Part shown: positions 1 to 17,463 of the stretch, piece by piece
How the letters are laid out: each line of letters begins with the position of its first letter
How positions within the stretch are numbered: position 1 is the first letter of the stretch
Source of the DNA: Candidatus Wukongarchaeum yapensis
GTDB lineage: Archaea; Asgardarchaeota; Wukongarchaeia; Wukongarchaeales; Wukongarchaeaceae
Direction: 5' to 3'
NCBI GenBank assembly: GCA_016840425.1
Contig: JAEOSI010000022.1
Location: 1 to 17,463 of the forward strand
DNA: 17,463 nucleotides
Program-made: the position numbers and the translations under genes
Notes under the pieces: model-generated
The model's input: only the letters and a program-made list of their open reading frames with translations
Databases searched by the model: none
Told to the model about the DNA's origin: nothing

Positions 1-779
1 GAAGGAGCTTTTACACCATCAATTTCTTCGGGTGAAACAAAGGAAAGCTTTTTACTCAAATACGAGGCAGCCTCCAATAATCCCTTCTCTTCCTGCTTAA
101 TATCTGCAGTAGCAATCTCCTTAACATCCCCCCTATCAAAACCTGAAAGCTTCAAAGCCTCGCTTATCGCTTCAAGAACCTCTTCCTTTGTCACGTTTTT
201 GCGGGCACCTATCCCTAAAACAATAGATTCCCTATCAGAACTCTCCTTTTTAAGTATGGAAACTTTTTCGTCGATTACTACTATTTTAGGCCCTCTTATC
301 TCAAGAACAGGAACATCCTCTTCAAGGAGGATAACGTTCAAGTTTTTTGTTGAGCTTTTGTTTAATATATTGGCCTTTAATTTTTCCGCTATTCCTTCTA
401 CCGATATTCGTCCTTTGACCTCTGTTGCAGTAGTAATTACTGGCAAGCACCCTATTTTTTCCCATAATCTTCTCGCTAATCTGTTCCCTCCATGATGGCC
501 TCCTAAAAGGGGTATGGCGAAGTTTAACCCATTATCTACAACCACTACCGGCGGAGACTCCCATTTATCTTTTACTAAAGGCGCAACTTTTCGTACAACA
601 ATTCCCGTAGCCATGATAGCGACTACAATGTCAAACTGTTTAAAAGCCCGTTCAAAAACACCTTTATCGTAGACTAAAATTTCTCCTCCGATAGCCTCTT
701 GGATTTTAGTGGCAGTACCAAAATCGTGTTCAAACCCTATAATCGCCACTTTTCCTTCGATTAATTGTTCACTCTCCAT
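1..779 (-). CDS. cbiG: Cobalt-precorrin-5A hydrolase (3'-truncated by window edge; absent from ORF track)
   Basis: Manual translation from ATG at 779: MESEQLIEGKVAIIGF...AIMATGIVVRKVAPLVKDKWESPPVVVVD...AIPLLGGHHGGNRLA...PVITTATE...VLGIGARK. The frame is open to position 1. Motifs GIVVR, PxVVVVD, LLGGHHGGN, VITTAT and GIGxRK are typical of CbiG. Overlaps the cbiF stop. Confidence 0.92.
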   Translation of the reverse strand, partial: MESEQLIEGKVAIIGFEHDFGTATKIQEAIGGEILVYDKGVFERAFKQFDIVVAIMATGIVVRKVAPLVKDKWESPPVVVVDNGLNFAIPLLGGHHGGNRLARRLWEKIGCLPVITTATEVKGRISVEGIAEKLKANILNKSSTKNLNVILLEEDVPVLEIRGPKIVVIDEKVSILKKESSDRESIVLGIGARKNVTKEEVLEAISEALKLSGFDRGDVKEIATADIKQEEKGLLEAASYLSKKLSFVSPEEIDGVKAP

Positions 780-1497
780 AAAGTTTCGACCTCTGAAATT
801 TAGGCGGATTAAGAATGTCTCCCACAATAATCATTGCAGATTTCGTAATTCCTGCCTCTTTCACCTTCAAGGTAATGTCTGCAACAGTTCCGCGAATAAT
901 TTTTTGATCTTTCCAAGAAGCATGATAAACAACAGCTACAGGTGTATCTGGGGGGCGTCCTAATTTCTGCATCACTTCCTCCATATTTTGAACGCCCAAA
1001 AACACAGCTATCGTGCTTGGATCTATCCCAGATAACTCTCCTAAAACATCTTTATCAAGCGTCTTACCTGAGGGGCGGGTGATAATAAGCGTTTCAGAAA
1101 CCCCTTTTAAGGTAAGCTGGATCCCAAGGGCAGCAGCTGCAGCAAAAACCGAAGAAACACCAGGCACAATCTCAACATCCACCCCCTTTTCTCTTAAAAG
1201 AATTATCTGCTCCATTATAGCACTATAAATAGAAGGGTCGCCACTATGCAGTCTAACAACCTTTTTCCCCGCTTTAACGTTTCTTTCAATAATCGGGATG
1301 ATATCTTCAAGTTTTAAACCATAACTGTCAACCTTCTCACAATAATCCTTGCAAAAATTTAACAGTTCAGGGTTAACTAATGACCCTGCGTAAATGACTA
1401 TGTCCGCCTTTTCCAGCAGTTCTTTACCTTTTAACGTGAGGAGACCCGGATCACCAGGGCCCGCCCCGACAAAATACACTTTAAAACTTTCCTCCAT
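769..1497 (-). CDS. cbiF: Cobalt-precorrin-4 C11-methyltransferase
   Basis: VYFVGAGPGDPGLLTLKG, YAGSLVN, RLHSGDPSIY, VPGVSS and RSKLY motifs; lies between cbiL and cbiG. Confidence 0.93.
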   Translation of the reverse strand: MEESFKVYFVGAGPGDPGLLTLKGKELLEKADIVIYAGSLVNPELLNFCKDYCEKVDSYGLKLEDIIPIIERNVKAGKKVVRLHSGDPSIYSAIMEQIILLREKGVDVEIVPGVSSVFAAAAALGIQLTLKGVSETLIITRPSGKTLDKDVLGELSGIDPSTIAVFLGVQNMEEVMQKLGRPPDTPVAVVYHASWKDQKIIRGTVADITLKVKEAGITKSAMIIVGDILNPPKFQRSKLYGE

Positions 1498-2126
1498 TAA
1501 TCCATCCCACCATTCTTAACCACTGATTTTGTCGTATACAATATACTCAAATAATTGCTTTTAGATGGCATTTTGTTTATTACTACCCTTTCTCCCTCCA
1601 TACCGATCCTTTCCACAAGGATGAAACCACCATATCCTTCTCTTTTCAAAGCTTCTGCTAGTTTTTTTGGTTCTCTAACCTTTAATACTATCTTAGAAAG
1701 TATTGGAGAACCGTCAATAACCTCAAAAGATTCATTTATCATCACATTAGCCTTCGAAGCAAAAGCAGTAATAGCGCTCACACCCGGAACCGTTGAAATT
1801 TCTATCCCTGGGTATTTAATTTCTATAATTGCTCTCACCTTATTAAAAGTAGAAAAGAAGTTAGGATCTCCTAAACAAGCAAAGGAAACCAAATGATCTT
1901 TCGCATCTTTTCCTATGATCTCCGCATTTTCAAGCCAGCTTTCATTCAAAGAATCTTCATCCTTAGTCATAGGAAAGTTAAGCACCTCACACTTAACATA
2001 AGACTCCACCATAGTTGCTGCAAGCGTTCCTGCAGCAAACACCTTATAACTCTCCTTAAGCGTTTTGACAGCTTTCAAAGTTATAAGTTCAGGATCCCCT
2101 GGTCCAAGACCCACTCCAACAAGCAT
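1497..2126 (-). CDS. cbiL: Cobalt-precorrin-2/factor II C20-methyltransferase
   Basis: LVGVGLGPGDPELITLKAV, LNFPMTKD, LGDPNFFSTF and VPGVSAI motifs; 1-nt overlap with the cbiF start. Confidence 0.9.
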   Translation of the reverse strand: MLVGVGLGPGDPELITLKAVKTLKESYKVFAAGTLAATMVESYVKCEVLNFPMTKDEDSLNESWLENAEIIGKDAKDHLVSFACLGDPNFFSTFNKVRAIIEIKYPGIEISTVPGVSAITAFASKANVMINESFEVIDGSPILSKIVLKVREPKKLAEALKREGYGGFILVERIGMEGERVVINKMPSKSNYLSILYTTKSVVKNGGMD

Positions 2127-2128
2127 GC

Positions 2129-2662
2129 CTAATCCCCTTCTTTGCCTCCTACAATGATGAAAACAGGATTTTCAGGTTTGAACGCCATCCCTCCTTGTAA
2201 ATCATAACCCTTAGAGACCTGTACATGCACTACTTCTTTAAAATTCCCCAGCTCCCTCATCTTTTTAATAGCAGTGATCGCCGTTTCCAATCGTGCCGCA
2301 TTAACAATAATCCTTCGCCTAACCTTAGATTCGAGAACAGTTAAAGTTTCTTCAAGATTTTCCGAACCCCCAATGAACACAGAATCAATTTCTTCTACTT
2401 TTTCCAATGCTTGAGGAGTTTCTCCATGAATAAGTTCAATTTTGTGAGATACACCCGCCAAATGAAAGTTAAACTTTGATGCTTCAATCGCTTCTTTTCT
2501 GCGATCTATCGCAAATATTTTGCCTGCAACTTTCGCCGCCGCTATAGATACAGCCCCAGTTCCACAACCCACATCTAAAAAAGTATCGCCGTCTCTGAGA
2601 TCCAACTTGTAGAGAGTAATCGCTAAGATCTCTTCCTTAGTAGGCCCACCCTTAACCTTCAT
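2129..2662 (-). CDS. cbiT: Cobalt-precorrin-6B C15-methyltransferase (decarboxylating)
   Basis: GGPTKEEI, SAM-binding LDVGCGTGAVS, FIGGS and IVNAARLET motifs. ATG at 2662 preferred over the upstream TTG at 2701 used by the ORF track. Confidence 0.9.
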   Translation of the reverse strand: MKVKGGPTKEEILAITLYKLDLRDGDTFLDVGCGTGAVSIAAAKVAGKIFAIDRRKEAIEASKFNFHLAGVSHKIELIHGETPQALEKVEEIDSVFIGGSENLEETLTVLESKVRRRIIVNAARLETAITAIKKMRELGNFKEVVHVQVSKGYDLQGGMAFKPENPVFIIVGGKEGD

Positions 2663-2764
2663 AAATCGCTGTTCCAAGCTATTATTACCCCCATAACACA
2701 AAATAGAACGCTTTTTTAACGTCCTGTATTGAATAATAGCCTACTTATTAACGAAGTAAATATC

Positions 2765-2780
2765 TAGGTTTCTCTTCCTA
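2765..2780. promoter_or_regulatory. TAGG-N8-CCTA inverted repeat, copy 1 (candidate operator)
   Basis: TAGGTTTCTCTTCCTA, just downstream (minus-strand sense) of the TATA at 2787-2800 facing cbiT. Confidence 0.5.
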
Positions 2781-2786
2781 AGAGAG

Positions 2787-2800
2787 TTTATATATATAAA
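2787..2800. promoter_or_regulatory. Palindromic TATA box (probable cbiT operon promoter, possibly bidirectional)
   Basis: TTTATATATATAAA is a perfect palindrome in the cbiT/cbiX divergent intergenic region. Confidence 0.5.
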
Positions 2801-2834
2801 GGTTTTTCCTAAGTTTTCTTAAATTCTGTCTCTT

Positions 2835-2849
2835 CGAAAAATTTATATT
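2835..2849 (+). promoter_or_regulatory. BRE + TATA for the cbiX-hemA operon
   Basis: CGAAAAA-TTTATATT fits an archaeal purine-rich BRE followed by a TATA box, about 65 nt before the cbiX ATG. Confidence 0.5.
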
Positions 2850-2865
2850 TAGGATGGATATCCTA
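2850..2865. promoter_or_regulatory. TAGG-N8-CCTA inverted repeat, copy 2 (candidate operator)
   Basis: TAGGATGGATATCCTA directly after the TATA at 2842-2849. Confidence 0.5.
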
Positions 2866-2912
2866 CCTATAAAGGTTTACTAATATAAAAGACCATAAAC
2901 ATAGGCAGGCTA

Positions 2913-3317
2913 ATGAATATGGTAAAAAATATCGATATTGAAAAAAATACGGCGAAAGCGATCCTTCTAATAGGTCATGGAAGCAGGCTTCCAGAAAGCA
3001 GTAAAGTTTTAGAAGTTCATGCTGAAAGAATAAAGAAAACAGGAAAATTTGATGAGATACATACCTGTTTTTTGCAATCTGAACCTACTATACAAGATGT
3101 TTTCCCAAAAATCAAGTCAGAAACTATTTTTGTTTTTCCATTCTTTCTTGCCCCTGGGATTCATGTTTCAAAAGATATTCCCCGAATTCTAGGTCTTCAA
3201 GGAAAATATAGCGAAATCAATGGTAAAAAGATCATTTATTGTGATCCTTTAGGTGAAAGCGAATTCATTACAAAAGCTATTCTCCGGCAAATAGAGGAAT
3301 TATGGTCTACCTATTAG
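2913..3317 (+). CDS. cbiX: Short sirohydrochlorin chelatase (CbiXS/CfbA type), probably cobaltochelatase
   Basis: 134 aa; LLIGHGSR and PFFLAPGIHVSKDIP carry the two metal-binding His motifs of class II chelatases. Confidence 0.88.
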   Translation: MNMVKNIDIEKNTAKAILLIGHGSRLPESSKVLEVHAERIKKTGKFDEIHTCFLQSEPTIQDVFPKIKSETIFVFPFFLAPGIHVSKDIPRILGLQGKYSEINGKKIIYCDPLGESEFITKAILRQIEELWSTY

Positions 3318-3417
3318 CTTTGAGGAACACCCTTAATAGAGAGTTTTCTATGAAAAAAGGACTCATAGCTCTCATATTTATCCGTGATATATTATTTGTG
3401 AGGAAGTGGGCTGACGC

Positions 3418-4773
3418 ATGTGTCGCGTTAAATCTTGTCTGACGGTCACGTTACCCAAAATAAACATGAAATATGCAGAGGATCGCTTTGCCCTGCCTAC
3501 CAGTTTGATCAATGTCGGTCTCACTTTTAAAAAAGGTCGTGTAGAACTTCTTGAGTCAATCAGATTTCCAAAAATTGAAGCAGCATTAAAAGATATGATT
3601 TCACTCCCTTCTATTAAGGAGTGTTTAATCATACAAACGTGTAACAGGGTGGAAATTTTCGCAGTTTCTGACGATCCTCATAGCTCTATCACGGCAGTTT
3701 TCGATAACCTTTTAAATAGTTTTCAGCTTGATCCATCAGTTTACTCTTCTCTTTTTGATATTAGAACCAGTAACGAAGTAATAGTTCACGGGTTACGATT
3801 AGCTTCTGGTTTGGAGTCAATGATAATAGGGGAAGATCAAATATTGGGCCAAGTTAAAGAAGCGTTAAATATGGCGGTTAAAGCGGGGACAGTAGGTCCC
3901 TTTTTAAAACTTGTTTTTAGTAGGACCCTCGTGTGTGGTAGGCGGGTTAGAAATGAGACAAGGATTAATAAAGGCGCGGTTTCGATGGGGTCTGCAGCCG
4001 TTGAACTAGCGGAAAGAACCCTTAAAACGCTTAAAGATAAGCATGTTTTGGTTATTGGGGCGGGAGAAATGGGATTTTTGGTAGCAAAAGCGCTTAAGGA
4101 TAAAAAGTGTAACGCTTTATTCATAGCAAATAGAACCTATGGAAGAGCTGTTTGTTTAGCAGAGGAACTGGGAGGTGAAGCTATTCGTTTTGATAATATC
4201 GAGAAAAAGATGGTGGAAGCAGATATTACTATCGTGACTACTTCAGCCCCTCATTACATAATTAGAGGAGATCGTCTAAAACGTGTTTCTTCTATGAGGA
4301 AAAAGGACTTAACAATTATTGACATCGGAAATCCTAGGCAAGTTGAAGATCTTAAAGTCTCGAAAATTTGTTCATACAACATAGATAATCTAAGGATTAT
4401 AGCGGAAGAGAATCTAAAGAAAAGGCTTAACGAGGTTGAAAAAGCTGAGAAGATTGTTGAAGAGGAGTTTGAACGCTTAAGAAAAATGGTTAAGAAATTA
4501 AGTGTTGAACCTCTAATAAAAGCCCTTAATAAAAAATTTGAAAATGTTCGCATACAGGAAATTGAACGTGCCTGTTCCTTCCTTGAACATATTAACTCAA
4601 CTAATGAAATAAAACCCGTCCTTGAAGATCTTTCTAGAGCCATTATACGTAAATCAGTTCACCAAGTTATCCAAACCATAAGAAAAGCTGCGGAAAATGA
4701 TCAAAATGAGATCGTTGAAGCAGCGAAACTTATCTTTAACATAGCAACTGAAAGTGAGGGCGTTAACCTTTGA
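3418..4773 (+). CDS. hemA: Glutamyl-tRNA reductase
   Basis: Catalytic TCNRVE, GLESMIIGEDQILGQVK, NADPH-binding IGAGEMG and IANRT motifs. The true start may be the ATG at 3466. Confidence 0.95.
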   Translation: MCRVKSCLTVTLPKINMKYAEDRFALPTSLINVGLTFKKGRVELLESIRFPKIEAALKDMISLPSIKECLIIQTCNRVEIFAVSDDPHSSITAVFDNLLNSFQLDPSVYSSLFDIRTSNEVIVHGLRLASGLESMIIGEDQILGQVKEALNMAVKAGTVGPFLKLVFSRTLVCGRRVRNETRINKGAVSMGSAAVELAERTLKTLKDKHVLVIGAGEMGFLVAKALKDKKCNALFIANRTYGRAVCLAEELGGEAIRFDNIEKKMVEADITIVTTSAPHYIIRGDRLKRVSSMRKKDLTIIDIGNPRQVEDLKVSKICSYNIDNLRIIAEENLKKRLNEVEKAEKIVEEEFERLRKMVKKLSVEPLIKALNKKFENVRIQEIERACSFLEHINSTNEIKPVLEDLSRAIIRKSVHQVIQTIRKAAENDQNEIVEAAKLIFNIATESEGVNL

Positions 4774-6092
4774 AAACAGGATCATTTAACAACTCTAAGA
4801 ATTTATACGATGAAGCTGTTAGTTTGATGCCTGGCGGCGTTAACTCTCCAGTACGTGCTTTTAAACCCCATCCCATCTTCATAAAAATGGGTAAGGGAAG
4901 CCATATTTTTGATGTCGACAATAATATGTTTATAGACTATTGTATGGCCTTTGGTCCCTTGATTTTAGGTCATAGTCCTCCCGAAGTAGTTGAAGCTGTA
5001 AAAGATCAGTTAGTTAAAGGAACTATGTATGGTATTCCCACTCCTCTTGAAAATGAGCTTGCAAAGCTGGTCATTAAAGGCGTACCTTCCATCGAGATGG
5101 GGCGTCTAGTTAACACAGGAACAGAAGCAACTATGAGCGCAATAAGGCTTGCTAGGGGATACACTGGTAGAGAAAAGATCTTAAAGTTTGAAGGATGCTA
5201 TCACGGTTCTCATGATGCTGTCCTTGTAAAAGCGGGATCTGGCGCCTTAACCTTCGGCACTCCTACTTCTTTAGGTATCCTTAACTCTTTAGCAGAAAAT
5301 ACGTTAGTTCTTCCGTATAATGATCTTGAAGCTTTAGACAAACTTTTCGCCAAAGAAGGGGAAAATATCGCTGCAGTAATCCTTGAACCCGTCGTGGGAA
5401 ACATGGGAGTAGTACTGCCAAAAGCAGGGTATCTTGATGGAATTAGAAAAATCGTGGAAGAGAATGGCACCATACTCATTTTTGATGAAGTAATTAGCGG
5501 GTTTAGGCTGGGATTTGGAGGCGCTCAAGAACATTTCAACATCGATCCAGATTTAACCACCTTAGGTAAAATCTTGGGACACGGGTTCCCTATCGCAGCA
5601 TACGGAGGCAAAAAAGAGATTATGGAAATGGTCACTCCAACAGGGAAAATATATCCTGCGACAATCTCCGCCGATAACGCGGGCAAGGTTTACCAAGCAG
5701 GCACCTTTAGCGGCAACCCGATAAGCGTTATCGCAGGCATCACCGCACTAAAAATGCTGAAAAACAACCCTTGGATTTACCAAGATCTTGAAAGGAAAAC
5801 AAAAGAAATTACTGAAGGATACCGTGATTTAGCTGAGGACTATGGGGTTCAAATACGTTTAAACAGCATCGGATCGATGTGGCAAGTCTTCTTCGCAGAC
5901 CATGAAATCTTTGATCAGGAAACAGCACAAAAATCAGACCTTAAAAAATGGGATAAATACTTCCACAAAATGCTTGAACAAGGAGTATATCTTCCACCAG
6001 GAAACTTCGAAACATGCTTCCTCTCCACAGCTCACACAAAAGAAGACGTTGAAACAACTATTGAAGCTGCATCAAAAGCCCTCCAAGTTTAG
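4770..6092 (+). CDS. hemL: Glutamate-1-semialdehyde 2,1-aminomutase
   Basis: MPGGVNSPVRAF, NTGTEATMSAIRLARG, GCYHGSHD, IFDEVISGFR, PLP-Lys LGKILG and YQAGTFSGNP motifs. TTG start overlaps the hemA stop. Confidence 0.96.
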   Translation: MKTGSFNNSKNLYDEAVSLMPGGVNSPVRAFKPHPIFIKMGKGSHIFDVDNNMFIDYCMAFGPLILGHSPPEVVEAVKDQLVKGTMYGIPTPLENELAKLVIKGVPSIEMGRLVNTGTEATMSAIRLARGYTGREKILKFEGCYHGSHDAVLVKAGSGALTFGTPTSLGILNSLAENTLVLPYNDLEALDKLFAKEGENIAAVILEPVVGNMGVVLPKAGYLDGIRKIVEENGTILIFDEVISGFRLGFGGAQEHFNIDPDLTTLGKILGHGFPIAAYGGKKEIMEMVTPTGKIYPATISADNAGKVYQAGTFSGNPISVIAGITALKMLKNNPWIYQDLERKTKEITEGYRDLAEDYGVQIRLNSIGSMWQVFFADHEIFDQETAQKSDLKKWDKYFHKMLEQGVYLPPGNFETCFLSTAHTKEDVETTIEAASKALQV

Positions 6093-6144
6093 CAGTTCAG
6101 CTTTGTAATAAGCAAATTTATTTTGCTAGTGAAGGTGTTTTCAA

Positions 6145-7092
6145 CTGGAACTCATCGCGGGGACAAGAGGCAGTAAACTTGCAGTAATCCAAACCAAAGA
6201 AGTCATAAACATGCTTAAACGTGCTTTTCCTGATCTAAAATTGCGAACACTGACTATTACTACTACTGCAGATAGTTTTGAAAATGTGCCTCTTCACAAG
6301 ATTAGGGGGAAAGGATTCTTTGTTAAAGAAATAGATGAGGCCCTTATAGAAGGCAGAATTGATTTTGCTGTTCACAGTATGAAAGATGTTCCTACTGAGC
6401 TACCTCAAGGTATCGGAATAGTTGCAACACCTCCACGTAAATCGCCTAATGAAGTGCTTTTCACGCATACAGGCAAGCCTATTGAAAAGTTACCTGAAGG
6501 TGCCATTATCGGCTCTGGAAGTTTTCGACGCATAGCATATTTAAAACGGTTTCGAGAAGACCTTCTTGCAAAACCCATACGAGGAAACGTTGACACAAGG
6601 ATTCGAAAAGTACAGGAAAGAAAATATGATGGCGTCATTTTAGCTGAAGCTGGCCTACAGCGATTAGGTCTTACAAACTACATCACTCAAAGATTCTCTT
6701 TAAACGAGTTTTTACCAGCTGCTGGTCAAGGCATATTAGCTGTTACGGCTCGAAAGGACAACGAAAAAACTCTCCAAGTTTTGAGAAATATAAATGATGA
6801 AAAAACCTTTACAGAAGCCGTTGCAGAAAGAGCATTTATACGGACTATAGGTGGCGGCTGTAAAGTCCCCATAGGTGCTAATACGACATTAAAAAGAAAC
6901 AATTTAATCCTTGAAGGCGAAATTCTCTCATTAAACGGTAAGCAAAGCCTAAAAGCTAGAATAAGTGGCTCACTAAATGAGGCAGAGTTTATAGGAGAAA
7001 AGCTTGCTTATCAGCTTCTAAATTCAGGAGGAGAAACACTAATTAAAAAAGTTGTGAAGGAGATCGAAAACCTTGGTCCAAAAAGCCCTTAA
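6145..7092 (+). CDS. hemC: Porphobilinogen deaminase (hydroxymethylbilane synthase), probable CTG start
   Basis: AVHSMKDVP, GSGSFRR, IRGNVDTR and cofactor Cys in GGGCKVPIG. The conserved N-terminus ELIAGTRGSKLAVIQ is in frame upstream of the ORF-track ATG at 6211. Confidence 0.93.
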   Translation: MELIAGTRGSKLAVIQTKEVINMLKRAFPDLKLRTLTITTTADSFENVPLHKIRGKGFFVKEIDEALIEGRIDFAVHSMKDVPTELPQGIGIVATPPRKSPNEVLFTHTGKPIEKLPEGAIIGSGSFRRIAYLKRFREDLLAKPIRGNVDTRIRKVQERKYDGVILAEAGLQRLGLTNYITQRFSLNEFLPAAGQGILAVTARKDNEKTLQVLRNINDEKTFTEAVAERAFIRTIGGGCKVPIGANTTLKRNNLILEGEILSLNGKQSLKARISGSLNEAEFIGEKLAYQLLNSGGETLIKKVVKEIENLGPKSP

Positions 7093-7135
7093 TTTGATAA
7101 AAGATAACGCGATGAAAGAAGGAAGAGGAGGGAGA

Positions 7136-7879
7136 ATGGCTGGAACTGTTTACATAGTTGGAAGTGGTCCTGGGACTGTAGATCTTTTAACGTTGAAAGC
7201 AGCAATGATTTTATTTAAAGCCAATTTAGTGCTTTTTGACCGTCTTATAGATAAAAAAATTCTTTCTCTTTGCCCAGAAAATGCTGAACTTATAGATGTT
7301 GGTAAAATACCTGGAGAAAACCAGGATGAGAAGCAAAATCGCATCCATGAACTAATGGTTAAATATTCAAAAGAAGGGAAAATGGTGGTTCGATTAAAGG
7401 GTGGAGATCCATTCCTTTTTGGTCGTGGTGGTGAAGAGGCTGAGAAACTTTCAGAGGAAGGAATCCCTTTCGAGGTGGTTCCTGGTGTCACATCTGCGAT
7501 AGCGGTACCTGCTTTTGCAGGAATCCCTGTGACTCACCGGAAAATTTCCAGTTCTTTAGCCATAGTTACAGGCCATGAAGATCCTAAAAAAGAGGGAAAA
7601 AGGATAGATCTTGCTAAAATATCTGAAGCGGTTGACACCCTCGTTATCTTGATGGGTGTTGGAAAGCTTGAAGGAAACATTAAAACTGTCTTAAAAAAGA
7701 GAGCAGGCGATACTCCTGTTGCTTTAATAGAATCAGGGTGCACGGAAAAACAACGGACAATCATTTCAACGTTAAAAAACATAGTGGATGATGCAAAAAA
7801 AGCGAAGGTAAAACCTCCAGCCGTCCTTGTAATAGGCGATGTCGTAAAACTGCGAGAGGCATTAAAATGGTACGAATAA
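7136..7879 (+). CDS. cobA: Uroporphyrinogen-III C-methyltransferase (SUMT)
   Basis: VYIVGSGPG, RLKGGDPFLFGRGGEE, VPGVTSA and VTGHE motifs. Start placed at ATG 7136 after GAGGAGGGAGA. Confidence 0.95.
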   Translation: MAGTVYIVGSGPGTVDLLTLKAAMILFKANLVLFDRLIDKKILSLCPENAELIDVGKIPGENQDEKQNRIHELMVKYSKEGKMVVRLKGGDPFLFGRGGEEAEKLSEEGIPFEVVPGVTSAIAVPAFAGIPVTHRKISSSLAIVTGHEDPKKEGKRIDLAKISEAVDTLVILMGVGKLEGNIKTVLKKRAGDTPVALIESGCTEKQRTIISTLKNIVDDAKKAKVKPPAVLVIGDVVKLREALKWYE

Positions 7880-8742
7880 TGGCAACAAAAAAAGAACAAA
7901 ATAACAGGACAGAAAAAAGGAGAAAAGGACCGGATAAACCCCTTAAGGGGAAGGTTATCGCAATCACTAGGCCAGAAAAACAGGCAAAAAAAATGGCCAC
8001 GCTAATAAAAAATCATGGAGGAAGGCCGTTAATCGTACCTACAATCGAGATAAAACCCAATAAAAACCTGAATGAAATAGTGCAGAAAATAATGGAGAGG
8101 GGAGAAAAGTATGATTTTATAATATTTACAAGCGCTAATGGTGCAAGTCTCTTTATTGACACCCTAATACAGCTTACGGGGGAAAACTATTCCAATTTCT
8201 TTAAAGACGCTAAAATTATAGCCATAGGTTCTAAAACTGCAAAAGAGATAGAAGATAGAGGGATTAGCGTCGACATTGTGCCTAAAAATTTCACATCAGA
8301 AGGGGTAATAGTAACCCTGAAAAGATTTGTCTCTTTTAAAGCTCGTGCTTTATTGCCCCGTGCTTCGAATGTCCCTCCAACCTTAAAAAAAGGACTTGAA
8401 AACCTTGGAATAATAGTAGAAGAAATACCTGTTTATACGATTGCAAAACCGAAAAACGAAACTAAAATCAAAAATCTCGTAAAAGCCGTTATAAACGGAA
8501 AAATAGACATTATAACATTTACAAGTTCCCTAACCGCTATTAACTTGCTAGAAACAGCAAAAAAAGAAAATTTACTAAAACAATTCAAACACGCAATAAA
8601 CAAAGAAAAAACATTAACAGTAGTAGCAATAGGACCAATCACACAAAAAACATTAGAAGATAACGGTATAGAAGTCCACTTAACCCCCAAAAAACAAACC
8701 ATAGAAAGCATGATCAAACTAATAGTTCACCACAAATATTAA
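7879..8742 (+). CDS. hemD: Uroporphyrinogen-III synthase
   Basis: IAITRP, IIFTSANG, AIGSKTA and ITFTSS motifs. ATG at 7879 overlaps the cobA stop (TAATG). Confidence 0.9.
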   Translation: MATKKEQNNRTEKRRKGPDKPLKGKVIAITRPEKQAKKMATLIKNHGGRPLIVPTIEIKPNKNLNEIVQKIMERGEKYDFIIFTSANGASLFIDTLIQLTGENYSNFFKDAKIIAIGSKTAKEIEDRGISVDIVPKNFTSEGVIVTLKRFVSFKARALLPRASNVPPTLKKGLENLGIIVEEIPVYTIAKPKNETKIKNLVKAVINGKIDIITFTSSLTAINLLETAKKENLLKQFKHAINKEKTLTVVAIGPITQKTLEDNGIEVHLTPKKQTIESMIKLIVHHKY

Positions 8743-8795
8743 CAAAGTAGTAAACATTAACTCCCGAATTAGACTCAATTCAAAGCCTTTTTAAC

Positions 8796-9770
8796 TTATT
8801 TTAGCCGTTTTGCGATATCTTTTGCGAAATAGGTGAGGATAATGTCTGCTCCTGCCCTTTTTATCGAAGTCAAAGTTTCCATAACTACTCTTTTTTCATC
8901 AATCCATCTCTTTTCAGCTGCAGCTTTTATCATGGCAAACTCGCCACTAACATTATAAGCTGCTGTAACGACTTTAAATTTCGTTTTTATCCTGTAAAGG
9001 ATGTCTAGATAAGCGAGGGCAGGTTTCACCATGACGATATCTGCTCCTTCCCTTATATCTAACTCTACTTCATGAAGCGCTTCTTCTACATTTCTTGGAT
9101 CCATTTGATAACTTGCTCTGTCTCCAAAAGAGGGAGCAGAGCCCGCAGCTTCCCTAAAAGGTCCGTAAAAACTTGATGCATATTTTGCTGCATAACTCAT
9201 AATTGTTACATCTTCAAACCCTTCTTTATCTAACTCTTTTCTAATGGCGAGAACTCTACCATCCATCATATCAGAAGGTGCTGCTATGTCTGCTCCTGCT
9301 TCTGCATGGCTTACCGCTGTCTTTGCAAGCAGTTTAAGGGTTGGATCGTTCAAAATCTTTCCACCTTCCACAATCCCACAATGCCCATGGGACATATATT
9401 CACAAAGGCAAATATCAGTGATCACCACCAATCTATCTCCCAGCTCTCTCTTTATTTCGCGAACCGTCTGTTGAATAATGCCGTTTTTTGCATAAGCTTG
9501 GCTTGCGATTTCATCCTTTTCCTGGGGTATTCCGAAGAGAATAGTGGCAGGTATCCCAAGTTCAGTTAATTCTATCGCTTCTTTAACCGCGTGCTCTATT
9601 GGGAGCCTATAGTTTCCAGGCATGCTTTGTATAGGCTCAGGTCTTTCAATGTTTTCCTTTACAAAAATCGGGAAAATTAAGTCATTAACAGTCAAAACGG
9701 TTTCTGACACCATATCCCTAATTTTCTTGTTTTTTCGGAGCCTACGCATCCTTTTAAGTGGAAAACTCAT
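8796..9770 (-). CDS. hemB: Porphobilinogen synthase (Zn-type ALA dehydratase)
   Basis: RMRRLR, Zn-binding [40 protein letters not shown] and MVKPA motifs. Confidence 0.97.
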
Positions 9771-9774
9771 CTTT

Positions 9775-10470
9775 TTAACCCTCCTTAAAAGATTTTAACT
9801 CTTTTTCATAACAAACCTGCTCTATAATGGACATAGCAATGTTTTTTGCTTGTTCTATATCGTTTTCGTCAAGGGCACGATCAACCTTTAAATCCACTAA
9901 AATCCTTTTTAAAAGGGCTTTTCTTTCCCTTTCTTCAGGTATCCTGCGTTTAATTATTTTCCTTGCATAAGCTTGAATCTCCACCATCATCTTCTCTTTT
10001 TCCCGAACAATTTTTGAAATCTTTCGCTTTAAGTACGCTGACATGAGGGGGCTTCTACCACTAGTTGCTACAGCAACTGTTATACTATTCTCCTCGAAAA
10101 TAGCTGGAAAGATAACATTACCCTCCCCCCTCCCATCAACTCTGTTTATTAAAACACCCTTAGAAGAACCTGCCTTATGAATCACTTCGTTCAATTCAAG
10201 ATCATTCGTGGCAATAATCAAAAGAAAAGCATCACCTATTAAACGCGAGATTTCCCCTTCATCCAAAGCATTAAGCTTTGCAGAGATCATTTGCAATTTT
10301 CCCTCTCTGGCAAACTTCTTTATTGTATTGCTAAAACTTTCACTAACCACATCTAACATCTTGCATTTGTCTACAAGTTGTTTAACCTTTCTCGTCCCCA
10401 CCTTTCCGCCACCAAAGATCACCACATGCTTCTTAGTAAGATCTATAAAAAGCGGAAAATATTCCACCAT
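9775..10470 (-). CDS. sirC: Precorrin-2 dehydrogenase (SirC / CysG N-terminal-like)
   Basis: FPLFIDL, Rossmann [18 protein letters not shown] and VATSGRSP motifs; start placed at ATG 10470. Confidence 0.85.
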
Positions 10471-10547
10471 TTTCAACCACAACCAAAAACTTCATCCTAC
10501 AAATCCGGCCCAGTTTACTTGAAAGCTTTTCATTCACTTTTTGTAGA

Positions 10548-11438
10548 TCAAACGCCTAAAAGCTGATCCACATAATCGAAGTCTATAGTCTCACCCACGA
10601 TATTACAAAATTTATCAAGGTTTTGCAGCCAAACTTTCCTCACATCATCTAAGTTACTATTGGTTTTTTTGGTGTTTCTTTTTTGTGGGTTGAAACGTGT
10701 TATGTTAAGGGTTATCGAGTCTTCTGCAGGGAGGACAAGGTCTTCTATGTAGGGCACTACGCCTAAAACTCTTTTTTTTGTTCTTTTTTCAAGGTATTTT
10801 ATGCCTGGTTCCAGTATCTTTTGGTCTCCTCTAAACTTGTTAATAATAAAGCCTTTAATGAGCTTCTTTTCCGGATATCTTAACAGTTCTAAGGTTCCAA
10901 TTAAGCCTGCAAAAACACCTCCAGGGTCAATATCCCCAATCATCAAAACGGGAGAGTCGAAGATCTGTGCAACACGCATGTTAGAAATATCACTTTTCAT
11001 TAAGTTTATCTCGCTTGGGGCTCCCGCTCCCTCAATAATTACCATATCATAACGGTTCAACAAATCTTTCAATGCTTCTCTAATGCGAGGAAAACCCTCC
11101 TTTATTGCAAAGTATTTCCGATAATCTGGAAAACTCATATCCTGATAAGGTTTTCCAAAAAGGATAATCTGGACTTTTTCCCCTCCTTTAGGCTTTAAAA
11201 GGATCGGATTCATCATTTCAGCGGGTTCTATGTTACACGCCATGGCTTGAAACGCTTGAGCTACAGCAATTTCTCGACCATTAGCGGTAACAAAAGAGTT
11301 TAGAGAAAGATTTTGTGCTTTAAAAGGAGCAACATTATATCCCATCTTAGAGTAAATCCTGCAAAAAGCAGCTGTAAACAAGCTTTTACCACTATGCGTC
11401 AACGTGCTTTGAAACATTAACGAACAAGCCTTTTCCAT
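10548..11438 (-). CDS. Cobyric acid synthase paralog with synthetase domain only (no glutaminase domain)
   Basis: P-loop STLTHSGKS, PFKAQNLSLNS, NPILLKP, IEGAGAPSEINL, INKFRGD and LPAEDS motifs are present. No GxCGGYQ or GTYLHG motif. The frame is intact at 296 aa. Confidence 0.85.
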   Translation of the reverse strand: MEKACSLMFQSTLTHSGKSLFTAAFCRIYSKMGYNVAPFKAQNLSLNSFVTANGREIAVAQAFQAMACNIEPAEMMNPILLKPKGGEKVQIILFGKPYQDMSFPDYRKYFAIKEGFPRIREALKDLLNRYDMVIIEGAGAPSEINLMKSDISNMRVAQIFDSPVLMIGDIDPGGVFAGLIGTLELLRYPEKKLIKGFIINKFRGDQKILEPGIKYLEKRTKKRVLGVVPYIEDLVLPAEDSITLNITRFNPQKRNTKKTNSNLDDVRKVWLQNLDKFCNIVGETIDFDYVDQLLGV

Positions 11439-11443
11439 TCGCC

Positions 11444-13378
11444 TTAACTCTCCACAAAAGGTAACTCTAAGAAGCGAAAAATTTCCGTCATTCTAACTTT
11501 TTCAGTGACAACTCTTGTCAATCTATCCAAACTTTCCTCTATCACTTCACGCCTAGTAACCGATCTTTCATCAAATTTTTCAACAACTTTTTTCTCTCCC
11601 CTCTTCTTTTTAAGATAGTTAATCAACGGTTTACGTAATCCTGGATAATCAAAAACCCCATGCAAATAAGTACCCAAAACCGTCATCTCCTTATTCAAAG
11701 CCCCTTCTAAACAGTCTACATCATCCTTCCCCCGCTTAAAGATATTAAAAGGCGCTTTCACATCTTTTCCCCTCTCAGTCACCCCCATATGAATCTCATA
11801 TCCAGAAATCCTCCTTCTTTTCTCCAGAAATCCTCCATCAATCACTATCTCGCCCTTAACCTGTGTCGTAACCTTATCATAAACGTCAAAAACTGTCACC
11901 ACATCTAAAAGGCCAAGCCCCTCGTATGTAGCGCCAACATCTCCCTCCAATCCCTTTTCATCCACAATTCTTTTTCCTATTATTTGATAGCCACCACAAA
12001 CACCAATAACAGGAACGCCCTCCGCCGCCATTTTAACTATGGTTGAAGCCAAATCAGTATCCCTCAACCATAAAAGATCTTTAACCGTGTTTTTCGTTCC
12101 AGGAACTATTATGAGGGAAACATCCTCAAGCTCCCTTGGAGAACGAATAAACTTAACGTAGACGTCTTCATGACTCGCTAAAGCATCAAAATCGGTAAAA
12201 TTAGAAATTCTTGGCAGACGAATCACGCCAATTACAACACTCGCGTCTCCCCTCGTCCCTTTATCTTTTATACCCACGGAATCCTCTTCAGGAAGTTGCA
12301 GATCTTCAAGGAAAGGAATGATACCCAAGACCGGAATCCTCGTCCTTATTTTCAACTCCACAATTCCTGGATCAAGATTTTTAGGGTTGCCCCTAAACTT
12401 ATTAATAACAGCACCTTTAACAATCCTTTTTTCCGCTTCTGAAAGTAATAAGAGTGTCCCGTAAAGATACGCGAAAACGCCGCCTCGTTCAATATCTGCC
12501 ACTAAAATCGCTGGAAAGTTCTCCTCTACAGCTATTCTAAGGTTTGAAATATCAAAATCTTTAATGTTAATCTCTGCAGGACTACCAGCTCCCTCGATAA
12601 TTATGATGTCAAATTCTTCCTTAAGTTTTTTAAGCGCTTTTTTAACTACCTCAAAACCTTTACCTGTAGAAAAGTTTGCGTAGTATGATCTACCGTCCAT
12701 GTCAGCATAAGGTTTACCAAGAACAATAACCTGGGACATCATGTCTCCTTTAGGTTTAAGCAGTATGGGATTCATCTCAGCCTGTGGTTCCACTTTTGCA
12801 GCAATAGCCTGAAGCGTTTGCGCCCACGCTATCTCCGCCCCTTCTCTCGTCACAAAAGAGTTCAAACTCATATTCTGCGCCTTAAAAGGTGCAACCCTAA
12901 ACCCAGCATCAGAAAAAATCCTACAAAGAGCCGCTACAAGAAGACTCTTACCCGCGTTAGACGAAGTTCCTACCACCATAAGCAACCTAGCATGGTTATC
13001 TCCCTCAAAATTAATACCCAAAATCTTCCGACGAATTTTAAGAAGCTCTTCACGCGTTAATTTTGCCCCACCTTCCACTTCTCTTACTTCTTTTAAAATG
13101 CGTTCAACAACCTCGGGCTCATGAACCCACCTACACTCTTTACAACTCCACCGCCACTTCCTAGAACGTCTCCCTTTTACCATCATACCTCCCGTATAAG
13201 GATCCATACAAGGATAAAAAGGACAAAAACAAAAAGTACAATCCTGTCCCTCAAAATGACAAGTACTCCCATACTTAAGATAATAGGGGCAATCTACCCT
13301 TATACCCACCGGGGCTTTAATCTCTTTTAAATCGTCCCAGCCTTGATTTTGAGCCTTATGTCCTTTTACATTCATCAA
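11444..13378 (-). CDS. cbiP: Cobyric acid synthase with N-terminal Cys-rich small domain
   Basis: GTSSNAGKS, PFKAQNMSLNS, EGAGSPAEIN, RLPRISNFTDFDAL, GVCGGYQ, GYEIH and GTYLHG motifs. About 125-aa N-terminal extension with 8 Cys. Start is TTG 13378 or ATG 13375. Confidence 0.95.
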   Translation of the reverse strand: MMNVKGHKAQNQGWDDLKEIKAPVGIRVDCPYYLKYGSTCHFEGQDCTFCFCPFYPCMDPYTGGMMVKGRRSRKWRWSCKECRWVHEPEVVERILKEVREVEGGAKLTREELLKIRRKILGINFEGDNHARLLMVVGTSSNAGKSLLVAALCRIFSDAGFRVAPFKAQNMSLNSFVTREGAEIAWAQTLQAIAAKVEPQAEMNPILLKPKGDMMSQVIVLGKPYADMDGRSYYANFSTGKGFEVVKKALKKLKEEFDIIIIEGAGSPAEINIKDFDISNLRIAVEENFPAILVADIERGGVFAYLYGTLLLLSEAEKRIVKGAVINKFRGNPKNLDPGIVELKIRTRIPVLGIIPFLEDLQLPEEDSVGIKDKGTRGDASVVIGVIRLPRISNFTDFDALASHEDVYVKFIRSPRELEDVSLIIVPGTKNTVKDLLWLRDTDLASTIVKMAAEGVPVIGVCGGYQIIGKRIVDEKGLEGDVGATYEGLGLLDVVTVFDVYDKVTTQVKGEIVIDGGFLEKRRRISGYEIHMGVTERGKDVKAPFNIFKRGKDDVDCLEGALNKEMTVLGTYLHGVFDYPGLRKPLINYLKKKRGEKKVVEKFDERSVTRREVIEESLDRLTRVVTEKVRMTEIFRFLELPFVES

Positions 13379-13438
13379 ATTTCCTCACAAATCATGCTTT
13401 CTACTAAGATTTAACTTGCATTATCTCACCAATATCCA

Positions 13439-13446
13439 CTTATAAA
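13439..13446 (-). promoter_or_regulatory. Probable TATA box of the cbiP operon
   Basis: TTTATAAG on the minus strand, about 60 nt upstream of the cbiP start. Confidence 0.4.
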
Positions 13447-13450
13447 CATA

Positions 13451-13466
13451 TAGGTTAATTAACCTA
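13451..13466. promoter_or_regulatory. Perfect 16-bp palindrome, TAGG-N8-CCTA copy 3
   Basis: TAGGTTAATTAACCTA, adjacent to the putative BRE/TATA of cbiP. Confidence 0.55.
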
Positions 13467-13475
13467 CCCTTACTT

Positions 13476-13519
13476 TGTATTACGATTGTATTACAGAACA
13501 CAACTTTTAAGTACTAACT
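13476..13519 (+). promoter_or_regulatory. Tandem GTANTAC boxes + BRE/TATA upstream of the trpD-like gene
   Basis: TGTATTAC-GAT-TGTATTAC-AGAACACAAC-TTTTAAGTA; 37/44 identical to 17160-17203. Confidence 0.7.
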
Positions 13520-13601
13520 TATCAGCGGTTGCGGTATATTTTGGCAAAATTAAACCTATTATACAAATCTGTTAGAACAAAGGTAAAGGAGTTTCAAGGA
13601 A

Positions 13602-14714
13602 ATGGTTTTTGATGGGTTGATGTTGAAAGATTTTGGTGCTAAGGTGTATAGATTAATAAAGGGTAAAAGCCTCACAAGGGAAGAAGTTAGAGAGATGATG
13701 AAACAAACACTTTTAAACGAACAACCAGATCTCCATCAAGGCGCTTTTCTTGCAGCGATAACAGCGAAAGATTCTACTCCTGAGGAGATTGCTGGTTGTT
13801 GGGAAGCTGTATATGAGTATGATACTGTGAAAGTTACTCCAAATGTTTCAGGACCTTTGGTTGAAAATTGTGGCACGGGAATGGATGACATTAAAACTTT
13901 TAATATTAGTACTGCGGCGGCGGTAGTGGGCGCAGCTGGGGGTGTTTATATGGCTAAACATGGGGCAAGGGCTATAACTTCTAAGTGTGGTGCTGTGGAT
14001 ATAGCAGAAGCTTTGGGTGTAGATGTTGAATGTAATCCCGAGCTTGTGGAGAAGAGTATAGAGAACGCTGGAATCGGGCTCTTTAACGGGATGAGTTTAA
14101 AAATTCATTCAAAAATGGCTAGGATTTTGGCTCAAATCAGGTTTGGTTCAATTTTGAACATTTCAGCATCCCTTGCTAATCCCGCCCTTCCACCCTATGG
14201 AGTGAGGGGGGTTTATTCAAAAGATTTAGTCGTGCTTGTTGCCAAAGCGATGAAAGAGATTGGTTATGAAAGGGCTCTTGTGTTTTGCGGTTTGAATGGT
14301 GATCAGACAAAGGTTATAGACGAGATCTCAATCCTTGGTGAAACTTTTATAGCTGAAATTTCTGAAAAGAACGGAATTGCCACGTATACGGTTACCCCTG
14401 AGGAATTTATGATAAAGCGTTGTGATGAGGGCGCGATACTTTCAACAGGAGATGTGGAAAAAGAGAGTTTAAGTCTTTTAAGGATTTTAAGCGGTAAGGA
14501 TAAGGGACCAAGGTTTGAGATATTATGCCTTAATGTTGCCCCCATACTTTACATAACAGGCAAAGCTAAAAGTCTTGGAGAAGGATATAAGATGGCAAAA
14601 GAGATCATTGATTCTGGAAAAGCGATTGATAAGCTTAGAGAATGGCTAAAAGAGCAAAACAGTGACCCTGATAAAGCTGAGAAAAGGCTTGGAAAATTGT
14701 TAGAAAATGCCTAA
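13602..14714 (+). CDS. Anthranilate phosphoribosyltransferase-like protein (glycosyltransferase family 3), probably not acting on anthranilate
   Basis: ENCGTGMD..TFNIST, AKHGAR, LANPA and DEIS match the TrpD fold. The canonical GTGGD and KHGN motifs are altered, and no trp genes lie nearby. Confidence 0.8.
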   Translation: MVFDGLMLKDFGAKVYRLIKGKSLTREEVREMMKQTLLNEQPDLHQGAFLAAITAKDSTPEEIAGCWEAVYEYDTVKVTPNVSGPLVENCGTGMDDIKTFNISTAAAVVGAAGGVYMAKHGARAITSKCGAVDIAEALGVDVECNPELVEKSIENAGIGLFNGMSLKIHSKMARILAQIRFGSILNISASLANPALPPYGVRGVYSKDLVVLVAKAMKEIGYERALVFCGLNGDQTKVIDEISILGETFIAEISEKNGIATYTVTPEEFMIKRCDEGAILSTGDVEKESLSLLRILSGKDKGPRFEILCLNVAPILYITGKAKSLGEGYKMAKEIIDSGKAIDKLREWLKEQNSDPDKAEKRLGKLLENA

Positions 14715-14890
14715 AAAAAGAAAGAAGGAAAAAACCTCCATGCTCTCTTGAAAATAAGTTTTGTGGAATTTTCCACGCGATTTTATTTTTTTTGCTCTTT
14801 TAATCTCGTTTTTCTTTTTTAGCTCCTTGATTTCGACGCTTTTGCTTTTCTTTCGAGGTAGTTGGCACGACTTTAGAAGGTGACACTTTG

Positions 14891-15943
14891 ATGAAGGCAG
14901 CGATTTTGAAGCGTGTATGCGAGATGAAAGTAATGGAATTTGAGAGGCCTCAAGTTGTTTCTGGTGGTCTTTTAGTCGAGGTTGGCGCGTGTGGGATATG
15001 TCGTACTGATGTTAAAATGTATCACAAGGGTCACAGGGATTTAAAATTGCCTCGTGTCCTCGGTCATGAAGTTAGTGGTACCATTCTGGAGGTTGGGAGA
15101 GAGGTAAAAGAATATTTTGATGTGGATATGCGTGTTCAAATAGCGCCAGGCATTGTTTGCGGCATGTGTCGTTACTGTCTTATGGACGCTCCTAATATGT
15201 GTGATCGTATGCGCATTATTGGATTTCATCTTGATGGAGGGTTTGCGGAATACATATGGGTGCCTCCTAGCGCTATTAGGAGTGGTTGTGTAAATCCCCT
15301 TCCTCCAAGTCTTTCTTTTGAGGTCGCGTCTCTTGTAGAGTTGTTGGCATGTTGCATTAATAGTCAGCGGCTTGCCAGGGTGGGATTAAAGGACGTTGTA
15401 GTGGTTATTGGTTGCGGTCCTGCTGGAGTGTTGCAGGCTAAACTTGCTCGTTTTTTTGGAGCAGAAAGCGTGATAGTTATTGAGAAGGACCCTAAAAGGG
15501 TGGAGATGGCAAAACAGGTTGTTAGAGAAGCTGACATGGTTGTCAACAGTTCTTCTGAAGATCCTTTGGAGGTGGTTGCTTCTGTTACGGATGGTAGAGG
15601 GGCAGATGTAGTTATTATCGCTTGTTCTAATGGTAATGCCCAGCTTCAAGGTTTGGAGATGCTTGCTAAACGTGGGCGTTTAAGCATGTTTAGCGGACTT
15701 CCTTCAGAAACCCCAGTTATCTTGTTGAACAGTAATGAGATTCATTATAAAGAGGCACAAATTATTGGAGCTTATGGTTGTACTTCTTTACAAAATCATC
15801 AAGCTATATGGTTGCTTGGAAGTGAAAAAATAGACGTTTCTGGTTTGATAACTCATCGTTTTAAGCTTGATGATATACTAGAAGGGTTCAAGATCATAGA
15901 AATCAAAAAAGGACTTAAAGCCGTGATTAAAACAAAAAAATAG
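14891..15943 (+). CDS. Zn-dependent medium-chain dehydrogenase (sorbitol/iditol/threonine dehydrogenase-like)
   Basis: Catalytic Zn motifs CGICRTD and LGHE, structural Zn CGMCRYC-x7-C, and NAD-binding IGCGPAG. ATG 14891 follows an in-frame TTG at 14888. Confidence 0.9.
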   Translation: MKAAILKRVCEMKVMEFERPQVVSGGLLVEVGACGICRTDVKMYHKGHRDLKLPRVLGHEVSGTILEVGREVKEYFDVDMRVQIAPGIVCGMCRYCLMDAPNMCDRMRIIGFHLDGGFAEYIWVPPSAIRSGCVNPLPPSLSFEVASLVELLACCINSQRLARVGLKDVVVVIGCGPAGVLQAKLARFFGAESVIVIEKDPKRVEMAKQVVREADMVVNSSSEDPLEVVASVTDGRGADVVIIACSNGNAQLQGLEMLAKRGRLSMFSGLPSETPVILLNSNEIHYKEAQIIGAYGCTSLQNHQAIWLLGSEKIDVSGLITHRFKLDDILEGFKIIEIKKGLKAVIKTKK

Positions 15944-16072
15944 GAGGTATTTTTGAGAAAATTTCAACCTTTTCTTTGTGGATAAAGATGTAAAAGATGA
16001 GAGAATGGAATGATTCGGGTTTTTTACCAGTTAATTTTTTAGTATAAAGTGAAGTTTTTGATGTAGTAAAGG

Positions 16073-16088
16073 TAAATATACGTAGTAC
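16073..16088 (+). promoter_or_regulatory. TATA-like box followed by one GTAGTAC box upstream of the RHH-CblS gene
   Basis: TAAATATA-C-GTAGTAC; a 1-mismatch box TGTAGTAA lies at 16062-16069. Confidence 0.35.
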
Positions 16089-16159
16089 TAGTTTTTGAGT
16101 GTTTTTTGATAAGGGGATAAAGTCACTAGCTTTAGACTAAGCCACAGGAGTGGGTAATA

Positions 16160-17089
16160 GTGGGAACTAAGGTAGTAAACTGTCGTTTACCAGAAAAGAC
16201 CGTAGATGAATTAAACGCTTTTGCTAAACGTTTCAACTTAACTAAATCTAGCATAATAAGACAAGCTTTAATCACTTACATAGAAATGCTAAAAAACGCG
16301 AACCAAATCTTGGTTCCGAATTTTAAGGTTAATCCTTCACAATTAGCAATAAACAGAAGACATAACTGCACTTTTATACGATTCCCAAATAAAATGGTCT
16401 TAGTGTTAGGTTGTATTTCCTCAGGTAGTATCGGGCCTAATTCTATGGATAAATTAAAGGTTAGCGGGTTTCTTCTAGGAAAGTTAACTACTAGGGCCGC
16501 TTTAATGGACATTATATCGATTAATGCTTGGCCAATATCAATTGCAGCAACATTATGTGTGAAAATGGACCCAACAGGATCGGAAATAATAAGGGGAATT
16601 AAAACAGAAATGGTTAGAGCAGATCTAGATCCGTTAATTTTAACCGTAGATACGGAAGAGAATTTTGATACCGAACAAACAGGCATCGGCCTAACTGTTA
16701 TAGGATTAACTCATGAAGAAGATTTGAAAATCGGAACAAGTCAAATAGGTGACGTGATAATAGCTGTAGGAAAACCATGTGTTGGTCAAGAAGTACTAGA
16801 AGCAAAATCACGTAAAGAAATAGCGGATTTAAAAGATATTATAAGCTTTTTGAAGCTTGAGTATGTACATGGAATAATGCCTGTTGATACAGAAGGAATA
16901 CTTAGCAAAGCTAACCTATTAGCTCATTCGATCGGTAAAAATGTAAAGTTCTACGAAAACATCAAATTTGATTTAGAGAAGTCAGCTGGTCCTTCTACAA
17001 CAGTGTTAGTTACGGTCGACAAGAATAAAGTAAAAGAGTTTTTAAAATATTTGTATAAACCTTATTCTCTTATTGGAGAAATCGTCTAA
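16160..17089 (+). CDS. Ribbon-helix-helix DNA-binding domain fused to an alpha-ribazole kinase (CblS)/PurM-like domain; putative transcription factor
   Basis: Residues 1-45 (KVVNCRLPEKTVDELNAFAKRFNLTKSSIIRQAL) follow the CopG/NikR RHH pattern. The remainder has CblS-type motifs MDPTGSEIIRGI, TEENF, QTGIGLTVIG, VGKPCVGQEV and KSAGPSTTVLV. GTG start 7 nt after AGGAGTG. Confidence 0.8.
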   Translation: MGTKVVNCRLPEKTVDELNAFAKRFNLTKSSIIRQALITYIEMLKNANQILVPNFKVNPSQLAINRRHNCTFIRFPNKMVLVLGCISSGSIGPNSMDKLKVSGFLLGKLTTRAALMDIISINAWPISIAATLCVKMDPTGSEIIRGIKTEMVRADLDPLILTVDTEENFDTEQTGIGLTVIGLTHEEDLKIGTSQIGDVIIAVGKPCVGQEVLEAKSRKEIADLKDIISFLKLEYVHGIMPVDTEGILSKANLLAHSIGKNVKFYENIKFDLEKSAGPSTTVLVTVDKNKVKEFLKYLYKPYSLIGEIV

Positions 17090-17158
17090 AACTTTTTTTA
17101 AATTAGCGAAAACGTGCCAAAATAACTTAAAGAACAACGAAACATTTATTCTAAACTT

Positions 17159-17203
17159 CTGTACTACAACTGTAGTACAGAACACAACTTTTAAATATCA
17201 ACT
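17159..17203 (+). promoter_or_regulatory. Tandem GTANTAC boxes (perfect 10-bp inverted repeat) + BRE/TATA upstream of cobT
   Basis: CTGTACTACA-AC-TGTAGTACAG followed by AACACAAC-TTTTAAATA. Confidence 0.72.
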
Positions 17204-17315
17204 CTTAACCTAAGAGCAGAAAAACACTTACTCTACACTTACGTACTACAATATTATTAACCCTACAATGAAAATAACCCTCGATCTGAGCGTATTTTGA
17301 AGGAGGTAAATTTTT

Positions 17316-17463
17316 ATGAAGGACGTAATTTTTGCTCGTGCAAAGGAAAAAGGCGAGGAATTTGTCAGGAAGATAAAGGGTAAAACCCCTGTTTTTGTAT
17401 GCGTTATAGGCAACTCTGAAACAGGAAAAATACCTGGCTTATCCGCTGCAGGCGCAGTTCCAG
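17316..17463 (+). CDS. cobT: Archaeal-type nicotinate-nucleotide:benzimidazole phosphoribosyltransferase, N-terminal 49 aa (runs off window)
   Basis: Manual translation MKDVIFARAKEKGEEFVRKIKGKTPVFVCVIGNSETGKIPGLSAAGAVP. ETxxIPGxSAAGA is the N-terminal signature of the archaeal CobT (MJ1598-type) family. SD AGGAGGT at 17301-17307. Confidence 0.82.
   Translation, partial: MKDVIFARAKEKGEEFVRKIKGKTPVFVCVIGNSETGKIPGLSAAGAVP

Follow-up and report, generated by a model that had tools for sequence, protein, structure and literature searches.

Many ribbon-helix-helix (RHH) proteins, including Arc, MetJ, CopG, NikR and PutA, are repressors, and the DNA binding of NikR and MetJ is linked to a small ligand. 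Archaeal factors with activating sites just upstream of the BRE/TATA element include SurR, TrmBL1/Tgr, Ptr2 and GvpE. The cobalamin riboswitch typically shuts genes off when cobamide is plentiful. CblS and CblT reportedly function in alpha-ribazole salvage in Listeria and Geobacillus, as Gray and Escalante-Semerena are said to have described in 2010. In the archaeal riboflavin kinase/regulator RbkR, a winged-HTH domain is combined with the fold of a CTP-dependent riboflavin kinase, and the DNA binding and effectors of RbkR were measured (Rodionova et al. 2017, PMC5397151). RbkR operators are located 1–12 nt upstream of promoter elements (PMC5397151).

The window analysed in this study is the 17,463-nt contig JAEOSI010000022.1 (GCA_016840425.1) from the 2.16-Mb genome of the Asgard archaeon Candidatus Wukongarchaeum yapensis. 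The initial annotation described two similar 44-bp elements at 13476–13519 (copy A) and 17160–17203 (copy B). Recounting reproduced the claimed identity of 37/44 positions and confirmed the unbroken 19-nt run (13492–13510 = 17176–17194). The GTAnTAC pairs 11 bp apart, centre to centre, were found in both copies. Two boxes per copy were thus correctly noted, but instead of tandem repeats, each pair is better regarded as a single palindrome whose two boxes are themselves symmetric. The 18-bp palindrome of copy A, GTATTACGATTGTATTAC, has no assigned strand and is located at 13477–13494, with boxes at 13477–13483 and 13488–13494. The palindrome of copy B, GTACTACAACTGTAGTAC, likewise unstranded, is located at 17161–17178, with boxes at 17161–17167 and 17172–17178.

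The 19-mer and the exact double box occur in the whole genome only at copies A and B and on contig C203, an allelic copy of the 3′-end of the window with 93% identity. This is far beyond chance, because base composition predicts only 0.02 mismatch-free double boxes per genome. The boxes are invariant in C203 and in the orthologous locus L009, whose RHH-CblS is 79% identical to that of the window, and the central spacer alone varies (AACT / AATT / ATGT). The loss of conservation in orthologous loci, which would have refuted the initial annotation, was therefore not observed. A solitary GTAGTAC box (16082–16088, unstranded) precedes the RHH-cblS start by 72 nt. With one GTAnTAC per roughly 9 kb across the genome, the chance of such a box is roughly 2%, and the box is not present in L009. 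Within what is presumed to be the cobT leader, the window, C203 and L009 all keep a further GTACTAC box (17243–17249, unstranded).

The boxes had been placed just upstream of a BRE/TATA-like element, and a TATA-like octamer does follow 10 nt beyond the palindrome in both copies. The putative trpD-like promoter (13495–13512, + strand) consists of the spacer/BRE-like AGAACACAAC and the TATA-like octamer TTTTAAGT (13505–13512). The putative cobT promoter (17179–17196, + strand) consists of AGAACACAAC and the octamer TTTTAAAT (17189–17196), and its counterpart in L009 is TTTTATAT with unchanged spacing. Both promoters were read from the sequence without TSS data. The palindrome-to-TATA gap is 9–12 nt at 24 target promoters of other lineages and 9–10 nt at three promoters of the Asgard genome, which leaves 2–3 nt between the operator end and the expected BRE. 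The ATG of ANME-type loci is 22–26 nt past the TATA box, a geometry of leaderless mRNA (also without TSS data). The core promoter is TTTATATA at btuF and TTTAAAAA in ANME-type loci. These predicted core promoters look strong, which would be unexpected if they depended on an activator.

The RHH-cblS gene (16160–17089, + strand) is located between the two copies and encodes the presumed regulator. Pfam RHH_1 covered residues 9–42 with 22.0 bits (cut-off 20.5), and CopG (1b01) was matched in a PDB profile search (E=0.017). The AF2 model (pLDDT 81.5) showed an extended N-terminus and helices at 12–25 and 29–51, followed by a PurM-like fold. Foldseek against the PDB matched SelD, ThiL, HypE and PurM (E 1e-14 to 1e-11, probability 1.00), and the protein scored 0.97 to CblS-named clusters in the atlas. 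The predicted N-terminal RHH fold and the PurM-like (CblS-like) fold are thus supported by profiles and the structure model. The Asp of the GCDSxGGIG motif, whose catalytic role is inferred from PurM-family knowledge, was replaced by I or T in 6/6 RHH-fused proteins. Stand-alone CblS-like homologs covering this region had D in 10/11 and E in 1/11. "Kinase" may be a misnomer for the fused domain, because it lacks the Asp (or E) kept in the stand-alone proteins. No paper describing an RHH-CblS regulator was found. The gene is followed by a terminator-like T7 run (17093–17099, + strand) after its stop codon, and oligo-T termination is established for archaea.

The trpD-like gene (13602–14714, + strand) encodes a phosphoribosyltransferase paralog of 370 aa. 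It scored 264 bits on TIGR01245, compared with 410 bits for the canonical trpD of the trpDCFBA operon (contig C106). Its conserved partner is a Zn-dependent dehydrogenase of the Tdh/MDR-like type (14888–15943, + strand; Pfam ADH_N, ADH_zinc_N). The pair has at least 543 relatives among species genomes, with 57–68% identity. Zn-ADH adjoins the trpD-like homologs of this identity range in 77/80 loci, and cobT is near in 25/80. The archaeal-type cobT (17316–17463, + strand; NCBIfam TIGR00303, PRK04447) is represented by its 5′ part and cut by the contig end. C203 carries the complete cobT, followed by a nicotinate-PRTase-like gene.

A PWM trained solely on 51 Bathyarchaeia RHH-cblS upstream sites was scanned over the 2.16-Mb Asgard genome. 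The 11-bp box spacing, centre to centre, is also present in this PWM. Its top four matches were the cobT allele on C203 (25.7 bits), cobT (copy B, 24.0 bits), trpD-like (copy A, 22.5 bits) and a btuFCD-like operon (18.4 bits), and the maximum in shuffled genomes was 17.4 bits. At ≤1 mismatch, the whole genome has no double box outside the trpD-like and cobT promoters (with C203) and C69:12737. This last site is upstream of a Peripla_BP_2/FecCD/ABC_tran (btuFCD-like) operon, which adjoins cobN. The genome scan suggested in the initial annotation thus recovered sites before cobamide genes, and a spread of the motif over many unrelated promoters, which would have argued against the regulon, was not seen. 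A second palindrome, TAGGTT-N4-AACCTR, is located 10–60 nt from two of the three operator sites.

The palindrome was also found near RHH-cblS in ANME-1, Methanosarcinales, Methanomicrobiales, Methanolliviera, Methanomethylicia and Bathyarchaeia, where ADH/trpD-like, cobT or CblT-like transporter genes have it 9–12 nt ahead of their TATA box. The exception is L016, where RHH-cblS is 52% identical and no site was found within 8 kb. With ≤2 mismatches allowed, the window consensus matched 30 times in the 6,000 positions ahead of 80 Bathyarchaeia RHH-cblS genes and once in 905,716 background positions. Twelve of 80 trpD-like loci carry RHH-cblS, and in every one of them a site scoring ≥14 bits directly precedes ADH/trpD-like. 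Sixty-five of the 80 (Methanothrix, Methanomassiliicoccales and bacteria) lack RHH-cblS and have no site. The lineage counts include related genomes, so these statistics overstate independence. The site is inside the 77-nt gap between divergent RHH-cblS and trpD-like genes in L106, and L108 has one site before ADH-trpD-like and another before cobT. CblT-like ECF S-component genes are further operator targets. Such genes accompany RHH-cblS in Methanomethylicia and at least 13 Bathyarchaeia loci, with a generic S-component assignment (PF12822); no CblT-type S-component gene is present in the window. A site 16–26 nt before the start codon of RHH-cblS itself was found in Bathyarchaeia and ANME. 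The RHH-cblS promoter of the window has the solitary box only and no double box.

The cobalamin riboswitch RF00174 (106–117 bits) is located directly upstream of ADH-trpD-like(-cobT-cobS) in 9/13 bacterial loci, and it controls ADH-trpD-like-cobT-cobS and btuFCD modules in Dehalococcoidia and Calditrichales. No RF00174 was detected in the window, in the 92%-complete genome or in 15 archaeal trpD-like loci, while the bacterial controls were positive. The claimed functional link between trpD-like and cobT is supported by the shared operator and by the riboswitch in the same position of the bacterial module. Their membership in one regulon is supported by the motif kept in orthologous loci and by the top ranks of both sites under the foreign-trained matrix.

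Sequence comparison established the motif, where it lies, and that it goes with RHH-cblS and cobamide genes; that RHH-CblS binds it, what the effector is and which sign the control has are inferences. We consider it probable, without binding, TSS or expression data, that an RHH-CblS dimer of dimers binds the operator and that the targets form one cobamide regulon. The initial annotation proposed RHH-CblS as an activator; its role as regulator is supported by co-occurrence of the motif with RHH-cblS in six lineages, but activation has not been shown. The operator may be real and bound by another transcription factor, with RHH-CblS only a regulon member. We regard this as unlikely, although there are no binding data for RHH-CblS, TAGGTT-N4-AACCTR near the operator sites points to at least one more factor at these promoters, and L108, L135, L137 and L198 have sites without RHH-cblS in the examined 5–8 kb. 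The motif tracks RHH-cblS in Asgard, Bathyarchaeia, Methanomethylicia, ANME-1, Methanosarcinales, Methanomicrobiales and Methanolliviera, usually at ≤30 nt from its start codon, and no other DNA-binding gene is constant near the motif in the loci compared. A pair of self-symmetric boxes with 11-bp spacing matches the way in which an RHH dimer of dimers recognises DNA. The N-x-R of the RHH beta-strand is retained wherever the TAC core is retained, and lineage-specific strand variants track lineage-specific outer operator bases, which also speaks against another factor, with the reservation that both patterns are confounded by phylogeny.

The 44-bp similarity could also be a mere relic of a recent cobT-promoter duplication at the trpD-like/ADH insertion, without regulatory meaning. 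A 2.65-kb segment (13471–16118) is missing from L009, and copy A begins 6 nt inside its left edge. The 10 nt between palindrome and TATA box are identical in copies A and B but different at btuF and in other lineages. The best reading of the identity outside the palindrome (AGAACACAAC-TTTTAA) is that a whole promoter module was duplicated at the edge of this extra segment, and the 19-nt identity beyond the boxes more likely reflects such shared ancestry than the operator. Duplication accounts for the flanks and not for the palindrome, which stands at the same TATA distance before trpD-like/ADH in lineages with unrelated flanks and was recovered by a matrix trained on other lineages. For the palindrome the relic explanation is already contradicted by these two results, and we think it very improbable as a whole. 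An RNA or DNA structure element (a hairpin terminator, leader element or gene-cassette recombination site) seems even harder to sustain. Copy B and the L012 site are just past the RHH-cblS stop codon and copy A is on the boundary of the extra segment, as such an element might be. However, no T-run follows the hairpin (the T7 run comes before it), there was no Rfam match, and fixed boxes with a varying spacer are the signature of a protein site. The ANME-type site is also outside the target transcript, because it is upstream of a TATA box that itself precedes the ATG by 22–26 nt.

The preferred reading, an operator bound by RHH-CblS, leaves the sign of control to be weighed. RHH-CblS may be a pure repressor, whose corepressor-bound form, 2–3 bp from the BRE, would block TFB/TBP and, at its own promoter, RNA polymerase. 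The corepressor would be alpha-ribazole phosphate, cobamide or a nucleotide, and such control would mirror the OFF logic of the riboswitch. We hold this possible but do not favour it. It agrees with the strong-looking core promoters at btuF and in ANME-type loci, with the site shortly ahead of the regulator's start codon in Bathyarchaeia and ANME, and with general knowledge that the bacterial counterpart is typically an OFF riboswitch and that most known RHH proteins repress. Against it, sites just upstream of BRE/TATA go with activation in the archaeal factors listed at the outset, and the constant 9–12 nt gap suggests a fixed protein–protein contact and not mere occlusion. The RbkR operators provide the same argument (PMC5397151).

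We propose that the conserved core of both 44-bp copies would serve as an operator of two symmetric GTAnTAC boxes one helical turn apart, most likely bound as a palindrome by a dimer of dimers of the RHH-CblS encoded between them. It would mark three promoters within a single cobamide supercluster, those of trpD-like/ADH, of cobT (with the NaMN-forming PRTase-like gene behind it) and of the btuFCD-like corrinoid transporter. The PurM-like/CblS-like domain may sense lower-ligand status (alpha-ribazole, its phosphate, or a nucleotide). In this way it would set the amount of lower-ligand activation and uptake machinery, the same task as that of the bacterial cobalamin riboswitch. RHH-CblS might activate by contacting TFB/TBP from its fixed upstream position, as proposed for RbkR, or repress by crowding the BRE. 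The two options are roughly even at the targets. The site 9–12 nt upstream of the TATA box fits activation, and the site 16–26 nt before the own start codon in Bathyarchaeia and ANME fits autorepression, which is likely where the site falls between the TATA box and that start codon.

More tentatively, and with somewhat less than even confidence, we speculate that archaea of at least three phyla swap the cobalamin riboswitch for a protein switch. In it, an RHH domain would be fused to an alpha-ribazole-kinase fold that has given up catalysis; the fusion would respond to an intermediate of the lower ligand and control uptake, CobT and the uncharacterised TrpD-like/Zn-dehydrogenase pair. The lineages may be Asgard, Thermoproteota (Bathyarchaeia, Methanomethylicia, Methanolliviera) and Halobacteriota (ANME-1, Methanosarcinales, Methanomicrobiales, Syntrophoarchaeum). 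If this is true, the switch, fixed 2–3 bp upstream of the BRE, turns CblT-like/BtuFCD-like uptake on or off, and the TrpD-like/Zn-dehydrogenase pair represents a step in cobamide lower-ligand or nucleotide-loop metabolism that has gone unrecognised.

The cobalamin riboswitch likewise acts on the ADH-trpD-like-cobT-cobS and btuFCD modules. Being an RNA, it responds to the finished corrinoid itself, whereas the archaeal switch would be protein–DNA and would probably sense a lower-ligand intermediate. The C-terminal domain of RHH-CblS resembles CblS-named clusters, and CblT-like ECF S-component genes are divergent or adjacent and carry operators in Bathyarchaeia and Methanomethylicia. Bacterial CblS, however, has no DNA-binding domain, and the GCDS(A)GG of stand-alone proteins reads C(I/T)SSG in the fused clade. 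NikR, MetJ, Arc and CopG share an N-terminal RHH domain with RHH-CblS, and the operators that their dimers of dimers recognise likewise consist of symmetric subsites spaced by roughly one helical turn. RHH-CblS differs in its sensor, a 250-residue PurM-superfamily fold that is not ACT-like or minimal, and in being archaeal with a site upstream of BRE/TATA. The "trigger enzymes" PutA, BirA and NadR also carry an enzyme fold together with a DNA-binding domain on a single polypeptide and control their own pathway, PutA with an RHH domain; they are bacterial and catalytically active, whereas catalysis by RHH-CblS is doubtful. RbkR, like RHH-CblS, joins a DNA-binding domain with a kinase fold that belongs to the vitamin pathway concerned, has operators before biosynthesis genes, vitamin transporters and its own gene, and stands in for a bacterial riboswitch. 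The RHH-CblS motif meets this pattern of pathway, transporter and own gene across lineages. RHH-CblS would act in the cobamide lower-ligand pathway and lacks the Asp of the stand-alone motif. It is an analogue of RbkR and not a member, because it consists of RHH and PurM-like domains instead of winged-HTH and riboflavin kinase domains.

Contig C178, the window, belongs to an Asgard MAG of 2.16 Mb and 277 contigs with a completeness of 92%. Its right end carries a zf-like+CobQ gene on the minus strand (11444–13378), a trpD-like gene (13602–14714), a Zn-dehydrogenase gene (ADH, 14888–15943), the RHH-CblS gene (16160–17089; 309 aa, RHH domain N-terminal) and the first 49 codons of an archaeal-type cobT (from 17316). 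The remainder is a hem/cbi corrin cluster. The nearest database copy of RHH-CblS carries the label 'Asgard group archaeon'. Contig C203 of the same genome is an allelic copy of 16741–17463 with 93.2% identity (88% amino-acid identity in cblS), so the bin mixes two close strains. C203 covers the 3′ end of RHH-cblS and the cobT promoter, bears a perfect palindrome, and also supplies the complete cobT, followed by a QRPTase-family (nicotinate-PRTase-like) gene and a 378-aa ORF without a Pfam match. After the zf-like+CobQ fusion of 644 aa comes a separate CobQ N-terminal half of 296 aa (10548–13378). The region 10911–12982 has no counterpart in L009, the locus of a relative, which keeps a zf-like ORF of 129 aa and a CbiA fragment of 118 aa instead. 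This suggests that cobQ was partly duplicated or deleted between these close relatives.

The comparison of the promoters of the trpD-like gene and cobT reproduced the sequence features described in the initial annotation. The stretches 13476–13519 and 17160–17203 were equal at 37/44 positions with an unbroken identical run of 19 nt, and each held two GTAnTAC boxes with a centre-to-centre distance of 11 bp beside a TATA-like element. Because each box is symmetric in itself, the pair forms an 18-bp palindrome, which is GTATTACGATTGTATTAC in copy A (13477–13494, trpD-like promoter) and GTACTACAACTGTAGTAC in copy B (17161–17178, cobT promoter). The TATA-like octamer starts 10 nt past either palindrome.

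Genome-wide, the only occurrences of the 19-mer and of the exact double box were copies A and B and the copy on C203. Allowing ≤1 mismatch in the double box added one new place, C69:12737. This site is followed after 9 nt by a TTTATATA box and stands before a Peripla_BP_2/FecCD/ABC_tran operon (btuFCD-like), which comes directly after cobN. In the sister genome G001, of the same genus, the hem/cbi cluster of the window (88–93% identity) and the btuF region, with its site in a 98.5%-identical stretch, share one contig (C11); C178 and C69 therefore belong to one cobamide supercluster of approximately 45 kb. The occurrence of the motif at many unrelated promoters would have refuted a common regulon, and the genome scan showed three promoters, all of them cobamide-related. 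A weight matrix trained solely on 51 Bathyarchaeia sites gave its four top scores in the Asgard genome at C203 (25.7 bits), window 17161 (24.0), window 13477 (22.5) and C69:12737 (18.4). Three shuffled-genome controls peaked at 17.1–17.4 bits. Two weaker candidates scored within the shuffled-genome range and were set aside, namely C141:1344 (16.3 bits), inside a helicase-like CDS, and C43:5531 (14.5 bits), before a HEAT-repeat gene.

A second palindrome, TAGGTTAATTAACCTA, is located at 13451–13466 and precedes operator A by 10 nt. The genome contains just three matches to the strict pattern TAGGTT-N4-AACCT[AG], namely this one and two in the btuF intergenic region (C69:12660–12675 and C69:12682–12697), 40–60 nt from the third operator. 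A half-site TTAACCTA follows the cobT TATA box (17205–17212). The second palindrome is probably the site of another factor at cobamide promoters.

The presumed regulator has an RHH_1 domain above the Pfam cut-off, and a profile of 23 homologs matched CopG in a PDB search. The AF2 model (pLDDT 81.5) showed two N-terminal helices and then a PurM-like fold, and its top Foldseek matches were SelD, ThiL, PurM and HypE. The C-terminal part adjoins clusters named CblS/alpha-ribazole kinase in the atlas. All six RHH-fused proteins examined carry C(I/T)SSG and (D/N/H)TE(E/D)N, whereas the stand-alone relatives carry GCDS(A)GG and GS(Y/T)E.N. The beta-strand N-x-R of the RHH domain is conserved. Across lineages, its variants go along with variation in the outer bases of the boxes, a suggestive pattern that is confounded by descent. 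G001 also has a module of another type on contig C65 (3502–5438), in which a cobT only 41% identical to that of the window directly precedes a stand-alone CblS-like gene without RHH and with the Asp motif intact. This module adjoins purH and an alkaline-phosphatase-like gene, and no GTAnTAC box was found in its 11 kb.

RHH-CblS homologs were collected and their contigs were then inspected for sites. The motif is conserved in orthologous loci, as the regulon proposal required. In the cobT promoter of L009, whose regulator is 79% identical, both boxes and their spacing are kept and the TATA box is better; the cobT palindromes of the window, C203 and L009 differ solely in the two central spacer bases. 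In Methanomethylicia (locus L012/L026, 52% identical), a TATA box follows the palindrome after 10 nt, and the genes behind it encode an ECF S-component (CblT-like) and a PfkB kinase. A single-protein search of genome contigs for RHH-CblS returned no match. The alignment-based scan of species genomes yielded 80 loci encoding the full fusion, almost all in Bathyarchaeia, and the palindrome was nearly always within 80 nt upstream of the RHH-cblS gene. With ≤2 mismatches, the window-derived consensus matched 30 times in 6,000 upstream positions versus once in 905,716 other positions, and this lone background match is the Methanomethylicia target site. Complete Bathyarchaeal genomes contained few additional sites, located before genes for CblT-like or QueT/ECF-S-like membrane proteins. 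One locus remains unexplained: L016 (P0007), with an RHH-CblS 52% identical, has no site within 8 kb. The 40 other Asgard genomes gave 0–3 matches at ≤1 mismatch, as many as a control with the pattern reversed. The motif is therefore not shared across the phylum. G001, which has the stand-alone cblS, was rejected as a 'no RHH, no motif' control, since C11 ends inside cobQ and the orthologous RHH-cblS region is simply unassembled.

In other lineages, the operator was also seen before a sodium:solute-symporter-family gene (L135:6169). In L109, L110 and L114, it precedes genes for 190–216-aa membrane proteins without a Pfam match that are QueT/ECF S-component-like (atlas 0.90–0.98). The genes in these four loci are possibly new vitamin-precursor transporters.

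The functional link between the trpD-like gene and cobT proposed in the initial annotation gained support from the wider family. A canonical trpDCFBA operon is present on another contig (C106), and its trpD scored 410 bits versus 264 bits for the window paralog, with 37% identity between them. The paralog is a member of a large subfamily (57–68% identity). At least 543 relatives of the TrpD-like PRTase/Zn-dehydrogenase pair were found in species genomes, including Methanothrix, Methanomassiliicoccales, ANME-1, Dehalococcoidia, Aquificota and others; the pair adjoins cobT/cobS and is under a cobalamin riboswitch in bacteria. Of 80 loci, 77 had the trpD-like gene paired with the Zn-dehydrogenase and 25 had it near cobT. 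Full-length RHH-cblS was present in 12 of these 80 loci (ANME-1, Methanosarcinales, Methanomicrobiales, a Halobacteria-labelled MAG and Methanolliviera), and in all 12 a site of ≥14 bits immediately precedes the ADH/trpD-like pair. Another three loci had a site with no regulator gene within reach, and 65 had neither. The resulting 2 × 2 table is 12/3/0/65, although related loci are not independent. In L106, RHH-cblS is divergent from the trpD-like gene with the palindrome within the 77-nt gap; L108 resembles the window, with one site before ADH–trpD-like and another before cobT. Judged from this gene context, the trpD-like gene belongs to the core targets and is not a passenger.

Relative to L009, the window has an additional 2.65-kb segment (13471–16118), which starts 6 nt before copy A and holds the promoter, the trpD-like gene, ADH and part of the next spacer. 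Copies A and B share the same 10 nt between palindrome and TATA box, and these differ at btuF and elsewhere. In L108 and L135, the two promoters within each genome likewise resemble each other beyond the palindrome. The simplest reading of a similarity of 37/44, and not just 14/18, would be that the whole promoter module was copied or homogenised.

The distance from palindrome end to TATA box was 9–12 nt, mostly 11, in 24 target promoters of these lineages. The TATA assignment in ANME-type loci is firm, because the box lies 22–26 nt from the ATG, the signature of leaderless archaeal mRNA. In ANME and Bathyarchaeia, the RHH-cblS start codon lies 16–26 nt away on the opposite side of the palindrome; thus, a single site could serve autorepression on one side and, on the other, exert its effect from just ahead of the BRE. 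The sites of RbkR are placed alike, and its authors interpreted this placement as activation (PMC5397151). The strong core promoters would speak against activation, and the sign of control is left undecided. At the expected cobT transcription start, there is an inverted repeat, CTCTTA-ACC-TAAGAG (17202–17216), kept in C203. A single GTACTAC box approximately 25 nt beyond it (17243–17249) is kept in C203 and L009.

To our knowledge, the regulation of cobamide (B12) metabolism in archaea is largely unknown. We found no literature on the RHH-CblS regulator or any archaeal cobamide transcription factor, with most subscription journals outside the search. The locus offers a concrete candidate regulator–operator pair with three target promoters in one genome, its binding being inferred, and dozens of comparable promoters exist in methane- and alkane-cycling archaea that have not been cultured. 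Because sediment and syntrophic communities are shaped by B12 exchange, it is useful to know what these archaea sense and import. New here are an Asgard example with its three target promoters, the placing of the trpD-like/ADH pair among the core targets, and the equivalence to the riboswitch.

Archaea generally lack the cobalamin riboswitch that regulates cobamide metabolism in bacteria. None was detected in 15 archaeal loci, the window or its genome (92% complete), and an Rfam search of the window and the 'orphan' Bathyarchaeal sites gave no match. Among 13 bacterial loci with the same module (Dehalococcoidia/Dehalococcoidales, Calditrichales), 9 carry a cobalamin riboswitch (106–117 bits) immediately before ADH–trpD-like(–cobT–cobS), and L107 has another before btuFCD. 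The archaeal operator therefore occupies the riboswitch position. Two independent regulatory signals tie this uncharacterised, very widespread TrpD-like/Zn-dehydrogenase pair to cobamide metabolism, and the presence of both the archaeal operator and the bacterial riboswitch on it points to a missing enzymatic step.

Follow-up and report, generated by a model that had tools for sequence, protein, structure and literature searches.

A TrpD paralog and a zinc-dependent dehydrogenase associated with CobT: a probable cobamide lower-ligand module in an Asgard archaeon

Accessory enzymes that are fused to or clustered with CobT, in B12-regulated operons, are known from BluB/CobT2 of Propionibacterium freudenreichii and from the bzaAB/bzaF-cobT-bzaCDE operons; in the BluB/CobT2 fusion, the partner of CobT produces the base, which is then channelled to CobT (PMC4657239). 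The locus analysed here belongs to a 17,463-nt stretch of Candidatus Wukongarchaeum yapensis DNA (the window, in what follows) and is of a comparable kind, except that its accessory enzymes are neither a nitroreductase-fold BluB nor a radical-SAM ThiC-like protein. They are instead a TrpD paralog and a Zn-dependent MDR dehydrogenase, and their product is unknown. In agreement with the first-pass annotation, four co-oriented genes on the + strand were found at 13602–17463, encoding the TrpD paralog, the dehydrogenase, a ribbon-helix-helix protein with a CblS-like body (RHH-CblS) and the start of CobT. The complete corrin-ring cluster said to lie next to them was, however, an overstatement. The window carries cbiG, cbiF, cbiL, cbiT, genes for a small CbiX/CfbA-like chelatase and a precorrin-2 dehydrogenase, cobA and two cobQ-like genes, as well as hemA, hemL, hemC, hemD and hemB, but cbiH, cbiD, cbiJ, cbiE, cbiC and cbiA were not found within it. 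The archaeal-type cobT (17316–17463, + strand) is cut by the contig end after 49 codons; a full-length copy, 98% identical, is present on contig C203, a roughly 90% variant of the window's end, and scores 406 bits against the TIGR00303 cut-off of 240. The region 13471–17463 constitutes a regulon for the lower-ligand (nucleotide-loop) branch of cobamide synthesis, in which operator binding by RHH-CblS is inferred in the absence of binding data.

The first gene (13602–14714, + strand) encodes a 370-residue protein related to TrpD, a class IV phosphoribosyltransferase of glycosyltransferase family 3 (PDB 9ucw, 1zyk, 1zvw), with which it shares 35–40% identity and the two-domain fold (Pfam Glycos_trans_3N and Glycos_transf_3). 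It exceeds the cut-off of the trpD model TIGR01245 (264 versus 199 bits), and sequence alignment indicates that its clade retains GTG.D, TFNxST, (K/R)HG.R and the Mg-binding DE, that is, the PRPP/Mg motifs. The acceptor site, on the other hand, is remodelled. In all 44 members of the clade, GTGMD replaces GTGGD (G94M) and the anthranilate-site Asn of KHGNR is lost, while LGPLTNP has become (A)(A)SLANP, with alteration of the GP. The canonical anthranilate-binding Arg also appears to be changed to Leu; this may be a register artefact, since two residues upstream there is an invariant Arg and R-x5-R keeps its spacing. A single branch with an SH-aLRT support of 100 separates the paralogs from canonical TrpD and, contrary to the latter, in the loci examined they never occur with trp genes, always accompany the MDR gene and are under B12 control. 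It had been noted beforehand that a lower-ligand role would be refuted if this protein were the only TrpD of the genome and complemented a trpD mutant. It is not the only one, because contig C106 carries a trpD-C-F-B-A operon that encodes a canonical TrpD (410 bits). A search of 40 relatives from the phylum revealed no ortholog of the paralog.

The second gene (14888–15943, + strand; 351 residues) encodes an NAD-type MDR protein with ADH_N and ADH_zinc_N domains; translation probably begins at the ATG at 14891, since homologs start with MKAA. Like L-threonine 3-dehydrogenase (Tdh) and polyol Zn-MDRs such as sorbitol and polyol-phosphate dehydrogenases, it has intact catalytic Cys/His/Glu/Glu, the four Cys of the structural-Zn loop and the GxGxxG Rossmann motif. 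Its closest PDB matches are threonine dehydrogenases (2dfv, 2d8a and 3gfb, E ~1e-39) and its best NCBIfam model is that for Tdh (TIGR00692). The score of 195 bits is nevertheless far below the cut-off of 458, and models for scyllo-inosose and polyol dehydrogenases score nearly as high. The MDR clade further differs from Tdh by its own invariants (GF..DGGF, HY.E and YG), by the constant presence of the TrpD paralog as partner and by fusion to CobT in four loci. In the window, 173 nt with T-runs separate the two genes, and only the paralog is preceded by an operator.

The pair is conserved as a unit. Its two genes are adjacent and co-oriented in 43 of 43 related loci from many phyla, including Methanosarcinales, Methanothrix, Methanomassiliicoccus, Methanolliviera, Dehalococcoidia, Bacillota, Desulfobacterota, Kiritimatiellia, Spirochaetes and others. 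By contrast, clustering recovered an MDR-cluster gene in only 1 of 42 control loci containing canonical trpD, where trpG, B, E, C, A or F were present instead; none of the loci of the paralog clade contained a trp gene. CobT adjoins the pair in seven loci, either as an archaeal gene immediately upstream (L021, L023, L025, L031 and L032) or as a bacterial-type gene (L022 and L028), and in four others (L044, L053, L058 and L059) the dehydrogenase and CobT form a single ORF. Among the bacterial genomes with the module, 28 of 30 possess CobT. A cobalamin riboswitch (RF00174, 58–115 bits) was detected in 24 of the 30 bacterial module loci, in 23 of them directly upstream of the pair, and in none of eight canonical-trpD control loci (145 kb). 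A lack of conserved linkage to cobamide genes, the other result that would have spoken against a lower-ligand role, was thus not encountered. The first-pass annotation had proposed an undescribed lower-ligand module made of all four genes: the module itself stands, and our literature search retrieved no paper describing such a TrpD-paralog/MDR cassette, but what is conserved is the pair, whether CobT accompanies it or not, rather than the four-gene set. The genomes encoding MDR–CobT fusions carry additional CobT hits, one of which adjoins a ThiC-like gene in both G060 and G069. In at least three genomes (these two and G054) the pair coexists with BzaAB or with ThiC-like/CobT clusters and therefore does not simply take the place of the anaerobic route to benzimidazoles that is already known. 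Its distribution is rare and patchy, with 7 of 151 sampled Desulfobacterota (roughly 4%) having it. A 2.65-kb accessory cassette comprising the operator/promoter, the TrpD paralog and the MDR gene (13471–16118) is missing from the syntenic locus of a close relative (L117/L118). According to blastn, positions 7406–7891 and 7960–9303 of L117 correspond to 12983–13470 and 16119–17461 of the window (~85% identity), and 68 bp replace exactly the operator and the pair.

RF00174 was searched for and not found in the window and in five archaeal module loci. The same two genes that are the cargo of a riboswitch in 23 bacterial loci appear here to be controlled by a protein and an operator instead. The shared operator reported at first pass is real: a repeat search found a 44-nt operator/promoter block before the first gene (13476–13519) and before cobT (17160–17203), with 84% identity. 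In each block, on the + strand, a pair of GTAnTAC half-sites at a distance of 11 bp precedes a BRE/TATA-like AACTTTTAA(G/A)TA. Operator 1, about 97 nt before the start codon of the TrpD paralog, reads TGTATTAC-GAT-TGTATTACA (13476–13495) and is followed by the BRE/TATA-like AACTTTTAAGTA. Operator 2 (17157–17203), TTCTGTACTACA-AC-TGTAGTACAGAA and then AACTTTTAAATA, includes a perfect 12-nt inverted repeat (17157–17168/17171–17182), whose arms are identical in the relative L117 (9000–9025), where the spacer differs. A third half-site, GTACTACA (17243–17250, + strand), is located downstream of the TATA box but ahead of the cobT start, and its conserved counterpart in L117 is at 9085. Across the 2.16 Mb of the genome, the 20-nt operator pattern matched only the two window sites and C203, and the reversed pattern, used as control, gave no match. 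Two exact matches in phylum relatives (G008 and G021) had no cob neighbours recognised by the reference set.

The candidate regulator is the product of the third gene (16160–17089, + strand; 309 residues), in which an N-terminal RHH DNA-binding domain (approximately residues 4–50) precedes a CblS-like body. RHH_1 is matched at residues 9–42 with 22 bits (cut-off 20.5), and the best PDB match to residues 2–49 is the RHH domain of PutA. The body has the PurM/AIRS-like fold and aligns with CblS, the alpha-ribazole kinase of the cblT-cblS salvage system of Bacillota (hhalign probability 99.4%, E 5e-21); the reference CblS was identified by its cobD-cobU-cobS-cobC-pduO-ECF context. The combination recalls PutA, BirA, NadR and NikR-type regulators, in which a DNA-binding domain such as RHH is joined to a sensor or metabolite-binding enzyme fold; a further resemblance to such enzyme-derived or enzyme-fused repressors is that the operators are palindromic, with half-sites one helical turn apart. 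Here, however, the sensor would be a relative of PurM-fold kinases and the targets cobamide lower-ligand genes. Judging from association alone, we lean slightly towards RHH-CblS being an operator-binding regulator. It may also be possible, albeit less so, that it is an active alpha-ribazole salvage kinase with an at most autoregulatory RHH domain, the operator being bound by another factor. The homology to CblS and the retention of most other family-conserved residues would fit such a kinase, as would the ortholog of L119, which is followed by a gene for a CblT-like ECF component, although L119 also has a separate PfkB-type kinase after the transporter gene. Moreover, the conserved Asp of (T/C)D(N/S)(S/A)GGIG has given way to Ile or Thr in 12 of 12 RHH-fused forms, while it is kept in the context-identified CblS and in all five stand-alone archaeal forms. 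From the sequence, RHH-CblS thus looks like a kinase-derived regulator rather than a salvage kinase. Its own promoter in the window contains one half-site at most, but it is probably a regulator because similar operators adjoin its orthologs elsewhere, in seven loci from several lineages (L117/L118, L119, L114, L028, L019 and L115). No GTAnTAC site was found in the locus of G001, a member of the same genus whose stand-alone CblS-like gene follows CobT. RHH-CblS would accordingly be expected to bind GTAnTAC-N4-GTAnTAC operators, with alpha-ribazole, alpha-ribazole phosphate or a related ligand as the probable signal sensed by the kinase-derived domain.

As for the chemistry, the TrpD paralog presumably still uses PRPP, but the compound that receives the phosphoribosyl group would not be anthranilate; the dehydrogenase would next oxidise or reduce the ribosyl- or ribulosyl-phosphate part of the product. 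The output would be a base or base precursor passed to a dedicated CobT, a hand-over resembling that suggested by the BluB–CobT2 fusion or by the clustering of bzaAB/bzaF with cobT. This sequence of steps is only a tentative best guess, as the reaction has yet to be demonstrated and the acceptor cannot be specified; among the common cellular o-diamines and aromatic amines, none is to our knowledge an evident substrate. Alternatively, the paralog might act as a nicotinate phosphoribosyltransferase and turn the nicotinate that CobT releases back into NaMN, so that the paralog and CobT together would make the alpha-ribotide from base and PRPP. Nicotinate resembles anthranilate in shape, the nitrogen being in both one carbon away from the carbon that bears the carboxyl group, and the kept PRPP/Mg motifs and tight linkage to CobT would be accounted for. 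A strong PncB-type NAPRTase hit was obtained in only 3 of 39 module genomes, and 31 had none at E<=1e-10; PncB absence is nonetheless common in anaerobes, and the control search matched only 6 of 14 reference genomes. We consider this explanation unlikely, since it leaves without a role a dehydrogenase that is present in 43 of 43 loci and is itself the CobT-fused partner, and since a need shared by every CobT user is difficult to reconcile with so rare a module.

Both enzymes would find a role if CobT were bypassed, with the paralog making a beta-ribotide or beta-riboside of the lower base from PRPP and the MDR protein inverting its anomeric configuration by way of a transient keto sugar; CobS or a CblS-type kinase would then use the alpha form. 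A route of unknown nature leading from DMB to alpha-ribazole was reportedly postulated by Mattes and Escalante-Semerena in 2017, and the window, L019 and L028 have CblS-like genes beside the pair. Such a route, however, would render redundant the very CobT that is nearly always present and is adjacent or fused to the pair, the CblS-like neighbour in the window lacks the conserved Asp, and no MDR is known to us that acts as a nucleotide anomerase; this bypass appears quite improbable. Even less can be said for the supply of aminopropanol(-phosphate) from threonine by a Tdh-like MDR, with help from the paralog, where the threonine kinase PduX is absent. The top-scoring named relatives of the MDR are indeed Tdh proteins, and CbiB and CobD are encoded near the pair in L022 and L036, but the weak Tdh score hardly discriminates, nothing is left for the PRPP enzyme to do, it is to CobT rather than CobD or CbiB that the pair is specifically linked and fused, and a generally missing step would not be distributed so patchily. 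Finally, cobalamin riboswitches also govern B12-independent isozymes, for example metE and nrdDG (PMC8620254), and the pair might accordingly bypass a B12-dependent reaction or, as the TIGR01245 score could suggest, belong to ordinary tryptophan or threonine metabolism near cob genes. Adjacency and fusion specifically to CobT, the lack of trp genes in the clade loci, the canonical trp operon elsewhere in the genome and the altered anthranilate site in 44 of 44 members leave hardly any room for this.

That the pair acts in cobamide lower-ligand or nucleotide-loop metabolism is, in our opinion, very probable. The best overall explanation, to which we give a probability of about 0.6, is a riboswitch-free regulon, perhaps operated by RHH-CblS, in which the pair is a lower-ligand module whose PRPP-dependent and redox steps may feed CobT; this figure applies to the statement as a whole, the strength of its parts being graded as given above. 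The cassette in the window represents the archaeal version of a module whose distribution is wide but patchy; in bacteria this module is switched by riboswitches, and it is often located beside CobT or fused to it. If RHH-CblS is indeed an operator-binding sensor, it would represent a protein substitute for the riboswitch.

Tetrapyrrole and cobamide genes fill positions 1–13378 of the window, which is one contig (C178) of a 2.16-Mb, 92%-complete metagenome-assembled genome (MAG) and whose proteins have their closest database relatives under the label Asgard group archaeon. They include cbiG, cbiF, cbiL and cbiT on the minus strand, together with hemA, hemL, hemC, cobA, hemD, hemB and a precorrin-2 dehydrogenase gene. 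The first-pass annotation had spoken here of a complete corrin-ring cluster, which is too strong, since cbiH, cbiD, cbiJ, cbiE, cbiC and cbiA are absent from the window; its claim of four further genes with a shared operator was confirmed, as four plus-strand genes are present from 13602 on, along with a 44-nt repeat. These genes encode a TrpD-family protein (13602–14714), a zinc-dependent MDR dehydrogenase (14888–15943), a protein with an RHH domain followed by an AIRS/PurM-like body (RHH-CblS, 16160–17089) and the first 49 codons of an archaeal CobT (17316–17463). The latter fragment reaches only 28 bits over 49 aa with TIGR00303; a full-length CobT on contig C203 is 98% identical to it and passes that model with 405.7 bits (cut-off 240). 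This 4.3-kb contig (L006) repeats window positions 16745–17463 (C-terminus of RHH-CblS, operator and cobT) at ~88–98% identity, which is probably due to strain heterogeneity within the MAG, not to a second locus. Two cobQ-like genes stand in tandem on the minus strand: one (10548–11438, 296 aa) matches CobQ over its N-terminal half only (model positions 2–244 of 480), and the other (11444–13378, 644 aa) encodes a full CobQ with an N-terminal Cys-rich zf-like domain (PF04071). The syntenic locus of a close relative (L117) lacks ~2 kb across parts of both and retains remnants of 118 and 129 aa. A small CbiX/CfbA-like chelatase (2913–3317, 134 aa) reaches 94 bits, below the CfbA cut-off of 120, and may insert either cobalt or nickel.

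The TrpD-family protein passes TIGR01245 with 264.4 bits (cut-off 199). Had it been the genome's only TrpD and complemented a trpD mutant, the proposal of a cobamide role would have been refuted; a second, canonical TrpD (410 bits) was found in a trpD-C-F-B-A operon on contig C106, and the two share only ~36% identity. No closer homolog of the paralog was detected in 40 relatives from the phylum, one of them of the same genus. Relatives at 58–68% identity are numerous in a collection of 5.8 billion proteins and belong to Halobacteriota, Methanophagales, Methanosarcinales, Nitrososphaerales, Chloroflexi/Dehalococcoidia and Thermodesulfobacteriota. All those that are named are labelled anthranilate phosphoribosyltransferase, a public label that, for this clade, can lead the reconstruction of tryptophan synthesis astray. 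Species-representative genomes, when scanned, yielded 38 loci at 45–61% identity, and 42 canonical TrpD loci (≤40% identity) that served as controls. In a tree of 87 sequences, the clade and canonical TrpD are split by a single branch with SH-aLRT support of 100. No trp genes were found in the clade loci, whereas the controls have trpG, trpB, trpE, trpC, trpA and trpF.

At the PRPP-binding loop, the motif GTGMD occurs in 44/44 members of the clade, as against GTGGD in the canonical controls. Some caution is needed, as the loci were retrieved with two peptide patterns, one of which included GTGMD; an alignment of 18 sequences found by word matching also shows it. TFNxST and the Mg-binding DE are invariant in both sets, and (K/R)HG.R is kept. 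Within the clade, the anthranilate-site Asn of KHGNR is replaced by Ala or another residue, and LGPLTNP becomes (A)(A)SLANP. An anthranilate-site Arg that is invariant in canonical enzymes (V-R-x-x-L-G motif) aligns with an invariant Leu (L176) by both MAFFT and phmmer; two residues upstream of this Leu lies an invariant Arg (R174) with the same R-x5-R spacing, and a register shift cannot be excluded. We read this pattern of conservation as suggesting that the PRPP site has been kept and the acceptor site rebuilt.

The MDR gene adjoins that of the TrpD paralog, in the same orientation, in all 43 related loci, and by our own clustering a member of the same MDR cluster is found in one of the 42 control loci. 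In most loci the pair forms a self-contained transcription unit. Across 44 members, the MDR residues C38 and E61 are conserved at 0.95 and E151 is invariant (H60 falls below the 0.9 threshold), the structural-zinc cysteines C91, C94, C97 and C105 are conserved at ≥0.98, and G175, G177 and G180 of GxGxxG are invariant. With the zinc ligands of both the catalytic and the structural site retained, and GxGxxG too, the protein is, judged from its sequence, a dehydrogenase of the working type. Prediction of a complex between the paralog and the MDR from alignment input scored 0.00 and gave no verdict, hence no evidence either way.

A cobalamin riboswitch was identified with Rfam, on the coding strand, in 24 of the 30 bacterial loci, in 23 of them directly upstream of the pair, and was not found in 145 kb of control loci. 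No Rfam family, RF00174 included, was found in the window or in five archaeal loci with the pair. An archaeal-type CobT gene lies immediately upstream of the pair in five Methanosarcinales/Methanothrix loci, and a bacterial-type one adjoins it in Methanolliviera and in a Dehalococcoidia locus, where cbiB and cobD precede cobT and cobS and btuFCD follow it. In four Desulfobacterota loci, MDR and CobT constitute one ORF right after the paralog. This fusion can be read like BluB/CobT2, where CobT receives by channelling a base made by its own fusion partner (PMC4657239), a precedent for a fused partner that feeds CobT. The linkage to cobamide genes that the first-pass annotation had named as a check is thus recurrent, through riboswitch, CobT adjacency and MDR–CobT fusion. 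Its four-gene module stands in so far as the TrpD paralog and the MDR are recurrently linked; the conserved unit, however, is the pair, with CobT as a recurrent third gene.

Bacterial CobT is present in 28 of 30 bacterial genomes carrying the pair, genomes with the fusion have further CobT matches, and an E. limosum MAG with the pair also has bzaA-bzaB-cobT. Because CobT and Bza-type clusters coexist with it, the pair does not stand in for CobT nor, it seems, simply for Bza; it resembles a feed running in parallel, in places with a CobT of its own. Among the genomes with the pair, the TIGR04386 cut-off was passed only in the E. limosum MAG. They contain 0–3 ThiC-like genes each (one in the window's genome), and all others score best as ThiC because NCBIfam has no BzaF model, so that ThiC and BzaF cannot be separated. 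Three such genomes have a ThiC-like (BzaF-type or BzaAB) gene beside another cobT (G060:C5:1178030-1180480, G069:C144:6245-8449 and G054:C137:5610-9364) and hence hold two parallel cobT-centred clusters; the cobT of G069 is split by a stop or frameshift. The pair occurs in 7 of 151 evenly sampled Desulfobacterota genomes, too few positives for a phyletic correlation, and this rarity fits an accessory function. In Methanothrix and Methanosarcinales (L021:9094-11748, L023, L031 and L032), genes for an AI-2E-family permease and a MiaB-like radical-SAM methylthiotransferase follow the cobT–MDR–TrpD-paralog unit. Genes for a MotA/ExbB-like protein and a DUF2149 protein accompany the pair in Desulfobacteria (L034:5171-9083) and, with CobN too, in Halobacteriota (L019:422-5359), which suggests co-transfer with a set for cobalt or corrinoid uptake or chelation.

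The close relative's locus (L117/L118), whose RHH-CblS is 79% identical to that of the window, aligns with the window at 85–90% on both flanks and lacks exactly positions 13471–16118, which hold operator 1 and both genes of the pair, and has 68 unrelated bases instead; cobQ is directly followed there by RHH-CblS and cobT. As exactly operator 1 and the pair are missing, the pair can be regarded as a discrete, operator-equipped cassette, and the window supplies a natural pair of loci with and without it. The polarity of the event is unsettled. Gain by transfer in the window's lineage is favoured on the basis of the absence of the paralog from the 40 phylum relatives; loss in the lineage of L117 cannot be excluded, because this locus is also deficient in part of cobQ.

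The shared repeat consists of 44 nt at 13476–13519 and 17160–17203, which are 84% identical. Operator 1 (13476–13495) precedes the TrpD paralog and operator 2 (17157–17182), a perfect 12-nt inverted repeat, precedes cobT. In each copy, a pair of self-palindromic GTAnTAC half-sites, spaced 11 bp apart, precedes AACTTTTAA(G/A)TA, which we interpret as an archaeal BRE/TATA; a third half-site lies at 17243. Elsewhere in the genome, the 20-nt operator pattern occurs on C203 only, and the reversed-pattern control gave no match. C203 was rejected as a third, independent site, as it duplicates the end of the window in variant form. In L117/L118, the cobT operator differs from that of the window in its spacer but not in its arms, and the third half-site is retained. 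Operator-like inverted repeats of the same design are present in intergenic DNA adjoining RHH-CblS genes in L114, L028, L019, L115, L119 and L117/L118. An exact search for GTAnTACA-NN-TGTAnTAC in the 40 phylum relatives returned single matches in two genomes, in intergenic-looking DNA (G008:C7:21557-21574 and G021:C1:85117-85134). No cob gene of the reference set lies near either match, and neither genome has RHH-CblS by the query used; these matches may represent chance or unrelated targets.

The N-terminus of RHH-CblS matches PF01402 with 22 bits (cut-off 20.5) and the PutA RHH with an E-value of 0.017; in an AF2 model (pLDDT 86), it forms helices 12–25 and 29–50. The model matches SelD, HypE, ThiL and PurM at E ~1e-14, and the Atlas clusters nearest to the body are named alpha-ribazole kinase. 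A profile of 17 family members matched a CblS of Paenisporosarcina identified by context (P0040) with hhalign (99.4%, E 5e-21). The gene of the latter lies downstream of an ECF-type component where a cobD-cobU-cobS-cobC-pduO operon ends, the classic cblT-cblS arrangement. The family comprises stand-alone (~255 aa) and RHH-fused forms. The Asp of the N-terminal motif (T/C)D(N/S)(S/A)GGIG is present in P0040 and in 5/5 stand-alone archaeal forms, and is replaced by Ile or Thr in 12/12 RHH-fused proteins (Ile in the window). By analogy with PurM-superfamily enzymes, this Asp is presumed to be a Mg-ATP ligand in CblS. A genome of the same genus (G001) has a stand-alone form with the Asp right after cobT, in a locus without any GTAnTAC site.

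All contexts of RHH-fused orthologs are cobamide-related: cobT, cbiB, cobD, cbiZ and btuF (L114); DUF71, btuFCD, cobA and cobW (L113); two B12-radical-SAM genes (L115); a CblT-like ECF component and a PfkB kinase (L119); and the TrpD-paralog/MDR pair (L019 and L028). In L119 (7015–8419), the genes for the CblT-like component and the PfkB-family ribokinase/nucleoside-kinase-like protein come after the RHH-CblS ortholog and an operator-like repeat; with the CblS-like domain turned into a sensor, alpha-ribazole could be phosphorylated here by this non-orthologous kinase. A gene for a DUF71/Dph6-like ATP pyrophosphatase overlaps or abuts RHH-CblS on its immediate upstream side in two lineages, at L113 (5342–6004) and L119 (5339–6001), and also adjoins it in L019 (6060–6761); this family has been predicted to act in B12 salvage (PMC3541065). 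Without binding data, and from the co-occurrence of operators and gene in several lineages, we take RHH-CblS to be, by inference, a ligand sensor that derives from a kinase and has these operators as its binding sites. For lower-ligand genes, its role would then match that of the bacterial riboswitch. An archaeal 'CBL-box', attributed to a hypothetical B12 regulator, is reportedly mentioned in the abstract of Rodionov and co-workers (JBC, 2003).

The data establish that the pair is under B12-dependent control in bacteria, that its two genes are obligatorily paired and that it is coupled to CobT; in the paralog the PRPP/Mg site is kept and the acceptor site altered, and in the MDR the dehydrogenase site is intact. 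A possible scheme is that the TrpD paralog would phosphoribosylate an N-nucleophile other than anthranilate, an activity that is itself inferred, that the MDR would then carry out a redox step on the sugar-derived part, and that the product would be a base or precursor for CobT. We hold this specific sequence of PRPP transfer, redox step and CobT substrate only tentatively, with a probability of roughly 0.3. Alternatively, the paralog may regenerate NaMN from nicotinate. This is chemically attractive, and the scarcity of PncB does not contradict it; the PncB profile does not discriminate, because the base rate of PncB absence is high. Regeneration of NaMN would, however, leave the dehydrogenase idle.

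A redox step is accommodated by another alternative, a CobT-independent route to alpha-ribotides via redox anomerisation. Aminopropanol might also be supplied from threonine: the best named model for the MDR is L-threonine 3-dehydrogenase, with both Tdh equivalog cut-offs missed (TIGR00692, 195 versus 458 bits; NF003808, 183 versus 380). Finally, the pair may have a non-biosynthetic role. Two further-reaching readings are unlikely, without being excluded. The pair may provide a third way to make a lower ligand or a precursor of it, from PRPP to a dedicated CobT; unlike BluB and BzaAB/BzaF, this route would need neither oxygen nor radical SAM. RHH-CblS may be the first archaeal protein transcription factor of the cobamide pathway to be identified, a former alpha-ribazole kinase turned ligand sensor with the function that riboswitches have in bacteria.

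A literature search found no description of the pair; 'trpD' and 'DH' are listed without comment in a Chlorobium cobalamin region (PMC8620254). What is specific to the window is an archaeal form of the pair that has no riboswitch, an operator/promoter present in two copies, the comparison of one locus that has the cassette with one that does not, and the comparative case for RHH-CblS as the regulator. A defined operator and a defined protein offer a candidate answer to how cobamide genes are controlled in archaea, where no cobalamin riboswitch was found here. The lower ligand attached by a microbe decides who can use its cobamide. Among predicted cobamide producers, 42% lack known genes for base synthesis or phenolic attachment (PMC6461909). 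Carriers of the pair include methanogens, alkane- and methane-cycling archaea, Dehalococcoidia, sulfate reducers and acetogens; Eubacterium limosum and Methanocrinis alkalitolerans M04Ac are examples in culture. Being B12-regulated, coupled to CobT and outside the textbook pathway, the pair may be a missing step, one that is directly testable because it involves two soluble enzymes of well-understood folds.

Follow-up and report, generated by a model that had tools for sequence, protein, structure and literature searches.

Which organisms can use which cobamide is decided by the identity of the lower ligand, and we know of no routes to benzimidazole bases other than BluB and Bza. In the operons of both (bzaAB/bzaF-cobT-bzaCDE and bluB-cobT, architectures reportedly described by Hazra et al. 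2015 and Taga et al. 2007, cited in PMC7617358 and PMC8620254), a riboswitch and accessory enzymes are followed by cobT-cobS. Anthranilate phosphoribosyltransferase (PRT), TrpD (EC 2.4.2.18), belongs to a different setting, the tryptophan pathway, and is a class IV PRT with a two-domain fold, a DE metal site, an NxST motif and a KHG/R..S..G..D segment for phosphate binding. The TrpD fold inverts alpha-PRPP to beta-ribotides and cannot directly replace CobT. In the description of the Thermococcus kodakarensis enzyme, GTGGD is the PRPP loop, the HGN of KHGN contributes to PRPP binding and the Lys of the same motif to anthranilate binding, while an Arg of helix alpha8 (Mtb R193, Sso R164, Tk R159) takes part in anthranilate binding and catalysis and is called essential (PMC5537072). 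Stand-alone paralogs with a TrpD fold are also found outside trp operons as the DNA-binding TrpD2/YbiB proteins. The locus described here encodes a further TrpD-fold paralog, which we call TrpDL and which probably marks an undescribed step in the assembly of B12-type cofactors.

The window, a 17,463-nt stretch of the 2.16 Mb, 92% complete genome of Candidatus Wukongarchaeum yapensis, carries TrpDL on its plus strand (13602..14714), as an intact open reading frame of the GTGMD/KHGA type that is translated without an internal stop into 370 amino acids. Both domains of glycosyltransferase family 3 are present (Pfam Glycos_trans_3N, PF02885, and Glycos_transf_3, PF00591). A Foldseek search with an AF2 model of the protein (pLDDT 91) returned TrpDs for all of the top 50 matches, with TM scores of 0.8-0.85 for the best PDB TrpDs, and TrpDL is of equal length to these enzymes and ∼33-36% identical to them. 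The curated trpD model TIGR01245 gives it 264.4 bits, above the cut-off of 199 bits. A comparison with TrpD2/YbiB, proposed when the gene was read from sequence alone, placed TrpDL far below all three family cut-offs (21.5/185 bits for the YbiB model NF006005, 45.9/257 for NF006564 and 58/287 for NF005635), and TrpDL differs from that group in keeping the catalytic metal and ribose-phosphate residues. With models for NP-II nucleoside and AMP phosphorylases, whose cut-offs are 269-570 bits, the score did not exceed 52.

TIGR01245 has three matches in this genome: a protein of 410 bits on another contig (C106), TrpDL, and a weak match of 48 bits in a 518-aa frame. The first of these is the canonical trpD of a trpD-trpC-trpF-trpB-trpA-trpE block, which upholds the status of TrpDL as a paralog and answers the question, raised by the sequence-only reading, of whether a canonical trpD lies elsewhere in the genome. 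A canonical trpD (310-447 bits) was also present in 15 of the 16 other TrpDL-carrying genomes, where TrpDL itself scored 265-291 bits. As the curated model accepts both bands at its cut-off, TrpDL copies are named accordingly, and every named database copy that we saw is called 'anthranilate phosphoribosyltransferase'. No trp genes were found around TrpDL in the more than 80 loci examined.

To place TrpDL among its relatives, a word-indexed search and an exhaustive search of representatives at 50% identity were carried out. The former found full-length relatives with 58-68% identity in Methanophagales, Methanotrichaceae, Methanosarcinales, Dehalococcoidia, Chloroflexi and Thermodesulfobacteriota, and the clade is ∼60% identical across archaea and bacteria; the latter gave a graded list of relatives. 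A maximum likelihood tree was constructed from 113 of these representatives, ten members of the TrpDL family and the trpD of the same genome. All GTGMD/xHGA sequences fall on one side of a branch (SH-aLRT 99) and the canonical GTGGD/KHGN sequences, including the genome's own trpD, on the other (98), with a few sister lineages (GTGSD, GTGAD) branching just outside the GTGMD/xHGA clade. TrpDL is therefore outside the canonical clade with a support of 99, rather than clustered inside the TrpD clades, the placement that the sequence-only reading had named as contrary to its view.

Residues that separate the two clades were identified in a 124-sequence alignment that includes 72 canonical TrpDs. 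The motifs first picked out from the DNA were correctly read: GTG (G91-T92-G93), TFNIST (T99-F100-N101-I102-S103-T104) and DE (D240-E241) are kept, while GTGGD has become GTGMD (M94, followed by D95) and KHGN has become KHGA (K119-H120-G121-A122). Position 94 is Met in 96% of the TrpDL clade and Gly in all 72 canonical sequences, and position 122 is Ala in 92% of the clade and Asn in all 72. Further along, the clade has a two-residue Asn-Gly insertion at positions 162-163 that canonical TrpDs lack, Ser instead of Ala at position 165, Leu instead of Arg (100%) at position 176, Gly at position 182, where canonical sequences have a second Arg column (82%), and Ser instead of Pro at position 190. 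This second Arg column is the exception among the clade-separating columns, in which canonical residues are otherwise 99-100% conserved. The conservation of the M94 and A122 substitutions throughout the TrpDL clade argues that they are not due to chance.

TrpDL keeps G91, T92, G93, D95, N101, S103, T104, H120, G121, R123, S127, G130, D133, D240 and E241, and of these elements NxST, H120-G121, R123, S127, G130, D133 and the DE pair are common to both clades. Judged from these columns, metal and ribose-phosphate contacts appear to be kept, two residues at the junction of PRPP and acceptor are altered, and the acceptor-binding Arg seems to have been lost or moved. A family-invariant Arg174 lies two residues from the canonical Arg column that now reads Leu176 and might compensate for it. 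The sequence-only reading had held that the PRPP site is kept and the acceptor site altered. The first part stands for NxST, DE and the 5-phosphate segments, whereas for the signature loop it does not hold in the strict sense, since M94 and A122 lie within motifs that touch PRPP and acceptor alike; the second part agrees with the remodelled residues on the acceptor side.

These data bear on whether TrpDL could be a true additional isozyme of anthranilate PRT, or else a duplicate in decay. Its score in TIGR01245 (264 bits against 199) and the names given to database copies are what such a protein would have, but three columns that are conserved in canonical TrpDs are non-canonical in TrpDL (Ala for the Asn of KHGN, and Leu and Gly for Arg), the protein lies outside the canonical clade, and in the loci examined it never occurs in trp operons. 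Where its regulation can be read, it points to cobalamin (a riboswitch in eight of 12 bacterial loci, see below) and not to tryptophan. Mean column identity in an alignment of 18 relatives from both domains is 71%, and such strong purifying selection indicates that TrpDL is not decaying. TrpDL is not the anthranilate phosphoribosyltransferase of this cell, and we regard an isozyme or a duplicate in decay as extremely improbable.

TrpDL is adjoined, in the same direction, by a gene for a Zn-dependent MDR dehydrogenase (14888..15943, plus strand), hereafter ADH. To assess this association, 80 genome loci were fetched from at least 547 species-level loci, together with three contigs found by identity, and open reading frames were called and neighbours clustered. 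ADH is adjacent to TrpDL and co-directional with it in 78 of 78 assessable loci (70 by ORF calling and the rest by tblastn), a count that leaves out two loci in which TrpDL touches a contig end. The usual order is ADH then TrpDL, and it is reversed in this window, in ANME-1 and in Aquificota. The pairing extends to deeper relatives, namely those of the GTGMD/RHGS type and those of the GTGSD type, the latter with the order cobQ-cbiB-ADH-TrpDL. One fused ADH+TrpDL protein of 732 aa was found, while searches for longer proteins revealed no fusion of TrpDL or ADH to CobT, which is weak evidence.

The nearest model to ADH is that of L-threonine 3-dehydrogenase (Tdh; TIGR00692), with 195 bits against a cut-off of 458, and its best PDB matches are archaeal Tdhs (E about 1e-39). 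It shares the Zn-MDR fold, both Zn sites and the NAD-type Rossmann motif with Tdh; neither the catalytic and structural Zn ligands (Cys/His/Glu) nor GxGxxG vary among 21 orthologs. No genuine Tdh was found in this genome, in which ADH is the best Tdh-like match at the same 195 bits. ADH is an obligate partner of TrpDL and forms a distinct subfamily that is defined by this linkage.

The remainder of the window is an archaeal tetrapyrrole/cobamide cluster, with cbiG, cbiF, cbiL and cbiT on the minus strand, a small cbiX, hemA, hemL, hemC, cobA and hemD on the plus strand, and hemB, a precorrin-2 dehydrogenase gene, a paralog of the N-terminal half of cobQ and cobQ itself on the minus strand. This last gene (cobyric acid synthase, 11444..13378, minus strand; NF001989, 584 bits) is divergent from TrpDL, and the two have a 223-nt intergenic region in common. 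Between the TrpDL-ADH pair and cobT lies a gene for a 309-aa protein with an N-terminal ribbon-helix-helix (RHH) domain (16160..17089, plus strand; Pfam RHH_1 at residues 9-42). The N-terminus of an archaeal-type CobT follows (17316..17462, plus strand; TIGR00303 match to positions 3-33) and is ended by the contig end. The full cobT (367 aa) and a nicotinate PRTase gene after it are found on a second contig (C203) and on an unbroken 45-kb contig (L125) of a different assembly in which the protein is identical. Together these give the order cobQ<|TrpDL-ADH-RHH-cobT-nicotinate PRTase, in which the symbol <| marks the divergent cobQ.

A 44-nt promoter/operator-like element occurs twice as a direct repeat on the plus strand, upstream of TrpDL (13476..13519) and upstream of cobT (17160..17203). 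The copies are 84% identical and contain a repeated TGTAnTAC and a TATA-like box, TTTTAA(G/A)TA. No riboswitch was found in this window, and the RHH protein is a candidate regulator, with orthologs (cluster 19) beside TrpDL/CobT in seven loci, including those of ANME-1 and Methanolliviera.

According to the sequence-only reading, TrpDL might regenerate beta-NaMN from the nicotinate that CobT releases. This would be compatible with the kept PRPP-site residues and with the 44-nt element that TrpDL shares with cobT, but cobT is immediately followed by the gene for an authentic nicotinate PRTase (NF006415, 502 bits against a cut-off of 243), and nicotinate PRTases have a different fold from TrpD. 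The proposal also leaves the universally linked ADH, an obligatory dehydrogenase of the NAD(P) type, without a role. With a true nicotinate PRTase beside cobT and no need of a dehydrogenase, recycling of NaMN by TrpDL is very improbable.

The context of cobamide lower-ligand metabolism that had been proposed for this gene fared better across genomes, with CobT found at the TrpDL pair in 36 loci besides this window. Archaeal-type CobT (TIGR00303) immediately precedes the pair in 27 loci of Methanothrix, and the non-homologous bacterial CobT (DBI_PRT) is adjacent in nine loci from ANME-1, Syntrophoarchaeum, Methanolliviera and Dehalococcoidales. Dehalococcoidia have the order cbiB-cobD-ADH-TrpDL-cobT-cobS-btuFCD, and in Aquificota the pair is embedded among btuF/C/D genes. 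A full-length cobalamin riboswitch (Rfam, 83-117 bits) lies immediately upstream on the same strand in eight of the 12 bacterial loci, and CobS was found in each of the 17 carrier genomes that were tested. To this set the window adds an instance from Asgard archaea, with regulation that appears to be of the protein type rather than the riboswitch type and with a nicotinate PRTase as neighbour. Carriers comprise methanogens, ANME archaea, Asgard archaea, Dehalococcoidia and other anaerobes. Within the phylum of this genome, TrpDL was found in only one of 41 sampled genomes, this one, and such a patchy distribution indicates that cobamide synthesis in general can do without it.

Co-location of this kind could also arise if the pair were not biosynthetic at all, but part of a B12-independent bypass that, like metE and nrdD, is turned off in the presence of B12, or of an unrelated pathway that merely lies nearby. 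Riboswitch repression alone would fit bypass genes, and in Methanomassiliicoccales the pair is among unrelated genes (ferredoxin, BioY, DHPS, LarA-like), which counts against the cobamide reading. However, single operons unite the pair with cobT-cobS and with cbiB-cobD, the archaeal CobT accompanies it in Methanothrix, and CobS is encoded in each of the carriers tested. We consider a non-biosynthetic role to be quite unlikely.

On balance, we lean towards the view that TrpDL is a catalytically competent class IV PRT, other than an anthranilate PRT, which forms a module with the Zn-MDR dehydrogenase in the metabolism of the cobamide nucleotide loop, either at the CobT step or immediately ahead of it. 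Given that the signature PRPP loop is altered (G to M), we infer continued use of PRPP from the kept DE metal site, NxST motif and 5-phosphate segment. TrpDL would transfer a phosphoribosyl group from PRPP to a nucleophile other than anthranilate, as suggested by the replaced Asn and Arg columns and by the polar residues inserted along the acceptor channel. Less certain than any of this, ADH may make the acceptor of TrpDL or oxidise the ribosylated product, and the outcome may be a lower-ligand base, or a precursor of one, that is then activated by CobT. With moderate confidence, we propose PRPP-dependent ribosylation of a substrate that is not anthranilate, probably a more polar amine or heterocycle, coupled to NAD(P)-dependent oxidation, to give a lower base or its precursor for CobT. 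The second suggestion of the sequence-only reading, that TrpDL may ribosylate an amine from which a benzimidazole or some other base is made, is close to this and is the one that we favour.

Comparison with known operons is consistent with this proposal, as the TrpDL/ADH module appears to occupy the genomic slot of the lower-base synthases, which it resembles in position and regulation, although its folds and chemistry are unrelated to theirs and it features neither a radical SAM enzyme nor a flavin destructase. It is likewise set apart from TrpD by its separate clade, its place outside trp operons, its constant association with ADH and its ties to cobamide genes, as well as by its GTGMD and KHGA motifs, Leu176 and Gly182 at the Arg columns, the Asn-Gly insertion and the Ser/Pro changes along the acceptor channel. 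BluB was not found above its cut-off in any of the 17 carriers examined for it, and most carriers have a single ThiC-family gene, which leaves room for a base-making role. In two Dehalococcoidia, the sole ThiC-family gene has a TPP riboswitch and is therefore ThiC rather than BzaF. Methanothrix carriers have two such genes, of which the second is divergent and could be BzaF, which means that the pair does not just stand in for BzaF. For this reason, and since the NCBIfam models did not distinguish BzaF from ThiC among these matches, the anticorrelation with BzaF is only partly informative.

A more specific form of the base-making proposal, which is possible but doubtful, would be an oxygen-independent and radical-SAM-independent route to the lower base, in which a diamine-type precursor is N-ribosylated by TrpDL, the cyclised adduct is aromatised by ADH and the ribose contributes its C1' as C2 of the base, as the ribityl chain does with its own C1' in the BluB reaction. 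Such a route, if true, could explain benzimidazole-type ligands outside the bza pathway, such as 5-methylbenzimidazole, reportedly the main ligand in Methanothrix soehngenii (Kohler 1988, Arch Microbiol), whose genus has the pair directly behind cobT.

The main rivals to a base-making role assign the pair to supply of the aminopropanol linker or of phosphoribosylamine. For the linker, a Tdh-like ADH would oxidise L-threonine, giving 2-amino-3-oxobutanoate/aminoacetone en route to (R)-1-amino-2-propanol (or its phosphate) for CbiB, with TrpDL handling or protecting the amine. L-threonine 3-dehydrogenases are the nearest relatives of ADH, and in Dehalococcoidia the pair adjoins cbiB and cobD, while a sister lineage has it beside cobQ-cbiB and in this window it is divergent from cobQ; the loci in which cobQ/cbiB rather than cobT are the neighbours fit a linker role too. 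Yet the 195 bits of ADH fall far short of the 458 bits that the Tdh model demands, it is not obvious what a PRPP-type transferase would contribute to the synthesis of a phosphate ester, and the loci in Dehalococcoidia already contain cobD of the threonine-phosphate decarboxylase type. Moreover, the commonest specific neighbour of the pair is CobT, of two unrelated types, and we judge a linker role unlikely.

Alternatively, the pair could make phosphoribosylamine, and hence AIR, from PRPP and a threonine-derived enamine or amine as a dedicated version of a TrpD side reaction, boosting the precursor of BzaF/ThiC products. This would suit a dehydrogenase that resembles a threonine-oxidising enzyme, but this genome encodes PurF (494 bits) and a second copy of it, and carriers with no BzaF candidate keep the pair under a cobalamin riboswitch. 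The need for cobamides is also tiny in relation to purine flux, which counts against this role, and we give it little probability. The idea that PurF might be absent was rejected on the same 494-bit match.

We found no description of the TrpDL family in a full-text literature search that covered TrpD paralogs, cobamide lower ligands, BzaF, cobalamin riboswitches, threonine dehydrogenase and 5-methylbenzimidazole. The misnaming of its members as anthranilate PRTs inflates the apparent redundancy of the tryptophan pathway and hides a cobamide gene. As a conserved, cobamide-regulated and CobT-linked unit, the TrpDL-ADH pair is a concrete candidate for a further lower-ligand step or route. In one paper on Chlorobium, a drawing of a cobalamin region does no more than show 'trpD' and 'DH'.

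The association of the dehydrogenase (ADH) with the TrpD-like paralog (TrpDL) extends beyond the clade carrying the GTGMD motif. A sister lineage (L127:25-4531) has GTGSD in place of GTGMD and the gene order cobQ(split)-cbiB-ADH-TrpDL; therefore, both the pairing and its cobamide context are older than the GTGMD clade. Two long open frames cover the TrpDL paralog, one of 693 aa (G173:C237:1795-2901) and one of 732 aa (P0122). As ADH_N/ADH_zinc_N and TrpD domains lie in a single frame in P0122, this protein is either an ADH-TrpDL fusion or a read-through.

Beside TrpDL, the window encodes two cobQ-like genes in tandem on the reverse strand (10548-11438 and 11444-13378). For the upstream gene product, of 296 aa, the match to CobQ is confined to the N-terminal ATPase half (positions 1-247 of the 477-position model), and the glutaminase domain is missing. 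The full-length CobQ bears an N-terminal Cys-rich extension of ~130 aa, which is zf-like in Pfam (identical contig L125).

The end of the window (16700-17463), with the C-terminus of the RHH protein and the start of cobT, is repeated with a few amino-acid differences on another contig of the same genome (C203, also L091), so the assembly breaks inside cobT, probably owing to strain variants, whereas L125, which belongs to a different assembly, runs on without a break. On both L125 and L091, the archaeal cobT is directly upstream of a nicotinate phosphoribosyltransferase gene (L125:14989-16197 and L091:71-1279; NF006415, 502 bits), which suggests that the two form a unit recycling the nicotinate leaving group. 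This phosphoribosyltransferase has a Cys-rich tail at its C-terminus. Further downstream, L125:16320-17834 encodes a 504-aa protein that is probably unrelated and has no Pfam match; it carries a signal peptide, a C-terminal membrane anchor and two internally repeated domains.

In Methanothrix (L097 and L099, from genomes G044 and G045), a normal ThiC is adjoined by a second, divergent ThiC-family gene that scores 442-445 bits against TIGR00190, under the cut-off of 460. This gene is a candidate archaeal BzaF, which current NCBIfam models fail to separate.

Among other loci with the pair, genes of cluster 39, which encode a Diphthami_syn_2 (PF01902) PP-loop ATPase, recur only a few genes away from it at L005, L009, L025, L032 and one further locus, in cobamide loci of ANME-1 and Dehalococcoidales alike. 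A Dehalococcoidales contig also features a molybdenum/tungsten cofactor riboswitch (L029:6136-6257), ~2.4 kb upstream of a cobalamin riboswitch-ADH-TrpDL unit.

Follow-up and report, generated by a model that had tools for sequence, protein, structure and literature searches.

A putative archaeal regulator joining a ribbon-helix-helix domain to an apparently inactivated alpha-ribazole kinase (CblS) domain upstream of cobT

Cobalamin riboswitches are, to our knowledge, dominant in Bacteria and lacking in Archaea, and because Archaea lack them the control of cobamide synthesis and salvage in these organisms is largely unknown. ThiR, a thiamine regulator of Archaea, is derived from an enzyme, and ligand-controlled DNA binding is established for NikR, MetJ and PutA. 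In Listeria innocua and Geobacillus kaustophilus, the alpha-ribazole kinase CblS acts together with the transporter CblT; in the L. plantarum pMF1298-5 operon the genes have been named CblT-CblS-CobS-CobC (PMC6722938). The window (the whole 17,463-nucleotide stretch of Candidatus Wukongarchaeum yapensis DNA that was analysed) contains a gene encoding a ribbon-helix-helix (RHH) domain fused to a CblS-like domain (Table 1), which the initial annotation had interpreted as a cobamide regulator. The cobamide-regulator reading is supported by the RHH domain, the CblS homology, the clade-wide residue loss and the operator co-occurrence, all of which held. We consider it probable that a catalytically dead CblS now serves as the sensor of a transcription factor that governs lower-ligand supply, with DNA binding, ligand and sign of regulation inferred.

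Table 1. Features of the RHH-pseudoCblS locus and putative regulon members within the window
Feature	Coordinates	Strand	Remarks
trpD paralogue, putative regulon member	13602..14714	+	TIGR01245, 264 bits
Zn-dependent MDR dehydrogenase	14888..15943	+	Pfam ADH_N and ADH_zinc_N
RHH-pseudoCblS gene	16160..17089	+	309 aa, GTG start, stop included
Shine-Dalgarno-like GGAGTG	16147..16152	+	7 nt 5' of GTG start; also in orthologue L011
RHH DNA-binding domain, residues 1-51	16160..16312	+	Pfam RHH_1, AlphaFold2 secondary structure
Linker, residues 52-62	16313..16345	+	lower-confidence stretch, pLDDT block means 62-65
CblS-like (PurM-fold) domain, residues 68-309	16361..17086	+	BLASTP, alignments, Foldseek
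cobT, archaeal-type, 5' end	17316..17463	+	NCBIfam TIGR00303 partial match; cut by contig end
Second operator, TGTATTAC-GAT-TGTATTAC	13476..13494	.	before trpD-like/MDR genes; putative, no binding data
TATA-like TTTTAAGTAC	13505..13514	+	10 nt 3' of second operator; within 44-nt repeat
TATA-like TAAATATA (16073-16080), then single GTAGTAC heptamer (16082-16088)	16073..16088	+	tentative autoregulatory site
O1 before cobT, TGTACTAC-AAC-TGTAGTAC	17160..17178	.	two GTANTAC heptamers; putative, no binding data
TATA-like TTTTAAATAT	17189..17198	+	10 nt 3' of O1; presumed to be the promoter of cobT, without transcription start site data
O2, single heptamer GTACTAC	17243..17249	.	between presumed promoter and cobT start; also in L011 (9085) and C203

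HMM and structure prediction of both domains, which the initial annotation had proposed as a check, gave an RHH_1 match above the cut-off and a PurM-type fold. At the N-terminus, Pfam RHH_1 (PF01402) matches residues 9-42 with 22.0 bits (cut-off 20.5), and in agreement with this the AlphaFold2 model of the 309-residue protein (mean pLDDT 90.8) has a beta-strand at about residues 4-10 (K-V-V-N-C-R-L) and helices at residues 12-25 and 29-51, as expected of the RHH domain claimed earlier; R9 is invariant among the 24 fused proteins compared. In Foldseek searches with the model, residues ~56-309 matched SelD, HypE, ThiL, PurM and PurL at E-values of 1e-14 to 1e-12, with TM-scores of ~0.5-0.6 for SelD, HypE, ThiL and PurM, and the Swiss-Prot models matched were those of PurL and PurM; as modelled, the C-terminal domain has the two-domain PurM fold. 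Its match to Pfam AIRS (PF00586) is 16.2 bits, under the cut-off of 24, and PF00586 is precomputed for several fused and unfused relatives. An open reading frame on the opposite strand (16276-16686) was rejected as an unsupported shadow of the gene.

The protein was also predicted to form a homodimer, with an ipSAE of 0.73 (best of three controls, 0.00), passing a mark that is passed by 20 of 30 proteins solved as one-chain pairs but only 1 of 23 whose structures are single chains. Contacts were shared between runs to at least 91%, with a partner pLDDT of at least 84. The predicted interface includes the RHH domain (residues 1-44) and the PurM-type sheet (residues 79-91, 124-134 and 157-185), and residues 1-12 and 29-44 touch across chains, in prediction only. 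Because both types of dimer have solved precedents, this pass may mirror resemblance to known structures.

Neither Pfam nor NCBIfam has a CblS model, and their searches gave only weak matches to AIRS, SelD, ThiL and methanogenesis marker 2; homology to CblS was therefore established through genes of Listeria and L. plantarum pMF1298-5 that were identified as reference CblS genes by operon context. The Listeria CblS homologue is matched by residues 68-294 in BLASTP (E-value 6e-28, 29% identity). An unfused relative (P0036) matches, by tblastn at E-values of 3e-38 to 6e-40, both the pMF1298-5 gene located between an ECF S component and cobS-cobC and the Listeria gene located 5' of cobU-cobS-cobC. 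Judged by these sequence matches, the C-terminal domain is a true CblS homologue, as its earlier description as CblS-like had implied.

Homologues with the same RHH-CblS architecture are 307-319 residues long and 42-92% identical. The search for this architecture in other archaea, also suggested at the outset, confirmed 159 relatives in a scan of species-representative genomes; all of the 80 relatives listed (80 of 159) are full-length fusions, mostly from Bathyarchaeia. Fused proteins form a single clade with a long stem and support of 100/99 in the phylogenetic tree, which places the RHH-CblS fusion at one origin. The initial annotation knew of no described RHH-CblS regulator, and no description of one, or of an archaeal cobamide transcription factor, was found in the searchable literature, which does not cover subscription journals.

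The motifs of CblS (R-D, C-D-S, v-v-D-t-L, G-S-T-E-x-N and P-V-G-S-x-G) are not satisfied by this protein. Four of them had been described as apparently eroded, a claim borne out on alignments with the CblS homologues of Listeria and L. plantarum pMF1298-5: RDL reads H68-N69-C70, CD reads C85-I86 (the codon at 16415-16417 is ATT and does encode Ile at the position of the Asp), GSTEEN reads V163-D164-T165-E166-E167-N168, and PVGSKG reads P241-V242-D243-T244-E245-G246. A further erosion, absent from that list, is the replacement of the 'vvDtL' strand Asp by A130 (A-A-T-L). The substitutions at conserved CblS positions are H68 for Arg, I86 and A130 for Asp, and V163-D164 and D243-T244 for Gly-Ser. 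Comparison of residue columns in one alignment of 48 fused proteins with 12 unfused CblS rows revealed that Arg68, Asp86, Asp130 and Gly163/Ser164 are absent from all 48 fused proteins, and that each is kept in 11 or 12 of the 12 unfused ones. Fused proteins have G/H/N/A at position 68, T/I at 86, V/A/L/T at 130, E/V/D/I at 163 and N/D at 164; unfused proteins have R (11) at 68, D (11) or E (1) at 86, D (11) at 130, G (12) at 163 and S (11) at 164. Residues kept in both groups are G89, G92, K94, D97, R112, D/E117, E166, N168, Q173, T174 and AGP276-278, consistent with a retained pocket, the alpha-ribazole contacts of CblS being undetermined.

The acidic positions lost are those expected to hold Mg-ATP in the PurM superfamily. 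Here the strand Asp is replaced by A130 and the other conserved CblS Asp by I86, with D117 retained. In alignments the column of Asp130 coincides with a strand Asp that PurM and PurL conserve, and it is the only eroded position for which a counterpart, a catalytic-site Asp, could be identified in a relative of known structure. Because the PDB has no CblS structure, and because profile and single-sequence searches against PurM, PurL and SelD aligned in mid-domain only, I86, H68 and V163-D164 cannot be mapped onto solved catalytic residues. A conserved Arg, two Asp and a Gly-Ser have been lost, and phosphorylation is therefore most likely abolished; that the fused CblS domain is most likely no longer a kinase is inferred from residue loss.

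The cobT gene was correctly placed directly downstream of the fused gene, at 17316, and its full-length strain-variant copy (L005:260-1363) passes TIGR00303 with 405.7 bits (cut-off 240). The MDR dehydrogenase gene is possibly in an operon with the trpD-like gene, and tblastn located a second TrpD homologue on another contig (C106). Among the 80 listed loci of relatives, the regulator adjoins a divergent ECF-S gene in 13 and a divergent cobT in 8; other adjoining genes are those of CobD/CbiB/PhosMut, CbiZ, BtuFCD or CobA, and at 40 of the 80, in Bathyarchaeia, the flanking genes have no link to cobamides (one for CoaD, one for a secreted protein without a family match). In one relative (L008), too, there is an ADH_N gene close to the regulator.

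The candidate operator was defined as GTANTAC-N4-GTANTAC (18 bp, heptamers 11 bp apart). The repeated elements reported earlier are indeed present: 13476-13519 and 17160-17203 share 84% identity across 44 nt. The operator pattern has 3 exact matches in the genome (2.16 Mb), each of them in front of the trpD-like gene or cobT, and there is no exact match for any of four composition-matched control motifs. Two are in the window, just 5' of the cobT and trpD-like TATA boxes, and the remaining match is the cobT site again, in a strain-variant copy. The layout of O1, with 10 nt between operator and TATA box, is repeated at 13476-13514 and in loci L011 and L013, and O1 recurs, its spacer changed, in L011/L012 and on contig C203. 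A variant of the element precedes a btuFCD-like corrinoid transporter operon in this genome. With up to two mismatches, the pattern has 42 matches in the genome versus 64-89 for the control motifs; matches with one or two mismatches are thus not commoner than those of control motifs, and the regulon therefore cannot be extended by pattern search. The most promising extra site, before a 5-formyltetrahydrofolate cyclo-ligase gene (contig C74), was dropped for want of support. The tentative autoregulatory site is weak, being a lone heptamer that is absent from the 79% identical orthologue (L011). Rfam has no match in the window, and the search of the genome, which is 92% complete, gave no cobalamin riboswitch.

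Relatives that are 42-79% identical have the element in front of cobT, of a CblT-like ECF transporter gene or of their own regulator gene. The 79% orthologue has GTACTAC-N4-GTAGTAC and a TATA box before cobT, and in a 52% orthologue GTACTAC-N4-GTAATAC and a TATA box lie after the regulator's stop codon and ahead of an ECF-S/PfkB pair. The pattern GTAN[AT]AC-N4-GTANN[AG][CT] is located at most 70 nt 5' of the regulator gene in 33 of the 80 listed loci, a set drawn almost entirely from Bathyarchaeia, and only 3 copies are found elsewhere in ~1.8 Mb, a density ratio of ~3500. Co-occurrence of the fused gene with the GTANTAC motif, another check that had been proposed, is observed in three lineages, where the repeat stands before cobT, a btuF-like gene, the regulator gene or the gene of the CblT-like ECF S component. 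Another genome from this genus has cobT followed by an intact, unfused cblS at L102:1465-2238, and the operator is absent 5' of that cobT. The heptamer pair is not unique to genomes with the fused gene: three of four same-phylum genomes without it each have one exact match, 5' of cdc6/orc1, an HD-domain gene and an integrase gene.

The fused protein and the conserved operator before B12 lower-ligand genes suggest an undescribed protein sensor that does the job of bacterial riboswitches. The protein would be a homodimeric transcription factor, its two RHH halves pairing as one DNA-reading head and its C-terminal domains, which derive from the alpha-ribazole kinase CblS, pairing as in PurM-type dimers. 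The fused CblS domain probably still binds the substrate or product of CblS, alpha-ribazole or, more likely, alpha-ribazole-5'-phosphate. Two dimers could sit on the tandem GTANTAC-N4-GTANTAC, whose heptamer centres, spaced by 11 bp, face the same side of the helix, and ligand occupancy would alter operator binding so that lower-ligand activation and uptake are matched to supply. What we say of DNA binding, of the ligand and of the sign of regulation is inference, made without binding, ligand or expression data; for DNA binding to short repeats the support is indirect only and consists of the conserved heptamer pair beside the gene or its neighbours. In Bathyarchaeia the operator is located where the transcription start would be expected (there are no transcription start site data), and we lean towards product-dependent repression of the targets, with autorepression in Bathyarchaeia. 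A location 5' of BRE/TATA is typical of archaeal activators, and therefore repression versus activation is undecided. A wider proposal, which we regard as possible and put forward only tentatively, is that this protein from an Asgard-labelled genome is the founding member of a widespread archaeal family of alpha-ribazole(-phosphate) sensors that arose by one RHH-CblS fusion and kinase inactivation, was transferred among Bathyarchaeia, Methanomethylicia and this lineage, and regulates in two ways, by autorepression at the transcription start site and by control of the cobT, CblT-like and btuF promoters from a position immediately 5' of BRE/TATA.

The same architecture could belong to a bifunctional protein like RbkR or BirA, in which the CblS domain phosphorylates alpha-ribazole through substitute residues and also controls transcription. 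The many invariant CblS positions (D97, R112, D/E117, E166, N168, Q173, T174, AGP276-278) would fit such a protein, as would the precedent of RbkR, an active archaeal kinase fused to a DNA-binding domain (PMC5397151). We find this quite improbable, as Asp86, Asp130, Arg68 and Gly163 are missing from every fused protein compared and retained in nearly all unfused CblS, and Asp130 aligns with a conserved active-site strand Asp of PurM and PurL. The genomic context also speaks against it: the 52% orthologue has a PfkB ribokinase-family kinase after ECF-S, as if another kinase were needed, and the present genome has cobT, which gives alpha-ribazole phosphate without a kinase. A transcription factor with a different ligand (the free lower-ligand base, a nucleotide such as ATP or ADP, or a complete or incomplete corrinoid) is unlikely but less easily set aside, given that the putative regulon includes the btuFCD-like corrinoid transporter and genes of unknown role (the trpD paralogue and MDR), and that a pocket remodelled at several positions could have shifted in specificity. 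Even so, the lost positions are the acidic ones expected to hold Mg-ATP, the CblS pocket is otherwise conserved, the genes met most often as neighbours (cobT and CblT-like ECF-S) act precisely at the base/alpha-ribazole step, and a corrinoid is far bigger than the substrate of CblS.

It is also conceivable, and in our judgement very improbable, that the RHH domain is only autoregulatory or a CopG/antitoxin-like remnant, that the CblS-like domain has an unrelated new function, and that the heptamers are promoter architecture for another factor. The RHH_1 match is barely over the Pfam cut-off and the domain also resembles antitoxin and aCcr1 models, and genomes that lack the fused gene have the heptamer pair beside unrelated genes; against this, the operator tracks the fused gene over three lineages, its target switching with it among cobT, ECF-S and the regulator's own promoter, it is absent before cobT in the same-genus genome with unfused cblS, and no toxin partner gene is adjacent to the RHH-pseudoCblS gene in the window. 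If the wider proposal made above is true, no regulator known from any other organism would have preceded this one in sensing the lower-ligand branch rather than the finished corrinoid. The family offers a testable answer for one cobamide branch, with a defined protein, an 18-bp operator and few candidate ligands, and the unfused CblS of the sister genome is a natural active control. It would also be a case of conversion from enzyme to sensor with a single origin, the catalytic residues all lost and the remaining pocket retained. If the ligand is alpha-ribazole or its phosphate, a biosensor for a hard-to-measure cross-feeding metabolite is possible. Bathyarchaeia are abundant in sediments and soils, and the family is common among them; knowledge of the regulon would therefore help to predict which Bathyarchaeia are makers, remodellers or scavengers of cobamides.

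Among known systems, CblS is homologous to the whole C-terminal domain, with the same PurM-type fold and the same genomic company of cobT, the CblT-like ECF S component and cobS/cobC-type genes; the present protein differs from it in the added N-terminal RHH domain, the loss of the Arg, two Asp and Gly-Ser, the separate clade and the probable absence of kinase activity. The cobalamin riboswitch (RF00174) would have overlapping targets in cobamide biosynthesis and transport genes, but is an RNA and senses complete corrinoids, not a lower-ligand intermediate. NikR, MetJ and PutA likewise combine an RHH dimer head with a C-terminal ligand-binding or enzyme domain and recognize short operator repeats about one helical turn apart, whereas their C-terminal domains are unrelated in sequence and fold and their ligands are nickel, S-adenosylmethionine and proline/FAD. 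RbkR (riboflavin) and ThiR (thiamine) use a pathway-enzyme domain as a sensor joined to a DNA-binding domain, with operators before biosynthesis or transporter genes in organisms without the matching riboswitch, but have a winged helix-turn-helix instead of an RHH domain, a sensor fold other than that of PurM/CblS, and another vitamin; RbkR retains kinase activity (PMC5397151), which the RHH-pseudoCblS protein appears to have lost. By analogy, with ligand-responsive DNA binding inferred, the protein fits among the enzyme-derived archaeal vitamin regulators of the RbkR/ThiR type by function, not by homology.

The window, from a low-GC archaeon (38% GC) whose genome is a 2.16-Mb MAG, 92% complete, is a locus for cobamide (vitamin B12) biosynthesis. 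Corrin-ring genes and cbiP are accompanied there by a trpD paralogue, a gene for a Zn-dependent MDR dehydrogenase, the RHH-cblS gene and the 5' end of an archaeal-type cobT. The initial annotation had described the RHH-cblS product (P0001) as a ribbon-helix-helix domain fused to a degenerate CblS-like domain; this is confirmed by a domain match, an alignment to Listeria CblS and a table of conserved residues. Residues 9-42 match Pfam RHH_1 (22.0 bits, above the 20.5-bit gathering score). Pfam and NCBIfam have no curated HMM for CblS, so genes defined by their operons served to anchor the family. The unfused relative P0036 matches by tblastn (E 3e-38 to 6e-40) an unnamed gene of L. plantarum plasmid pMF1298-5, located between an ECF S component gene and cobS plus a histidine phosphatase gene in an operon described as CblT-CblS-CobS-CobC (PMC6722938), and also a Listeria gene immediately 5' of cobU-cobS-cobC. 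Residues 68-294 of P0001 align to the Listeria CblS homologue (29% identity, E 6e-28). Because of these matches and this alignment, assignment of the C-terminal domain as a CblS homologue stands.

Features of the window, of other contigs of its genome (C-numbers) and of loci in this and other genomes (L-numbers)
Feature	Location	Strand	Details
RHH-pseudoCblS gene (P0001)	16160-17089	+	309 aa; GTG start 7 nt after GGAGTG
trpD-like gene, paralogue behind operator	13602-14714
Second TrpD homologue	C106:4356-5390		36% identity to trpD-like product
Second cbiP-like gene	10548-11438
44-nt repeat	13476-13519 and 17160-17203		84% identity
Second RHH-cblS 3' end and cobT	C203 (L005:260-1938)		4.3-kb contig; compare window 16742-17463
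cobN to btuF-like/btuC/btuD intergenic region	C69:12650-12760 (L100)
cobT and unfused cblS of G002	L102:302-2238
ECF S component gene and PfkB family gene	L013:9015-10419 and L017		52% orthologue
Heptamer pairs, genomes without fused gene	L104, L105, L106 (1501-1518 each)		G004, G007, G002
Adenylyltransferase/secreted-protein neighbours, example	L020:4853-5812 and L020:6937-7422		Bathyarchaeial loci L018-L096
Membrane protein gene after cobT	L015:6186-6800		204 aa

An AlphaFold2 model of P0001, built from a 60-row alignment (mean pLDDT 90.8), has N-terminal helices at 12-25 and 29-51, a linker of lower confidence (approximately 52-62) and a compact alpha/beta body. Foldseek matched the body to selenophosphate synthetase, HypE, thiamine-monophosphate kinase, PurM and PurL (E 1e-14 to 1e-12), and as modelled it is a member of the PurM superfamily. 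Homodimer prediction scored 0.73 (best control 0.00), passing a mark that 20 of 30 solved homodimers and one of 23 single chains also reach, with run agreement of at least 91% and partner pLDDT of at least 84. A homodimer whose interface includes the RHH as well as the PurM-type sheet is a prediction only, and the pass may be explained by likeness to known structures, both interface types having solved precedents.

The CblS consensus motifs given in the initial annotation were found to be accurate on alignments A1, A2 and A4, and residues were compared between 48 fused and 12 unfused sequences. In these alignments the fused proteins have lost conserved residues of catalytic type and retained the remaining conserved positions: G89, G92, K94, D97, R112, D/E117, E166, N168, Q173, T174 and A276-G277-P278 are invariant or nearly so in both groups. 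In HMM alignments to solved PurM/PurL, A130 falls on the conserved strand Asp, the G-S-T-E motif aligns with the GGE(T) motif, and P-V-G-S-x-G aligns with the glycine-rich loop of the C-domain. Such Asp residues hold Mg-ATP in the PurM superfamily (ThiL, PurM and PurL structures), and the active site of the superfamily is located at the dimer interface. The predicted homodimer brings residues 86-89 of one chain into contact with residues 164-166 of its partner, so that the eroded positions would cluster at this interface.

Residues at eroded positions of fused and unfused CblS proteins (P0001 numbering)
Position	Fused (n=48)	Unfused (n=12)
68	G/H/N/A	R in 11
86	T or I	D in 11, E in 1
130	V/A/L/T	D in 11
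163	E/V/D/I	G in 12
164	N/D	S in 11
244	variable	S in 12

Maximum-likelihood phylogeny of the CblS domain (63 rows) groups all 48 fused proteins in one clade (ultrafast bootstrap 100, SH-aLRT 99); this clade has a long stem (0.67), branches from among archaeal unfused CblS and shows a single evolutionary origin of the fusion. The root is a midpoint, and the direction of change was therefore inferred from Firmicute outgroup rows, whose branches are long. One genome per species was scanned, which confirmed 159 relatives; the 80 that were listed are all full-length fusions, mostly from Bathyarchaeia and one from Methanomethylicia. Among 150 sampled genomes of the window's own phylum, only one other had a match: G002, of the same genus, which has cobT and, after it, an unfused cblS that is intact, its motifs being RD, CDS, IDTL, GSYEKN and PVGSRG. 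The two lineages are a natural regulator-versus-enzyme contrast inside one genus. This patchy distribution suggests, by inference, that the fused gene was acquired horizontally; the source of a 92%-identical protein is labelled Asgard group archaeon by NCBI.

At the start of the 44-nt repeat are two GTANTAC heptamers with a start-to-start distance of 11 bp; a TATA-like box (TTTTAAGTAC and TTTTAAATAT) follows after 10 nt. The heptamer occurs 237 times in the genome, but the N4-spaced pair only three times: at the two window sites and, with a different spacer, in a second copy of the cobT upstream region, on contig C203. Four composition-matched control motifs had no exact match in this genome. 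Contig C203 carries another 3' end of the RHH-cblS gene (88% identical at the amino-acid level, with PVDSEG where the window has PVDTEG), then the operator with an AATT spacer and cobT in full length; the contig probably represents a strain variant that was co-assembled, and the MAG is therefore heterogeneous at this locus. A second TrpD homologue is encoded elsewhere in the genome, so the trpD-like copy behind the operator probably serves a purpose unrelated to tryptophan, which may lie in lower-ligand chemistry. The match of the second cbiP-like gene to cobyric acid synthase models is confined to their first ~250 positions; the gene lacks a glutamine amidotransferase domain and is in tandem with the full-length cbiP, which has an extra N-terminal Cys-rich zf-like domain. 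The RHH-cblS gene itself is preceded by a single heptamer directly after a TATA-like box; autoregulation in this lineage is only tentative, since the heptamer is alone and not conserved in the 79% orthologue. A related arrangement, GTACTAC-N7-GTACTAC and then a TATA box, lies on contig C69 upstream of a Peripla_BP_2/BtuC/corrinoid-ATPase operon. Besides the two heptamers (14 bp apart), this intergenic region has two palindromes of the TAGG-N8-CCTA type, which is the second motif reported for the window's corrin-ring promoters, and so two regulatory systems may converge here on corrinoid uptake.

The heptamer pair is conserved in relatives. The 79% orthologue has GTACTAC-ATGT-GTAGTAC and a TATA box ahead of cobT, and the single heptamer downstream of the pair is kept too. 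At the 52% orthologue (Methanomethylicia type), GTACTAC-ATCT-GTAATAC begins directly after the regulator's stop codon and is followed by a TATA-like box and, ~25 nt further on, by the start codon (ATG) of a CblT-like ECF S component gene, a distance that fits a leaderless transcript; the next gene, of the PfkB ribokinase/nucleoside-kinase family, is a candidate non-orthologous alpha-ribazole kinase in place of the dead CblS. The Bathyarchaeial layout is a TATA box (ATAAAAGC), ~10 nt, GTATTAC-N4-GTAGTGT (or GTAATAC) and the start codon of the regulator gene, so that the operator sits at the expected transcription start (there are no transcription start data). GTAN[AT]AC-N4-GTANN[AG][CT] is found within 70 nt upstream of the regulator gene at 33 of 80 loci, almost all in Bathyarchaeia, and only three times in the remaining 1.8 Mb; a stricter consensus with up to two mismatches is found at 40 of the 80, with 21 sites elsewhere in 906 kb, and the rest of the loci have degenerate forms of this layout. 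Often the intergenic region is also that of a divergent ECF-S gene (13 loci), of cobT (8 loci) or of cobD/cbiB/phosphomutase genes. In Bathyarchaeial loci, the regulator gene is flanked downstream by a convergent gene for an archaeal phosphopantetheine adenylyltransferase (53/80) and upstream by a divergent one for a ~320-aa secreted, C-terminally anchored protein of no Pfam family (40/80). At eight loci cobT is followed by a gene for a multi-pass membrane protein of no family, a possible transporter.

Upstream of cobT in G002 there is no heptamer pair. One exact pair is present in each of three of the four phylum genomes without the fused gene, before an HD-domain gene, an integrase/tyrosine recombinase gene and cdc6/orc1, where a reverse-read control pattern had no match. 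Given these matches, the heptamer pattern is not diagnostic by itself; the case for the operator rests on its placement and conservation beside the RHH-cblS gene. The pairs in these three genomes may be sites of another factor. Beside the RHH-cblS gene and in its relatives, the pair is a conserved element at promoters of lower-ligand and uptake genes.

The interpretation of P0001 as a cobamide lower-ligand-sensing regulator is supported, with DNA binding and ligand inferred. In the proposed mechanism, for which there are no binding data, one RHH dimer would read one heptamer, itself a small palindrome, and two dimers would occupy the pair on the same helix face; the sensor domain would bind alpha-ribazole or its phosphate, and ligand occupancy would alter affinity for the operator. 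Feedback logic favours product-dependent repression, but the sign of regulation is open because archaeal activators, too, classically bind just upstream of BRE/TATA.

No description of an RHH-CblS regulator or of any archaeal lower-ligand sensor was found in a literature search that left most subscription journals out of scope. P0001 is related to CblS by descent but fails the motif test for membership in the kinase family. In function it resembles RbkR and ThiR, in which an enzyme domain serves as vitamin sensor beside a DNA-binding domain, and in its mode of DNA binding it resembles NikR, MetJ and PutA, which join an RHH to a ligand or enzyme domain. RHH-CblS is a new family inside a known design principle, relevant both to cobamide biology and to archaeal gene regulation.
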